DNA of 64,000 nucleotides from a virus. The notes under the pieces were generated by a model. It was given only the letters and a program-made list of their open reading frames with translations, did not search any database and was not told where the DNA came from. Where the stretch lies: positions 32,001 to 96,000 of the IMG/VR virus record IMGVR_UViG_3300031857_000038; one strand, given 5' to 3'. The translations under genes and the position numbers were made by a program. Positions 1-64,000 of the stretch are shown one piece after another. Position 1 is the first letter of the stretch. Each line of letters opens with the position of its first letter.

Positions 1-2
1 CT

Positions 3-3000
3 TTCGAAAGCACTTTGTACTACAACTGCAATGAGGCTAATCTAGAACAGGACGCCGACCTACTATCATTCTCATTGATTGGTTATCGCCCAAGAGATTA
101 TCTCGCATTAGCAGACTTGACAGACATTACCCAAATCAATGTCTACAAGAACATGATCAAGAACAAGGGTACTGTTAATGCTGTAACTGCATTTGACGGT
201 GTTAACTTGCCTCAGGGCGGCATTGAATACGAAGTTTATGAAAACTGGGCAATCAAGTCAGGTGACTATGGTGGTTTGCTAAGTCAAAACTTTGTAGAGT
301 TTAGAGTTGACCAAAATCTTTTGACCGGTAACCCAAGCATCGTGTCATTAACTAACGGTGTCTACACTGAAGGCGCACAGCAAGAAGTACCTATCTATAG
401 TTTGTTTAACTACGGTGATACTATTACTGATCCAAATGTATTGGCAGTAACCACTGACCCATATAATAATCTGTACCCATCAGCCGGTTATGCTAACTTT
501 AACGATGTGAAAATGTCGTCCTTCTACTATGGTGGATTGCCTAACGGTGTCAACAAAGAAGGCATAGTTGTTCCTATTCAGAATTTCTATGTAAGAGACT
601 ATCTATGGTTAGCAAGCTTTAAAGAAAAGTGGGGAATCTTTTCTTGGAGCCCAATCGGTGAAGTAGTTGAAGTAGCAGCGAACCTAAATAATACTGCGAC
701 AGTAACATTTAGTAAGCCACACAACTTGAAGAATCTAGATCCAATCGCTATCGTTAACTTTAGTGAAAACGTAGACGGTTACTATATCGTAACTCAGATT
801 GTTAACTTGAATCAAGTAATAATCAACTTGAATGTTTCTGGTCTTGAATCAAGCGGTATCACTGGTTCAGGCATAGGTATGTTAATCTACAGTCAGCGAG
901 TCGCACAGCCCGGTGATATTAATACTCTACCTCTTCTAGAAGCTGAGTTCACCAAGAACACTGTTTGGGTAGACGAAAATACTGACGGTGGTTGGGCAGT
1001 ATACAGAAAAGGTATCAACTACGCTAGACAGGGTGAGCTATCCACAACCACTTCAAGTACATTTGGTAATAGCGTTGCATTTACAGAAAGTGCCGGTTAC
1101 CTAGTTGCTGATTCAGCTACGGGTACAGTCTATAGATATTATTACAAAAATGCAAATTACGATCTAGCTGAAACTATTACTAACGATGATAGTTTTGGTG
1201 AGAAAATTGTACATAACAATAATACTTTTGTAATTTCTCAGCCAACTACTAATCCAGCGGTATATGTATACTCATGGAATGATACTGCCTTAGCAAACGA
1301 GTTGTTACTAGCTCAAACTATCGCCGCTCCAGGGGGAGTGACTGATTGGGGAAGTGAATTAGCTATCTCCGGCGATGGTAATTGGGTCTATATTTCAGAT
1401 ACGTTGAACACTCAAGTATATGTTTACAGAAAGAACAATCAAGAATTTTCTGCTGGTTACTTTGTCCCAACACAAACATATGTAATTACTGAGTTGGGTA
1501 CTACTGACTTTACTGCAATTGGTGCAATTGAAAACAGTGTTGGTATTACTTTTGAAGCGACAGGAATAGGAACTGGTACTGGTACAGCAATCAATACTAC
1601 ATACGAATTAGTAAACATAATTGAAAATCCTGACATTGTGACTGCCGGTTCATTTGTTATCGGAGAAGAATATAAAATCGTTTCATTAGGAAATACTGAT
1701 TTTACATTAGTTGGTGCAGCATCAAATAATGTAGGGGTAGTGTTTACTGCTACTGGTATTGGCGCTGGAACCGGAACTGCATCAGCACAAAGCAACAGCT
1801 TTGGCACTGCAATCTCTACCGATTTTGACAGTGATTGCTTGTTCATCGGTGCACCTAACAAAGATTATAGCGTGAGCGTAACTAATTGGGGAGAAGTTTA
1901 CTTCTACCAACGTTCTGTTCAAAACTTTGAATCAACTGCTGTTTCTACGTTAACGCAGCCGCAATTCTTTGCATTAGGCTGGACACCTGATACTGCAACT
2001 AAAGCAGTAACAGCTACCTCTGACAGCACTGACAGAATCACATTAGCGAACGTATCTGGAATCAGTGTAAATGATGCTATTACTTTTGAGGGCACTGGTC
2101 TAGCTGGAACAGATATTATTGCATATAAAACATATTATGTTGCTCAAGTATTTCCTATGTCCAATGCGATTACTATTAAGGAATCAAGATCAAAAGCAAA
2201 CACTGATATAGTTCAACTATCTACCGTTTCGAGCATTTCTAATGCAACGGCCCATGTTCAAAGTGAATTGTTGCTCGTAAATGTCAACGGACGTATGGTT
2301 CAGGATAATAATTATGCAGTTGTAGGTAGTTCACTAGTATATACTGGCTCACTAAATGCAGGAGACATTGTAGAAGTCAGTGGTAATGATTTTTATAATG
2401 TTCAAACGTTCAACGCTGCTTCTAATAGCGCAATCAACATTCAATTTGGATATGATTTGGACGTTACACGACAAGCCTCAGAACTATTGATTGGCAGCCC
2501 ATTTGAAATTGACTCTGAGAATAGAGAAGGTTTGGTATATAGATTTACTAATGGTGGTGCAAGATTTGGTATTGTAGCAGGTGAGAATCAATGCTTCCTA
2601 TCAACAACCCGCAGCATTTTAATCAACGGATATCAAGTCACATTGGCTGCTGGTACTGCCGCTGCCGTCGCCAACCAAATCGTAAATTCACGAGTACCTA
2701 ATATTACTGCATCTGCAACTACAGACAATAAACTTATCATTCAAGTAGTTGATCCAAACTTAGCAGAAATCAATAACCAGCTGATGGTCACTGCATTTGA
2801 TACTGCTACTTTAGATGAATTGGGTATCAGTGTGTATTCACCTACTCAAGTAATTCCCTGCCCTCACAAAGAAGGCCCAACTGAGTTCGGCAAGACAATT
2901 AAGTTCAATCAGTTTGACTCAGTTGTAATTGCTGCTCCTGCAGGTCCTAACTTTGTAGCCACTACGTTTGACTTCACTGATGACGAGAATCTAGACAACG

Positions 3001-6000
3001 ACACTGTGTTTGATAACAATGCAACTAGATTTGTTGAGAATTATCCTAACGCTGGCGCAGTCTACATGTTTGATCTATTGACAAACAATAACGGCAGCTT
3101 GTCGAATCCTGGTGCATTTGTATACGCACAGCCATCCAACAGTGCAAATCTAGATTTTGTCATCAATCCGTATTACGGTGAAGCTGTTGACTTCTACGAT
3201 AACGTTGTTATTGTGGGTGCTCCAAATCAAATAATCAATCCATCAAGCGTAGGCCAGGTAACGACTTTTGTTAATGCAACTGGTGTAAGAGACTGGTCAG
3301 AGTATCGTCAAAGCGCACCAATCGTAGATATTAACAAGATTCAAAATACACAGTTGTTTAGTGCTAGCACTAATAACACCCTAATAAATCTAGACTACAT
3401 GGATCCGTTGCAGGATAAGCTATTGGGTGCAATAAGAGAAAACATTGATTATGTTTCACCAGAAGACCCAGCCAAATACAACGTTGATCCGCTAAATGTT
3501 TCTGCTAATGTTTGGGGAAGTCTACAAGTAGGAAAAATCTGGTTCGATACATCAACTGTTAGATTCGTGAACTACCATCAGAATGATGTAGTGTACAATA
3601 GCGAGTACTGGGGAACTGTATTCCCTGGCTCAGATATCTCAGTATGCACTTGGGTAGCTAGCAATGTTCTTCCTGGTCAATATCAGGGACCTGGAACTCC
3701 AATTGATCCTACAAAGTATGCAGTCGGTAGTAGATTGAATGCGTCTAACATCGTTACTCCAGTTTATTATTTCTGGGTAAGAAATAGCGGCCTAATTGTT
3801 AAAGAGCGTGAGAAGACCCTATCAGATGCAGTACTTGCATCATACATTGCAAATCCACAGAGTTCTGGAATCGCATATATGGCACCATTATTGCCTAATA
3901 CTTTTGCGTTGTACAACTCAGCAGAATACATCAATGATATTGATAGCGTTTTCCATATCGGATTTGCTACTAACCAAGACACTGATGTTCCTCACAACGA
4001 ATTTAAATTGATTCGTCAGAATTTCCCTGATGACTTCTTACCAGGTCTGATGCCCGGTGAAGAGCCATTCTCTCTATATGCAAGAATGCTTGATAGTTTG
4101 TCAGGTACTACTATTAGTGGAGAGATTGTACCTAATCCTTTCTTGCCACTAGCTGTTCAGTCAGGCGTGCTATCAAGACCAAGACAAAGCTTCTTCTACA
4201 ACAGATTTGAAGCACTAAAGAACTACTTGACATATGCTAACGCAGTTCTTGCACAGTATCCTATTACTGAAATAAAGCCAGACATTTCGTTCGCTTTCGT
4301 TTCGGATGAATTTTACAATACCGCAGATTATTGGGAGTACATCAACTGGTGGGCACCGGGTTATAACAACAGCACTAGAGCTTTTGCACAGGTACCGTTG
4401 TACGCCGATCTAGCAGAGCTTACAGTAAACCCAGGCACTTTAATTAAAGTAGATAATAACGGCAGTGGTTCGTTTGAAATTTATCGCTATGACGGTGAAG
4501 GTGTCTGGACACGAGTTGGTCTAGAAAACGGAACAATCGCATTCAGCAGCGCATTGTGGGAGTATGCTAAGTTTGGCTTAGGATACGGAAACGATTTCTA
4601 TGATACTATACCATATGATGACTATCCAAGCGAAGCAACTAGAAATATCATTCGTCTCCTAAACGAGCAAATCTATACTCAGGAGTTGTTGATTCACAGA
4701 AACAAGAGTCTAATTCTACTCTTAGAATACATCCAAACGGAAACAATAGAGTCACAGAATTACTTACCTTGGCTTTCTAAAACATCATTGATGGATGTAT
4801 TCCACACTGTTCGTGAACTACGACCATTTGAAGTATTCAAGAGTGACAATGTTGAATTCTTAGAAGGTTATATCAACGAAGTCAAACCTTATCACGTAGT
4901 CTTAAAAGAGTTCTTGATTAAGTACGATGGTATGGAAGTCTATGATGGAAACATTACTGACTTTGATGTTCCTGCAACATACAATACTAATTTTGATCAG
5001 TATATAAGCCCGCAGCTTGTATTCACTGACCCTGATAATGAATATCAGTATGATGAAACCTCGCCTATATGGTCTACTGCCCCATATACTCAGTGGTATC
5101 AGAATTATGGTTTGTCATTGACTGGGCAAGAAAACTACCTTATAACTACACTAAAATCATATATGGATTTGGGTTCTAACGTAATGCTGGTAGATAATGC
5201 TAGCGGTTTCCCATCCAACGGTGTTATACAAATTGATCAAGAAATAATTTCTTATGCATTTGTTGACAGAAACTTAAATCTGTTGGGAGGCTTGTCAAGA
5301 GGTTTCAATAACTCACAAGTATCAGAACATATTCCTGACTCAGATATCTTCATTGATTTGCCTGCGGTGGTAGTGCTGGATGAAGGTTCCGGTTACACTC
5401 AAGTACCAAGAGTAACAGCATACGTTGATACTGCATTGTATCCTGCACCTAGAACAGAAGCAATATTACAAGCAGTAATGAGTGGCGGAAGAGTAAGTTC
5501 AGTTCAAGTTATTGATCCAGGCGAAGGCTACGTTGTTTTACCTGAAATTAGAATTGATTCTGCATACACAATTCCATTTTCGGACACTGACATTAACGCA
5601 AGCCTAAACACAATTAATATTAATGCTCCTTTCCTTAGAACAGGTGAGATAGTTAAATTCAATAGTGGTACCGATGGGGCAAAGCCAACTAATCTTGTAG
5701 ACGATTCTTGGTACTACGTCGGCGTTCTTGAATCACTGCCCTCAGTAATCATAGCTCTCTACACTAACTATAGTGATGCAGTAAAAGATCAAAATAGAAT
5801 TAATATTGCACCTGGTTTAGCTTCTAATGATATGACGCTTTCTCCTGGAGCTAGAGCCTCAACTATTACGAGTTCAGCTCCTACTAGAGAAAATAATATC
5901 ACATTGCGCTTTGATAGAACTACCTACAATTCTCAAGTTATTGATTGGGAATCAGGAACATTCTATGGCGCATTCTTTGCTGGCACATACTACAACAGTG

Positions 6001-9000
6001 ACAAGATATCAAGTTCGGCCATCACACTAGAAAATACTGAGCCAGATATCAACACTATCTTAGCAAGTGCCCAAGGCGTAGCACTACAAATTAGTGATGT
6101 TACCGATGAAGAGGAACTTGTTTGGTCTGCGTTTACTCGCTATGTCAGCGGAACCTCAAGTGTTGATAATTCTATTAGTCTGATTCCACAAGACGGAAAT
6201 AACCCTGACTTGTCAGAGTTAGAACCAAACGCTTCAGGAACAACAATCGGTTTCTACATCGGAATGCCTATTAAATTCGTTGGTACTATAGTAGGCGGCC
6301 TATCAGAAGGCGTAACATACTATGTTTCAGAAATTATTGACGAAATTAAGTTCTCTGTATCAGACACTATAAACGGTTCTACAAGAGTACTCAATAACGG
6401 AACAGTAAACGCACGATTGCTTGAGTGTTATACAGGAAACATCAACGAAACTGTTATTGTCTCAGTTGATTACCCAGGTATTATTGAAGCAACGCAAACT
6501 GAAGGCGTCATCAATGCTATTACAGCGCCGCTATCGCCGGTTGGAACAGGAGGAACAATTGGTTTCTACACGAATCTTCCTGTATTCTTTACTGGTAACG
6601 TGTTCGGCGGAATAATTGAAAACTTTAATTATTATGTAACCTCTGTAATTGATAATCAGACATTTACAATCAGCGAAACACCAAACCCAGTAACTGTCAC
6701 TGTCACACAAACTAAGGCTAGTGGAAACAGTCTAGTTGTTTCAACTATTAATGGAATCTCTAGAAATGATCCAATCATCATCACTTCTTTGACTGGTGGA
6801 TTGGCTACTAGCGGAATAGTTGCAGGTAGAACTTACTATGTAAGTCAGCTCATTAACCCAACCGAACTTACGATTTCTGAAGTAGTAAACGGTCCTGTAC
6901 TATCAGTTGCTAGTAGAGTTGGTACTGCGGTCTTGACTAACCAAAAGGACACTGTAAAGTTAACGAACGCTACTGGTTCAATGACAATGAATGTTTCTCT
7001 ACCGGTTAGCCCAGGACAAGTTGACGGACAGTTATTCACATTGTATAAAACTTCCGGACAGTTTACTGATATTACTCCTTCAGGTGCTAACTATTCAGAC
7101 CTAATTGAAAGACCAATCAGAGCTACAATTGGTACAGTAAACAAGATTGCTATCTCTGAGAACGATGGCGGAACATTCAACTTCTATGTGAACATGCCAA
7201 TTCAGGTACTCTCAAACGTAGGCGGACTAGTAACTGGTACTACGTATTTTGTAACTGAATACTCAGGAATGGTTGATCCATTAGATAGTGAACTTACGCT
7301 GCCTAATATTCAAGTTGAAGTTACTAACACATCAGATATCGGAAATGTGTTGACCTGCACAGTTGACCTTCTTAGAGGATTTGATGGCACTGACTCACTT
7401 TACGAAAAAATGCCTATTACATTCCAGGGAACTGGTTTAGGTGGCATCGTAATTGATCAAGAATACTATGTAAAAACGATAGTAAGTGCTACTCAATTTA
7501 CTGTTAGCGAAGTAGTAGATGGACCTGTCAAGGTACTAACTCTTGCTAACGGACTTATGGTCGGCACTGGCGACCCCTACATTACGGTATCAACGTCAAA
7601 GGGAGGCTCATCGGTTGCATTGACAGATGACAACAGTGCTACTTCTTCATTCACTCAGTTTATTACAGTAGACCCAGTATTTGACCTTTCATATCTGTTA
7701 GGCGGATATAACGCTATTATCTCTACTCCGGGTGAAGGGTTTGCAATTAGCAACACTATCTTAATTCCAGGAACAGCAGTTGACGGTACTTCACCAGCTA
7801 ATGACATACTATTGACAGTGAATACAATAGATGAGGATGGCGGTATTACTTCAGTAATTCGCTCAGGAACTCCACCAAGCGTTGCAAATCAGTACTACAT
7901 GCAAGTCCGTTCAGCAAACACACTTGCGGTATATAAGAACAGCCTATTAACAATTCCAGCAACTCCTGCTGAATTTGATTACGTAGGTTACACTACCGCG
8001 ACTGTAACAGAAACCCAAACATCAACCGATATTATTACCGTAAACAGCACAGCCGAGTTTGCAGTCAATGATGCGGTAGTATTCACTGGCGATGTTACTG
8101 GCGGCATGAACTTAGGTCAAACTTACTACATCCTAGACAACGGAAACTTCACCGCTACAACACTACAGATTAGCGATACTCCTGGCGGAAGTGTAATTCC
8201 TCTAAGCACTGCAACGTCACAGAATTATTCAATGGCTAAATTAGGAAGTGTCGCATTTCTTCCAGAACCATTCTTCTTCAATCAAAGTATTGTTAGATTC
8301 AATAACCGAGTATATGTCTGTGTAGTCTCTAACAACGATGACGAATTCATCTTTGGTAAGTGGGAACTGTTAGACAGCGGCGACCGTAGATTGAATGCGA
8401 TGGATAGAGTCATTGGTTACTATCAGCCAACGAGCAATATGCCCGGTGTTGACCTACAGCAGCTATTTGAGGGTACTACATATCCTAACCCAATCTATCA
8501 GGGTAATAACTTTGATCCAAACTTACAATATGGTGTTGATACTATATTGACTCCGCTTCCATTCTATCCTAGTGAAGTTGATATCAGCGGCATTATTTGG
8601 AACGGTGACAACTATTTGGCTAGTGCTAACTTGCCAGGATACAACGCTATCTTGACAAGCGAAGATGGTGAAACATGGACTATCAATCAACTAACAAACA
8701 ACAACATTAATACCACAAGCATTTCGCAGTTGAACGGGTTCTACTTCTTAACGTCAGCAAACCCAACTGTTCCGCTTCTTAGAAGTGTTAATGGGGTAGC
8801 ATGGTCTGCGGTATCATATTTTGTACCGTTTGGAACAACTGAACTAGAGTTACAAAATCTCGCAGCACTGAATATACCTTCACTATCACTAAATGATGTT
8901 GCATACTGCACGACCGGTGATGCATGGGTATCAGTAGGTAGAAACATTTTAAGAAGCGAAGATGGAATTGTTTGGAGAGAATTGACCGAATTCAATCCAT

Positions 9001-12000
9001 CGCTAGAATATAATCTTAATGCAGTATCATCTGTGACAGGAGCAAACTGTTTGGGGTTAGTAGCAGTAGGTAAGGGTAAACAACCTGATTACTCAACTGG
9101 CGTCACGCAATTGGTTGATGTTGGTCTAATCTTCTACAGTCAAAATAGTGTCAACTGGAATCAGATTCAACCTCTTACTAGCAATGGCTTGTACGGCGTA
9201 TCCAGTGACGGAACTACAGTAATTGCAGTGGGTGAGCGTCAAGTAATCTACTACACTCAAAACGGTTTTGATTGGCTTGGACTAAATGAAGTAGGATGTG
9301 TGTTTGTTGATAGCATCAACAATTACCTCAACGTCACTAACACTGCCGGATTCACTGATGGATCGCTAGGCACCCCGGTAAGATTCAATAACTCATTCTC
9401 TACTATAGTAGCAAACACTACTTACTATGTCAAGGAAATAATTTCACAAACTCAAGTAACACTATCGTCAACACTTGATGGTAGCGTACTCACGCTTTCA
9501 AGTGCTTCTATTCCTGACAATACAAGAATGTTTGTATACGATGCTAGTGATCCAATTCCAGCTACACTAAACGACATTTTGTATGCAAACAGTCTTTGGA
9601 TTACAGTTGGTAATGAGGGTACTATCAAGACCTCAACAGACGGCATCGTTTGGGAAACTCGCACTAGCAACACTACTAATAATTTAGATAACGTCACGTA
9701 TAATGAAGATCAAGGAGTGTTCGTTGTAGTAGGAGAAAACAACACAATCCTAACAAGTGCTGATGGCATCAGTTGGGAAGAGACCTCAGTGTTTGATCCT
9801 ATTGTACCGGTATATGATGTGAAGGGTGCAAACTTCCAATTCGGATATGCACCGGAAGAATTAGTAGCAGGTGTTGTAAGCGACAATCTCGCATTGATTG
9901 TAAACACTAGACCAGGATCTAACTGGCCTGTTGTTGAATATGGACACACTGGATTCAACGTCAACTCTATTGAAGTAGCACCTATCAATGCAACGCAGCT
10001 AGAGTACAGCTTTGCAAATCTAGCAAATGTTCCGGTAACACTTAGAGTACAGGTTATTAATGGTACTACTGAGTTGGGAACTACACTATCACCTGATGCT
10101 TATACTATTGATTGGATAAACAAGAAAATCATATTAGATCAGGCAATTAGTTTCTCTCCAAGACTTGATAAACTAAGAATTGATGTATACGAAGCAGGCA
10201 ATGGCGACCAGCTTGTGAAGGCAAGCACGGATACTTATCCTATCATTACTGATAGCGACTTTGGTTTTAGAGAAATCAATCTATCTTGCAACTACAGTGC
10301 TACTATCTTTGAGGGTGGTGGCGCTCTAAGACCCGGCACTGATAATGTGAACGTTAGAGTCTTTGAAACTGAATCTGTCACAAATCGTATTTTCTGCGAT
10401 GAGGTAGCAGACTTCATCATTAACAGTCCGATATCATTCCAAGGTGTTCCGTTCGGTGGCTTGCAAGAAGAAACTGTTTACTATGTCAAGACAATAAGCT
10501 TCGCAACCAATGCAATCACTGTGTCTACAGTTTTTGATTCATTGACCGGCATAGCTGGACCAACTACTGAGTTGACAGACGATACAGGCGAAATGTTTGC
10601 AAACATTCAGAATGGTGTAGCTGCTGTTTGGACAGATCCACTCGTAGAACACAATGGCGAGAAATTAGTGTTTGGTGGTATTGGTCTCGTTACTAGATCA
10701 AAATCTAGCAACAACGCACTGACCACTGGAACTACAAGCGGATTGATTGTTGGTACTCCTATCACCTTTGGTCAGGCTTCATTTGGCGTATTAGTACCCT
10801 TCCAAAGATACTATATTCAATCAATCATTGACGGTAACGAATTTACTATTTCTGAAACACAGGGCGGGCCAGTTCTAGCTCAGGATGATTTCGCAGGAAC
10901 TACTACATTCGTGACTAATGATTACTCAATTGGACTTAGAAATGGTAATAAGGCAAAGTTAGTATTTGCAAACAATACCTTTACTAACGATGTTGACTAT
11001 ATATCCTTCTCAATCTTTGGCGAAACACAGCCAGCGCAGTATGGTTATGCTGTTCCGGAAACTCAGTATTACGCAGGAAATGGTTCAACCAGTCTATTCC
11101 AGTTAGCTAACTTTGTAGGCTTAGATAACCCACAAAATGCGATTGTGGAAGTGAACGGTGTTAGACAGACTATATCACAGTATACGATTGACGCTATCGC
11201 CAACACAATATTGTTTGATAGTCCTCCTCCCGCAAACTCAGTGGTTGCGGTAACTACGTACAACGATACATTAAGACAATACCTAACCAGTCAGTATGAC
11301 ATTACTGGTAACCCAGGTTCTTCGTTGCTTAACCTAACAGTTATAGAAACAGTAAACGAGCTAGGAACATATGACCAAGACGCTCCGGTAGTTCAAACAT
11401 ATGACCAAGATACTCCTGTTATTGTTCTCTATGATGAATTCTTGAACTATCTAACTTTGGGACCAGGCGATGACACCAGTGTATTGAATGTTAACGATTC
11501 ATTGCAGTTCAGCGCACCAACATTAGGCGGAATTGTTGCAGGACAAACCTATTATGTTCTTCAAATTCTTAACTCTACCGACTTCGTAATTTCTGAAGAA
11601 GTAGGGGGAACTCCTTTTGTAGTGTCTGATGATACTGGGTCAATGTCACTGTTGGCAAACGGATTGACGGTTGCGCCTATCGCAAATATCAGTAATAGTT
11701 TGACTCCGCCGATAGCTATTAGCAACGCAACAAGCACAACCGCAGGATCTCCTAATCAAATCACAGCAGATAGCACTACTGGATTTATCGTAAATCAACC
11801 AGTTCAGTTCTTTGGCACATCATTTGACGCCAACATTAGAACAGACGGTGTTGTATACTTTATTAGAAGTATTGTTAATAGCACTACGTTTACTATTAAA
11901 GACGCTGCCGGTACCCAAATTGTGACTGTTGGTGGTTCAGGCAATATGCAAGTTGTAGTGGGCGGACAGCCCAGTGTGCGTGTAACTACCTCAATTGAGC

Positions 12001-13331
12001 ATAAGTTTGTAGAAAATACGTTAATTAGAATTGACGGTACAACTGGTTCAGTTCAGCTTAATAATAACACATATTATGCTAAGATCATTGACCCACTCAC
12101 ATTTGATATCTATAATAGTCCATATGATTCTTCAATTACTGCGGTAAATGATCCCGTAACTACTATTGAAGCGTATATCAGTGGCGGCTATACATGGCGT
12201 CAGGGTCTATTCTTCATCAGCACTACTACAGCCACTGCTACTACTGAAGCATCACCCGATGACGATTATATAACTGTAGCTTCTACTGACGGTCTGGTTT
12301 CTGGAACTCCAGTATACTTCAGTGAAATTGAAACATCAAACACTGATATTAACGGAGATCCTACTCCGCTAATGGGAGGCTTAACACAGGGTACACTGTA
12401 TTATGTGAAGGACATTGTTAACTCTACTAGATTCACTGTGTCTTCAGTGAGATATGGTCCTGCTGTTAGCTTAACCGACGATTCCGGAAGAATCAACGTA
12501 ACTCAGTGGTCACAAGAAAATGTTGATAGAATGTATGTAACAATCAACGGCTATCGTGTTCCGTCATCTAAGCTCAAAGTCAATGACTTCAACGAAGTCA
12601 GCATTTTGTCAGAGATTGTCCCCGGTGATAGAGTCATTATCTCAAGTATGATACCAACTGCAACTCCTAATGAGGAAATATACATCAATTTTGTTAACAA
12701 TGTTGGGGACGCTGAAGTTTACAGAACCAGTCCAGAAATTACAACTTGGGTAACCGAAACTGTATATCCTTTAGCAACAGAAATCTTAGTCAACGATGTT
12801 ACTAAGCTAACTCGCCAGATAGTGCAGGAAGTCACAACTCCAGCTCCAGCTATTGCTGACGGATTCTACTATATAGGATTAACCGCAGACAAGAACTTGA
12901 TTGCTAATGTTAGAATCTTCAACAAGACTACACTAAACTTCATACCACAAGAAGCAATCAGTGTTGCTCTTATTGATTTGTCTCCTAATGTTAAGATTGC
13001 GCCCGGAGTCTACATTACGGAGGACGATGAGTTGACTATCACTACCCTAGAAGGTAACTTAGTCTATATCAACGGCGAACAGATTAGATTCAATAAGGTA
13101 GACTTTGATACTAATGCGTTGCAAGAAATTAGTAGAGGCGTGAACGGTACTGGTACACAAACTATCATACCTGCTTACTCTCCTGCATATGGACTGTTGT
13201 CGATAAATCAACTACCTAATGTGTTCTATGATCAGACTTGGAATTCCAACAAATATAACACCGTTGAAGGGGATCCGTTGCAGATTAGCGACACTATTCC
13301 TGCTCAATTCCTAATTGATCCGGCTAATTAA
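3..13331 (+). CDS. Giant virion structural protein (baseplate wedge/fibre-like), 5'-truncated, >4,440 aa
   Basis: Frame is open from position 3, so the true start lies upstream. T/S/V/N/G-rich. Contains FG-GAP-like repeats (FGxxV/IA..IGAP), BNR-like propeller repeats (SxDGxxW) and more than 12 G-x-x-YY(V/I)...F-x-(I/V)S modules. Followed by fibre genes. Confidence 0.75.
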   Translation, partial: FESTLYYNCNEANLEQDADLLSFSLIGYRPRDYLALADLTDITQINVYKNMIKNKGTVNAVTAFDGVNLPQGGIEYEVYENWAIKSGDYGGLLSQNFVEFRVDQNLLTGNPSIVSLTNGVYTEGAQQEVPIYSLFNYGDTITDPNVLAVTTDPYNNLYPSAGYANFNDVKMSSFYYGGLPNGVNKEGIVVPIQNFYVRDYLWLASFKEKWGIFSWSPIGEVVEVAANLNNTATVTFSKPHNLKNLDPIAIVNFSENVDGYYIVTQIVNLNQVIINLNVSGLESSGITGSGIGMLIYSQRVAQPGDINTLPLLEAEFTKNTVWVDENTDGGWAVYRKGINYARQGELSTTTSSTFGNSVAFTESAGYLVADSATGTVYRYYYKNANYDLAETITNDDSFGEKIVHNNNTFVISQPTTNPAVYVYSWNDTALANELLLAQTIAAPGGVTDWGSELAISGDGNWVYISDTLNTQVYVYRKNNQEFSAGYFVPTQTYVITELGTTDFTAIGAIENSVGITFEATGIGTGTGTAINTTYELVNIIENPDIVTAGSFVIGEEYKIVSLGNTDFTLVGAASNNVGVVFTATGIGAGTGTASAQSNSFGTAISTDFDSDCLFIGAPNKDYSVSVTNWGEVYFYQRSVQNFESTAVSTLTQPQFFALGWTPDTATKAVTATSDSTDRITLANVSGISVNDAITFEGTGLAGTDIIAYKTYYVAQVFPMSNAITIKESRSKANTDIVQLSTVSSISNATAHVQSELLLVNVNGRMVQDNNYAVVGSSLVYTGSLNAGDIVEVSGNDFYNVQTFNAASNSAINIQFGYDLDVTRQASELLIGSPFEIDSENREGLVYRFTNGGARFGIVAGENQCFLSTTRSILINGYQVTLAAGTAAAVANQIVNSRVPNITASATTDNKLIIQVVDPNLAEINNQLMVTAFDTATLDELGISVYSPTQVIPCPHKEGPTEFGKTIKFNQFDSVVIAAPAGPNFVATTFDFTDDENLDNDTVFDNNATRFVENYPNAGAVYMFDLLTNNNGSLSNPGAFVYAQPSNSANLDFVINPYYGEAVDFYDNVVIVGAPNQIINPSSVGQVTTFVNATGVRDWSEYRQSAPIVDINKIQNTQLFSASTNNTLINLDYMDPLQDKLLGAIRENIDYVSPEDPAKYNVDPLNVSANVWGSLQVGKIWFDTSTVRFVNYHQNDVVYNSEYWGTVFPGSDISVCTWVASNVLPGQYQGPGTPIDPTKYAVGSRLNASNIVTPVYYFWVRNSGLIVKEREKTLSDAVLASYIANPQSSGIAYMAPLLPNTFALYNSAEYINDIDSVFHIGFATNQDTDVPHNEFKLIRQNFPDDFLPGLMPGEEPFSLYARMLDSLSGTTISGEIVPNPFLPLAVQSGVLSRPRQSFFYNRFEALKNYLTYANAVLAQYPITEIKPDISFAFVSDEFYNTADYWEYINWWAPGYNNSTRAFAQVPLYADLAELTVNPGTLIKVDNNGSGSFEIYRYDGEGVWTRVGLENGTIAFSSALWEYAKFGLGYGNDFYDTIPYDDYPSEATRNIIRLLNEQIYTQELLIHRNKSLILLLEYIQTETIESQNYLPWLSKTSLMDVFHTVRELRPFEVFKSDNVEFLEGYINEVKPYHVVLKEFLIKYDGMEVYDGNITDFDVPATYNTNFDQYISPQLVFTDPDNEYQYDETSPIWSTAPYTQWYQNYGLSLTGQENYLITTLKSYMDLGSNVMLVDNASGFPSNGVIQIDQEIISYAFVDRNLNLLGGLSRGFNNSQVSEHIPDSDIFIDLPAVVVLDEGSGYTQVPRVTAYVDTALYPAPRTEAILQAVMSGGRVSSVQVIDPGEGYVVLPEIRIDSAYTIPFSDTDINASLNTININAPFLRTGEIVKFNSGTDGAKPTNLVDDSWYYVGVLESLPSVIIALYTNYSDAVKDQNRINIAPGLASNDMTLSPGARASTITSSAPTRENNITLRFDRTTYNSQVIDWESGTFYGAFFAGTYYNSDKISSSAITLENTEPDINTILASAQGVALQISDVTDEEELVWSAFTRYVSGTSSVDNSISLIPQDGNNPDLSELEPNASGTTIGFYIGMPIKFVGTIVGGLSEGVTYYVSEIIDEIKFSVSDTINGSTRVLNNGTVNARLLECYTGNINETVIVSVDYPGIIEATQTEGVINAITAPLSPVGTGGTIGFYTNLPVFFTGNVFGGIIENFNYYVTSVIDNQTFTISETPNPVTVTVTQTKASGNSLVVSTINGISRNDPIIITSLTGGLATSGIVAGRTYYVSQLINPTELTISEVVNGPVLSVASRVGTAVLTNQKDTVKLTNATGSMTMNVSLPVSPGQVDGQLFTLYKTSGQFTDITPSGANYSDLIERPIRATIGTVNKIAISENDGGTFNFYVNMPIQVLSNVGGLVTGTTYFVTEYSGMVDPLDSELTLPNIQVEVTNTSDIGNVLTCTVDLLRGFDGTDSLYEKMPITFQGTGLGGIVIDQEYYVKTIVSATQFTVSEVVDGPVKVLTLANGLMVGTGDPYITVSTSKGGSSVALTDDNSATSSFTQFITVDPVFDLSYLLGGYNAIISTPGEGFAISNTILIPGTAVDGTSPANDILLTVNTIDEDGGITSVIRSGTPPSVANQYYMQVRSANTLAVYKNSLLTIPATPAEFDYVGYTTATVTETQTSTDIITVNSTAEFAVNDAVVFTGDVTGGMNLGQTYYILDNGNFTATTLQISDTPGGSVIPLSTATSQNYSMAKLGSVAFLPEPFFFNQSIVRFNNRVYVCVVSNNDDEFIFGKWELLDSGDRRLNAMDRVIGYYQPTSNMPGVDLQQLFEGTTYPNPIYQGNNFDPNLQYGVDTILTPLPFYPSEVDISGIIWNGDNYLASANLPGYNAILTSEDGETWTINQLTNNNINTTSISQLNGFYFLTSANPTVPLLRSVNGVAWSAVSYFVPFGTTELELQNLAALNIPSLSLNDVAYCTTGDAWVSVGRNILRSEDGIVWRELTEFNPSLEYNLNAVSSVTGANCLGLVAVGKGKQPDYSTGVTQLVDVGLIFYSQNSVNWNQIQPLTSNGLYGVSSDGTTVIAVGERQVIYYTQNGFDWLGLNEVGCVFVDSINNYLNVTNTAGFTDGSLGTPVRFNNSFSTIVANTTYYVKEIISQTQVTLSSTLDGSVLTLSSASIPDNTRMFVYDASDPIPATLNDILYANSLWITVGNEGTIKTSTDGIVWETRTSNTTNNLDNVTYNEDQGVFVVVGENNTILTSADGISWEETSVFDPIVPVYDVKGANFQFGYAPEELVAGVVSDNLALIVNTRPGSNWPVVEYGHTGFNVNSIEVAPINATQLEYSFANLANVPVTLRVQVINGTTELGTTLSPDAYTIDWINKKIILDQAISFSPRLDKLRIDVYEAGNGDQLVKASTDTYPIITDSDFGFREINLSCNYSATIFEGGGALRPGTDNVNVRVFETESVTNRIFCDEVADFIINSPISFQGVPFGGLQEETVYYVKTISFATNAITVSTVFDSLTGIAGPTTELTDDTGEMFANIQNGVAAVWTDPLVEHNGEKLVFGGIGLVTRSKSSNNALTTGTTSGLIVGTPITFGQASFGVLVPFQRYYIQSIIDGNEFTISETQGGPVLAQDDFAGTTTFVTNDYSIGLRNGNKAKLVFANNTFTNDVDYISFSIFGETQPAQYGYAVPETQYYAGNGSTSLFQLANFVGLDNPQNAIVEVNGVRQTISQYTIDAIANTILFDSPPPANSVVAVTTYNDTLRQYLTSQYDITGNPGSSLLNLTVIETVNELGTYDQDAPVVQTYDQDTPVIVLYDEFLNYLTLGPGDDTSVLNVNDSLQFSAPTLGGIVAGQTYYVLQILNSTDFVISEEVGGTPFVVSDDTGSMSLLANGLTVAPIANISNSLTPPIAISNATSTTAGSPNQITADSTTGFIVNQPVQFFGTSFDANIRTDGVVYFIRSIVNSTTFTIKDAAGTQIVTVGGSGNMQVVVGGQPSVRVTTSIEHKFVENTLIRIDGTTGSVQLNNNTYYAKIIDPLTFDIYNSPYDSSITAVNDPVTTIEAYISGGYTWRQGLFFISTTTATATTEASPDDDYITVASTDGLVSGTPVYFSEIETSNTDINGDPTPLMGGLTQGTLYYVKDIVNSTRFTVSSVRYGPAVSLTDDSGRINVTQWSQENVDRMYVTINGYRVPSSKLKVNDFNEVSILSEIVPGDRVIISSMIPTATPNEEIYINFVNNVGDAEVYRTSPEITTWVTETVYPLATEILVNDVTKLTRQIVQEVTTPAPAIADGFYYIGLTADKNLIANVRIFNKTTLNFIPQEAISVALIDLSPNVKIAPGVYITEDDELTITTLEGNLVYINGEQIRFNKVDFDTNALQEISRGVNGTGTQTIIPAYSPAYGLLSINQLPNVFYDQTWNSNKYNTVEGDPLQISDTIPAQFLIDPAN

Positions 13332-13334
13332 GAG

Positions 13335-13341
13335 ATAAATA
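13335..13341 (+). promoter_or_regulatory. T4-type late promoter-like motif ATAAATA
   Basis: Intergenic, 5 nt before the ATG at 13347. The motif recurs before many genes in this window. Confidence 0.55.
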
Positions 13342-13346
13342 AAGAA

Positions 13347-13493
13347 ATGAATACTAATATATCAACCAGTTCTACTAAAAAGGTTACTGAAAAAAAGCCC
13401 AACGAGATTGGTGGCTTCCACTTTTCCTCTGGAATTAAGATTTTTGATCCAGTAACGAAAGAAGTTCTTCTACAAAAGAGAGGCGACAACTAA
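13347..13493 (+). CDS. 48-aa protein MNTNISTSSTKKVTEKKPNEIGGFHFSSGIKIFDPVTKEVLLQKRGDN (not in ORF track)
   Basis: Translated by hand. It fills the gap between genes, and its TAA overlaps the next ATG (TAATG). The C-terminus resembles the N-terminus of the next gene. Confidence 0.7.
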   Translation: MNTNISTSSTKKVTEKKPNEIGGFHFSSGIKIFDPVTKEVLLQKRGDN

Positions 13494-14113
13494 TGTCTAT
13501 CATCAACTTATCATATAAGGTAGAAGGCTTCCTCAAGATTTATGACCCTAACAACGGGGAAATTTTTGTAGATAAGAAAAACGCCATCAACTACGAGAAT
13601 ATGTCAGTAGCAATTGCTGATACATTGAGCAGTAGAGGATACGGTGAAATCTATCAGATGGCATTCGGTAATGGTGGAGCTAGTGTTGACCAAACTGGCG
13701 TAATCACATATCTGCCACCTAACGTAACTGGTCAAAATGCTGCATTGTACAATCAGACATATGCTAAAATTGTAGATGACACGAGCGTTTTCAATCTAGA
13801 TCCTACTAGAAACAAGATGACTGTCCTACATACAACAGGCACTGTGTACTCAGATATTCTAGTTCAATGTCTTCTAGACTACGGTGAGCCAGCTGGACAA
13901 GCAGCATTTGATAACAGTACTCAAACAGATTCAACATATGTATTTGATGAATTAGGACTATTAGCCAACTACGGTACAGATAACAATGGCAATGTAATAA
14001 CTAGATTGCTAACTCACGTTATCTTCCACCCAGTGCAAAAGTCGTTGAACAGACAAATACAAATTGACTACACAATTAGAATTCAAAGTTTAACTAATCT
14101 AGTAACTATTTAA
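13493..14113 (+). CDS. Putative baseplate/tail structural protein (206 aa)
   Basis: Lies between the giant structural gene and the fibre genes. C-terminal FDELGL...LLTHVIFHPVQKS...IDYTIRI resembles baseplate-associated beta-sandwich proteins. Confidence 0.6.
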   Translation: MSIINLSYKVEGFLKIYDPNNGEIFVDKKNAINYENMSVAIADTLSSRGYGEIYQMAFGNGGASVDQTGVITYLPPNVTGQNAALYNQTYAKIVDDTSVFNLDPTRNKMTVLHTTGTVYSDILVQCLLDYGEPAGQAAFDNSTQTDSTYVFDELGLLANYGTDNNGNVITRLLTHVIFHPVQKSLNRQIQIDYTIRIQSLTNLVTI

Positions 14114-14126
14114 GGGAGCGCAAGAA

Positions 14127-16367
14127 GTGTCGTATAGTATTTTCAGAACCAATGGTTCACTTTTAACAACTATTCCGGACGGTACGGTTAATACTACCAG
14201 CACTCCTTTAAGCTTGCCCGGTAGAAACTATGCCAGCTACGGTCAAATTGTAGATACCAACTTCGTTAGAGCATTAGAAAACTGGGCGGACACTGCTCCT
14301 CCTAGCAATGCTATGAAGGGACAACTATGGTATAACACAACTGCAAACATATTATATATTTGTCCTACAGACGGAGAAACTGATCCTGCTGATTGGGTAC
14401 CTATTCTAACACCAAATAATATTAGTAACATTTCAGTTGTAAACCTTACTGCATCAGCGAATATCACTGCAAATAACGCAGCTATAACCAACAATGCAAA
14501 CGCTAACGCCATCAGTACAAATTATCTAACAGTTAACGTTCAAGCAAACATTGCTAATGCAAATATTACTGGAAATGCAGTAATTGCAAACTTGCGAACA
14601 GCAAACCTAACAGCTGGCTCAAATACTACTACTGGTACTTTAACTGGAGCTTGGACAGTAAATGGCGACGCAACAGTTAGTAGCGTTGCAAACACTGCTT
14701 TGTATGTGACTGGTGGTAACCTAGTAGTTAGCACCGGAATAAAGACTAATAACTATCTATATGCTAACGGTGTCGCTGTATCATTTGACGGTACATATAC
14801 CAACAGTAACGTAGCAGCATATCTACCTACTTATGTAGGAAATGTAGGTGAGGCAGGTAATGCTACAGTGTTCAACGGTAGAACTCTATCTACCGGATCC
14901 AACGTAACTACCGGAAATATTATTGGTAACTGGACACTAACAGCCGGCTCACAGATTAACGGTCTATCAGGTATTGCAGGTGCAAACGTCACTGGTACAG
15001 TTGCTAATGCTACATACGCAGTAAGCGCGGGTACAGCAGGAAGTGCAACTACAGCAGGCACAGTAACAACAGCAGCACAGCCCAATATTACGAGCGTTGG
15101 CACACTAACCGGTCTTACTGTTTCTGGTAATGCAAACTTTACTGGACAATTGATAAGTTTGGGAGCTAACGGCAACGTATCTATAACAGGCGGTTCAGCA
15201 GGACAAGTATTGTCAACTGACGGCTCTGGAGGTCTAAGCTGGGTATCAGCCGCAGCAGCAGACACCGCAATCACTGTTACTGCTAATGCGCAGCCAAACA
15301 TTACTAGTACGGGAACTCTCACTGGATTAACAGTGTCAGGAAACGCATCCTTCAGTGGTGCAAACGTAAACTTAGGCTCCGTAGCAAATCTAAAGATTCA
15401 AGGCGGCTCTTCAGGACAAATATTAACATCACTTGGTGCTGGAAACGTAGCTTGGCAAACAACAGATCCCGTCATTCCATCTGGAACTAGAATGATATTT
15501 GCTCAGACAAACGCTCCGACCGGATGGGTAAAGGACACTTCATTTGACAACGCTGCACTAAGAGTTGTGTCAGGCACTGCTGGTTCAGGCGGCTCTGTCA
15601 ACTTTACGGCTGCATTTACTTCTCAATCAGTTACTGGTACAATAGATAATACTACCGCAGGCGGTACTGTAGGAAATGCTACTATTAGCGCAACCATCGG
15701 AGAAACTGCGGTTTCGGGTACTGTAGCAAATGCTACTGTGGGAGGAAGTGTTGGCACTAATACAATTAGCGCAAGCGTCGGAGAAACTGCGGTTTCCGGA
15801 TCAATTGGCACCACGGTTGCTAGCGGTACAGTAGGATCTACATCAATTAGTGCTAGTGTCGGAAGTACTGCGGTATCAGGAACAATTGGAGAAACTACTG
15901 TTTCTGGAACTACTTCTAGCAATCTCACCGGAATTACCCTAAACATTACTAACTCAGAGCAAATTGAGAACGAGCAAAATCAATTCTGGGTTTATCGTTA
16001 TGCAATAGATGATCCAGGACACAGTCACACGGTTTCTACAAGCCCTCACTCTCACTCGTTCTCGTCACCGTCTCACACCCACGATTTCACTCAGACGGCA
16101 CACACCCACACTTTTGCGGGTGCAGGCCACAACCACACATTTTCCTCACCAAATCACGCTCACTCGTTTACTCAAGCGGCTCACGGGCACACCTTCTCAG
16201 GCGACTCGCACAATCACTCATTTTCGTCACCGAATCACACGCACAGCTTTAGTCAGTCGGCGCACAATCACTCCTTCACTGGCTCTGCCCATAATCACAC
16301 ATTTTCGGGAACGGACATTAACTTAGCTGTTAAATATGTAGATACGATTATAGCAACAAAGAGTTAA
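14127..16367 (+). CDS. Tail fibre with C-terminal HxH metal-binding needle (746 aa)
   Basis: GQLWYNTT fibre motif, two AQPNITSxGTLTGLTVSGN repeats, two G(S/A)GQ(V/I)L(S/T)...W repeats, a collar-like IPSGTRMIFAQTNAPTGW segment and 11 HxH motifs. Confidence 0.85.
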   Translation: MSYSIFRTNGSLLTTIPDGTVNTTSTPLSLPGRNYASYGQIVDTNFVRALENWADTAPPSNAMKGQLWYNTTANILYICPTDGETDPADWVPILTPNNISNISVVNLTASANITANNAAITNNANANAISTNYLTVNVQANIANANITGNAVIANLRTANLTAGSNTTTGTLTGAWTVNGDATVSSVANTALYVTGGNLVVSTGIKTNNYLYANGVAVSFDGTYTNSNVAAYLPTYVGNVGEAGNATVFNGRTLSTGSNVTTGNIIGNWTLTAGSQINGLSGIAGANVTGTVANATYAVSAGTAGSATTAGTVTTAAQPNITSVGTLTGLTVSGNANFTGQLISLGANGNVSITGGSAGQVLSTDGSGGLSWVSAAAADTAITVTANAQPNITSTGTLTGLTVSGNASFSGANVNLGSVANLKIQGGSSGQILTSLGAGNVAWQTTDPVIPSGTRMIFAQTNAPTGWVKDTSFDNAALRVVSGTAGSGGSVNFTAAFTSQSVTGTIDNTTAGGTVGNATISATIGETAVSGTVANATVGGSVGTNTISASVGETAVSGSIGTTVASGTVGSTSISASVGSTAVSGTIGETTVSGTTSSNLTGITLNITNSEQIENEQNQFWVYRYAIDDPGHSHTVSTSPHSHSFSSPSHTHDFTQTAHTHTFAGAGHNHTFSSPNHAHSFTQAAHGHTFSGDSHNHSFSSPNHTHSFSQSAHNHSFTGSAHNHTFSGTDINLAVKYVDTIIATKS

Positions 16368-16373
16368 TGAAAT

Positions 16374-16706
16374 ATGAAATTAGAACCCGGAAAATTTTGT
16401 CCACTGATTAAAAAAGATTGCATAGGTCTTCAATGTTCGTGGTTTACTTTAGTAAGAGGTACGCATCCTCAAACAGGACAAGAAGTTGATGAATGGGGAT
16501 GTGCAGTAACGTGGATGCCGGTCTTAACGATTGATAACAGTCAACAACAAAGACAAACAGGCGCCGCAGTTGAAAGTTTTAGAAACGAAGTGATTAAGTC
16601 TGCTGAGAAAAGTCAACATTTGATAGCAGCAGACCTTCAGCATCGCATAGAAGAATCTAGAAGAATACAATCGTTACCCTATAACGATACAGCAAATAAT
16701 ACATGA
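16374..16706 (+). CDS. Cys-rich fibre-associated protein, possibly an assembly chaperone (110 aa)
   Basis: CPL...C...C.WF...WGC and QQRQTGAAVESFRNE. Directly follows the needle fibre gene. Confidence 0.55.
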   Translation: MKLEPGKFCPLIKKDCIGLQCSWFTLVRGTHPQTGQEVDEWGCAVTWMPVLTIDNSQQQRQTGAAVESFRNEVIKSAEKSQHLIAADLQHRIEESRRIQSLPYNDTANNT

Positions 16707-16712
16707 TAAATA
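16706..16712 (+). promoter_or_regulatory. Late promoter-like ATAAATA
   Basis: Intergenic, followed by a GGAG Shine-Dalgarno and the ATG at 16736. Confidence 0.55.
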
Positions 16713-16735
16713 TTCGTACACGGAGAAATTTTTAA

Positions 16736-17974
16736 ATGGCATATACAATAGTTAAAAGCGATGGTACAGTACTTACTACCATTCCAGATGGTACGATAGA
16801 TACTACTAGTACCTCTCTTGGATTACCAGGAAGAAGCTTTTCCGGTTATGGGCAAGCTCAAGATACAAACTTTGTTCACTTAACAGAAAATTTTGCTTCT
16901 TCTACTCCTCCTCCTAATCCTATTAGAGGTCAGCTTTGGTACAATACAACTACTAACACAATGCTTGTATGTCCAGCAGACGGCGAAGCAAACGCCGCAG
17001 CTTGGTTAGCACTAACTTCAACTTCTAGTGGTTCTACTACTACATTCGGTAACATTTCAGTAAGCGGGTCAATCACAACTACTGAATTGACAGTAGACAA
17101 TGAAATCTCAGCCGGCTCAGTATCAACTGATGCATTGACTGTTACTAATAACGCAAACATTGCTAACGCTACTCTATCAGGAACTACTACAGTTGCTAGT
17201 GTACAGACAGCAACCATTACGACAGGTGGAGCCGCTACAAACGGTAACTTGACCGGTACATGGACAGTATCTGGTAACGGAGTAGCTAACAGCGTTAACG
17301 GAACTGCACTTTGGATTACTGACGGTAACCTTGTAATTTCAGGCGCAGGTAGTATCGGTATACGAACCGACAATTATATGTACGCAAACGGAGTATCTAT
17401 TCCACTAGGCGGTACATATGGTAACAGTAACGTAGCAGCATACTTACCAACATATGCAGCAAACATTGGTCCCGTAGGCGGCGCAGCAGTGTTTAATGGT
17501 AGAACTTTATCTACTGGTGCAAATACAACTACTGGTAACATTACAGGTAACTGGTCACTAACAGCAGGCTCACGCCTCAATGCTACTTACGCTGACCTTG
17601 CAGAACGTTTTGCAGCAGATGAAGCGTATGAACCAGGTACTGTAGTAGAGTTAGGCGGCGAAAAAGAAATCACAATTGCAAAAGATGAACTGTCAGAGAA
17701 GATATTCGGCGTTGTTTCAAACACTGCTGCTTACTTGATGAATGCGGCTGCCGGTGATGATGATACTCACCCTGCAATTGCTCTTGCTGGACGAGCTTCA
17801 GTTAAGGTAATCGGCACTGTTAAAAAGGGTGATAGACTTGTAAGCGCCGGAAATGGAATAGCTAGAGCAGCCTCTGATGCCGAAGCAACCGCGTTCAATA
17901 CTATTGGTAGATCATTAATAAATAAAGAGACAGAAGACGCCGGCGTTATTGAAGCCGTAGTTATGATAAGATAA
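16736..17974 (+). CDS. Tail fibre/spike paralog with C-terminal intramolecular-chaperone-like domain (412 aa)
   Basis: N-terminal ~280 aa is collinear with the gene at 14127. The C-terminal YADLAERF...YEPGTVVELGG...GVVS...IALAGR...KKGDRLV is typical of phage fibre autocleaving chaperone-like domains. Confidence 0.75.
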   Translation: MAYTIVKSDGTVLTTIPDGTIDTTSTSLGLPGRSFSGYGQAQDTNFVHLTENFASSTPPPNPIRGQLWYNTTTNTMLVCPADGEANAAAWLALTSTSSGSTTTFGNISVSGSITTTELTVDNEISAGSVSTDALTVTNNANIANATLSGTTTVASVQTATITTGGAATNGNLTGTWTVSGNGVANSVNGTALWITDGNLVISGAGSIGIRTDNYMYANGVSIPLGGTYGNSNVAAYLPTYAANIGPVGGAAVFNGRTLSTGANTTTGNITGNWSLTAGSRLNATYADLAERFAADEAYEPGTVVELGGEKEITIAKDELSEKIFGVVSNTAAYLMNAAAGDDDTHPAIALAGRASVKVIGTVKKGDRLVSAGNGIARAASDAEATAFNTIGRSLINKETEDAGVIEAVVMIR

Positions 17975-17986
17975 TAAGGATTTAAG

Positions 17987-18940
17987 ATGGCCTACGCTCA
18001 ATTCGCTACAATAGATGCAGCAGACTTTAATACGCTAGTAGGCGGTAACCCCACTACGACTGTTAATACATTAAATGCGACTTGGGCAACAGGCGGCGGC
18101 ACTGCTGGTTACGGGCAAACTGCTGTAGGTAACGTTACTGTTGGGACTAATATTTTAGCCAGCACTCAATGGGCATCACTAGTAGCTAATACTGCTAGCG
18201 CAGCATCACACCAAGGGTCTAGTATTACTAGCGTTTCTACTCCGGTAGCAGGCGGAGTAATTACCTATAACGCAGCTATCCCCACTAACTTGACAACTAT
18301 CTATACCAATAGATTAAATGCAGCGGCTCAAGGTTCCACTACAACTAACACAGCTACTAGAGGATCTACTTGGTCAAACCAATTGACGTTCACTCACACT
18401 GCTACTTTTGCTAACGGCAACGCTGCCCGCTACTTCTTTAATGCTGGTGGTCAAATTAAAATGACTGTATCACATCCTGGTTCTTCTGGCATTGATTTAT
18501 TGTTTAACAATCTTGCAAGTAACGTAGGTACAGTGGTATTGTCTGCACCAACATCAGGTTCAGTATCAATTGCCGGCACATCATATAACGGCATTACTAA
18601 GATTGGTGGCGGAGGAAACGCTCCTACTATTTCTCAGAACAATGGTTACTATGCGTTGACTACATCCAACGCTAACGTATTCACTCAGACTGCTAGCACA
18701 GGCCCAAGCGGTTATCTATCATCATTCATTCGCTTCATTGTTCAAAGTAATGGTACACAGGGTTCAAACGGTGATGCTGGTTCAGTAATCACTATCTACA
18801 CTATTTGGGACGAAGTACCCGACGGTCTAGTTGTTGCGACTGGCTCAGCAACTACTATGACGCTCACGCCTCCTGCAACTACTAACATCGCTAACACTTG
18901 GGGCGCAGTCACACTGTCCGGTACTGTAACCGGTTCCTAA
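17987..18940 (+). CDS. T/S/G/A/N-rich virion structural protein (317 aa)
   Basis: Composition, ARYFFNAGG motif, TAAGGA Shine-Dalgarno and position in the fibre module. Confidence 0.65.
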   Translation: MAYAQFATIDAADFNTLVGGNPTTTVNTLNATWATGGGTAGYGQTAVGNVTVGTNILASTQWASLVANTASAASHQGSSITSVSTPVAGGVITYNAAIPTNLTTIYTNRLNAAAQGSTTTNTATRGSTWSNQLTFTHTATFANGNAARYFFNAGGQIKMTVSHPGSSGIDLLFNNLASNVGTVVLSAPTSGSVSIAGTSYNGITKIGGGGNAPTISQNNGYYALTTSNANVFTQTASTGPSGYLSSFIRFIVQSNGTQGSNGDAGSVITIYTIWDEVPDGLVVATGSATTMTLTPPATTNIANTWGAVTLSGTVTGS

Positions 18941-18990
18941 CTTTTTTAATCGCATAGGGGTATCCATCTAAATACTCATAGGAGTTTACG

Positions 18991-19305
18991 ATGGATACTA
19001 AAACCTTAATTACCGAAGCAAAAGCTCGTTTTGCTCACAACTCAGCAAAAGATTATCTAAAAGAAAAGCACAATGCAAAGCTATTAGTAGCAGAGCAGGG
19101 TGGTCTATGGCGTGCTGACAAAGAAACTATTGCATTTTTAACTGTAATGACCAACGACTATGATGATAGGGTTGTTCTAATTGATACGTTTGACAATCCA
19201 GTATTAGTAGATCGTAGTGCGTTGCTGTCTAAGTTGAAAGAAGTATACCACAGTGTAATGCTTGAATGGTATAGCGAGTGGAAAGAACTAGAAAGCAAAA
19301 GATGA
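18991..19305 (+). CDS. Hypothetical protein (104 aa), first gene of the modification operon
   Basis: CTAAATA at 18968 and AGGAG Shine-Dalgarno. ATGA-coupled to the next gene. Confidence 0.75.
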   Translation: MDTKTLITEAKARFAHNSAKDYLKEKHNAKLLVAEQGGLWRADKETIAFLTVMTNDYDDRVVLIDTFDNPVLVDRSALLSKLKEVYHSVMLEWYSEWKELESKR

Positions 19306-20108
19306 GTCGCGGTGTAATACTATTTGCTTTCAATAGTCCCAAATACAATTACTATGATATGGCTAAACACACTGCAAAGCGTGTTGAGCGTTTCTTAAAG
19401 CTGCCTGTTACGTTAGTAACAGATGAAGACTCTATGCCTGCAGGAGAGTTTGAGTATTGGGACAAAGTAGTAAAGATTAAGCCGGACAAGAATAACTTTC
19501 GTGACTGGGGCATGTGGATCAATAAAGGTCGTTATATGGCCTACGAACTTAGTCCTTATAACGAAACACTATTGTTGGACGTAGACTATATCATCAACTC
19601 AGACAAACTACTAACCTTATTTGATATTGACACAGACTTTTGCTGCCACAATAGAACTAATTTCTTAATGAACATTGGCGCCCCACAAGAGCTACTAAGC
19701 TCATATAGTTATGAAACACTATGGGCTACCGTTGTGATGTTTCGCAAGTCTGACCGCGCAGAGCAAATCTTTCAATGTTTAGAAATGGTACAAAAGAACT
19801 ATGAACACTACGCCAACATTCATCATTTTATCGCCCCTGTATATCGTAACGATTACGCTCTTACTCTTGCCCTCCGTATTGCTAACGGCCACAGTAGTGA
19901 TTCCCGCGATGTTATTCCTTGGGATTTATTGCACGTTGGAAAAAACACGCAAGTTTATCGTAATGGTGATGACCAGCTTGGCACAGAGTATACGGTCATG
20001 TTTGACAACTGGCAGCGGGGCAAAATAAGAAAAGAATATATTACAATCAAAGACCAGGACTTCCACGTGATGGATAAAGAAATATACGTGGAGATGATTA
20101 ATGAATAA
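19302..20108 (+). CDS. GT-A fold glycosyltransferase-like protein (GT8-like)
   Basis: SPYNETLLLDVDY (DxD), WATVVMFRK and RNDYA. Start moved to the ATGA overlap at 19302. Confidence 0.65.
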   Translation: MSRGVILFAFNSPKYNYYDMAKHTAKRVERFLKLPVTLVTDEDSMPAGEFEYWDKVVKIKPDKNNFRDWGMWINKGRYMAYELSPYNETLLLDVDYIINSDKLLTLFDIDTDFCCHNRTNFLMNIGAPQELLSSYSYETLWATVVMFRKSDRAEQIFQCLEMVQKNYEHYANIHHFIAPVYRNDYALTLALRIANGHSSDSRDVIPWDLLHVGKNTQVYRNGDDQLGTEYTVMFDNWQRGKIRKEYITIKDQDFHVMDKEIYVEMINE

Positions 20109-20859
20109 AGGCTTCGTCATCATGGCGCAAGGACTTGACTATGAAGTTTGCGCTGATGTTCTTAAGGACAGCATCTTAAACGTAATGCCAGATGCTAATG
20201 TGACTATCATTACTACTGAGATGCTTCCGTATGGCGACCAAGCTCCCGACACTGATTGGAAGCTACAGAATGACTGGCAAGTATACGAGGCAAGTCCGTA
20301 CGACTATACTATCAAGCTTGAGGCTGATATGTATTTGCCAAGGTCAATTGACTATTGGTGGAATATATTACAGAATAGAGACTTAGTAGTAAGCACTACA
20401 ATCAGAAACTTTAAACAAGAAGTTTCGGATGTTAAAGCATATCGTAGATTCATTACTGATAACAAATTGCCGGATACTTATAACGCTATCACATATTTCC
20501 GTAAGAGTGAGTTAGCAGAAAAGTTCTTCAACATTGTGCGTGATGTATTTGAGAATTGGGCTGAGTATAAAGCTATTCTCAAGTGTAACGTAGATGAACT
20601 CTGCACTACAGACTGGGCTTATGCTATTGCTGCACACATCCTAGGTGAAGAGAATACTACGCTACCACAATTCAAAGAAATGTCAATGATACATATGAAG
20701 CAATTCATTAACGGTTGTCCTACTCAGAATTGGACAGACAATTTGATTTACGAGAAGCTGCCTCACACTTTCAGAATCAATACTATTCCACAACTGTATC
20801 CATTGCACTATCACGTAAAAAGCCTAGCTAAAGAACTTAAGGGGAATAACAATGGATGA
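20101..20859 (+). CDS. GT-A fold glycosyltransferase-like paralog
   Basis: SPYDYTIKLEADMY (ExD), YNAITYFRKS and TDWAYA. Collinear with the previous gene. Confidence 0.6.
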   Translation: MNKGFVIMAQGLDYEVCADVLKDSILNVMPDANVTIITTEMLPYGDQAPDTDWKLQNDWQVYEASPYDYTIKLEADMYLPRSIDYWWNILQNRDLVVSTTIRNFKQEVSDVKAYRRFITDNKLPDTYNAITYFRKSELAEKFFNIVRDVFENWAEYKAILKCNVDELCTTDWAYAIAAHILGEENTTLPQFKEMSMIHMKQFINGCPTQNWTDNLIYEKLPHTFRINTIPQLYPLHYHVKSLAKELKGNNNG

Positions 20860-21172
20860 AGTAGTTGTTATTTGGGAGAGTCATAAGGTTGACAAGCCAG
20901 AGTTTAGGCTGTATTATGATGACAAGGGCTGTGTTATTGACTACACCTGTGAACAACATGAGGGTAATTACATAGTCATTGACGCAACAACATTTGCTGA
21001 GGCTAGACCCGACATTAAAGTTGTTGACGGGAAGATTATTAAAAATCATTTTGGTTCGGTGATGAGTAAACTATGCAAAGACATTGATGGAGTTCTATGC
21101 GAAGTTGAAGACCTAAGCATTATCACTGAAACTGCTGGACAATATTGGAAATTAAAAACTTATGAATTATGA
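20852..21172 (+). CDS. Hypothetical protein (106 aa)
   Basis: Overlaps both neighbours. AAGGGG Shine-Dalgarno. Confidence 0.7.
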   Translation: MDEVVVIWESHKVDKPEFRLYYDDKGCVIDYTCEQHEGNYIVIDATTFAEARPDIKVVDGKIIKNHFGSVMSKLCKDIDGVLCEVEDLSIITETAGQYWKLKTYEL

Positions 21173-22112
21173 TGACATTGTAGATATCGCAGACTTAGAC
21201 TGCATCTATCTTAGCTATGATGAACCACAGAAAGAAGAATTTTGGATCAAGATTAAGAACATGGTTCCGTGGGCTAAACGAGTTGATGGAGTTAAGGGTA
21301 GCGATGCTGCACACAAGGCAGCAGGAGAAGCAAGTGAGACAGAACGCTTCATTCTCATTGACGGTGACAATATGCCAAATGAGGACTTCTTCAATCTACA
21401 ACTAGACTTTACAGACAAAGACCCTAATTACAAATTAGCGCAGTATCGTTGGAGAGCAGTTAACGCTATCAACGGACTACGCTACGGCAATGGTGGTATG
21501 AGTTCTTGGACTAAGACTTATGTTGCCAACATGAAGACCCATGAGACAAGTGACGGAAGTGATACAACAGCGGTTGATTTCTGCATGGATTCTTCAGATA
21601 ATCTATACTGGGCAATGCACGATTGCTACTCTACAACGTATCCTAACTACACTCCCTTCCAAGCGTGGAGAGCAGGATTCCGTGAAGGTGTCAAGATGGT
21701 ACTTGATCGGGGTGCAAAGCCTAGTATAGACGAATTTCGTGAAAGAGTTGCTGGACGCAATCTAAACAATCTTACTATTTGGCATAACGTTGGCGCAGAT
21801 GTAGAGAATGGTCTTTGGGCTATCTATGGCGCTAGACTCGGCACACACATGACTATGCTTACTGACTGGGATTATAAAGATGTTGCAGATTTTGATAACT
21901 ATCCTGCATTATGGGGGAAGTATAAGAACCACCATCCGGAACTTAGCGCAGGGTTCATAGGTGAAGAGTTAGAAGATAAGCTAGGATTACCAATGTGTAC
22001 TCTTGATGCTGAACAAAGCAAGTTCTTTAAGCGTCACTATAACGCAGACAAACACAACTTGGGCCCGCTCGTTAAGGAGATGGATGTTATTCGTAGGATT
22101 GAAGGCTGGTAA
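21162..22112 (+). CDS. Glycosyltransferase-like protein (GT2-like GT-A, 316 aa)
   Basis: YLSYDEP...RVDGVKGSDAAHKAA...FILIDGDN (DxD) and AWRAGFREGVKM. Homologous to the C-terminal domain of the gene at 45322. Confidence 0.6.
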   Translation: MNYDDIVDIADLDCIYLSYDEPQKEEFWIKIKNMVPWAKRVDGVKGSDAAHKAAGEASETERFILIDGDNMPNEDFFNLQLDFTDKDPNYKLAQYRWRAVNAINGLRYGNGGMSSWTKTYVANMKTHETSDGSDTTAVDFCMDSSDNLYWAMHDCYSTTYPNYTPFQAWRAGFREGVKMVLDRGAKPSIDEFRERVAGRNLNNLTIWHNVGADVENGLWAIYGARLGTHMTMLTDWDYKDVADFDNYPALWGKYKNHHPELSAGFIGEELEDKLGLPMCTLDAEQSKFFKRHYNADKHNLGPLVKEMDVIRRIEGW

Positions 22113-23509
22113 TGTCAGAATCAGAAACAGACAGAATTAAAAGAATCCGCGACTTCATTGATGTGAACGCTACGCCCACATTCTGTTTGGCTAAGTGGCA
22201 GCATGTTACAATGTATCTACAGACAGGTGAGACACATAGTTGCTATCACCCACAGCCTCACAAGATTCCTTTAGCAGAATTAAAAGACAATCCAAGCGCA
22301 TTGCATAATACGATGCACAAGAAGCTTGAGCGTAAAGAAATGCTTGAAGGGAAGAAGCCAGAAGGCTGTCAGTATTGCTGGAACATTGAAGCAATGGGCC
22401 CGGACTATATCAGTGACAGACACATTCGCAACGCAAGTATTTTTACAGAGGAACGCTATGAACAAGCCAGTAAGGGAGCTTGGGACCAAAACATCAACCC
22501 AGAGTATTTGGAAATTAATTTTGGTAACGAGTGTAATTTTAAATGCGGCTATTGCCATCCGAAATATAGTACAAGATTCTACAAAGAAATAGAAGACTTC
22601 GGCCCTGTTGACAATGTAAAGAATCATCGCTGTGACGTTGATTGGATGAAGTTATTTCAACGTGAAGAAGAAAACCCATATGTTGATGCATTTTGGGAAT
22701 GGTGGCCTGAGCTACGCAAGACGCTAAACATTATGCGTGTAACTGGCGGCGAACCTACATTACACAAGTCAACGTGGACACTGTTAGATAAGATTGATGA
22801 AGAGCCTATGCCCTGGCTTGAGCTTAACATCAATAGCAATCTTGGTACTAAGAATATTCTTATCGACCGCTTAGCTAAAAAGGTTCGTAAGCTACAAGAC
22901 GAAGGCAAAATCAGAACATTCAAATTGTTCACAAGCATGGACACCTGGGGCGAACGTGCAGAGTATATTCGCACAGGTCTTGAACTAGACTTATGGGAAA
23001 AGAATTTTCACACTTACTTGTCAGTCAGCGGTGCCCCCATCACATTCATGATCACATTCAATATCTTCTCAGTGACAAGCTTCAAGAGCTTACTGGAAAA
23101 GTTCTTAGAGTGGCGCAAGCAATACGGCTGGGACGAAGAACGCAAGCAACATATCATTCGCTTCGACACTCCATATCTACGTGAGCCTATTCAGTATGAT
23201 ATGAACATTCTTCCTAAAGAAGAATTTATGCCCTATATGCACGATGCATTAAAGTTTATGGAAGACAATCTTGATGACACTCGGGCTGATGCATTCAGCA
23301 CAATTGAATATGAAAAGTTCAAGAGAGTTGTTGACTATATGGCAGAAACAGTGTATAGTGAAGACAAGCTAATTGAAGGTCGCAGAGACTTCTATAATTG
23401 GTTTAATGAATTGGATGATCGTCGTGAGAATGATTTGTTGACTGTCTTCCCAGAAATGATGGATTTTTATAAATTATGTCAACAAGTAAATTTGACGAAC
23501 CCTCTCTGA
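22112..23509 (+). CDS. Radical SAM protein with N-terminal Cys-rich (SPASM/twitch-like) domain (465 aa)
   Basis: CNFKCGYC (CxxxCxxC) and GGEP. N-terminal C...SCYH...CQYC. Confidence 0.9.
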   Translation: MSESETDRIKRIRDFIDVNATPTFCLAKWQHVTMYLQTGETHSCYHPQPHKIPLAELKDNPSALHNTMHKKLERKEMLEGKKPEGCQYCWNIEAMGPDYISDRHIRNASIFTEERYEQASKGAWDQNINPEYLEINFGNECNFKCGYCHPKYSTRFYKEIEDFGPVDNVKNHRCDVDWMKLFQREEENPYVDAFWEWWPELRKTLNIMRVTGGEPTLHKSTWTLLDKIDEEPMPWLELNINSNLGTKNILIDRLAKKVRKLQDEGKIRTFKLFTSMDTWGERAEYIRTGLELDLWEKNFHTYLSVSGAPITFMITFNIFSVTSFKSLLEKFLEWRKQYGWDEERKQHIIRFDTPYLREPIQYDMNILPKEEFMPYMHDALKFMEDNLDDTRADAFSTIEYEKFKRVVDYMAETVYSEDKLIEGRRDFYNWFNELDDRRENDLLTVFPEMMDFYKLCQQVNLTNPL

Positions 23510-23736
23510 GAACTAGAAAATGGGAGTGCATTGGTATTGATGGGCCTAGTCAAAATGCCATATATAATATTCGTGCGCAAGAAATTAGAGATTGGATCAA
23601 AGAACAACCTACAGACATGTGGGCGCAGTATGGTATAGATGAGATTTACGAGGGTAAACCTATATCTGCAATGTTTGGGCAGAACTATGTCTTTACAGAA
23701 GAAATGGAGGCGTGGTTCACGTTAAGATGGGTATGA
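23476..23736 (+). CDS. Small hypothetical protein of the C-terminal 'F-x-L-R-W' family (86 aa)
   Basis: Ends EAWFTLRWV. Overlaps both flanking rSAM genes. Confidence 0.6.
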   Translation: MSTSKFDEPSLRTRKWECIGIDGPSQNAIYNIRAQEIRDWIKEQPTDMWAQYGIDEIYEGKPISAMFGQNYVFTEEMEAWFTLRWV

Positions 23737-24962
23737 ACAAAGACTTTCTATTAAACGATAGCAAAACGTTTTGCATGTTCCCTTGGGTGCATCTCAATGC
23801 CACTCCTAAGGGAGATGTATATCCCTGCTGTAGCAATGACTACACAGACCCGGTTGGCAACACTAAAGATAACACACTGGAAGAAATCTTTAACAGCCCT
23901 AAGATGAAAGAACTTCGGGTTGATATGCTTAATGAGAAGAAGAATAAGATTTGTGATTTCTGTTATAAGCATGAAGAAGCTGGCCCATATAGTTTCAGAA
24001 ACTATAGCAAAGAACACTTTGGCAAATACTTTGATGAGATTGTTCCCTCTACGCAAGAAGACGGAACAGTAGACGAATTTAAAATGCGTTACTTTGATAT
24101 TCGTTTCTCTAACATCTGTAACTTTAAGTGCAGAACATGTGGCTCAGAGTTTAGCTCTAAGTGGGGCGAAGAAATGAAAAAGAACTACGACCCTAATCAT
24201 CCTGTATTAATTCACGTTGATGACAATAAGGGTACAGTTCTTGATGAAGTGCTAGAACATATTGAACATATCGACCTTGCATACTTTGCGGGTGGTGAAC
24301 CATTAATCACCGAAGAGCATTATACTATGCTTGAAGCAATGATTCGTAAGGGTCGCACTGACATTACTCTACGTTATAACACTAACGCAAGTAATATTAA
24401 GTATAAAAAACATGACGTACTTGATTTATGGAAGCACTTTAAAAAGATTGAATTAAGCTGTAGTATTGACCATTACGGCGAACGTGCTGAGTATATGCGT
24501 AAAGGCACAGATTGGGGAGTTGTAGAGAGCAATCTACTAACATTCCGTGATTTGGACTATGTTAGTTTCCAATTGAATACGGTTTTCAGCATCTACAACT
24601 ATCTCACTATAGGAGACTTTTATCAATATCTTAAGGATAAGAACATCGTAAGAACAGAAGACTGGTATCATTCGCTCTATCTTGCCGTACATCCTAATTA
24701 TTATTGTGCTAAAAGTCTCCCTAAGGAATTAAAAACAGTAGCAGGCGAAAAAGCAATGGCATGGGCTAACGCTAACATGGATGACAAGACTTGTGTGCCT
24801 AGACTCGTAGTAGATGCAGTGAACTTTGCTAACGATACGGATCAGTGGGGTGAAGTCAGAGATAAGTTCTTGATGCACACTAGGTCAGTTGACAGAATTA
24901 GAGGCGAAAACTTCTGGGAGACATTCCCCGAATTAAATAGATTGCAGGACTTAATGGAATGA
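23733..24962 (+). CDS. Radical SAM protein with N-terminal twitch-like domain
   Basis: CMFPW...PCC...CDFC, CNFKCRTC and FAGGEP. Start placed at the ATGA overlap, 23733. Confidence 0.9.
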   Translation: MNKDFLLNDSKTFCMFPWVHLNATPKGDVYPCCSNDYTDPVGNTKDNTLEEIFNSPKMKELRVDMLNEKKNKICDFCYKHEEAGPYSFRNYSKEHFGKYFDEIVPSTQEDGTVDEFKMRYFDIRFSNICNFKCRTCGSEFSSKWGEEMKKNYDPNHPVLIHVDDNKGTVLDEVLEHIEHIDLAYFAGGEPLITEEHYTMLEAMIRKGRTDITLRYNTNASNIKYKKHDVLDLWKHFKKIELSCSIDHYGERAEYMRKGTDWGVVESNLLTFRDLDYVSFQLNTVFSIYNYLTIGDFYQYLKDKNIVRTEDWYHSLYLAVHPNYYCAKSLPKELKTVAGEKAMAWANANMDDKTCVPRLVVDAVNFANDTDQWGEVRDKFLMHTRSVDRIRGENFWETFPELNRLQDLME

Positions 24963-26236
24963 TTGATAAAAATAAAGTAGAAAAATTAGTTACAGAAGGT
25001 AAGCACTTTTGCGTATTACCCTGGGTGCATTTTCATGCATGGCCCGACAAGCGAGTAATGCCTTGCTGCGTTGCTGACAGTAACATGCCAGTAGCTCAAA
25101 TTGAGGGCGATCAATCTATTATTGAAATGATGAACAGCGACCGCTATAAGGAAATTCGTGAAGCAATGCTTGACGATATTGAAGTTCCTGAATGTAAGCG
25201 TTGCTTTGACCTTGAGCTTATGGGTACATGGACTATGCGCCAATCACATAATCGTCGCAGAGGTCTTGACTATGTAAACTATATTGCTGAGAACACACAA
25301 GAAGACGGCGCCCTCTCAGAGTTTGAAATGAAGTATATGGATATTCGTTTCAGTAATTTATGTAACATGAAGTGCCGCAGTTGTGGCCCAGACTGTTCAA
25401 GTCAGTGGGCGCAAGAGTTTGTTGACAAGCGCGGTAAAGAAATGTGGGACGAACATTTCCCTAATCGTAAAATAGTCATTAACAATAACGATGACCAAAA
25501 GTTTATGGTTAAGTTAAAGCCATATCTTGCTGATGTATCTGAAGTATATTTTGCTGGTGGCGAAATCATTATTACGCCAGAGCATTATGAATGCTTAGAT
25601 TATTGGATTGAAAATGGTCAAGCAGATACAATTGAATTAAACTATACTACGAATTTCTCAACGCTGCACGGATATAAAGACAAGAACCTACTTGAGTATT
25701 GGAAGAAGTTCAAGAATATTCAAGTGTGGGCTTCATTAGATGCACACGGTGACTTAGCAGAATGTATTCGTAAGGGTACAGACTGGGACAAGACTGTTGC
25801 TAATATCAAGAAGCTGCGTGAAGAACTACCGCATATTCAGTTTCAGATTACTCCTACTATTAGTATTTGGAATATCTTTAAGTTCCCTGACTTCTTTGAT
25901 TATATGGTAGAAAACAAGCTGATTGATTTGACAATTAGTCCTAGATTTAATCTTGCTACAAGCCCCTGGTACGCTAACGTGATGATTCTTCCGAAACACG
26001 TAAAGAACAGACTGATTGAACTGTATAGAGTTTACCAAAACAAATACGGTAAAGACAATATGGATATCTATAATGGCTTCAAGATGATTATCTATAATCT
26101 AAGCGTCGGCGACGAGAATAAGGGAGGAATCCTAGAGTTCAAGAAATTCAACGATGAGCTAGACGAATTCAGAAAAGAAAAGTTTGAAGACCTAGTTCCG
26201 GAAATTAAGGAAGTGTATGAGTGGGCCGCAAGTTAA
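24959..26236 (+). CDS. Radical SAM protein with N-terminal twitch-like domain (425 aa)
   Basis: CVLPW...PCC...CKRC, CNMKCRSC and FAGGE. Close paralog of the previous gene. Confidence 0.9.
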   Translation: MIDKNKVEKLVTEGKHFCVLPWVHFHAWPDKRVMPCCVADSNMPVAQIEGDQSIIEMMNSDRYKEIREAMLDDIEVPECKRCFDLELMGTWTMRQSHNRRRGLDYVNYIAENTQEDGALSEFEMKYMDIRFSNLCNMKCRSCGPDCSSQWAQEFVDKRGKEMWDEHFPNRKIVINNNDDQKFMVKLKPYLADVSEVYFAGGEIIITPEHYECLDYWIENGQADTIELNYTTNFSTLHGYKDKNLLEYWKKFKNIQVWASLDAHGDLAECIRKGTDWDKTVANIKKLREELPHIQFQITPTISIWNIFKFPDFFDYMVENKLIDLTISPRFNLATSPWYANVMILPKHVKNRLIELYRVYQNKYGKDNMDIYNGFKMIIYNLSVGDENKGGILEFKKFNDELDEFRKEKFEDLVPEIKEVYEWAAS

Positions 26237-27183
26237 TTGCAATTGAAGCTCCAGAACCCTATCTAGCGGTTACATGGCAGGTAAACAATTTTTGTAACTT
26301 TAGTTGCAGTTATTGTAATCCTGGCAACTGGGCTGGGGCTAATCCCAACAACGGCAATCTTGATATCTACTTAAATAACTTGCGTATCATTATCAACAAG
26401 TATGAAGATGCAGGCTATAAACACTTTAAGTTCTTTTTCAGCGGCGGCGAACCAACAGCATGGCGCAACTTTATTCCTATCTGTGAGTTTCTACGAGCAG
26501 AAACAGAATGTACTATCGCAGTCAACACTAATCTATCACGCCCGCTAGCATGGTGGGAAAAGCATCACCATTTGTTTGATGATATCGTAGCATCTTTTCA
26601 CGTTGAACAAGCGAAGAAAGACCGCTACATTGAGAATTCATTGTACCTATGCGATAAGGTTAACTACATATCAAGTAAGATGCTAATGCATGATGAACGC
26701 TTTTGGGAAGTAGTTGAGTTTGGTAATAGTCTAAAAGAAATACTACCTAATTACTTCATTGAATGGACTCCTTTATACGATGAGTTAAGTCACGTTACTG
26801 GCCCATGGAAGTATAACGACCCTGCTAAAGAAGAATTCTTTAAGACGCATACTATTGAAATGCAACAGACCATTCCAAAGCCCAATAAAAGAGCAGAGAC
26901 AAGCAGTTATAATAGATATAGTGACGGCACCACTAGCTCGTGTAATGCTAATGAATTGATTGTTAACAATCAGAATTACTTTAGCGGCTGGCAATGTAGC
27001 GTCGGTGACTGCATCTTTATTAATCCTATAGGTGAAGTTAGTTTAGCAAGCTGCGGATTAGGTGGAAACATTGGACATATATTAGACGATATCAGTAAAG
27101 TAGGTCCAAAGAAAATCATGTGCTACAAAGAAATGTGCATGTGCGGTACTGATATTATCATTCCAAAAATTAAGGTAAACTGA
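26221..27183 (+). CDS. Radical SAM protein with C-terminal Cys-rich auxiliary domain (320 aa)
   Basis: CNFSCSYC and SGGEP. C-terminal WQC...SC...CYKEMCMCGTD. Confidence 0.9.
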   Translation: MGRKLIAIEAPEPYLAVTWQVNNFCNFSCSYCNPGNWAGANPNNGNLDIYLNNLRIIINKYEDAGYKHFKFFFSGGEPTAWRNFIPICEFLRAETECTIAVNTNLSRPLAWWEKHHHLFDDIVASFHVEQAKKDRYIENSLYLCDKVNYISSKMLMHDERFWEVVEFGNSLKEILPNYFIEWTPLYDELSHVTGPWKYNDPAKEEFFKTHTIEMQQTIPKPNKRAETSSYNRYSDGTTSSCNANELIVNNQNYFSGWQCSVGDCIFINPIGEVSLASCGLGGNIGHILDDISKVGPKKIMCYKEMCMCGTDIIIPKIKVN

Positions 27184-28514
27184 TGGATAAAACTAAAGTA
27201 GTATATAGTTGGATTGGCCCAAGAGGACCTATTTGGAATACTGAGTTACCCAATATATTGTCCCTCACTTGCGTATCGTTTAATGCTCAAGTTGACTCAA
27301 GGTTCTTTGGAGCAGATGACACGTGGCTAATGTTTTTCTCTCAGGCTACGGATCAATATGAAATGTACCCATCAGTAAATATTGAACGTGATGATGAAAG
27401 ACATTTTGTAATACCCTTTTCTTTAGTTTGGCGTACTGGATTTGAAAACTACTTCGTAGGTAGAACAGGTATATTGGAATATAGTCATGTTGACGTTAAG
27501 CTGATTAACTTAGTCAGACAAAAAAATGGATATATCTTTATTGATTACAGTGTAGAAGCATTTGTTGAACCTAGACATTTAAACGCATTGCACTCTTATT
27601 TTAGACACATACACGGTATCCCGCTACACAAGATTATATATCTTACTGGGGCAATCAACGCTAAACAAGTATACGAAGCTTATTGCACACGAAATAATAT
27701 ACCTGATGATCCAGCTGAAAGGCTGACAATCATTCCATATGCTGCTAGTGAACATCTCTTTCTTAGAAATGCGGAAGAATGTTCTAACGAACCAGAGTAT
27801 AATACTGAGATTGTTCCTGAAAAATTACTGCTGATGTGGAATCGCAGATATAGACCACATAGGGTGCAACTAGTAGCATTGCTAGAAAAAAATAATCTAA
27901 TTGACAGAAGCTATGTCAGTTTCCCCAACTGTCATGTTGAAACACCTACCATCACGTTCAGAGAAGAAGTTGAGCATATGGATTTGATTTATCAATTTGC
28001 ACATATGGGCTTGAAACAAGAACATGTTGACACTCTAGCTAGTAAGTTGCCATTAGTACTAGATGACGAACAAAACATTGTGCAAATGTGCAGCGATGAA
28101 GGCAACGTCAGCCGACCTTACTATCAAAATAGTTTAATCAGTCTAGTAACTGAAACTAATTTCAATAGCAATGAAGTTACCCTTACTGAGAAAAGCTTCA
28201 AGCCATTAAAAGAAAAGCATCCGTTTATTTTAGTTGGTGCACCTGGCTGCTTGCAGGGTCTCAGAGACTTAGGCTATCAAACGTTCGGTGAGTTTTGGGA
28301 TGAGAGCTATGATGATATTCTTGAACCAATTCCCAGAATGCGTAAGATTGATGAAGTACTACAAAGCATTGGTGAGTGGGATAATAATCAGATATTAGAC
28401 TTCAAGCGTAGAGTAAAACCTATCATAGAACACAATTATCAGTTATTAAAGAATAGCTCAAGACACGACATAATGACAAAAATCAATAACGTCATCAGAG
28501 GAAACAATGCGTAA
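27183..28514 (+). CDS. Glycosyltransferase-like protein, 'NRR-HR / TET / TEK / DESYD' family (443 aa)
   Basis: WNRRYRPHR, SLVTET, TEKSFKP..HPF..G and DESYD. The TEK..PF..G block recalls GT-B enzymes of the GT10/GT47 type. Confidence 0.55.
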   Translation: MDKTKVVYSWIGPRGPIWNTELPNILSLTCVSFNAQVDSRFFGADDTWLMFFSQATDQYEMYPSVNIERDDERHFVIPFSLVWRTGFENYFVGRTGILEYSHVDVKLINLVRQKNGYIFIDYSVEAFVEPRHLNALHSYFRHIHGIPLHKIIYLTGAINAKQVYEAYCTRNNIPDDPAERLTIIPYAASEHLFLRNAEECSNEPEYNTEIVPEKLLLMWNRRYRPHRVQLVALLEKNNLIDRSYVSFPNCHVETPTITFREEVEHMDLIYQFAHMGLKQEHVDTLASKLPLVLDDEQNIVQMCSDEGNVSRPYYQNSLISLVTETNFNSNEVTLTEKSFKPLKEKHPFILVGAPGCLQGLRDLGYQTFGEFWDESYDDILEPIPRMRKIDEVLQSIGEWDNNQILDFKRRVKPIIEHNYQLLKNSSRHDIMTKINNVIRGNNA

Positions 28515-29490
28515 GACAATATTAGTTTGTGGAGCCGGCGGCTTTATTGGAAATTACTTAGTAGACAGTTTAAAAAGTCAAGGACATTATGTTGTTGGCA
28601 CTGACTTAAAGAAGCCAGTATATAACGAAACTTCAGCGGATGAATTCTATATTAAAGATTTGAGAGACAAGGATAGCGTAGACTATCTATTGTACCTGCA
28701 CAATTATGACGAAGTATATCAGTTAGCAGCAGATATGGGCGGCGCCGGATATATCTTTACTGGCGAACATGATGCCGATATCATGCACAACTCAGTTACT
28801 ATCAATTTGAATGTACTACGAGCAATGATTAAATCAGGCTGCAAGAAAGTATTCTATAGCTCAAGCGCATGTATGTATCCAGAGCATAATCAACTTGACC
28901 CAGACAACCCTGTACTAAGTGAAGACAGCGCATACCCTGCTAACCCTGATAGTGAGTACGGTTGGGAGAAACTATTCAGCGAACGACTATACATGACTTA
29001 TGCTAAGAACTATGGCATAGATGTTCGTATCGCACGTTTTCATAATATATTCGGCCCTAATGGAAGCTGGGACAACGGCAAAGAAAAAGCGCCAGCCGCA
29101 CTGTGTAGAAAAGTGGCACTTGCTGATGACAACGGTGAAGTAGAGATTTGGGGCCCGGGTAATCAGACACGAAGCTTTCTATACATTGATGAGTGTATAG
29201 AAGGTATTCATCGTATTATGAATAGTAACTATAATAAGCCAATTAATTTGGGTAGTGAACGAATGATTTCTATTAATGACCTCGTATTATTAATTGCTAG
29301 CCTGACTAATAAGAAAGTCACTATTAAGAATATTCCAGGACCAATGGGAGTTATGGGTAGACGAAGTGACAATGCCTTAATTAAGAATGTCACTGACTGG
29401 AAGCCTGACGAAGATTTAGAAACTGGATTGATTAAGACTTATCGCTGGATTAACGAACAGATTATGTTAGGTAAAAAGGACGATGAGTAA
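28507..29490 (+). CDS. GDP-mannose 3,5-epimerase-like NAD-dependent epimerase (327 aa)
   Basis: GAGGFIG, LAADMGG, YSSSACMYP, YGWEK, RFHNIFGP, EKAPAALCRK and QTRSF, all characteristic of the GME subfamily. Confidence 0.85.
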   Translation: MRKTILVCGAGGFIGNYLVDSLKSQGHYVVGTDLKKPVYNETSADEFYIKDLRDKDSVDYLLYLHNYDEVYQLAADMGGAGYIFTGEHDADIMHNSVTINLNVLRAMIKSGCKKVFYSSSACMYPEHNQLDPDNPVLSEDSAYPANPDSEYGWEKLFSERLYMTYAKNYGIDVRIARFHNIFGPNGSWDNGKEKAPAALCRKVALADDNGEVEIWGPGNQTRSFLYIDECIEGIHRIMNSNYNKPINLGSERMISINDLVLLIASLTNKKVTIKNIPGPMGVMGRRSDNALIKNVTDWKPDEDLETGLIKTYRWINEQIMLGKKDDE

Positions 29491-30352
29491 CAAGTATATC
29501 ATTGGTCTAGGCTGTAGCTGGACGCAAGGCGAAGGCGGCTACCCTGAGCATATTTGGGAACAGTATAATGGTCGCCCTCAGATTAGTTTGCGCGGACAAT
29601 GCGACTATCATATACGACATTATGAACACGAGAACAGTTGGGTAAACGTATTATGCCGCGACCACTTTCCTGACTACACGCCCATTAATTTAGGCGTTAA
29701 GGGTATTGGCAATCGTGCTGCTATTGAGCAATTATATTTCTGTGATAGAGTAGACTTTGATAATAGTGAAGTCATTATAGTATTAATGCTTAGTGGCTTT
29801 GAGAGACTAGACTTACCCGCTACATTTAGCGACGGTGATCAACTAGACGATGGATATAGTAACGGAGATTATCGTCACTATAAATGGAATACAGCATGGC
29901 CCCACGATTCTGCAAATCTGTTTTGGAAAGCATATGCTAAAGAACTATACTCAGAAAAATTCGTTGCTACTGGGCAGTTGTTAGCGTTGTTACATTTGCA
30001 AGATTTCTGCAAAGCACATAACATTAAACTAGTTGTTGCCAATGCGTTTAATCAACGTAATCAAGGCATACTTGAATATCTGAAAGAAGAAACTACTTCA
30101 CTGTTTGACAAGTTCGATTGGGAATGCTATCTACACAATACTACAGACTATGTTGCATTCGTAGAGAAATTAGTTGAGCTAGACGGTGTCATACCAAAAG
30201 AACAATGGCAAGGCTTTCATCAAGCATATTTTAATAGAACATGGCCAGCAAAATATCTTACAAATTGTGAGGGCGCACACCCTACTATCGACGGTTACAA
30301 AGTAATTGCAGACGAGCTTGCAAAGTTCATTAAATATAAGAACTATGCATAA
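29483..30352 (+). CDS. SGNH/GDSL-like hydrolase or acyltransferase (289 aa)
   Basis: GCSWTQG (block I), NLGVKGIGN (block II) and C-terminal AHPT..GY. Confidence 0.7.
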   Translation: MSNKYIIGLGCSWTQGEGGYPEHIWEQYNGRPQISLRGQCDYHIRHYEHENSWVNVLCRDHFPDYTPINLGVKGIGNRAAIEQLYFCDRVDFDNSEVIIVLMLSGFERLDLPATFSDGDQLDDGYSNGDYRHYKWNTAWPHDSANLFWKAYAKELYSEKFVATGQLLALLHLQDFCKAHNIKLVVANAFNQRNQGILEYLKEETTSLFDKFDWECYLHNTTDYVAFVEKLVELDGVIPKEQWQGFHQAYFNRTWPAKYLTNCEGAHPTIDGYKVIADELAKFIKYKNYA

Positions 30353-32276
30353 GAGAAAAATAAGCTTCGTAAATCCTAATTTTAATCAGGGTCCTAAGGA
30401 ATTTAATGCCTATTATTTACCTTATACTTCCGCAGTGCTGTGGGCATACGCTAGTCAATTTGAACATATCAGTACTCACATTGAATTGGGTGAGTTTATT
30501 TGGCATAGAGAACCTATTGAAGACGTAGTTGAAAGATTAAAAGACCACGATATTGTTGCTCTATCAACATATATTTGGAATAGAAACTATAATCACGTAT
30601 TGGGTCGGGCACTTAAACTAGCCAATCCAGACATACTGATACTCAGTGGTGGCCCAGAGCCTCCCATTACTAATCCTAAATTCTTTGAGCTATTCCCTTA
30701 TATTGATATCTGTTCTATTCAAGAAGGTGAGAAATCTTTAAAAGCTATTCTAGAGCATTATCTTGATGGCAACACTGACTATACAGATATCAAGGGATTG
30801 TTAATCAATGTCGATGGTAAAGCAGTCAACACGGGCAATCCAGATCGTATTAGTGACCTTGATACTATCCCCAGCCCATATCTCGTTGGCATGTTTGACC
30901 ACTTGTTTGAGAAGCATCCTGAAGTACGATGGAACGTTACATTAGAAACTAATCGCGGCTGTCCATATATGTGTACCTTCTGTGACTGGGGAAGCCTCAC
31001 ATATAGCAAAGTCAAGAAGTTTGATGAGACACGAGTATATAAAGAGCTTGAGTGGATTGGACAAAAGGGCTGCGACTTTGTAAGTATCACTGATGCAAAC
31101 TTCGGTATCTTCCCTGAGCGTGATATGGCTATCGCCCGCAAGCTTGTCGAAGTGCAGCAGCAATATAATAATCCAAAAGCGTACACAATATCTTGGGCAA
31201 AGAATCAAAAGAAAGAAGTAGTTGACATTGTTAAGATGTTGATATATGAAGGCGGTAGTAAGATTGGGCTTAATCTCTCAGTGCAGAGTATGGACGAGCA
31301 TACATTAGAGGTCATCAAGCGTAAGAATCTTGACACTAATAAGATTGAAGAAGTCTTTGATATGTGTGAAGAAAACAATATTCCATTGTACACTGAGTTG
31401 ATTCTTGGCTTGCCCGGCGAAACACTGGATACGTGGAAAGAGAATTTCTATAGACTGTACAAGGCTGGTAACCACACTGGCATCACTGTCTATCAGGCAC
31501 AGTTGCTTGAGAATGCTGAAATGAACTTGACCCAGCGTGAAAAATATCAACTAAAGGGCCAAATCGTATATGACTACTTGGTAGGAACATATAACGAGCA
31601 TGAAGTTCGTGAGGGTATCGAAGTTGTTACTTCAACTATTGATTTACCTATAGAAAAGATGAACGAAGCGCAAGTATTCAGTTGGTTTCAAAACACATTT
31701 CACATTAATGGTATCACTAATTACATTAGTCGTGTACTATGCAAAAAATATGGCATTGAGTATAGCCAGTTCTATACTGACTTACTTGAATATATTAAAA
31801 CAGATGAGTGGCTCAACAGCGAACTCGAACGTATCAGTGAGCATTATGCAAATTGGAATACTGAGGGTGCGATTGACCATGTTCCTATTCAGGGAATTGA
31901 GATACATGGCTGGAACTTGATACATAGCACTATCATTAATTTAGCTAACCTAGATATGCACGACCATGTATTCAATGTGCTTGAAGAATTCTTAAAGACT
32001 ACCTATGAATTCTTACCCGAATCATTACTAAATGATTTAATGACAGTGCAAAGAAACTATCTAATCAAGTATAATGGCATACAATCATATCCTAGACTGG
32101 TAGAACTTAAACACGATATCTTTGGCTACGTACAGAATATGACTGAGTTAGACAGTGCTGCAACATATCACTTCGACTTCCCTGAGGATACTAATATGTC
32201 ACTGCAACAATTCTGTGAGCAAATATTCTTTGCACGTAGACGTAACTTTGGCAAAGCGTGGGTGACTAAATTATGA
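30345..32276 (+). CDS. Cobalamin-binding radical SAM protein (class B methyltransferase-like)
   Basis: N-terminal B12-binding region (STYIWN...GGPE...EGE), ETNRGCPYMCTFCDW, DANFG and ILGLPGET. Start placed at ATG 30345. Confidence 0.88.
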   Translation: MHKRKISFVNPNFNQGPKEFNAYYLPYTSAVLWAYASQFEHISTHIELGEFIWHREPIEDVVERLKDHDIVALSTYIWNRNYNHVLGRALKLANPDILILSGGPEPPITNPKFFELFPYIDICSIQEGEKSLKAILEHYLDGNTDYTDIKGLLINVDGKAVNTGNPDRISDLDTIPSPYLVGMFDHLFEKHPEVRWNVTLETNRGCPYMCTFCDWGSLTYSKVKKFDETRVYKELEWIGQKGCDFVSITDANFGIFPERDMAIARKLVEVQQQYNNPKAYTISWAKNQKKEVVDIVKMLIYEGGSKIGLNLSVQSMDEHTLEVIKRKNLDTNKIEEVFDMCEENNIPLYTELILGLPGETLDTWKENFYRLYKAGNHTGITVYQAQLLENAEMNLTQREKYQLKGQIVYDYLVGTYNEHEVREGIEVVTSTIDLPIEKMNEAQVFSWFQNTFHINGITNYISRVLCKKYGIEYSQFYTDLLEYIKTDEWLNSELERISEHYANWNTEGAIDHVPIQGIEIHGWNLIHSTIINLANLDMHDHVFNVLEEFLKTTYEFLPESLLNDLMTVQRNYLIKYNGIQSYPRLVELKHDIFGYVQNMTELDSAATYHFDFPEDTNMSLQQFCEQIFFARRRNFGKAWVTKL

Positions 32277-33373
32277 TTGTAAATCAAGACAACATATTAT
32301 ATTATGGTAATGCAGGCCCAGAGCCAAGACCCGACTCATCGCTTTTTATGCTTCGCAGCTTCGCAGACAAGGATTATTGGTACATTGATTTCTTTCATGG
32401 CTGGCATCTAGCAGAAGCTACGAAGAATATTCCAGATGATGCATTGAACAGAATTCGTGCAGGTGAAGTGACACTGTTGTTTAACAATAGTCACGAAGCA
32501 TATCATGATGTAGTGGAATATATCTATCTTTACTTTGTAGATGGGCTAGCTATTCCAGCAGAACATATCACGTTATTGAGCGAGAGCGCCATCATTGATG
32601 AAGAAGTCAAGTTAATAGCAGCAAAGTATAATACTACTGAAATTAAAACTGAGTGGCTTAGAATATTTGAACACAATATTCATACAGTAAATCACGCTCC
32701 GCTTAATACGTTAGAGAATAAAACATATACTAAGAAGTTCTTGAGCTTGAACCGTCGCTGGCGTGTGCATAGACCATTGTTTGTTGCTATGCTTAAAGTG
32801 AACAATATTATTGAGCAAGGCTATGTAAGTATGGCTCCTGCTGATGACGGACAAGACTGGGAACGTATTTGGGAGAGAATCACGTATCACGAACCCGATC
32901 TCAGTGAACACAAAGATGAGATTGTCAACATGCCTGCACTCTATCTAGATACATATGACATGCATATCAATCAGGTTAATCTAACAGAGAGCACCGATCA
33001 ATATTATTTGGATACATATTTCAGTATTGTGTCTGAGACAAATTTCTATCAAGAGTATGGCCCTGGATTGTTTCTCAGTGAGAAAGTGTTTAAGCCTGTC
33101 AGTAAGAAGCATCCTTTTCTAGTATTGGGCAGACCGCATACATTAAAGAAGTTCAATGAGATTGGCTATCGCAGCTTTAGCGATATCATTGATGAGAGCT
33201 ACGACAATGAGACAGACGACCGCAAAAGAATGCAAATGGTCGTAGAAGAAACAAAACGTTTAGCTAATCTATCTGACAGTGAGCTAACTATATTCTTAGC
33301 TAAGGCTAAAGAAATTACCGAATATAACTTTGATGTATTGATGAATAAAAAAGAGTTTATTACAAAATTATGA
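32273..33373 (+). CDS. Glycosyltransferase-like protein, DESYD family (366 aa)
   Basis: LNRRWRVHR, SIVSET, SEKVFKP..HPF and DESYD. Confidence 0.55.
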   Translation: MIVNQDNILYYGNAGPEPRPDSSLFMLRSFADKDYWYIDFFHGWHLAEATKNIPDDALNRIRAGEVTLLFNNSHEAYHDVVEYIYLYFVDGLAIPAEHITLLSESAIIDEEVKLIAAKYNTTEIKTEWLRIFEHNIHTVNHAPLNTLENKTYTKKFLSLNRRWRVHRPLFVAMLKVNNIIEQGYVSMAPADDGQDWERIWERITYHEPDLSEHKDEIVNMPALYLDTYDMHINQVNLTESTDQYYLDTYFSIVSETNFYQEYGPGLFLSEKVFKPVSKKHPFLVLGRPHTLKKFNEIGYRSFSDIIDESYDNETDDRKRMQMVVEETKRLANLSDSELTIFLAKAKEITEYNFDVLMNKKEFITKL

Positions 33374-34152
33374 ATATTGATTTAACAAAATACAAGAGAC
33401 TGTTTACATTTGGCTGTAGCTTCACAAACTACAGATTTCCTACATGGGCACATATTCTCAGTAAGTCAATGCCCGATGCTGAGTTTCATAATTTGGGCAG
33501 AGGATCCGGTGGCAATCTATTCATAGCTAATAGAATTACTGAGGCTAATCGTAAGTTCAAGTTCTGTGAAACTGACCTCGTAGTAATAATGTGGTCTACG
33601 TTATGCAGAGAAGACAGAATGGTTAATGACCATTGGGTATTGGCTGGCAATATCTTTACGCAAGGCTACTATGATGAATCGTTTGTTAAGAAGTTCTGTG
33701 ACCCGGTGGGCTATTTGGTTAGAGACTTGTCGCTGATAGATATGTCTAAAACATATCTAGAATCATTGCCGTGTGACACGCATATGATGCTAAGCGTACC
33801 CATCACTCATCAAATATTTGGGTCTACTGAGTTGACCGATGACATATTGAACACATATAGCGACTTGATTAACAGCTTTCCAGAAACAATGTTTGAGCTT
33901 GAAATGCAGAACAATTGGACAAGTGATGTTCAATATATCAACAATGAAGACAAGCTGCAAATTGATTATCACCCTACGCCGATGAATTATTACAATTATT
34001 TGACTAAGTTAGGCTTTGTACTGAATGATAAAGCCAAACAATATGCGATAGACAGTGAGCAGACCTACCGTTCAGCAAAGTCAATACAGCAATTACAAGC
34101 ACTGTTCTATGAAGAATATGACTTTTTCACCACTAAGAATATGTGGGGCTAG
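33370..34152 (+). CDS. SGNH-like protein (260 aa)
   Basis: FGCSFT, NLGRGSGGN and DYHP. Confidence 0.7.
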   Translation: MNIDLTKYKRLFTFGCSFTNYRFPTWAHILSKSMPDAEFHNLGRGSGGNLFIANRITEANRKFKFCETDLVVIMWSTLCREDRMVNDHWVLAGNIFTQGYYDESFVKKFCDPVGYLVRDLSLIDMSKTYLESLPCDTHMMLSVPITHQIFGSTELTDDILNTYSDLINSFPETMFELEMQNNWTSDVQYINNEDKLQIDYHPTPMNYYNYLTKLGFVLNDKAKQYAIDSEQTYRSAKSIQQLQALFYEEYDFFTTKNMWG

Positions 34153-34176
34153 GTTCTAACAAATAAATATTGACAC

Positions 34177-34989
34177 ATGATTTCAGATTTTTCAAAGTAT
34201 AAACGCTTCTTTGCGTTTGGATGCAGCTTCACTTCTTACTACCCACCTACTTGGGCTGACATTATTGCAAGCGAAATGCCAGATGCAGATTACTACAATT
34301 TTGGTCAAGGCGGTGCTGGCAATCTAGTGATTAACAATAGAGTTGCACAAGCAAACTTAAAGTTCAAGTTCAACGAAGATGACCTAGTAATTGTCATGTT
34401 CACTACACTGTGTAGAGAAGACCGTTATATTGATGGATCTTGGCGCTCTCACGGGAACATCTATAATCAACATTATTACGATAAGAACTTTATAAAAAAC
34501 TATTGCGATCCTATTGGATACATAGTAAGAGACCTTGCATTGATTGAAATGACGCAAGTATATCTTAACTCTTTACCTTGCACGACTGTATTTTTATCAC
34601 TAGGCGACATGACTGAGCAGACGGGTTTTCTTACTGAAACTGAAGGACTAGCTAATACAGTAGATTTTGATAATGATCATACGTTGGGTAAGGTCAAAGA
34701 AATCTATCCTAATTTGAATTTCCCATATGTGATGGAATTAGATTCGTTCGGATATCACGGGTTGCGCTTAATAGATCATGATGGAACTAAAAGAGGAGAC
34801 GGTCATCCGTTAACGGAAGACTACTTAAAGTTTTTACTAAAATATAATTTTCCGATATCGGACCTTGGAAAAGAATACACTGCTGAAATGATGAGAAGAA
34901 CGAAAAAGGCCAAGACTTGGGCCGAGCTATATGATCTTTTTCCAGAAATGAGTCAGAACAAAGTTAAAAGTAATTCAGCAATAATCTAA
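34177..34989 (+). CDS. SGNH-like protein, tandem paralog (270 aa)
   Basis: FGCSFT, NFGQGGAGN and DGHP. Shares CREDR...GNI..Q.YYD..F.K..CDP.GY.VRDL.LI with the previous gene. ATAAATA at 34163. Confidence 0.7.
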   Translation: MISDFSKYKRFFAFGCSFTSYYPPTWADIIASEMPDADYYNFGQGGAGNLVINNRVAQANLKFKFNEDDLVIVMFTTLCREDRYIDGSWRSHGNIYNQHYYDKNFIKNYCDPIGYIVRDLALIEMTQVYLNSLPCTTVFLSLGDMTEQTGFLTETEGLANTVDFDNDHTLGKVKEIYPNLNFPYVMELDSFGYHGLRLIDHDGTKRGDGHPLTEDYLKFLLKYNFPISDLGKEYTAEMMRRTKKAKTWAELYDLFPEMSQNKVKSNSAII

Positions 34990-35002
34990 TAGGAATAGTA
35001 TA

Positions 35003-36193
35003 ATGAAAAAAATAGCAATGATCGGTGTAGGTAAATTAGGACAAGATTGTGCCGAAGTAATGGCTACTCAGTATGACGTAGTTGGTTATGATATTGAGCC
35101 AAGAACACCTAACTTCCCTATGTGCAGCACTATTAAAGAGGCAGTTGAAGATAGAGACATTATCTTTATCGCAGCTCCTACGCCACATGATCCTATGTAT
35201 GGTGGAGAGACTCCTACTAGTCATCTACCTAATAAAGATTTTGATTACACTATCGTAACTGATATTCTCAACGAAGTTAACAAGCATGTCAATCAGAATC
35301 AATTGGTCGTGTTAATCAGCACAGTGCTTCCGGGCACCGTTAGAAACATTCTTCGCCCCTGCATCACTAACGCACGTTTCATTTACAATCCTTATTTGAT
35401 TGCAATGGGTACAACTAAGTTTGATATGATTAACCCTGAGATGGTTATCATCGGTACCGAAAATGGTAATGCAACAGACGATTCACTTGAATTGATTAAC
35501 TTCTATATACCATTGATGCAGAACAATCCGCGATATGAATTGGGTACCTGGGAAGAAGCAGAGTCAATCAAAATCTTCTACAACACCTTTATTAGCACGA
35601 AAGTTGCATTAGTCAATATGATTCAGGATGTTGCTGAGAGAGTTGACAACATGTGCGTTGATGTAGTTACTGGCGCACTAGAGCGTTCAACATATCGTAT
35701 CACTGGCCCTGCATATATGAAAGCGGGCATGGGCGATGGTGGAGCATGTCACCCTCGTGACAATATCGCATTACGCTATCTTGCTGAGAAGCTTGACTTA
35801 GGATATGATTTATTTGATAGTATCATGAGAGCTAGAGAAGTGCAAGCAGAAAATATGGCTAAGGCACTGCTAAAGTATGGCAAGAACGTAACTATCATCG
35901 GTAAAGCATATAAGCCAAATGTACCATACACACACGGTAGCTCAAGTATGCTAGTTGGATACTATGTTGAGCAGCTTGGTGGTAAGGTAAACTATTATGA
36001 TGAGCATACCGGCGACTTAGATTTAGCTGAAGATTGGACTGAAGTATATCTGATCGGTTACTGGGATGACTATGTAGAAGAATTAAAGTTCAGTGATGAG
36101 AACATTGCGACTGTAGTTGACCCCTGGCGGCAATGGACTACTGACAGATGTTCAGGTCACGTAGTACATTATGGTAACTCTCGGAAGAACTAA
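35003..36193 (+). CDS. UDP-glucose/GDP-mannose dehydrogenase family protein (396 aa)
   Basis: GVGKLG, PTP, STVLPG, AESIKIFYN, GGACHPRD (catalytic Cys) and GKAYKP. Confidence 0.9.
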   Translation: MKKIAMIGVGKLGQDCAEVMATQYDVVGYDIEPRTPNFPMCSTIKEAVEDRDIIFIAAPTPHDPMYGGETPTSHLPNKDFDYTIVTDILNEVNKHVNQNQLVVLISTVLPGTVRNILRPCITNARFIYNPYLIAMGTTKFDMINPEMVIIGTENGNATDDSLELINFYIPLMQNNPRYELGTWEEAESIKIFYNTFISTKVALVNMIQDVAERVDNMCVDVVTGALERSTYRITGPAYMKAGMGDGGACHPRDNIALRYLAEKLDLGYDLFDSIMRAREVQAENMAKALLKYGKNVTIIGKAYKPNVPYTHGSSSMLVGYYVEQLGGKVNYYDEHTGDLDLAEDWTEVYLIGYWDDYVEELKFSDENIATVVDPWRQWTTDRCSGHVVHYGNSRKN

Positions 36194-37347
36194 TGGATTT
36201 GTCTAAGTATGATCAATATCGTCCTCCTAGGTATGATAATTGGATGCGTTATATGTTCAATAGTTATTGGCCTAATATAGATGAACACTTTGACAAGTTT
36301 CGTATTATCTATGCTGGCGCAAACGCTGATGCCTCGTTCAAAGAGAGGCCTATTGACAGTACAATAATGGAAATTACAGATGCATATGCATTGGGTATTC
36401 GTGTATTCTTTTTTGAATGTTTGTCAGAGGGTGTAATGCTCGAAGACATGGATATGCTAAAGATTATTACTGATGGCGTAAGTCATCTTCCCGACATTCA
36501 ACTATTTTATTTGTCGGGTGACTATAATGCAGAAGTATCAGTTAAAGAACACTTTAAGGATACTCCCATCAACTTTAAGACTATTGGCGTAAGTCATTAT
36601 GACTTTTCTGCAAGGGCTCATCCCGAATATAATAAATCTTACGTTACAGGACATAGAGACAAGAAATTTCTATGTTTTAACAAAGTTCCTAGACAACATC
36701 GTATTGACTTTCTGAACCAAGTAGTTAATCATAACCTACTAGATGACTCATACTATTCATTTGACTGTGAAGAACATGAATTATTTGAAATGATTCATGG
36801 GCAAAAGCTAACTGGCATACCAAAAATACGATACAATATTCCTTTAAAATTGAATAAGACTGATGAAAGAAGTAATCCGGTAAACATCATTGAGGACGAC
36901 TTCAAGTATTTTGAGAATAGCTATTTTTCAGTTGTTACTGAAACTATGTTCTATCATCCAAATCACATCCATGTTACTAATGGTAGAGCATTGCATATTC
37001 CCGGAACATATCCTGGCACATTTATCAGTGAAAAGACATTCAAGTGTGTTAGAATGAAGCATCCATTTATCATCGTGGGACCTGCCGGCATGCTTGAGTT
37101 CCTAAGGTCTAGAGGCTACAAGACATTCAGTCCTTTCATTGATGAATCATATGACGCTATCGAAGATGATTTACTGCGTATGCAAATGATAGTTGATGAG
37201 GTAGTCAGACTATGTAATTTACCTGATGATGAACTGATTGAATTCACTAAGTTTGCTAAGGATATCGTTGAACACAACTATACGCATTTAGAGACTATCT
37301 CAGATTTCACGACAATGGGCAATCTACAATCAATTTTAAATATCTAA
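36193..37347 (+). CDS. Glycosyltransferase-like protein, DESYD family (384 aa)
   Basis: FNKVPRQHR, SVVTET, SEKTFK..HPF and DESYD. Confidence 0.55.
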   Translation: MDLSKYDQYRPPRYDNWMRYMFNSYWPNIDEHFDKFRIIYAGANADASFKERPIDSTIMEITDAYALGIRVFFFECLSEGVMLEDMDMLKIITDGVSHLPDIQLFYLSGDYNAEVSVKEHFKDTPINFKTIGVSHYDFSARAHPEYNKSYVTGHRDKKFLCFNKVPRQHRIDFLNQVVNHNLLDDSYYSFDCEEHELFEMIHGQKLTGIPKIRYNIPLKLNKTDERSNPVNIIEDDFKYFENSYFSVVTETMFYHPNHIHVTNGRALHIPGTYPGTFISEKTFKCVRMKHPFIIVGPAGMLEFLRSRGYKTFSPFIDESYDAIEDDLLRMQMIVDEVVRLCNLPDDELIEFTKFAKDIVEHNYTHLETISDFTTMGNLQSILNI

Positions 37348-37398
37348 CTACCTAATAACATGTAAATACTCTATATAAACTAATAGGGGAATGTAAAG

Positions 37399-39660
37399 TT
37401 GGATTTTAATCTTAAGTCATTAGCAACAAAAGAGCTTAAGCCAAACGAAAGGCCAACTGAAGACGTTGGTGATCTTCGTCATCGTAGCATGATGGAAGCA
37501 ATTGCGCCATATGCAAAAGATGTAGTAGTTAATGCAAAGAACTTAACACCTGTCTACACTGACTACAAAACACGCAACACTAAGATGGTTCTCGTATTGT
37601 GTCCTGAGTGGAGTCCGTACATGCCACCATTCAGTCTTGCGAGACTCAGTGGCGTTGCTAAAGCTTCCGGATATGAAACTCATATCATGGATCTAAATGT
37701 TAAGGCATATAATGCTTATCGTGATGATTGGCAACCCAACAAGAAACTACCATTCAGATTGTGGGACCCATCTAGTTCATGGCACTGGTTAGGTGAAACT
37801 TACTTAAATGATATTCACCCTGTGCTTGAACCTATTCTAAGCGCAGCGGTAGATGAAATCATTGAAATGAATCCAGACGTTGTTGGGTTCAGCGTATACT
37901 ATATTAGTGAAGAACCAACCAAGTGGATGTGTCAAGAAATCAAAAGACGCAACCCAAACATTCTCATTGCAGTAGGTGGCCCTAACGTACACAAGAGCTG
38001 GTTCCCTATTCACGATTATTATGACTATGTTATCGTGGGCGAAGGCGAGCAGAATCTACTTGTCATGCTTGATGAGATTGAAGAAGGCTGGCGCCCAACT
38101 GAGCCTAAGATTCTGACTCAACCAGAGAATCAACGTATCAACATCAACGGTCTGCCTATGCCAGACTATGAATCTATCGACTTCACTCAGTATGAAGTTC
38201 CTAATGGTGTCAACAGTGAAATCTCTAGAGGATGTACTGCTAAGTGTACATTCTGTGAAGAAACACACTTTTGGAAGTATCGCCAGCGTCAAGCAGTTGA
38301 CTTGATTACAGAAATTGAATGGCTATACTATAACAAGGGTACTGATATCATTTGGTTCATTGACAGTCTTATCAACGGAAACATCAATGAGCTTAGAGCG
38401 TTTGCACTAGCATTGAAAGAGAAGGGACTTAAGGTTCGCTTTACCGGCTATGCTAGACATGATGGTAGAATGACATTAGAATATCTGCAAGACCTAGCTG
38501 ACGGTGGCTGCATCATGTTCAACTTCGGATGCGAATCAGCATCGCAGAAAGTTCTTGACGATATGCACAAGGGTGTTACCATTGCAGAAATGGAACAGAA
38601 CTTCATTGACTGTAAGAAGGTGGGCATCTATTGTGCTACTAACTGGATTGTTGCATTCCCCACAGAAGACTTCCAAGACTATTCAGATACTATGACATTC
38701 ATGTGGCGTATGCGTAACAACAACGTCAACAATATGGGTCTTGGTGTGGGCTATGGGTTGGGTCCTGAAACAATCGTTGGACAGAATCCACACGCATATA
38801 ATATCAGCTTCCATAAGTATCAGGGACACTGGATTACGAAAGACTTAGCAATGGGTGGCCCCCATGTCATGACTCGTGTTAAGAATATTCACATGTGGTT
38901 AGACTTCTTTAAGCACTGCACAGACGTTCCGATTGGGTATCCTATTAGACATAATCTGTCAAAAGAACACTACAAGATCAAGTTAAACAATCAAAGAGTG
39001 CAGAAAGAAATGCACTACGAGAAGTTTGACTACAATATTATTCCTCCCATCGGTGACAACAATCCTTTTGCTAATCAGTTAGTCAATGAAATGTGGCCCT
39101 TCTTTAGAAATCTATGGAGAGCTAGAGGCGGATACGAAGCAGAAGTATATTTCAATCCTGAGATAGACTTGAAAGAGTTTGGAACTCAGTATGGTCCAGG
39201 GCAGTATTGGGCAACGTTTAAGTTTAAGATTACTGATGAAGGTCAGTGGGACGCACATTTCAATATCAAGTTTGAGCAAGTAGATAGTCCATTAGACGAC
39301 CGTGAACGTCCGCCGCTCGGACGTAAGGGTCCTTTCTACGCTCAAGACTATTCAAGACTACAATCAAACACTGTAAAGAGAGCTAGAAAGTTAGCCAAAC
39401 CCACTTGGAGTAATCAAGAAGGTAGATCAGGACAAGACTTTGCTGACTTGTTAGACGAAGAAGCATATCTGAATGCTACGATTGATTTTAGTTTTCATAT
39501 TGATTGGCAGGGGTCAGGTGATTGGAGCGATTATGAAAAGTATCGTGTTGATGTAAGTAACACATCACGAGACATTATTCCAGAAAAGGAAGCCGACACT
39601 GGCTCAACTATAGTTTCTAGTAGCATTTCACTAGATAGTATTAAGCGGAAACCAAAATGA
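37399..39660 (+). CDS. Cobalamin-binding radical SAM protein (753 aa, TTG start)
   Basis: PPFSLARL, VGFSVY, GGPN, GEGE, SRGCTAKCTFC, GCES and FPTE. Has a C-terminal extension. Confidence 0.88.
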   Translation: MDFNLKSLATKELKPNERPTEDVGDLRHRSMMEAIAPYAKDVVVNAKNLTPVYTDYKTRNTKMVLVLCPEWSPYMPPFSLARLSGVAKASGYETHIMDLNVKAYNAYRDDWQPNKKLPFRLWDPSSSWHWLGETYLNDIHPVLEPILSAAVDEIIEMNPDVVGFSVYYISEEPTKWMCQEIKRRNPNILIAVGGPNVHKSWFPIHDYYDYVIVGEGEQNLLVMLDEIEEGWRPTEPKILTQPENQRININGLPMPDYESIDFTQYEVPNGVNSEISRGCTAKCTFCEETHFWKYRQRQAVDLITEIEWLYYNKGTDIIWFIDSLINGNINELRAFALALKEKGLKVRFTGYARHDGRMTLEYLQDLADGGCIMFNFGCESASQKVLDDMHKGVTIAEMEQNFIDCKKVGIYCATNWIVAFPTEDFQDYSDTMTFMWRMRNNNVNNMGLGVGYGLGPETIVGQNPHAYNISFHKYQGHWITKDLAMGGPHVMTRVKNIHMWLDFFKHCTDVPIGYPIRHNLSKEHYKIKLNNQRVQKEMHYEKFDYNIIPPIGDNNPFANQLVNEMWPFFRNLWRARGGYEAEVYFNPEIDLKEFGTQYGPGQYWATFKFKITDEGQWDAHFNIKFEQVDSPLDDRERPPLGRKGPFYAQDYSRLQSNTVKRARKLAKPTWSNQEGRSGQDFADLLDEEAYLNATIDFSFHIDWQGSGDWSDYEKYRVDVSNTSRDIIPEKEADTGSTIVSSSISLDSIKRKPK

Positions 39661-40259
39661 ACGACACTGTTGATAAGTTTGAAAAACTCATAGCCAATTT
39701 CTATGGGGCACCATATGCGGTAGCAACTGATTGCTGCACACATGCAATTGAACTTTGCCTGCGAATTGAAAATATAGAATATCCCGTAAACTGCCCTACT
39801 AGAACATATCTAAGTGTTCCCATGACATTTATGAAGCTTGGACTAGAATGGCAGTTTGACGATTATGATTGGGAAAATTACTATCACATAGGATGCACGA
39901 GCATCATTGATGCTGCGGTGTATTGGAAACCTCGCGGGTATGTTCCTGGGTCAAAGATGTGCCTCAGTTTTCAACATAAGAAACATTTGAGCTTAGGGCG
40001 CGGCGGTATGATTTTGCTTGACAATTACGAAGAATATGCTAAGCTTAAAAAGATGAGCTATGATGGAAGAATGCCTAATACACCGTGGGCAGAACAAGAC
40101 ATTGACACTATAGGTTATCACTACTATATGACTCCTGAAACTGCACAGACAGGTATCTATCGCTTTTGCTCTGCTGAGGTAACAGAACCCCGCAAGTGGT
40201 CGTCTAAAGATTATCCTGATCTAAGTAAAATGAAAGTGTTTGATGCTAAGCAAAAATGA
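39657..40259 (+). CDS. Short DegT/DnrJ/EryC1/StrS-family PLP aminotransferase (200 aa)
   Basis: CCTHAIEL, IIDAA, LSFQHKKHLSLGRGGMI (PLP Lys) and GYHYYM. Confidence 0.8.
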   Translation: MNDTVDKFEKLIANFYGAPYAVATDCCTHAIELCLRIENIEYPVNCPTRTYLSVPMTFMKLGLEWQFDDYDWENYYHIGCTSIIDAAVYWKPRGYVPGSKMCLSFQHKKHLSLGRGGMILLDNYEEYAKLKKMSYDGRMPNTPWAEQDIDTIGYHYYMTPETAQTGIYRFCSAEVTEPRKWSSKDYPDLSKMKVFDAKQK

Positions 40260-41217
40260 ATGGGACCCGCTTAAAAGCGTAATCGTTGGCATTGCAGATG
40301 ATGCTAAGATTCCTCCTACTAATATTGGACTACGCATTGTCAATTACGCCGATTTAACATTCAGTGAGTATATGGGTGTTAAACACGGTAGATATCCTGA
40401 CCAGGTGATTGAAGAAGCGAACGAAGACTTAGAACAACTCTGTGAATTCTTGCGTGAAGAAGAAATTCAAGTGGTTCGTCCAAGTAGCAACGACCCTGAA
40501 TACTATAACTACTGCCCTAGAGATACAGTATTAATTCACGATGACTTGATTCTTGCGACTCCAATGGCATTGTCATCTCGTAGAGATGAATGGCGAGCAA
40601 GTAAACAATATTTTGATTTTTCTAAGTTAGTAGTTGCGCCACCGCCTGAACATTCAGATACTTATAATAGCAAATGTATTGGCGACCCCGATACATTAGC
40701 ATTGCGTGAATATGAGCCTATATTTGATGCAGCTAATGTTCTACGAGCGAACGATGACCTGTTCTATTTGGTCAGCAACACCGGCAACAAGAAAGGTGCT
40801 GAATACTTACAAGAACTTGTAGGTCCAAACAAGCGTGTCCATACTATTGAAAATGTCTATAGCTACATTCATTTAGATAGCACTATTGCACTATTGCGTG
40901 AAGGGCTAATGTTACTGAATCCATCACGTATTAAGAGCGTAGAACAACTGCCGGAAGTATTGCGTAATTGGGATATCATTTGGGCTCCTGAGCCAGTTGA
41001 CATTGGTCACTATCCAGGATACTGTAATGCAAGTAAGTGGGTAAGTGTTAATCTATTGTCCATTAATCCTAATCTTGTTGTATTGGAAGAGCATCAACAT
41101 AATCTCAGACACGAACTAGAGAAGCACAAGATTAACTGTGCTATGTTACCTATGCGTCATGCTAGAACATTGGGAGGCACTTTCCACTGTGTTACTTTAG
41201 ATTTAATAAGGCAATGA
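40243..41217 (+). CDS. Amidinotransferase (glycine/inosamine-phosphate amidinotransferase family)
   Basis: NEWDPLKSVIVG, YCPRD, FDAAN, HLDST and GGTFHCVT (Asp/His/Cys triad). Confidence 0.9.
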   Translation: MLSKNEWDPLKSVIVGIADDAKIPPTNIGLRIVNYADLTFSEYMGVKHGRYPDQVIEEANEDLEQLCEFLREEEIQVVRPSSNDPEYYNYCPRDTVLIHDDLILATPMALSSRRDEWRASKQYFDFSKLVVAPPPEHSDTYNSKCIGDPDTLALREYEPIFDAANVLRANDDLFYLVSNTGNKKGAEYLQELVGPNKRVHTIENVYSYIHLDSTIALLREGLMLLNPSRIKSVEQLPEVLRNWDIIWAPEPVDIGHYPGYCNASKWVSVNLLSINPNLVVLEEHQHNLRHELEKHKINCAMLPMRHARTLGGTFHCVTLDLIRQ

Positions 41218-41239
41218 AGTAACCCAATAAATATACATT

Positions 41240-42967
41240 ATGAACTCTCGCATTGAAAAGGGACATGTATCTAAATTTTGGAATGATAAGTTTAAATCAT
41301 TGCCTTATAATAGACAACCTATAACTAGAGAGGAAATAAGTCACTGGCGTAGTCAAGGCTATGACTATGTAAAAAGCTTTTCTGGATCAATGTATGACAA
41401 CAGAAATCCAATGCCGAATTGGATTGCTAATCTAAAATTTCTGTTTGGGATGTATAACCAAACGTATACCTTCTATAAAATGGATACGTTAGAAATAATG
41501 CCAACCCACAGTGACCACTTTAACACCTATTGCAAATTGAATAACACTACATCTGATAACGTTGAGCGTGTTATCTTAATGCTTGAAGATTGGAAGCCTG
41601 GACATTATTTTGAGCTTGATGGCGTGGGTTATGTTAACTGGAAAGCGGGTGATTGGTTCAAGTGGAGAGGAGATGTTCCTCATGCTGCTAGTAATATAGG
41701 AATTGAACCAAGATACACTCTACAAATAACAGGCACGACTATTATGCAGGGGCAAATGAATAAGTTGTTCCATAGGAATGTCCCGAATACATTAGATAAC
41801 TTACATAATCCTTTTGTCAACAACGTAGTGTTTGGTAAGATACCCGAAGCTCATTCAATGGTCTATATGAATAACAGATACATTGAAGAATTAGATAGTA
41901 TCATGCACGACGAGAAGGCTATTGACGTTCTAAATAAAAACGGACTTCACATCTATCTGTATGAGCCATTGTGCAGCTATCACAAAGATGCGACACCGGA
42001 CAATCCGCATAATCAAGGCTTCTACTCAGAGTTTAGTCACACAGTTAGGCCAGATGAACTGAGGGCAGAAGAACTAGACAGCATATATCAATATGCAGTA
42101 AGAAACAATCTAACAAATGTGACTGTTCATACAGGTAATTATAACGTAGATGTTTGGTATACACACTATACTGATAGACTGAAATTGATATGCGATGACC
42201 TTTTCTTGAAATGTCAAAAAAAGATTGAAAACTTAGACGAGACATTTAGAAACCAATTCAACTATAAGTTCATCTGCTTAAATTGGAGATTCACTAAGCA
42301 TAGACAACTAGTGTCAACGTTTCTTGCAGGAGATAAGGGCAATCTCAGTTGGTATCATAGCGCAGACTTTGATTCACTCAGTAGCAATTTAAGATTTGAG
42401 CTAGGGGATTGGGAGCATACACATACTAACCATTACCGCAAGTTAAAAGACAACTGCGATATAGTTATGAAGAATGCGCCGTTTGTAGTTGACGTTCCGG
42501 CAGCCGCACCTGTTGAAATTAAAAATCCAAATCATTTTGATATATGGCCCCAAACTGAAAACTTTAAGCCCGGCGAGACTCCCGCCCTACGCAACATATT
42601 AGCGAATAGTCTTTCCTCAGCGTACATCAACTCGTTTGTCGATATTATCAATGAAACTAGATTTGCTGAGCCTACTGCTAATTTCAGTGAGAAGGTCTTT
42701 CAAGCAATACAATATAAAAAGCCATTCATCGTAGTAGGTCCACCAAAGACACTAGAATATGTTAAGAGTTTGGGCTTCAAGACGTTCAACGAGTTTTGGG
42801 ACGAGAGCTATGATGATGAGCCAGACCACGGTGAACGATTAGCTAAAATATTTGATTTGGTTGAGACTATATTGAATTCTCCCCTAGAAGATTTACGTTC
42901 AATGTATGATGAAATGCACAGCACGGTAGAGCATAATCTAGCGAAATATAAAGAGTTTGTTAAATGA
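41240..42967 (+). CDS. Fusion of an N-terminal 2OG-Fe(II)/cupin-like domain and a C-terminal DESYD-family glycosyltransferase-like domain (575 aa)
   Basis: PTHSD...PHAASNIG.EPRYTLQITG (HxD...H), then LNWRFTKHR, INET, SEKVF..KPF and DESYD. ATAAATA at 41227. Confidence 0.65.
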   Translation: MNSRIEKGHVSKFWNDKFKSLPYNRQPITREEISHWRSQGYDYVKSFSGSMYDNRNPMPNWIANLKFLFGMYNQTYTFYKMDTLEIMPTHSDHFNTYCKLNNTTSDNVERVILMLEDWKPGHYFELDGVGYVNWKAGDWFKWRGDVPHAASNIGIEPRYTLQITGTTIMQGQMNKLFHRNVPNTLDNLHNPFVNNVVFGKIPEAHSMVYMNNRYIEELDSIMHDEKAIDVLNKNGLHIYLYEPLCSYHKDATPDNPHNQGFYSEFSHTVRPDELRAEELDSIYQYAVRNNLTNVTVHTGNYNVDVWYTHYTDRLKLICDDLFLKCQKKIENLDETFRNQFNYKFICLNWRFTKHRQLVSTFLAGDKGNLSWYHSADFDSLSSNLRFELGDWEHTHTNHYRKLKDNCDIVMKNAPFVVDVPAAAPVEIKNPNHFDIWPQTENFKPGETPALRNILANSLSSAYINSFVDIINETRFAEPTANFSEKVFQAIQYKKPFIVVGPPKTLEYVKSLGFKTFNEFWDESYDDEPDHGERLAKIFDLVETILNSPLEDLRSMYDEMHSTVEHNLAKYKEFVK

Positions 42968-43716
42968 CTAAAGAAAAGATAGCGTTAATCGCAGGGTGCA
43001 GTCACAGTGCAGGATCAGAGATTGATGGCAACCTAGACAGCAAATACAACAGAGAACATTCTTTTGGTTCATTGCTTTCTAATAAGTTAGGCTATCGTCC
43101 TATCAATATAGCTATCAATGGTGCATCCAATACAGGTATTGCAAGAAGTGTATTGCTGTGGTTCGATGAGAATTATAATCCAGAAACAATGGATGTTTAT
43201 GTAATCATAGGGTGGACTGAAAGCTCTAGAATGGAAATTCCCGCTAAACACAGACCTAGTGACTTTCACTCGGGTAACCCTAGCATTGAATGGTATGATA
43301 GTTCTGCTAATAGTTACTTACGAATCAACTATGGCTGGACAGGTAATGACAGTTTTGAAAAGGCAGTTATTCCTAAATATCACGAATTCATGGCAGAGAA
43401 TGAGACATATCTAGAATACCAAGCAGCATCAAATGTGTTAATGGTGCAGTACTTTTTAAAATCATTAAATGTACCATATGTGATGTGCAACACTATGCAT
43501 ATGTTCGTGCCGAACGACCACTTTGTTAGTCACCTATTAAAGCTGATTGATAAGAAGTGTTATTATAACCTTGACTCAGGACAAGACTGTTCTTTCTTTT
43601 GGAAGTATAAAAACTTGGGCTATAAAAATATCAAGGCTAAATACTGGCATCATAACGAAATACCGCATACATTTTATGCAGAAGAATTATACAAGTTCAT
43701 AGGAGAACAACAATGA
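42964..43716 (+). CDS. SGNH-like protein (250 aa)
   Basis: AGCSHSAG, NIAINGASN, GWT..SR and C-terminal WHH...H. Confidence 0.65.
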   Translation: MTKEKIALIAGCSHSAGSEIDGNLDSKYNREHSFGSLLSNKLGYRPINIAINGASNTGIARSVLLWFDENYNPETMDVYVIIGWTESSRMEIPAKHRPSDFHSGNPSIEWYDSSANSYLRINYGWTGNDSFEKAVIPKYHEFMAENETYLEYQAASNVLMVQYFLKSLNVPYVMCNTMHMFVPNDHFVSHLLKLIDKKCYYNLDSGQDCSFFWKYKNLGYKNIKAKYWHHNEIPHTFYAEELYKFIGEQQ

Positions 43717-43814
43717 GATGGATTAGAAATATCATTAACAAGGTCAAGCGTGAGATTCAATATCGCAAGAGAATTAAGGAACTCAAGAAGCGAGATCCAT
43801 TCATTTACAAGTGA
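43713..43814 (+). CDS. 33-aa basic peptide MRWIRNIINKVKREIQYRKRIKELKKRDPFIYK (not in ORF track)
   Basis: AGGAG Shine-Dalgarno at 43701, ATGA overlap with the upstream gene, and a stop 6 nt before the carbamoyltransferase. Confidence 0.75.
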   Translation: MRWIRNIINKVKREIQYRKRIKELKKRDPFIYK

Positions 43815-43820
43815 GATAAT

Positions 43821-45314
43821 ATGAACTATGTAGGAATCAGTTGCGGCTTTCATGATGCCGGCTTAAGTGTCATTGATGACAATGGCGACATACTTTTTGC
43901 TGGACACAGTGAGCGTTACAGTATGAAGAAGCACGATAGCAAATTGTGTTCAGGTATAGTAGAAGACGCTAAGAATCATATCAATGATGACTTTGAAGTT
44001 CATTATTATGAGCGCCCGTATGTCAAAGCTGTTAGACAGTTTATTGCTAAACAACAGCTTGGCCCCTTCAATGTCAATGAGATAATAGGCAAGCATAACT
44101 TATATCAGCTGGAAAGTTTTAAGCATATTCGTCAGGGTAAAGTTAAGACACACAATCATCACTTATGTCACGCCGCAGCAGGATTTCAAACTAGTCCATA
44201 TGAAGACGCAACTGTAGTTGTCATTGACGCTATTGGTGAGTTGGACACTATCAGTATTTGGGATGCAACTTACGATAAGAACGGCAAAGCAAAGTACAAG
44301 AAGATTTGGGGGCGTAGATACCCTGACTCTATTGGACTGTTCTACTCTGCTATGACGGCACGAGTAGGCTTACGTCCACTAGATGAAGAATATATTCTAA
44401 TGGGTATGGCTGCATACGGAGAGCCTCTATATAACGCTTCAATGAAACAATTGTTTAGTAACTTCGGTGGTATCATGCTTAAGGACAACTTACATATCGG
44501 AGTAGATGATAGTTTCTTAAAGGAAGCAGATGAAATGGATATTGCTGCATCCGCACAAGAAGTTGTAGAACAGCTAATTGAAATAGTAATTAAGAAAGCT
44601 AAGAAGCTAGGCAGAAGCGACAATCTCGTATATGGTGGGGGCGTTGCTCTCAACTGCCTAGCTAACAGATTGATTGGTAAGTACTATCAGAACATTTGGA
44701 TTATGCCTAACCCGGGCGATGCAGGCAACAGCTTAGGTGCAGCAGCGTTAGGCTATGGTAAGAAGGTCAACTGGACTGATGCTTTCTTGGGCTTTAACAT
44801 TGAAGGCGAATACCCAGTTGACAACATCATAAAAGAGTTGTATACTAATAAGATGGTAGGTGTTGCTAGTGGCAGGGCAGAGTTTGGCCCTCGTGCATTA
44901 GGTAATCGTAGCCTACTTGCAGACCCTCGCGGGCCAGAGATTAAGGATAAAGTAAATGAAATTAAACGAAGACAGCAATTTAGACCATTTGCGCCCGTTA
45001 TTTTGGAGGAGCTGGTTTCTGATTACTTTGATATGCCTAGCGGCTGGAGTGACAGTAGGTATATGCAAGTCATCGCTACTTGTAGGCACCCTGACTTATT
45101 TCCTGCTATCGTTCATGCTGACGGGACTTCTCGTGTTCAAACTGTTGCGAATGACGGATCAGGAATCAGAAAGCTCTTAGAGGCTTGGTATAAAGAAACC
45201 GGTTGCCCAATGCTATTGAATACGTCATTAAACATACGCGGAGAACCAATGGTGAATGATAGGGCTGATGCAGATCGCTTTGAAAAACTCTACGGAGTAA
45301 AAGTCTGCTCATAA
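43821..45314 (+). CDS. Carbamoyltransferase (NodU/CmcH/TobZ family, 497 aa)
   Basis: HDAG...ERYS, HHLCHAA, DAIGE, MGMAAYG, GGVALNC, PGDAG, EFGPRALGNRSLL, FRPFAP and NTSLN. Confidence 0.93.
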   Translation: MNYVGISCGFHDAGLSVIDDNGDILFAGHSERYSMKKHDSKLCSGIVEDAKNHINDDFEVHYYERPYVKAVRQFIAKQQLGPFNVNEIIGKHNLYQLESFKHIRQGKVKTHNHHLCHAAAGFQTSPYEDATVVVIDAIGELDTISIWDATYDKNGKAKYKKIWGRRYPDSIGLFYSAMTARVGLRPLDEEYILMGMAAYGEPLYNASMKQLFSNFGGIMLKDNLHIGVDDSFLKEADEMDIAASAQEVVEQLIEIVIKKAKKLGRSDNLVYGGGVALNCLANRLIGKYYQNIWIMPNPGDAGNSLGAAALGYGKKVNWTDAFLGFNIEGEYPVDNIIKELYTNKMVGVASGRAEFGPRALGNRSLLADPRGPEIKDKVNEIKRRQQFRPFAPVILEELVSDYFDMPSGWSDSRYMQVIATCRHPDLFPAIVHADGTSRVQTVANDGSGIRKLLEAWYKETGCPMLLNTSLNIRGEPMVNDRADADRFEKLYGVKVCS

Positions 45315-45321
45315 GTAATAG

Positions 45322-48300
45322 ATGCTTAGAGACGTTTTTTATTATGGCAAGAAGCCCAATGTTCACCCCAGAGAACAATTCGCAGAGAATCTAGCTGATG
45401 CTAGACTAAAAGCCACCACTCGTGACTTTTGGATCATCAATGAGTTCTGTGACTATCGTAATTTTGATTGGGACTTTGATTTTGAATTCCTCCCAGACGA
45501 AGATGTTTGGGCAGAAGATCATAACAATGTGTGGCCTAGTCAACATCAAAAAGATAGCGGCACATGGTTGTGTCCAAAAGAAGACAGTGACCTAATCATC
45601 TATCGAGGTGATGTAGATCCAGTCATTCGTAAAAACGAAAAGACTGACCAATGGGTTGAGCTTGATTTAATCAACCATAATAAGTTTGACTTTAGTTGGC
45701 ATCCTGACCCAACTGACCCTCCCTATATCTATAAGTGGCCCTGCAAGTTCTTCCCTGCTGAGTTCAAGCATGTATTAGAATATCGTGTGCCAGGAGCAAC
45801 ACAAGAAAAATACATGAACACAATTGCAGAGTTGGTTCCTGAGTATGAGCGTTGGGTAGAACATCAAGCAATTGACAAAGATAGATTTGATATGTCGTGG
45901 AGACCGAATCCACTTGACCCGCCGTTCATCTATGTTTGGGGCAACAAATATATTGACGGGACACTTAGACCCACACTAGAGTATCATGCACCGAATGCAA
46001 CCGACAAAAAGTATATGTCAGAGTTGGTTCCTGTATTGCCCGAAACTGATAGATGGAACATAGTTGAAGATATTGATAAATCATCGTTTGACTTTAGCTG
46101 GAGACCAGACCCTAGAGAACCCGCTTTCATTTACGTATTCGGTAACGAACAATACGATGGCACTATCATGCCTACTGTTGAGTATCACTGCCCTGATGCA
46201 ACTGAAATTAAGTATGTTACTGATATCAAAGCCAAACTATCAAGTAAGAGAGAATTATTTGAACATCTTGAAGACAGCTATGGTCTAGATTATACATGGC
46301 GTCCGGACCCCACAAGCCCTCCCTACATCTATGCATGGGGCAATCAGTGGAATATACCAGAAGACAAGGTATCGGTGCAATTCGTAGTTGAAGGTGCTAC
46401 TGAATACAAGTATATGGAAGACCGTGCAGTACGCAAACCATGCATGGATAACTGGATAGTCCCTGATGATGTTGACACTACTGGATTTGACTTCAGTTGG
46501 GAACCTAGCCCTGCTGCACCACCGTATATTTACGAGTTCGCAACACAATGGCAGAAGACAGGAGGCCCTCAGTATGTAGTGCCTGGCGCTACTGAAAAAC
46601 AGTATGTTGACTTTCAAAAAGTCAGAAAGCTACCTTCAGTAGATAATTGGAATGTGCCTGATAACATTGATAGCACTACGTTTGACTTTAGTTGGCATCC
46701 AGATGATACTAGCCCTCCTTATATCTACGTGTTTGCTACTCAGTGGGCATTCAGTGGAGGACCCACATACATAGTTGATGATGCAACTGAAGTCAAGTAT
46801 GTAGATGATCAAATAGCAATTGCTAAACCGGACAAAACCAATTGGGTCTATGATGAGAAGCTGATTGATATCGAAAGTTTTGACTTTAGCTGGCATCCAT
46901 ATGTAGAAGACCAGCCCTATATCTATCAGTTCGGTACTCAATGGCAGAAGACAGGCGGACCTAAGTACATTACTCCGGGCGCTGATAGCTCTAGCCCAAC
47001 CAAATATATTGATACACGTATCTTAAAAGCAATTCGTTTGCCTAACAAACATGATAGTAACTGGAACTTATTCTATGAGGTGGCTGATTTTGATTTCAGT
47101 TGGCACCCAGACGACACCGAAGAACCATATAACTATGCTTTTGGCAACAATCTGTATCCCGCAGAAGAATGCACTACTATTCAATATAGAGTAGAAGGCG
47201 CTACCCAAACAAAATTTGTCAGCGATATAGTTGCAACGCTAGGCATCAATATGACTAATTGGGTTGTTCCCGAAAATGTTGATACCACTGGATTTGATTT
47301 TAGTTGGGTCCCTAACCCCAATGATCCTCTGTATACGTATGAGTTTGGAACGCAGCATCAAAAGACTGGCGGCCCTAGGTATGTTGCGCCGGGCGCAACT
47401 GAAATTAAGTATGTGGACTTTCAAAAAGTAATGCGATTGCCTAATTTGGATAATTGGGAAATTCCCGATTATGTTGACGTTACTGATTTTGACTTTAGTT
47501 GGCATCCAGACGATACAGACCCAGCATACATCTATCAGTTTGGTACTCAGTGGGCATTGACCGGTGGACCTAGGTATGTTGTGCCGGGCGCAACTGATGA
47601 AATTAAGTACATGGACAACTTAGTTGCTAAATCGTTGCCAAATAAAACCAACTGGGTGTATGATCCAACCTTGATTGACGTTACTGATTTTGACTTTAGT
47701 TGGCACCCATACGTAGAAGATCAGCCATATATTTACGAGTTTGGTACGCAGTGGCAGAAGACTGGTGGCCCTAAGTATATCACGCCCGGCGCTGATAGTT
47801 CTAGTCCGATAAAATATATTGATACTCGTATTCTCAAAGCGAAACGTCTGCCTAATAAAGAAAAGTATAATTGGGTAGAACGTTATCCCGTTAAAGACTT
47901 TGATTATTCGTGGCATCCCGACGATACCGAAGAGCCATACATCTATGTATTTGGCAATGAGCAATATGGTGCAGAAGATATGCCTACTGTAGAATATGTT
48001 GTTCCGAACGCAACTCAAATAAAATATATCACTGGCGTTTGTGCTAAGCTAGCACCTAGTAGAGATAACTGGAAAATCTATAAAGAAATTGACGAAGATG
48101 CGTTTGATTTTAGTTGGAGACCACACCCCAAAGACCCTGCGTACATTTACAGATGGGGTAACAAATATATCAGCAACAAGTATGAGCCTACTATAGAATA
48201 TATTGTTCCGGGCGCAACTGATATCAAATACATGGAAGACAATGTGATTGTTCTTCCGGAGCATGACCGTTGGTTTATTCCAGAGGGGATTGACCTTTCA

Positions 48301-51069
48301 GACTTTGACTTGTCATGGCGTCCTAACCCGTTAGAGCCGCCTCAAATTTATCAGTTTGGTACTCAGTGGCAGAAGACTAATGGTCCTAGATACACCTATC
48401 CTGGAGCAACAACAGTAAAATACGTAGATGAGCAAAAAGCAAGATATCTGCCTAATCAAAAGAATTGGGATATTCCTAAGAACGTAGACGTTACTGATTT
48501 TGACTTTAGCTGGCATCCTGATGACACTGATCCCGACTTCATCTATCAGTTCGGTACTCAGTGGGCATTGAACAGCGGCCCTAAGTACGTAGTGAATGGA
48601 GCTACCGAAGTCAAGTATGTAGATAATCCAATTGCTAAAGCCCTACCCGATAGAACCAATTGGGTATATGACGAAAATGAAATAGACGTTAACAGCTTTG
48701 ACTTTAGTTGGCACCCATATGTAGAAGATCAGCCATATATCTATCAGTTCGGTACACAACATCAAAAGACCGGCGGACCTAAATATGTCACTCCGGGTGC
48801 TGATAGCTCTAGCCCAATCAAATATATTGATACACGTATTATCAAGGCAAAACGATTGCCTAACCGAAGCAAGTTTAAAGTTTTGGGAGGGGTAAAAATC
48901 AAAGACTTCGACTGGTCTTGGCATCCCGATGATACTAGTCCCCCTTACATTTACCTATTCGGTAATAACTGGTATCCGGCAGATGAAATGCCGACAATTG
49001 AGTACAGAGTAGATGGCGCTGTAGAAGCTAAGTTTATTGATGACATGATAGCTAAGCTAGCCCCGAATAATAATAATTGGGAAGTGCGTGAAGATATAGA
49101 TGTTACTCGATTTGACTTTAGTTGGGTACCTCACCCATCAGCAAAACCCTACATTTACCAATTCGGTACTTCTGCAAATCCGTTAGATGGTCCGATATAT
49201 GTCGTGCCAGGTAATGAGGGTGAGATAATCAACGTTCCGAGAGTTGAAATTGATGTTGATGACACTATCATTGAAGATGAACAGATTGATATTCACGAGG
49301 AGAGCATCACTGAACAAATAGAAAACGTCTCTAGCGAAACAGTGGACATGTTCTTTGTTGACCGTGGAAACCCCGAAGCTGCTGCTAGATTTGAAGCACT
49401 AAAAGCGAAATATGGTACACAAATTCAAAAGACTCGCTATCTTAATAGTTGGGTAGACACTATCAATCGTTGCACTAATAGAGCAACTAGTGAATTGATT
49501 TGGGTACTGAACAGTGAACTTGATTACAGTGATTTCAACTTTAGCTACTATCCGAACCCTTGGCAAATAAAGATGGTACATGTATTTGGAACTCAATGGA
49601 GTCATTGGGGTACAACATTCATGATCAACACTGAAACTTTCCGTGAAGATACGAAATACATCAAGATAATTGAGCATTTAAGCAATCTAAACTTCGTGAA
49701 AGACATTAGAGCTACGGCCACAAAGTGCAGTCACGACATTGTGGTTATTGACCACGGTAATAAAGAAACACCCAATGTTGTTTCTATCTTGCAGAATAAA
49801 GCGCCTGACAAAACAGTTACTACTACCAAATACAATAACAGTTATTTGGACACACTAAGAGAAGTTATCAAGCGCCAGCCTGAGAAGAAAGAACATTTCA
49901 TTTGGGTATGTTCAAGTGTTTGTGATTACACTAACTTTGATTTCACTTACATAATTGATCCATTCTCAAGAGACAATCTGCATGTTTTCCCTAGTGGTAA
50001 ACAGAAGTTTGGCGACACATTCTTTATTGACGTTAGTAACGCAAGAGAAGTAATCAGTGAACTTGACAGGCTAGAAAACTTCACCAAAGTAAACTATAAT
50101 GGCACTGTGAAGGCAGAGCGTCTACAAGAACCAATCATTGTTATCAGTGATGACACGCACACTAACTCAATTGATAAGATTACTGACTTCCCGTACGCAA
50201 CATTAATTACTAGTGATAATGTTGACATTGGTAAGGTTGATGTAGAGCCAATGAATCTTTGGTCAGCCGAAACTAAGAACATCTATGTAACAAGTACAGG
50301 CTCCACTAGAATTGTTGCTCCCAAAGAAATTAAGGATTACGTTAAGAAAGAACTATACGAGTATCCATATATCAAACGTGCTCCTAAGCTATCATTGTCT
50401 AACCCACTAGACATTGTGTTCTTAAGCAACGGCGAAACTGGGGCAGAAGAACATTACGAGCATTTGCTGAATATCACTAAGAATCTCCCTAACAGAGTAG
50501 TGAGAGTAGATGGAGTGAATGGTCGTGCAGCAGCATATCACGCAGCAGCAGAAGCAAGCAACACTCCTTGGATGTTCACTGTGTTTGCTAAGCTGAAGGT
50601 CAGTCCTAAGTTTGACTTTAACTGGCAACCAGATAGAATGCAGAGTCCAAAGCATTATATCTTCCATGCAAAGAATCCTGTTAATGGATTGGTATATGGT
50701 CACCAAGCAATGATTGCGTACAATAAGAAGCTAACTCTAGCCAATGACGGTAAAGGACTAGACTTTACATTAGATGATGAGCATGAAGTTGTTCCGTTGA
50801 TTTCAGGTACTGCTCAATACAACACTGATGAGTTCTCAACATGGAGAACAGCATTCAGAGAGGTCATCAAGCTTAGAGCAGATGATAGCGAAGTGTCTAA
50901 GGAAAGACTTGATGCATGGTTGAATAAGGCAGAGGGTGACTTTGCTCAATACAGCATCAAGGGTGCGTTGGATGCAGACGAGTATTACGATGAAGTAGAC
51001 GGCGACTTTGACCAGTTGAAGTTGAGCTATGAGTGGGCTTGGCTCAGAGAAAAATTTGACCAAATCTGA
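45322..51069 (+). CDS. 1915-aa protein with 18 tandem FDFSWxP repeats and degenerate GT-A-like C-terminal domains
   Basis: Repeats of ~60-70 aa (FDFSW-x-P...PYIY-x-FG-x-QW...GGP-x-Y...GA...KY). The C-terminal DIVFLSNGE...RVDGVNGRAAAYHAAA...TWRTAFREVIKL is homologous to the gene at 21162. Confidence 0.8.
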   Translation: MLRDVFYYGKKPNVHPREQFAENLADARLKATTRDFWIINEFCDYRNFDWDFDFEFLPDEDVWAEDHNNVWPSQHQKDSGTWLCPKEDSDLIIYRGDVDPVIRKNEKTDQWVELDLINHNKFDFSWHPDPTDPPYIYKWPCKFFPAEFKHVLEYRVPGATQEKYMNTIAELVPEYERWVEHQAIDKDRFDMSWRPNPLDPPFIYVWGNKYIDGTLRPTLEYHAPNATDKKYMSELVPVLPETDRWNIVEDIDKSSFDFSWRPDPREPAFIYVFGNEQYDGTIMPTVEYHCPDATEIKYVTDIKAKLSSKRELFEHLEDSYGLDYTWRPDPTSPPYIYAWGNQWNIPEDKVSVQFVVEGATEYKYMEDRAVRKPCMDNWIVPDDVDTTGFDFSWEPSPAAPPYIYEFATQWQKTGGPQYVVPGATEKQYVDFQKVRKLPSVDNWNVPDNIDSTTFDFSWHPDDTSPPYIYVFATQWAFSGGPTYIVDDATEVKYVDDQIAIAKPDKTNWVYDEKLIDIESFDFSWHPYVEDQPYIYQFGTQWQKTGGPKYITPGADSSSPTKYIDTRILKAIRLPNKHDSNWNLFYEVADFDFSWHPDDTEEPYNYAFGNNLYPAEECTTIQYRVEGATQTKFVSDIVATLGINMTNWVVPENVDTTGFDFSWVPNPNDPLYTYEFGTQHQKTGGPRYVAPGATEIKYVDFQKVMRLPNLDNWEIPDYVDVTDFDFSWHPDDTDPAYIYQFGTQWALTGGPRYVVPGATDEIKYMDNLVAKSLPNKTNWVYDPTLIDVTDFDFSWHPYVEDQPYIYEFGTQWQKTGGPKYITPGADSSSPIKYIDTRILKAKRLPNKEKYNWVERYPVKDFDYSWHPDDTEEPYIYVFGNEQYGAEDMPTVEYVVPNATQIKYITGVCAKLAPSRDNWKIYKEIDEDAFDFSWRPHPKDPAYIYRWGNKYISNKYEPTIEYIVPGATDIKYMEDNVIVLPEHDRWFIPEGIDLSDFDLSWRPNPLEPPQIYQFGTQWQKTNGPRYTYPGATTVKYVDEQKARYLPNQKNWDIPKNVDVTDFDFSWHPDDTDPDFIYQFGTQWALNSGPKYVVNGATEVKYVDNPIAKALPDRTNWVYDENEIDVNSFDFSWHPYVEDQPYIYQFGTQHQKTGGPKYVTPGADSSSPIKYIDTRIIKAKRLPNRSKFKVLGGVKIKDFDWSWHPDDTSPPYIYLFGNNWYPADEMPTIEYRVDGAVEAKFIDDMIAKLAPNNNNWEVREDIDVTRFDFSWVPHPSAKPYIYQFGTSANPLDGPIYVVPGNEGEIINVPRVEIDVDDTIIEDEQIDIHEESITEQIENVSSETVDMFFVDRGNPEAAARFEALKAKYGTQIQKTRYLNSWVDTINRCTNRATSELIWVLNSELDYSDFNFSYYPNPWQIKMVHVFGTQWSHWGTTFMINTETFREDTKYIKIIEHLSNLNFVKDIRATATKCSHDIVVIDHGNKETPNVVSILQNKAPDKTVTTTKYNNSYLDTLREVIKRQPEKKEHFIWVCSSVCDYTNFDFTYIIDPFSRDNLHVFPSGKQKFGDTFFIDVSNAREVISELDRLENFTKVNYNGTVKAERLQEPIIVISDDTHTNSIDKITDFPYATLITSDNVDIGKVDVEPMNLWSAETKNIYVTSTGSTRIVAPKEIKDYVKKELYEYPYIKRAPKLSLSNPLDIVFLSNGETGAEEHYEHLLNITKNLPNRVVRVDGVNGRAAAYHAAAEASNTPWMFTVFAKLKVSPKFDFNWQPDRMQSPKHYIFHAKNPVNGLVYGHQAMIAYNKKLTLANDGKGLDFTLDDEHEVVPLISGTAQYNTDEFSTWRTAFREVIKLRADDSEVSKERLDAWLNKAEGDFAQYSIKGALDADEYYDEVDGDFDQLKLSYEWAWLREKFDQI
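45685..49210 (+). repeat. Intragenic tandem repeat array, 18 units, with a 4-unit higher-order block present 3 times
   Basis: WHPYVEDQPYIY(Q/E)FGTQ(W/H)QKTGGPKY(I/V)TPGADSSSP(T/I)KYIDTRI occurs three times (~46891, ~47701, ~48709) with high nucleotide similarity. Confidence 0.9.
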
Positions 51070-51079
51070 CATAAACCGG

Positions 51080-51108
51080 TTGACAACGATAAAAAAGATA
51101 AGTATAGT
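51080..51108 (+). promoter_or_regulatory. Sigma70-like promoter TTGACA-N17-TATAGT
   Basis: Consensus -35 with 17-nt spacer, upstream of the ATG at 51119. Confidence 0.7.
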
Positions 51109-51118
51109 AGAGGGTAAT

Positions 51119-51256
51119 ATGAAAGAAAATATTTTATACAATCAAAAATTTCTAGCCACAGCCGTGCTAGTAACTCCCTTAATTCCGGTGATAGCGTATG
51201 CCACATACAGGCTGGCACTTGAAGTTTGGTGCATCGCATACGGTTTGATCTACTAA
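51119..51256 (+). CDS. Small hydrophobic/membrane protein (45 aa)
   Basis: ATG after a GAGGG Shine-Dalgarno, followed by a hydrophobic stretch. The ORF-track start at 51029 overlaps the previous gene. Confidence 0.55.
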   Translation: MKENILYNQKFLATAVLVTPLIPVIAYATYRLALEVWCIAYGLIY

Positions 51257-51274
51257 CAGCCAAAGGAGGCTACT

Positions 51275-51637
51275 ATGAAGAAGATTGTTTCGCTTATTAC
51301 AATGACTGCAATGCTTGCAGTTTCTACTCCGGCATTTGCCGGTGATAGGGATCGTGATTACCGTTGGGGAAATGACAGAAATGTACACAGCCCTTATCAT
51401 AGACAGCATCATCGTCGTGATCGTGGTGTAAGCACAGAAGGTGCAATTATCATTGGTCTTGGAGCATTGCTTGTTGGAAAAGCTATTGCCGATAACAACA
51501 ATCGTCGCCGCAATCGTGAAGTAATCGTAGTAGAACGCCATCAGCCGCAACCTCGACAAGTTTGTCAGGACATAGTTCAACGTGACTATTACGGCAATCC
51601 TTATGTTGCTGGACGTAACTGCTGGTACGAGCAATGA
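51275..51637 (+). CDS. Secreted/periplasmic protein with signal peptide and glycine-zipper-like segment (120 aa)
   Basis: MKKIVSLITMTAMLAVSTPAFA signal peptide, R/D/H-rich segment, GAIIIGLGALLVG and a C-terminal Cys pair. AAGGAGG Shine-Dalgarno. Confidence 0.75.
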   Translation: MKKIVSLITMTAMLAVSTPAFAGDRDRDYRWGNDRNVHSPYHRQHHRRDRGVSTEGAIIIGLGALLVGKAIADNNNRRRNREVIVVERHQPQPRQVCQDIVQRDYYGNPYVAGRNCWYEQ

Positions 51638-51798
51638 TTGATTGGTCAGGTATGCGTCCTGTGCGAAAGCCGACTCAAAAGGAGCGCGGACGCTACCAGC
51701 GTTGGGTAAAGTATCTTAAAGATTCTAGACTCACCGAAGAACAAATTCATGAACGAGCAACTAGACTAACTGAAATGGGTCGTGAACCTGATCTATAA
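51634..51798 (+). CDS. Hypothetical 54-aa protein (not in ORF track)
   Basis: ATGA overlap with the previous gene. MIDWSGMRPVRKPTQKERGRYQRWVKYLKDSRLTEEQIHERATRLTEMGREPDL. Confidence 0.6.
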   Translation: MIDWSGMRPVRKPTQKERGRYQRWVKYLKDSRLTEEQIHERATRLTEMGREPDL

Positions 51799-51800
51799 TT

Positions 51801-51968
51801 ATGGTAGTCTGTAATTGTAGAAACATTAGAGAATCGCAATTTACTAGCAGAGAAGAACTAGCTGCCCGTATTTTGCAAGATGATTATTGTTGTGGTACAT
51901 GTTTAGACGAGTTTTTACCAAACGACAATAAAAAGATTGACACGAACCCCCAACTAGTATATAAATAG
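51801..51968 (+). CDS. Bfd-like [2Fe-2S] mini-ferredoxin, 55 aa (not in ORF track)
   Basis: MVVCNC...YCCGTC matches the Bfd pattern M-x-x-C-x-C...C-G-x-C. Confidence 0.6.
   Translation: MVVCNCRNIRESQFTSREELAARILQDDYCCGTCLDEFLPNDNKKIDTNPQLVYK
51937..51967 (+). promoter_or_regulatory. tmRNA promoter: TTGACA-N17-TATAAA, overlapping a perfect T4-type late promoter TATAAATA
   Basis: TTGACA at 51937-51942 and TATAAATA at 51960-51967. The predicted start site (~51972) matches the start of the paired tmRNA region. Confidence 0.75.
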
Positions 51969-51971
51969 ATT

Positions 51972-52210
51972 ATCAGTTGTTTGATGCAATCTGATGTTTG
52001 TGCAGGACCCGGGGGCGGTACCCGGCGCCTCCACCATAAACTTATGGGGGCGAAATAGGATCGACTGCAAGGCAGAGGTGAGAGTAGACTGATTGGTTGG
52101 CCGCATATAAGCCAAAAACTGTAAATGTCGCAGCTAATGACAACAATGTGGATCTTGCGCTAGCCGCATAATCCTGTGAGCCCGGCGGAGCTTAGAAACA
52201 GAATCCGCCA
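51972..52210 (+). ncRNA. ssrA: Circularly permuted (two-piece) tmRNA, alphaproteobacterial type
   Basis: T-arm CCGGG-GGCGGTA-CCCGG plus CGCCTCCACCA (ends 52036) comes before the 5' end GGGGGCGAAATAGGATCGAC (starts 52046). Acceptor stem has G3:U70. Tag (V)AANDNNVDLALAA-TAA at 52127-52171. 3' pseudoknot with AACAGAA loop at 52197-52203. Confidence 0.95.
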
Positions 52211-52233
52211 ACTTTGCACACATAAATATCTTT

Positions 52234-52716
52234 ATGTCTTTGCCCACTACGATACACATTGATCGTCTCCCCAATCTTAGATTTGACCTTGCTCAACTGT
52301 TGAGAGAATACCAAAGTGTCTCATACATTCTAACGGATGTTACCAATCATGGCAATGCTGTATTAGTCCAAAGTAAGTTCCATCTTGTGCAGACAGGCAG
52401 AGAGTCAACCGAACTTAGCAATCTTCCATATACCCATGAAGTCATTAGAACAATAATGAACATTCATAAGTTTGACTCCGCAACTTATAGAATCGTTATG
52501 CCCAACACTTGCTACAATTGGCACGTTGACAAGGGAAAGACTTGTGTTCATATTCCTATAATCACCAACATAGGTTGCAGGTTTATTTACGAGCATAAAT
52601 CATTCTTGATGCCTGCTGATGGTAGCGCCTATGTAGTCAATAACGGTATCCCTCATTCTTTTATGAATGCAGGTTCAGAGCCTAGATTGCATCTTACCTT
52701 TGAAAATCTAGATTGA
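52234..52716 (+). CDS. Aspartyl/asparaginyl beta-hydroxylase-like 2OG-Fe(II) oxygenase (160 aa)
   Basis: YNWHVD...HIPIITN...PHSFMNAG.EPRLHL (HxD...H...R). ATAAATA at 52222. Confidence 0.75.
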   Translation: MSLPTTIHIDRLPNLRFDLAQLLREYQSVSYILTDVTNHGNAVLVQSKFHLVQTGRESTELSNLPYTHEVIRTIMNIHKFDSATYRIVMPNTCYNWHVDKGKTCVHIPIITNIGCRFIYEHKSFLMPADGSAYVVNNGIPHSFMNAGSEPRLHLTFENLD

Positions 52717-52743
52717 CCATAGAACTATACTGATAAATACAGT

Positions 52744-55566
52744 ATGGACATTAATGAACTAGAATCCTTTAAATTAAGCGATGCTGTAACTTTTCACAAG
52801 GAATTGAACCCTAAGTTGTGGGAAGGTACTAAACTTGACCCAGAAGTGCGTGATCAGTTATTGTTGATTGCAGAAGATTTTGTAGAATATCTAGGCATTA
52901 GTAATCTTAAAGTTAGAGACGTTACCATCAGTGGTAGTAACGCTGCCTATTCATATACTCCACACAGTGATTTAGACTTGCACGTATTGGTAGACTTCAA
53001 TGAACTACCAAACAATGAAGTGTATCAAGAACTATTCACTGCTAAGAAAACATTATACAACGATGCCCACGACATTACCGTTCGTGATGTTCCTGTAGAA
53101 TTATATGTACAGGACACTAACCAACCCCATTTTAGCTTAGGTGAATACAGCGTTGTATATGACAAGTGGATTCGTATTCCTAAAAAGCGTAGAGCAAATT
53201 TTGACGAAGCTGCAACTAAAGCAAAGTATGAGAAGCTTGGCGACCTCATTGAGTTAGCATTGAAGTCAAGAGATCCAAAAAGAGTCAACGATACCCTCGC
53301 ATTAATTAAGCGTTATCGCAAGAGCGGGCTAGAGAAAGCCGGCGAGTTTGGTCCTGAGAATCTAGCATTCAAAGCAATCAGAAAGCAAGGACTGATTCAA
53401 GACCTACATGACCTTAAAACACAACTACACGCTGAAAAGTTAAGCATTGACGAGTATGCTAATGAAGACTACGACCCAAATGGTCCGCCCCCTGGTCCTG
53501 AGTTTAAGCCGACGATGCCTGCAGGTACTGTCAGAGTAGACGTTAGTGATGTATACGACTGGTACAAGCTAGGACAGCATATCAGCAATATGAAGGGTTT
53601 AGGCAAGCATGACTTTGGTAAAGGTCCTCCCAGCACTATCTTCTCATTTGGTGATGAAGATACCGAACACAAATATATTAAAGATTTAGAAAAGACTGGT
53701 CTAACCACAACTGACATTGACCCTATTGACCCTAATCAACCTAAAGGTATGAAACGTCAAAAGACTGACCCTACGTATAATGTCAATGAGACAGACGATA
53801 GAAAAGCAGCAGTACTTAAGATTCAGAAACATTTGAATAAGAAGTATGGCGCTAACCTTGACCTTGATGGTAAGCTAGGTCCGTTGACTCTCAAATCAAT
53901 CAACAAGTTTATGCCTAGAGCAAAGACTGGATTAGCTGATGAGCCTAACAAGACAACAGCAGTGCAGGGTAAGAAGCTAAAAGAAAGTCAGTATGAAAAC
54001 AAAATTGAAAACTTCGTTCAATCGCTGAATCCTGATGATGTTGGTGTAGAACAAATTGGTCCGTACCACGTTCACTTTGAAGGCTTCACTGATGAATGTC
54101 AACAGGATGCAGAAAGACGATGCAATCTACCATCGGACAACCCACGACACTTAGCAAACTATGACGATGTTTATAAGGAAGTCATACGAGACTTTGTTAG
54201 GCGTGAAGGCGGCAAAAAGCCACTAAAAGTTGGCTTTGCTGGATATCAAGATTACCCTGTTATATATGCAGTGTTTGCCAATCCTGAACCATACAAGAAT
54301 CCAGATACTTGGAATCCAAAAATAGATGAAACAGTTGACGCACACACTATCTACAGCGATGTACAAAGCGGGCACCGAGAACCGGATGACTTTGTTGAAG
54401 GTGATATTGGTGACAGAATCTATTGGTTTGATGATTATAAATTAACCTCACTTCCTATATCTAATCTTAATCTAGATGAACATTATGTAGATGAGGACCT
54501 AGTAGATGACTACATAGAGCATATCAAAGACTCACCGAAAACTATGCCTCCGATTGTTTATGATCCTATTGCAAAATCAATAATTGACGGAATCCATCGT
54601 GCTAATGCTTATGCTAATTTAGGATATGATACTATCCCAGCTTATGTTGGACTAACCAAATCTAGCAGCTACGGTGAGCGAGAAGGCGATAACGATTTAT
54701 ATGAAGCCTCAGGATACATTCCATCAGCAAAAGAAAAGAACGATCCTCGCTTCAAGACTGCCCTCACCGTAGATGTAAAGCCAGACGCAATCAAGAAGAA
54801 CGCTAAGGCATTTGGCTTCAAGACTTCCAGAGCAGGCATCCCTCCCCAAGCCAGAGCAGACGGAAAGATTGCAGAAGACCTAATGCGAGAGTTTAAAACT
54901 TTTTTAGGTGAGCAGCAGGAAGAAATGTTTCCGGGCTATGACGAGCAGCACAGAGAAAAGCGTTTAGGTAATTGGTTAGCAAAGTCTTGGGGCGTACAGA
55001 ACGGCAAGCCACAGACATTCTATCACGCAACAACCAAAGACTTTGACACATTCAATACGCATGGCACAGGATTCGCTAGTGCATTGGGAATGGCATATGA
55101 AGTAGAGCGTCATGGTTCCTTCTTCGCAGTGGACCCAAAGTTTGCTGAAGGCTTCATTGAAGATCCAAACACTGGGCGAGTCAAGGAAGGTGGCAGAATT
55201 CTTCCGGTACACCTGTCAATACAATCTCCGATTGATTTACGTGATGATGCACTGTCAAGAATGCTGAGTGATGAGGAAACCGTAGCAGAATTCAAAGCTA
55301 ACGACATTGACCTTCGTTCAATCTACAATCACTTTTACGAACTTGAACGATGGGAACTGTTTGATGGTCCCGAAGGCGCAGAGTTTATTGATAACCTACA
55401 GAAGCTAGGCTTTGATGGGGCAATCATTAACGAAGCAATCCCTAACAATAGCAACGCTAAGTCCGGTCAAGTCTGGGTCGCCTTCAATCCTAATCAGGTC
55501 AAGTCAGTTTACAATCGCGGCTCGTTCTCCCCTGACGATAATAGGCTCACTAAAGAAAGCGGTTGA
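52744..55566 (+). CDS. Polyvalent multi-domain protein: Pol-beta-type nucleotidyltransferase + PG-binding-like + ParB/Srx-like + ART-like (940 aa)
   Basis: SGSN...SDLDLH...VELY (NTase); IQKHL...DGKLGPLT (PG-binding); PPIV...IIDGIHRANA...IPAYV (ParB/Srx); FYHATTKDFDTF...SFFA...PVHLSIQSP...GFDG...VAFNPNQVKS (ART-like). ATAAATA at 52733. Confidence 0.75.
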   Translation: MDINELESFKLSDAVTFHKELNPKLWEGTKLDPEVRDQLLLIAEDFVEYLGISNLKVRDVTISGSNAAYSYTPHSDLDLHVLVDFNELPNNEVYQELFTAKKTLYNDAHDITVRDVPVELYVQDTNQPHFSLGEYSVVYDKWIRIPKKRRANFDEAATKAKYEKLGDLIELALKSRDPKRVNDTLALIKRYRKSGLEKAGEFGPENLAFKAIRKQGLIQDLHDLKTQLHAEKLSIDEYANEDYDPNGPPPGPEFKPTMPAGTVRVDVSDVYDWYKLGQHISNMKGLGKHDFGKGPPSTIFSFGDEDTEHKYIKDLEKTGLTTTDIDPIDPNQPKGMKRQKTDPTYNVNETDDRKAAVLKIQKHLNKKYGANLDLDGKLGPLTLKSINKFMPRAKTGLADEPNKTTAVQGKKLKESQYENKIENFVQSLNPDDVGVEQIGPYHVHFEGFTDECQQDAERRCNLPSDNPRHLANYDDVYKEVIRDFVRREGGKKPLKVGFAGYQDYPVIYAVFANPEPYKNPDTWNPKIDETVDAHTIYSDVQSGHREPDDFVEGDIGDRIYWFDDYKLTSLPISNLNLDEHYVDEDLVDDYIEHIKDSPKTMPPIVYDPIAKSIIDGIHRANAYANLGYDTIPAYVGLTKSSSYGEREGDNDLYEASGYIPSAKEKNDPRFKTALTVDVKPDAIKKNAKAFGFKTSRAGIPPQARADGKIAEDLMREFKTFLGEQQEEMFPGYDEQHREKRLGNWLAKSWGVQNGKPQTFYHATTKDFDTFNTHGTGFASALGMAYEVERHGSFFAVDPKFAEGFIEDPNTGRVKEGGRILPVHLSIQSPIDLRDDALSRMLSDEETVAEFKANDIDLRSIYNHFYELERWELFDGPEGAEFIDNLQKLGFDGAIINEAIPNNSNAKSGQVWVAFNPNQVKSVYNRGSFSPDDNRLTKESG

Positions 55567-55597
55567 CTTATGCCCAAAACTACTGTAGTGTGATAAT

Positions 55598-55858
55598 ATG
55601 GATAGAACGTTTAACACTGCAATAGAAGCTAGGGAAATCATCGGTGACCTACGTATTCAGTTGAAGCGTCTTCCATACAATCCTGACCTCATGAAATTCT
55701 GTAACAATATTGGTGAAATGAATAACACCCTTAGTCGCCTTGAGGTTGAAATGCGCCAAACTCGTAAATCATATAAGTTTGATGCACATAAGGAAGACAT
55801 GATCAAGGCTATCAATCATCTTGAGCAGCTTATCCTTATGGCAAAACTCATGGCATAA
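55598..55858 (+). CDS. Hypothetical helical protein (86 aa)
   Basis: Clean ORF after a TTGACT-N17-TAGTGT promoter-like sequence (55563-55591). Confidence 0.7.
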   Translation: MDRTFNTAIEAREIIGDLRIQLKRLPYNPDLMKFCNNIGEMNNTLSRLEVEMRQTRKSYKFDAHKEDMIKAINHLEQLILMAKLMA

Positions 55859-55886
55859 AAAAATATCCACTAAGGCGAAAAAGTGG

Positions 55887-55915
55887 TTGACTTACCCCTC
55901 ACAATGTCGTATAAC
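55887..55915 (+). promoter_or_regulatory. Sigma70-like promoter TTGACT-N17-TATAAC
   Basis: Correct spacing, upstream of the AAA gene, which has a TAAGGAG Shine-Dalgarno. Confidence 0.7.
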
Positions 55916-55978
55916 AAGACTATAGAGAGCAACGAAGCAAACACTCTCTGTATTTGTTCAAACTAAGGAGCTTAAATT

Positions 55979-57079
55979 ATGTCTCAGATGTCCGATAATC
56001 TCACTATCACTTCAATTCAGGCCCGTAAGGCAATTCTCGCTGCGTTTAAGGCAAAGCGTCCTGTCTTTCTTTGGGGCCCTCCAGGCATCGGTAAGTCCGA
56101 ATGCGTTCAGGAAATCACTGATGAACTCGGTGGTTACATGGTCGATTTGCGTATGGCGCAGATGGAACCGACTGACATTCGCGGTATCCCCTACTTCAAC
56201 AAGGATATCGGCAAGATGGATTGGGCCGAGCCTGTCGATCTTCCTAGCGAAGAACTCGCTGCACAGTATCCGATTGTGGTTCTGTTTCTTGACGAAATGA
56301 ACTCTGCCCCGCCCGCTGTTCAGGCTGCTGGTTATCAGCTTATTCTGAACCGTCGTGTTGGTAAGTACAAGCTGCCTGATAACGTTGTTATCGTTGCTGC
56401 TGGTAACCGCGATAGCGACAAGGGCGTTACATATCGTATGCCGATGCCGCTTGCTAACCGTTTCGTTCACCTTGAAATGCGTCCTGACTTCAATTCTTGG
56501 CAGCAGTGGGCTGTTAACAAGGGCGTTCACAAGGACGTTGTTGGTTATCTCTCGTTCGCTAAGCAGGATATGTACGACTTTGACGCTAAGGCTTCGTCTC
56601 GTGCCTTCGCTACCCCGCGTTCGTGGGTGTTCGTGAGCGACTTGCTTACTGACGAGGACAACGTTGATAACGATACGCTGTTCAATCTCGTTGCTGGTGC
56701 AGTTGGTGACGGTCTCGCTACTAAGTTCATGGCACATCGTCGTGTTGCTGGTCAGATGCCGAACCCCGCTGACATTCTTGATGGTAAGGTCAAGGACCTT
56801 AAGGTCAAGGAAATCTCTGCGATGTATTCGCTTACGATTTCTATGTGCTACGAACTTAAGGAAGCACTTGACAACAAGCGTGTTGATAACAAGCAGTTCC
56901 ACGTGATGGCTGATAACTTCTTTGAATACATCATGAAGAACTTCGAAACTGAACTGGTTGTGATGGGTGCTAAGATTGCGCTTAAGACGTACCGTCTGCC
57001 GATTGAGCCCTCGCAGCTTTCTAACTTTGACGAGTTCCACAAGAAGTACGGTAAGTACATCGTGGAAGCTGGCAACTAA
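55979..57079 (+). CDS. MoxR/dynein-related AAA+ ATPase (366 aa)
   Basis: Walker A GPPGIGKS, Walker B LFLDE, AAGNR, LANRF and TPRSW. Confidence 0.9.
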   Translation: MSQMSDNLTITSIQARKAILAAFKAKRPVFLWGPPGIGKSECVQEITDELGGYMVDLRMAQMEPTDIRGIPYFNKDIGKMDWAEPVDLPSEELAAQYPIVVLFLDEMNSAPPAVQAAGYQLILNRRVGKYKLPDNVVIVAAGNRDSDKGVTYRMPMPLANRFVHLEMRPDFNSWQQWAVNKGVHKDVVGYLSFAKQDMYDFDAKASSRAFATPRSWVFVSDLLTDEDNVDNDTLFNLVAGAVGDGLATKFMAHRRVAGQMPNPADILDGKVKDLKVKEISAMYSLTISMCYELKEALDNKRVDNKQFHVMADNFFEYIMKNFETELVVMGAKIALKTYRLPIEPSQLSNFDEFHKKYGKYIVEAGN

Positions 57080-57092
57080 GCCAGCAAGCTCC

Positions 57093-57126
57093 GGGGGAGG
57101 GTTCGAGACAGCCCTCCCCCATTTTT
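57093..57126 (+). terminator. Rho-independent terminator
   Basis: GGGGGAGGGT...GCCCTCCCCC hairpin followed by ATTTTT. Confidence 0.8.
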
Positions 57127-57139
57127 CGTAGGTATTAAT

Positions 57140-57340
57140 ATGAGCATAGCCACTTGCGCGGTTTGCGGTGTCCAAGTAGAAAGAACACTTCATCAATTCC
57201 CTACTCGCAAGTATCCGCACAATGCTCCCTACCTTGCTGCTCTATATCACCGAGATCCGTTTTGGGGTAAAGGTGACTTTGAAGAATATTGCAGCGCCAA
57301 ATGCGCTACAGAAGCGTTCTTAAAAAGCAAACAAACTTGA
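57140..57340 (+). CDS. Small Zn-finger-like protein (66 aa)
   Basis: CAVC...YCSAKC. Confidence 0.6.
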   Translation: MSIATCAVCGVQVERTLHQFPTRKYPHNAPYLAALYHRDPFWGKGDFEEYCSAKCATEAFLKSKQT

Positions 57341-57349
57341 AGTTTTTGG

Positions 57350-57378
57350 TTGACAATACCCTTAAGGTTTGTTATATT
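57350..57378 (+). promoter_or_regulatory. Sigma70-like promoter TTGACA-N17-TATATT
   Basis: Correct spacing, followed by a TAAGGAG Shine-Dalgarno and the ATG at 57404. Confidence 0.7.
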
Positions 57379-57403
57379 GACTATATCAACTAAGGAGATT
57401 TCT

Positions 57404-58720
57404 ATGAGTGACGTTATTCCCGGTACTGCGACTAAGCCTAAGAAGGGCAAGCGCACCCGTAGCAAGAAGTTTGAAAATCTGATTGGTCCGACTGACCCTA
57501 AGATTGATCACGAAGCCCGTGAGCGTCTTATTACCGCTCGTATCGGTCTCCTGCTCCGTCAAAGCTTTTTCGGTAATCTCGCTACTCGTATGCAGCTTGT
57601 AAACGCTGACGAATGGTGCTCCACTGCTGCTACTGACGGTCTGCGTTTCTACTACAACAGTCGTTTCATTAAGATGCTTCGCACTAAGGAAGTTGAATTC
57701 CTTGTCGGTCACGAAGTTCTTCACGTTGTTTACGATCACCTTGGTCGTCGTGACAATCGTGACCCTGAGATTTGGAACATTGCTAACGACTATGCCGTTA
57801 ATGCTGACCTCAAGCGTCACAAGGTCGGTGAAATGATTACTACTGTTCCTGCTCTTTATGAGAGCAAGTACGATGGTCTTGCTTCGGAAGTCATTTACGA
57901 CGACCTCATGAAGAATGTCAAGTATATCAACATTGACGACCTTCTTGACAAGATGCTTGACGATCACCTTGAAGATGAAGGTCAAGGTTCTGGTGATGGT
58001 GACGAAGATGGCGAAGGCAATGGTCAGAAGGGTAATGGTAAGCGTCCGCGGATGAGTCCTGAGGAGCGTGAACAGGCCCGTCAGGAAATGAAGCAGGCTA
58101 TTCTTAACGCTGCACAGACTGCCGAAGCTGGTACTATTCCGCTGGGCGTTGAACGTCTTATCAAGCAGCTTACTGACCCTGTCATGCCCTGGCGTGAACT
58201 TATCCAAACTAATTTGACCTCTGCTATCAAGTCCGATTACACTTGGATGCGTCCTTCTCGTCGTTCTTGGCACATGGATGCTGTTATGCCTGGTATGAAT
58301 CCTGGTGAAGAAATTGACGTTGATATCTATATTGATATGTCAGGTTCTATCAGTAATAAGCAGGGTATGCAGTTCCTTAGCGAAGTTGGTGGTATGATGG
58401 AAGCGTTTGATGGTTACTCGCTCCGCGTCACTTGCTTTGATACTCGCTGCTACAACACGCAGGAGTATACGAGCGAGAACATGGAGAACATTGAGGAGTA
58501 TCAGCTTCACGGTGGCGGCGGTACCGACTTTGATAGCATCTTTGATGACCTCAAGGAAGCTGGTCGTGTTCCCAATCGCTTGATTGTCTTCACTGATGGT
58601 TATCCGTGCGGTAGCTGGGGTGATGCTGATTACTGTGATACGACTTGGATCATTCACGGTGACCCCAATCCGAACCCGCCCTTCGGTACATATGCTATCT
58701 ACGATGATCACAAAAAATAA
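57404..58720 (+). CDS. Metallopeptidase-like (HExxH) + VWA domain protein (DUF2201-like), partner of the AAA ATPase
   Basis: TAATDG...HEVLH...WNIANDYAVN, MIDAS DMSGS, GGGGTDF and FTDG. Start corrected to 57404. Confidence 0.88.
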   Translation: MSDVIPGTATKPKKGKRTRSKKFENLIGPTDPKIDHEARERLITARIGLLLRQSFFGNLATRMQLVNADEWCSTAATDGLRFYYNSRFIKMLRTKEVEFLVGHEVLHVVYDHLGRRDNRDPEIWNIANDYAVNADLKRHKVGEMITTVPALYESKYDGLASEVIYDDLMKNVKYINIDDLLDKMLDDHLEDEGQGSGDGDEDGEGNGQKGNGKRPRMSPEEREQARQEMKQAILNAAQTAEAGTIPLGVERLIKQLTDPVMPWRELIQTNLTSAIKSDYTWMRPSRRSWHMDAVMPGMNPGEEIDVDIYIDMSGSISNKQGMQFLSEVGGMMEAFDGYSLRVTCFDTRCYNTQEYTSENMENIEEYQLHGGGGTDFDSIFDDLKEAGRVPNRLIVFTDGYPCGSWGDADYCDTTWIIHGDPNPNPPFGTYAIYDDHKK

Positions 58721-58973
58721 TCCGATAGCAATAGTTGGGGCGACTATATACGAGTCCCCGGACGGTGGAAAGACGGTCTACGCAAGAAAGCGTGGATCGT
58801 CTGACCGCGTTTTAGTCCGCAAAGATGATACCGTAGAGGAAACTAAACAGCTTCTTGCTAGACGAGACCGGCTTACAAAAATCTGTGAATTGGCTAAAAC
58901 AGTTCCCGCGTTAAACGACCAGCTAGAGAAGCTTGAAGAAATATATTTGTTGGTGAAAAATGAAAACGATTGA
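58704..58973 (+). CDS. Hypothetical protein with IYESPDGGKTVYAR motif
   Basis: Probable start at ATG 58704 (or 58692). Overlaps its neighbours. Confidence 0.65.
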   Translation: MITKNNPIAIVGATIYESPDGGKTVYARKRGSSDRVLVRKDDTVEETKQLLARRDRLTKICELAKTVPALNDQLEKLEEIYLLVKNEND

Positions 58974-59196
58974 CGATATCAACTTACACACTTGGTTTAC
59001 TGACCGTGAATTAGATTTCACGCCTCCGCATTTTGTTAAGTCAGGAACTGTCTTGACTGACGAATCTAAGATTTGGATTCTAGAAAAGCTGGCCGGTAGA
59101 TTTGCAATCTCTGGACATGAGGGCTTCTTTGGCTCTCTATCACCAGCGTTTGAAGATCCAAAGGAAGCGTTGTTTTATGAACTTAAGTGGGGTTAA
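58960..59196 (+). CDS. Small protein, C-terminal FEDP...F(Y)ELKW family (78 aa)
   Basis: Ends AFEDPKEALFYELKWG. Confidence 0.7.
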   Translation: MKTIDDINLHTWFTDRELDFTPPHFVKSGTVLTDESKIWILEKLAGRFAISGHEGFFGSLSPAFEDPKEALFYELKWG

Positions 59197-59494
59197 GGCT
59201 ACTGGTGTTTGGATAGACGAAATGGGTTTTGAACCTGCGGCTAGGCGCATAGCTACATTTACTAAAGACACTAAACTCTTAATTGATAAAACACCTTATC
59301 ATTATGCTAATCCAATAATGTACTCATTTACTGAATTGGAGGAAATGGCTCAGTGGTGCTGGGACACCTTTGGACCTTGTGGGCATCACCAAGAAACTAT
59401 GCGAACAGTCTGGAACTATCGTTCAGATCCAGACTATATCTTTTGGTTTGCAGAAGAAAAACACTTAACGATGTTCATCTTGCGATGGTCATGA
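59177..59494 (+). CDS. Small protein, C-terminal F-x-LRW family
   Basis: WCWDTFG...FWFAEEKHLTMFILRWS. Start moved to ATG 59177. Confidence 0.65.
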   Translation: MNLSGVKATGVWIDEMGFEPAARRIATFTKDTKLLIDKTPYHYANPIMYSFTELEEMAQWCWDTFGPCGHHQETMRTVWNYRSDPDYIFWFAEEKHLTMFILRWS

Positions 59495-59724
59495 CTAAGG
59501 TGCGCATTGGCGCCAGTATGGCATCTAACGTATTAGAAGTACTCATTTGGCTGAGTGATAATGTAGGCGACTCAGACTTACGCCGACATTTTGATAGCCA
59601 TGCTACTCATTATTACGGTGAAAATTGGGAAGCTAGATGGTGCCAATTTGGAGCAGGATGGTTTATGGATGTAATATTCAATGATCCTAAACACGCAACA
59701 CTCTTTAGTTTGCGTTGGAAATAA
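59491..59724 (+). CDS. Small protein, C-terminal F-x-LRW family
   Basis: WLSDNVG...IFNDPKHATLFSLRWK. ATGA-coupled start at 59491. Confidence 0.65.
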   Translation: MTKVRIGASMASNVLEVLIWLSDNVGDSDLRRHFDSHATHYYGENWEARWCQFGAGWFMDVIFNDPKHATLFSLRWK

Positions 59725-59784
59725 AAATATTCTCCAACCAATTTAGCAATTAAATACAAGTGCGAATTTACAAGGAGAACGCAA

Positions 59785-60483
59785 ATGGCTTTTTTAAGAC
59801 ACGTAGGGAAGCACGGTGATCGCAAGGTAGCGGTCGTATTTCGTGAAGTACCCGGCGAGCCACACATGTGTTTGGTAGTATATACAGAACTATTGAACAG
59901 AACTGTTCATGACCCGCTAGTAAAATGTATTGAGAGCGAGATTGGTCAGAATAGCAAGAATTTAGCGGATGCATTAAACCGCAGTTACACCACAGATGGT
60001 CTTATCATCTTACAGAAACTTCATGCTGAAGGTCAGCTTAAGAAGGTTCAAACTGAACTTGTCGTAATGACCCCAACACCCGGAACACAGATTAAGCTTA
60101 GTGAACTAAACACTATCCTTGATGAAATGGAAAGAGGTGAAGCAGCAGTGCAGAAGCTTGCTGATATGGATAGTCAGATGGGTATGCAGGATCCAGTACA
60201 AGTTGCTAAGCGTATGCGCGGTGATGCAGTACCACAGGACACTGTTCCACCAGTTGCACCTTTAACAGCATCAGGCGACGCATTGGGTGACAATGCTATT
60301 GCTAACAATCTTCGTCAACAGGCGATGAGAATGTCAGCAGAAGCAAAGGGACTACTCGCAGAAGCAGATAGGCTATTGCAAGAAGCTAATACAATGGATC
60401 CAGTAGCATCTGCACCCGTAGTAAGCACTTCCGCAGCAGCAAAAAAGACTAGAGGAAGACCAAAGAAGGTCCTTACTGCATAA
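59785..60483 (+). CDS. Hypothetical phage protein (232 aa) with basic C-terminal KKTRGRPKK tail
   Basis: AAGGAG Shine-Dalgarno, TTAAATA at 59750 and an AT-hook-like RGRP. Confidence 0.75.
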   Translation: MAFLRHVGKHGDRKVAVVFREVPGEPHMCLVVYTELLNRTVHDPLVKCIESEIGQNSKNLADALNRSYTTDGLIILQKLHAEGQLKKVQTELVVMTPTPGTQIKLSELNTILDEMERGEAAVQKLADMDSQMGMQDPVQVAKRMRGDAVPQDTVPPVAPLTASGDALGDNAIANNLRQQAMRMSAEAKGLLAEADRLLQEANTMDPVASAPVVSTSAAAKKTRGRPKKVLTA

Positions 60484-60494
60484 GGTGTTAGTTA

Positions 60495-60791
60495 ATGTCC
60501 CCTGAATTTATTGAAAAGTGGGAAAAATTACTTGAAGATGTTGACAAACAGCAAATTCCAGTTGAGTTTATTAAAAAAATTGTATTGAAGCTAGTAGGAA
60601 GAAAACAACATACTATTAATATACAGCGACTACTGGAACAAGGACTTTACCCTGACGAAATTGAAGATGCAATCAGTACTAAGCTTATTGAATTAGATGA
60701 GTTAGTTACAGGAATTGAGTTCATCTTAAATGTAGAAAGTATTGCGGAAACAGTCCAACCCGAAACTGACAGATTATTGAATGGACTATGA
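60495..60791 (+). CDS. Hypothetical protein (98 aa)
   Basis: Clean ORF coupled to DHFR. Confidence 0.7.
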   Translation: MSPEFIEKWEKLLEDVDKQQIPVEFIKKIVLKLVGRKQHTINIQRLLEQGLYPDEIEDAISTKLIELDELVTGIEFILNVESIAETVQPETDRLLNGL

Positions 60792-61234
60792 AATTAATAT
60801 TAGCATGTGACCCAAATGGGGGTATAGGCTATCAAAACAGATTGCCCTGGAGTAACATTCAGGGCGATTTGCCAAGATTCAAGCGTTTGACTGAAGGACA
60901 ACCAGTGATAATGGGACGCAATACTTGGGATAGCTTACCAAAGAAACCATTACCCAATCGTATCAATATCGTTGTTACGTCAAGGCCCTTTGAACATGAA
61001 GGGGTAACTTGCGTATCTGATATCATGGACCACACTGATTGGTATTGGCTTATCGGTGGCGCCAAACTAATAGAACAATCATGGTCATATATCAATGAAG
61101 TTCATTTGACAAGAGTATACGACCATTACACTTGCGATACCTTCATAGATTTGCTATATCTAGAAGCTAACTTTACTAGAACATGGAGCGAAGTGTTCCC
61201 TGATCACAGATACGAAATTTGGAAAAGAAAATGA
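60788..61234 (+). CDS. folA: Dihydrofolate reductase
   Basis: IGYQNRLPW, DLPRFK, IMGRNTWDS, PLPNRINIVVT, IGG and CDTF. Confidence 0.95.
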   Translation: MKLILACDPNGGIGYQNRLPWSNIQGDLPRFKRLTEGQPVIMGRNTWDSLPKKPLPNRINIVVTSRPFEHEGVTCVSDIMDHTDWYWLIGGAKLIEQSWSYINEVHLTRVYDHYTCDTFIDLLYLEANFTRTWSEVFPDHRYEIWKRK

Positions 61235-62061
61235 AGCAATATCACGATTTACTTGAAGACATACTAAATAACGGTGAACGAAAAGATGATAGAACCGGAG
61301 TTGGTACTATCAGCGTATTCGGTCGTCAACTTAGATTTAATCTATCAGAGGGTTTCCCCGCTGTTACTACAAAGAAATTAGCGTGGAAATCAGTAGTAAG
61401 TGAATTATTGTGGTTTATAGAAGGGAGCGGAGATGAGAGAAGACTTGCGGAAATTTTACACGGATCCAGAGATACTGAACGTAGCACAATATGGACAGGA
61501 AACGCTCAAGCAGCTTATTGGACTCCAAAAGCGAGATACTACGGGGATTTGGGCAGAGTATACGGCGTACAGTGGAGAGACTGGCGAGGAGTTGACCAAC
61601 TCTCAAATCTAATTGAGGGTATCAAGACTGACCCGAACGGTCGCAGACATATCATCACTGCGTGGAATGTAGACGAACTAGACAAGATGGCGTTGCCTCC
61701 CTGCCACGTTCTCGCACAGTTTTATGTAAGCAATGGCAAACTAAGCTGCCACATGTATCAGCGTAGCGTTGACGTATTCCTTGGACTACCCTTCAACATC
61801 GCTAGCTATGCATTACTCACTCACTTGATTGCACAGGTATGTGACCTAAAGGTAGGCGAACTTATCATTTCAACTGGCGACACGCATATCTATAGCAATC
61901 ATATTGAACAGGTTAACGAACAGTTAAGCAGAGAAGAATACCCATTACCTGCACTTTTCCTCAATCCTGAGATAAAAAACATTGACAAATTCGCAATGGA
62001 TGATATACTGTTATTTGACTATCAGAGTCATGGAACTATTAAGGCTGATATGGCAGTATGA
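61231..62061 (+). CDS. thyA: Thymidylate synthase
   Basis: DRTGVGT, ELLWF, YGVQWR, RRHII.AWN, LPPCH, YQRS.D.FLGLPFN and GDTHIY. Confidence 0.97.
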   Translation: MKQYHDLLEDILNNGERKDDRTGVGTISVFGRQLRFNLSEGFPAVTTKKLAWKSVVSELLWFIEGSGDERRLAEILHGSRDTERSTIWTGNAQAAYWTPKARYYGDLGRVYGVQWRDWRGVDQLSNLIEGIKTDPNGRRHIITAWNVDELDKMALPPCHVLAQFYVSNGKLSCHMYQRSVDVFLGLPFNIASYALLTHLIAQVCDLKVGELIISTGDTHIYSNHIEQVNEQLSREEYPLPALFLNPEIKNIDKFAMDDILLFDYQSHGTIKADMAV

Positions 62062-62297
62062 AAACAATCGTTGCTCACCGTTTCACTGTCGGAGACGTTG
62101 AAGATCCTGATATCTATGCTGCCGAACCTCTTTGGGAATGGCAGAACAGCGAAGCAGGCAAGTGGGCAATGGAAAACTGTGCTGAGACTCCCAGTTGGCA
62201 CCGTGTAATGGACCCGGCTAAATTTGGCTACACTTACCAAATAAAAATTGATTTGACCCCTGAACAATATACCTACTGGAAGTTGAAATACGAATGA
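62058..62297 (+). CDS. Small hypothetical protein (79 aa)
   Basis: DVEDPDIYAAEP...W, ends YWKLKYE. ATGA-coupled. Confidence 0.7.
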   Translation: MKTIVAHRFTVGDVEDPDIYAAEPLWEWQNSEAGKWAMENCAETPSWHRVMDPAKFGYTYQIKIDLTPEQYTYWKLKYE

Positions 62298-62584
62298 AAA
62301 CCCGTGAAGAAATCATCAATAACATGTGCATGACCTTCCGTCATGATTATGGTCTAGAAATCAGCGAAGATGATAGAATGTACACTCTTATGTCAGGTAT
62401 GACGAAGCGTGAGCGTGAAGAATTGTACAACACGATGGCACAAATCTTCGATAATGATATTGCACCTCTTGTAGATTCTGCTATGAAGTATGAAGCCGGT
62501 ACGCATTGTCCTATCCCTCAAAACATTGAGCAAGCTAAGGGCATGATGCTAATTGCTGAAAATTATTTGAAAAGCTATTCATGA
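62294..62584 (+). CDS. Hypothetical protein (96 aa)
   Basis: MCMTFRHDYGL...SGMT...MAQIFDNDIAP. ATGA-coupled. Confidence 0.7.
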   Translation: MKTREEIINNMCMTFRHDYGLEISEDDRMYTLMSGMTKREREELYNTMAQIFDNDIAPLVDSAMKYEAGTHCPIPQNIEQAKGMMLIAENYLKSYS

Positions 62585-63549
62585 GAATTCTAGTAACAGG
62601 CGGCATGGGCTTCATTGGGCATAATATTGTTGCCCAACTTGAAGACATGGGATATGACGATATCACGCTTGTTGACAATTTTACTACATATGGAATCATT
62701 CCCGAAGATGAACTAAATGCTTTGATGCTAGAGCGTCAAACAAAAATCTCATCGGTCTGTTATGAATATAACATTGCACTATCAGAGGTAGAAACTGCAT
62801 TTAGAGCAGTAAAACCCGACCTTGTAATTCATCTTGCTAGCTTCCCTAGACAGAAGGTAGTCAACAGCAATCCTACATTAGCCGCAGATACTATGATGAA
62901 AGGCTTACTCAACCTGTGCGAGTTGAGTTGTAAGTATCAAGTCAAGCGTTTTGTATATGTCAGCAGCAGCATGGTCTATGGTGACTTCAAAGATGGCACT
63001 GATGAATATGCATTCTGCAAGCCGCAGGGTCAGTATGCTATTATGAAACTTGCGGGAGAGCATCTAGTCAGAGACTACGGTCATCGCGGATGCTTTGATT
63101 ATACAATCGTTCGCCCCAGTGCTGTTTACGGTCCCTGTGACGTTGAGGATAGGGTAATCTCCAAATTCTTTATGGCTGCAATGCGGGACGAAGTGCTTAA
63201 GGTTAACGGGGAACACGAGCGACTAGACTTTACATACGTAGCAGATACCGCCTCAGGCATCGTAGGAGCGTCCCTTAGTAAGGACACAGCGTTCAGAACA
63301 TATAACATTACTCGTGGCGAATCTAGAACCTTACTTGAAGCAGCACAGCTTATCACAAAGATTGTTGGCAAAGGTAAGATTGAAGTGACGCATAAGAGCG
63401 AAGACTACCCAAGTCGCGGCACATTAAGTATCAACGCAGCCCGCAGAGACTTTGGATATAATCCCACTGTCAACATTGAAGAAGGATTCCAAAACTACTA
63501 TGAGTGGCTATCTAATTCCTCATTTTGGTCTAGCAAGACAATACTATAA
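62581..63549 (+). CDS. NAD-dependent sugar epimerase/dehydratase (extended SDR, 322 aa)
   Basis: TGGMGFIG, HLAS, SSSMVYG, YAIMK (YxxxK), RPSAVYGP and DFTYV. Confidence 0.9.
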   Translation: MRILVTGGMGFIGHNIVAQLEDMGYDDITLVDNFTTYGIIPEDELNALMLERQTKISSVCYEYNIALSEVETAFRAVKPDLVIHLASFPRQKVVNSNPTLAADTMMKGLLNLCELSCKYQVKRFVYVSSSMVYGDFKDGTDEYAFCKPQGQYAIMKLAGEHLVRDYGHRGCFDYTIVRPSAVYGPCDVEDRVISKFFMAAMRDEVLKVNGEHERLDFTYVADTASGIVGASLSKDTAFRTYNITRGESRTLLEAAQLITKIVGKGKIEVTHKSEDYPSRGTLSINAARRDFGYNPTVNIEEGFQNYYEWLSNSSFWSSKTIL

Positions 63550-64000
63550 CCTGCAAGATGAGTTGCTAGACGCAACGCATGAAGCCTTAAAGGAAGGGGT
63601 GTTGATTAATGGACCCTTCACTGCTACCTTTGAATCTTGGCTATGTGAGCGCACTGGTTGCAAGTACGCAACTGTTACACATAGTGGTACGCAAGCATTA
63701 GAGCTTATTGCAGGTTATCACTATGAAATGAATTTTTTGGCAGGATACGAAGAACCGCCTAAGATACGAATTCCAAACTTAACGTACCCTGCTACACTTA
63801 ACGCATTTCATACTACGGGCTGGGATATCGAACTAGTTGATACAGACAACACCGGTCTAATGAAATTTGACGAATATGAAGACCACTTAGGCACCTATCA
63901 TTGCTTTGTGGGACTGTACGGTGCTGCTGGAAAAAGAAATTTATATTCTCCCTTTATAGTAGACGGCGCCCAACATTGGTTATCAGTCACTAAAGATGAG
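63500..64000 (+). CDS. DegT/DnrJ/EryC1/StrS aminotransferase, 3'-truncated (not in ORF track)
   Basis: Hand translation MSGYLIPHFGLARQY...HSGTQALEL...PNLTYPATLNA...VGLYG...VDGAQH, open to the window end. Confidence 0.85.
   Translation, partial: MSGYLIPHFGLARQYYNLQDELLDATHEALKEGVLINGPFTATFESWLCERTGCKYATVTHSGTQALELIAGYHYEMNFLAGYEEPPKIRIPNLTYPATLNAFHTTGWDIELVDTDNTGLMKFDEYEDHLGTYHCFVGLYGAAGKRNLYSPFIVDGAQHWLSVTKDE

Follow-up and report, generated by a model that had tools for sequence, protein, structure and literature searches.

The cellular two-piece tmRNA of Alphaproteobacteria was reportedly described by Keiler, Shapiro and Williams in 2000, and Sharkady and Williams (2004) is said to be prior work on this subject. 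Two-piece tmRNAs encoded by phages have likewise already been published, namely for Melnitz, the pelagimyophages and the Sinorhizobium jumbo phages. In the Melnitz paper, 53 of the 133 unique phage tmRNAs (18,146 phage genomes) are of the two-piece form, and permuted tmRNAs are reported in 17 of 47 related contigs (PMC9004378); the tmRNA database of 2025 contains 79 unique sequences from phages, and its permuted sequences number 11,946 (PMC11915505). The phage tmRNAs listed by 2014 were those of mycobacteriophages, phage G and DS6A (PMC4131195).

The window (the whole stretch of 64,000 nucleotides analysed in this work) contains a gene resembling those of Melnitz and the pelagimyophages, as it codes for an alpha-type permuted tmRNA, belongs to a lytic T4-like myophage and has a promoter directly upstream, with no phage smpB reported (PMC9004378). 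Unlike Melnitz, the window phage represents a jumbo lineage with a terminase nearest to those of Phosso, Atu_ph07 and PA5oct, and its tmRNA locus has no glutamine riboswitch, possesses a spacer of only 9 nt and carries two extra tag codons before ANDN. The Sinorhizobium phage Phosso is also a jumbo myophage with an alpha-type permuted tmRNA, and its host is a cultured alphaproteobacterium; it differs from the window phage in that the sequence similarity is confined to the tRNA-like domain, the neighbouring genes are different and the spacer is long. The mycobacteriophages of the Bxz1 group, Bacillus phage G and DS6A share with the window phage an ssrA gene not accompanied by a phage smpB, but the tmRNAs of the mycobacteriophages and phage G are one-piece and unpermuted, and the DS6A RNA has no tag frame whereas the window gene has a complete one (PMC4131195). 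Like the cellular alpha tmRNA of the Caulobacter type (RF01849), the RNA is permuted and possesses the GGCRGUA loop, the G3:U70 pair, an ANDN...AA tag and a pseudoknot with AACAGAA, unlike it being encoded by a virus.

It is likely, in our judgement, that this ssrA gene of a jumbo T4-like phage is a working one, the precursor of which is matured to two pieces and which takes part in ribosome rescue together with host partners. The locus adds a compact, cleanly delimited virus-encoded ribosome-rescue RNA to those already known and opens no new question; its jumbo lineage does have a cultured relative, Phosso, which would allow the gene's role to be examined.

The viral record and the surroundings of the gene

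The record contains 118,793 bases, has no end repeats and is 34% complete according to CheckV; the window corresponds to its bases 32001-96000. It is part of a jumbo T4-like myophage. The PHROG scans, which covered 75 ORF calls, revealed structural and packaging proteins (portal, baseplate hub and wedge, large terminase), replication and recombination proteins (SbcCD-like gp46/47, gp32-like SSB, UvsX, UvsY) and metabolic enzymes (thymidylate synthase and DHFR). The terminase shares 50.7% identity with that of Phosso, 51.7% over 81% of the length with that of Agrobacterium phage Atu_ph07, 48.9% with that of Pseudomonas phage PA5oct and about 42% with those of Rak2-like phages, its nearest relatives being jumbo myophages without exception.

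Directly downstream of the tmRNA lies an ORF of 160 codons (52234-52716) coding for a protein with an Asp/Arg beta-hydroxylase-like domain (PF05118, 35.8 bits), followed by a 940-residue ORF (52744-55566) ending in a polyvalent-protein ADP-ribosyltransferase domain (PF18760, 59.7 bits). Polyvalent proteins are thought to enter the cell along with the injected DNA. SmpB (PF01668) was found neither in the record, which is about 34% complete, nor in five related fragments, so the function of the tmRNA would rely on host SmpB, although with two thirds of the genome missing the absence of smpB from the phage is not established.

Identification and architecture of the tmRNA

ARAGORN calls a single RNA gene, both in the 64-kb window and in the 118.8-kb record as a whole. 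This gene, at 51944-52262 (+), is a permuted tmRNA, and its tag is VAANDNNVDLALAA. The locus matches two Rfam models, alpha_tmRNA (RF01849; 92.6 bits, E 7e-24, cut-off 50) and tmRNA_permuted (RF04321; 89.3 bits, E 8e-16, cut-off 47, with the alignment beginning at 51972), in both cases exceeding the curated gathering score, which serves as the Rfam membership threshold for a covariance model. No glutamine riboswitch and no further Rfam family were found at the tmRNA locus. The initial annotation, made by reading the sequence, had proposed a phage-encoded, circularly permuted tmRNA of the alpha type and named Infernal with the Rfam model and ARAGORN as checks; both gave positive results which, along with the phage gene context, back the proposal, and every sequence detail it listed is present on direct reading. 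The match to the two-piece tmRNA architecture is far beyond chance. The features of the RNA are as follows.

51972..52036, + strand: predicted acceptor piece, 65 nt (5' end from promoter geometry, 3' end from CCA), with the 5' hairpin/P2 strands, the T-arm, the acceptor 3' strand, A73 and the encoded CCA
52009-52025, + strand: T-arm CCGGG / GGCGGTA / CCCGG (from the sequence)
52026-52032, + strand: acceptor 3' strand CGCCTCC (from the sequence)
52033, + strand: discriminator A (A73; from the sequence)
52034-52036, + strand: encoded CCA (from the sequence)
52037..52045, + strand: intervening segment TAAACTTAT, 9 nt, predicted to be removed on maturation (from the sequence)
52046..52213, + strand: predicted coding piece, about 168 nt (from Rfam alignments), with the acceptor 5' strand, a P2 strand at 52065-70, the tag frame, helix 5 and the terminal pseudoknot
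52046-52052, + strand: acceptor 5' strand GGGGGCG (from the sequence)
52127..52171, + strand: tag reading frame (V)(A)ANDNNVDLALAA with the stop codon TAA at 52169-71 (from ARAGORN)
52177..52209, + strand: terminal H-type pseudoknot, S1 formed by TGAGC (52177-81) and GCTTA (52190-94), S2 by GGCGGA (52184-89) and TCCGCC (52204-09)
52197-52203, + strand: AACAGAA in the pseudoknot loop (from the sequence)

The acceptor 3' end (52036) is located 5' of GGGGGCG (52046) with the 9-nt gap between them, as had been noticed at the outset, and the 7-bp acceptor stem contains the G3:U70 alanine determinant followed by A73; the T-arm has a 5-bp stem and a 7-nt loop (sequence and model alignment). TGCAG (52001-05) is complementary to CTGCA (52065-69), as annotated. 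A second pairing between the two pieces had been suggested for ATCAGT (51972-77) and ACTGAT (52088-93). The two strands are indeed complementary, but the 5' ATCAG has three candidate partners, namely CTGAT within 52088-93 (RF04321), CTGAT at 51991-95, which is the choice of the energy-minimum fold, and TTGAT at 51981-85 (RF01849). In the related locus L088, the 5' strand, its local CTGAT partner and its long-range partner have all changed in concert, with the inner local stem changed from TTG/CAA to TCG/CGA, and because of these joint changes the support for a local 5' hairpin is no weaker than that for the long-range pairing.

The proximal P2 helix is present, two of the four pairs in the middle P2 helix of RF04321 are non-standard, the distal P2 helices of RF01849 are mostly absent, and, as compared with the alpha model, about 40 positions have been lost from the stretch that separates the stop codon from the pseudoknot. 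With the middle P2 helix imperfect and the distal helices largely gone, the RNA body is unusually reduced, making this a minimal tmRNA with a mature length of about 233 nt, unlike the cellular alpha tmRNA with its 355-position model. When the precursor or the two pieces together were folded by energy with no constraints, neither the acceptor stem nor P2 was recovered, a result uninformative either way. The resume codon candidates are GTC at 52127 (the ARAGORN choice), GCA at 52130 and GCT at 52133. The tag runs from a resume codon through an ANDN body to a hydrophobic end in LAA, followed by the stop codon, a pattern shared with 114 cellular tags; the exact tag is absent among these 114, its LAA end resembling the cellular alpha tags.

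The T-loop GGCGGTA and the pseudoknot motif AACAGAA, both of which are read directly in the sequence, had been put forward as alphaproteobacterial signatures. The comparison involved at least 120 cellular alphaproteobacterial loci retrieved with an acceptor-stem pattern and having spacers of up to 31 nt. Among the loci listed from this sample, GGCRGTA is present in 119 of 120 and AACAGAA in 113 of 116 for which the downstream sequence reaches far enough, so within these spacer limits the two signatures hold. The beta-type viral relative L260 has a T-loop different from the alpha GGCRGUA.

Related viral loci and selection

When viral contigs were scanned for the alpha T-arm/acceptor pattern, at least 119 stretches were obtained. 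The same tmRNA in the same place was found in seven contigs (L036, L075, L079, L088, L008, L114 and L118), and an eighth locus, L084, is broken off after 66 nt. In the relatives, the tmRNA is flanked by genes homologous to the small ORFs upstream and to the genes downstream of the window tmRNA. A BLAST comparison of the locus with 50,697 phage records produced no more than two matches, both short (37 and 61 nt).

The tag varies among the relatives in three ways, by a change of GCG..GCC to GCC..GCG, of TAA to TGA and, in L088, of Asp to Glu. The first change is synonymous and preserves the small hairpin 52157-59/52165-67. Locus L088, despite an identity of 91-92%, retains every element of the gene. 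In the pseudoknot alignment, comprising 11 viral tmRNAs (eight distinct), 88.6% of cells are paired versus 72.5% in shuffles, changes on both sides are seen in seven of the 11 pairs, and the covariation score is 0.536 (versus 0.256), which none of 500 shuffles reached and which lies far above the scores of all slid registers. The proximal P2 helix of more distant viral tmRNAs, compared by eye, shows the changes of CAG/CTG to CTG/CAG, TTG/CAA and CGG/CTG. As judged from these substitution patterns, the tag and the helices are under selection.

Putative promoter and late signals

Three signals were recognized around the gene.

51937..51942, + strand: -35-like hexamer TTGACA, inside the 3' end of a 55-codon ORF (51801-51968)
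51960..51967, + strand: TATAAATA, comprising the -10 hexamer TATAAA (51960-65) and the late-promoter-like core TAAATA (51962-67)
52223..52228, + strand: second TAAATA, 11 nt before the ATG of ORF 52234-52716

TTGACA and TATAAA are separated by 17 nt in a near-consensus sigma-70 layout, with no T at -7, and the tmRNA promoter is not among the sites reported by the consensus promoter scan. TTGAC is kept in L036, L075, L079, L008, L114, L118 and L084, as is GTATATAAATAG in the relatives, and the sequence of the 17-nt spacer varies; the same stretch also encodes the end of the small ORF.

The octamer TATAAATA, which we take to be the T4 late promoter consensus, occurs once in 118.8 kb versus about five occurrences expected, hence the full consensus is not the late signal of this phage. 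The core TAAATA, in contrast to its expected 1.3 occurrences (derived from 55 occurrences on both strands of the record), is found 21 times in the 5,520 nt made up by the 60-nt windows upstream of 92 ORF calls. A gp55-like late sigma factor is among the proteins encoded by the record (phrog_12791, E 2e-78), which thus has both marks of a T4-type late promoter, the sigma factor and a motif enriched upstream of genes. The initial annotation had combined a sigma-70 and a late promoter here. Its late half is in keeping with the TAAATA enrichment and the gp55-like factor; the combined promoter as annotated is to be qualified by the missing T at -7, the silence of the promoter scan and the single occurrence of TATAAATA. 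Expression both early and late from the putative tmRNA promoter is a reasonable idea given the enrichment of TAAATA upstream of ORFs and the encoded sigma factor.

The tmRNA cassette ends at the second TAAATA, which is kept as ATAAATAT in L036, L075, L079 and L088. TAAATA starts 10-13 nt before a start codon in seven of the 21 cases, for example at 52223-52228 and 52734-52739, and promoters that near to start codons would give leaderless or nearly leaderless late mRNAs. No terminator-like site that could mark the 3' end of the RNA was reported by the consensus scan within 51000-53000, and conservation among the relatives stops near 52213.

Exchange of the cassette and of its spacer

The window locus and the loci L036 and L079 are identical in 65 of 65 positions of the acceptor piece and in 166-167 of 168 positions of the coding piece, although their flanks share 66-70% identity at the DNA level and 51-58% at the protein level. 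The comparison with L008 gives a different picture, with flanks 91-93% identical, promoter 36/36 and acceptor piece 65/65 but a coding piece of 88.2% identity, where the differences cluster from the tag end through the pseudoknot. L008 does not have the downstream 160-codon gene.

The spacer varies as well. The 9-nt TAAACTTAT is identical in L036 and L088, and the same position is filled by 127 nt in L075 and L079 and by an unrelated 121 nt in L008, L114 and L118. The loci L036 and L079 have flanks 95% identical, yet the former carries the 9-nt spacer and the latter the 127-nt stem-closed insert. The 121- and 127-nt inserts are closed by a stem of about 10 bp, have predicted folds of -44 and -45 kcal/mol, respectively, and gave no hit to any Rfam family with an E value of 1 or less. 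Across the viral loci the spacer length ranges from 8 to 264 nt. Nearly all the long viral alpha spacers (L068, L102, L100, L107, L111, L029) begin with TA(A/G)R(C/T)ACA and end with TGT..T(A/T)TGAT, these shared ends forming a closing stem atop the acceptor stem, and some viral spacers (152-264 nt) read as small ORFs whose peptides are homologous between loci.

A search of viral contigs with the downstream 160-residue protein left six of 32 candidate stretches confirmed. Five of these loci (L260-L264; 58% identity) have a permuted tmRNA with the tag ANDETFALAA directly upstream of the 160-residue gene; two of the six loci were given to Rfam, and the tmRNA of L260 is of the beta type (RF01850, 125.3 bits, cut-off 84). 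In the sixth, L259, the slot contains 11 tRNA genes. The loci L259-L264 share the downstream 160- and 940-residue proteins with 53-58% identity. Since an alpha tmRNA, a beta tmRNA or tRNAs occupy the same slot, the slot is conserved while its RNA content is exchanged, and the switch of RNA type among relatives suggests matching to the host.

These observations can be brought together in the following scheme, to which we would give about an even chance. The tmRNA would be an exchangeable cassette whose slot stays upstream of the genes for the hydroxylase-like protein and the polyvalent ADP-ribosyltransferase; the slot would take an alpha tmRNA, a beta tmRNA or an array of tRNAs, the choice presumably reflecting the class of host, with the alpha form spread recently by recombination across flanks about 68% identical. 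The 9-nt spacer would be an empty insertion slot holding unrelated stem-closed 121- or 127-nt RNAs in close relatives (flanks of 91-95%). The window gene is the plain form with the empty spacer, a real and correctly identified gene which is probably functional.

The same data could be read as those of a recently captured or exchanged passenger, a cassette which recombines between phages and persists without aiding infection. A cassette of 99-100% identity between flanks of 66-70%, the mosaic with L008 and the presence of beta-type tmRNA or tRNAs in the same slot of other relatives would all fit such a passenger, and near-identity in divergent phages could mean recent transfer rather than long selection. 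Against a passenger, the allele changes are synonymous or compensatory and not random, the gene has its own conserved promoter elements and L088 has kept the whole set of elements in spite of its divergence. We regard this alternative to a working ssrA gene as improbable.

Proposed maturation and function

For a working ssrA gene, we infer as follows where transcription starts, how the RNA is processed, which host partners it uses and how the phage benefits. One precursor of about 240 nt would be transcribed from the gene's own promoter, with the 3' half of the tRNA-Ala-like domain preceding the 5' half and its tag template. Host RNase P would cut before G52046, a single cut sufficing to separate the pieces, and the 9-nt trailer would be trimmed to the encoded CCA as it is for tRNA 3' ends. 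Cutting of permuted tmRNA transcripts by tRNA-processing enzymes is described in PMC11915505. The pieces would be held together by the acceptor stem of 7 bp and by P2, a short helix, and host AlaRS would charge the RNA by virtue of G3:U70 and A73. Together with host SmpB and EF-Tu, the RNA would enter stalled ribosomes, add (V)(A)ANDNNVDLALAA and free the ribosome, by which the phage would raise the rescue capacity while the mRNAs of the cell are degraded or cut during infection. The initial annotation had also suggested that the RNA might serve against RNA-cleaving defences, an idea for which specific support did not emerge.

The spacer of 9 nt is shorter than the 27-30 nt commonest in the listed sample of cellular alpha loci (spacers up to 31 nt). 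It is nevertheless compatible with normal processing, since nine of the 120 cellular alpha loci listed from that sample have spacers of up to 10 nt. The RNA-labelled runs cover small parts of the stretch, and the contigs of four of the 14 listed contain mostly tRNA-like domains of other organisms and a few pieces of relatives; in run X3, a 62-nt contig with a depth of 74 spans about 51972-52034, corresponding to the predicted acceptor piece, such contigs being unable to show RNA ends and the library possibly being DNA.

A role other than rescue was also considered, in which the RNA manipulates the host by titrating its SmpB or by tagging chosen host proteins for breakdown and amino-acid recycling. 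Both variants have precedents in the literature: the tagging of proteins of the host so that their amino acids can be reused was proposed for Melnitz (PMC9004378), and titration of SmpB was reported for the bare tRNA-like domain of phage DS6A (PMC4131195). In favour of such a role, the parts of the phage genome seen contain no smpB, and the possible early-plus-late promoter would yield high levels of the RNA. On the other hand, a tag frame would be superfluous in a decoy, and yet it is conserved along with its stop codon and the LAA end, and no target selectivity is encoded in the sequence. We find this role a little less probable than even that of a passenger, and ribosome rescue by a working ssrA gene is the preferred reading.

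Host and origin of the gene

The host had been annotated as an alphaproteobacterium. The RNA type, its switch among the relatives and the relationship to Phosso speak for it; what weakens the claim is that the listed cellular matches do not extend beyond the tRNA-like domain, that the tag equals none of the 114 cellular ones and that Melnitz provides a counterexample, as this OM43 phage has an alpha-type ssrA with a methylotroph outside Alphaproteobacteria as its host (PMC9004378). We would put the probability of an alphaproteobacterial host at roughly two in three, going by the type of RNA and the phage relatives. The exchangeable nature of the module, in its RNA type, its spacer and its tag-plus-pseudoknot end, has a bearing on the prediction of hosts from phage tmRNAs.

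No donor lineage emerged from any of the three comparisons carried out. The 21-mer of the P2 region occurs in none of 185,579 species genomes. BLAST with the 242-nt query gave matches in 361 of 401 alphaproteobacterial genomes, and all the 150 matches listed fall within query positions 29-109, that is the tRNA-like domain, with 243 further matches existing. In the semi-global comparison with 233 loci, only viral loci are close to the window.

The remaining possibility, host DNA in the record, either as an assembly chimera or as an ssrA attachment-site remnant of a temperate element, can be regarded as effectively refuted: ssrA is a common integration site (PMC4383910 and PMC11915505) and several other viral loci among the at least 119 stretches lie at contig ends, but the window gene is located 84 kb from the start of the 118.8-kb contig, with phage genes of the same strand on either side, a position which makes such an artefact very unlikely, no integrase (PF00589) was found in the record, the cellular matches listed above are of the tRNA-like domain only, and seven related phage contigs share the gene.

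Phosso, which infects Sinorhizobium, carries an alpha-type permuted tmRNA scoring 108 bits with RF01849 and 113.3 bits with RF04321. The gene (L268; PV764938.1, 349596-350198, minus strand) is located in a gap with no annotated feature, and its intervening segment is long, since the Rfam match spans 603 nt. Table 1 of PMC11242549 lists one tmRNA for the Sinorhizobium jumbo phage AP-J-162 and none for Atu_ph07, and our own scan of Atu_ph07 agrees with the latter, no tmRNA having been found.

Other genes in the window

Two giant ORFs are present in the window, one of 4,438 codons at 15-13331 and the other of 1,915 codons at 45322-51069, the latter matching nothing in PHROG or Pfam. A large sugar-modification block occupies 22112-27183 and 28507-45314; in it, four radical-SAM paralogues in tandem precede genes for a nucleotide-sugar epimerase, UDP-glucose dehydrogenase, an aminotransferase-like protein and a carbamoyltransferase. 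A gene for a MoxR-like AAA ATPase adjoins that for a DUF2201 metallopeptidase/VWA protein at 55979-58720, the two representing a known gene pair.
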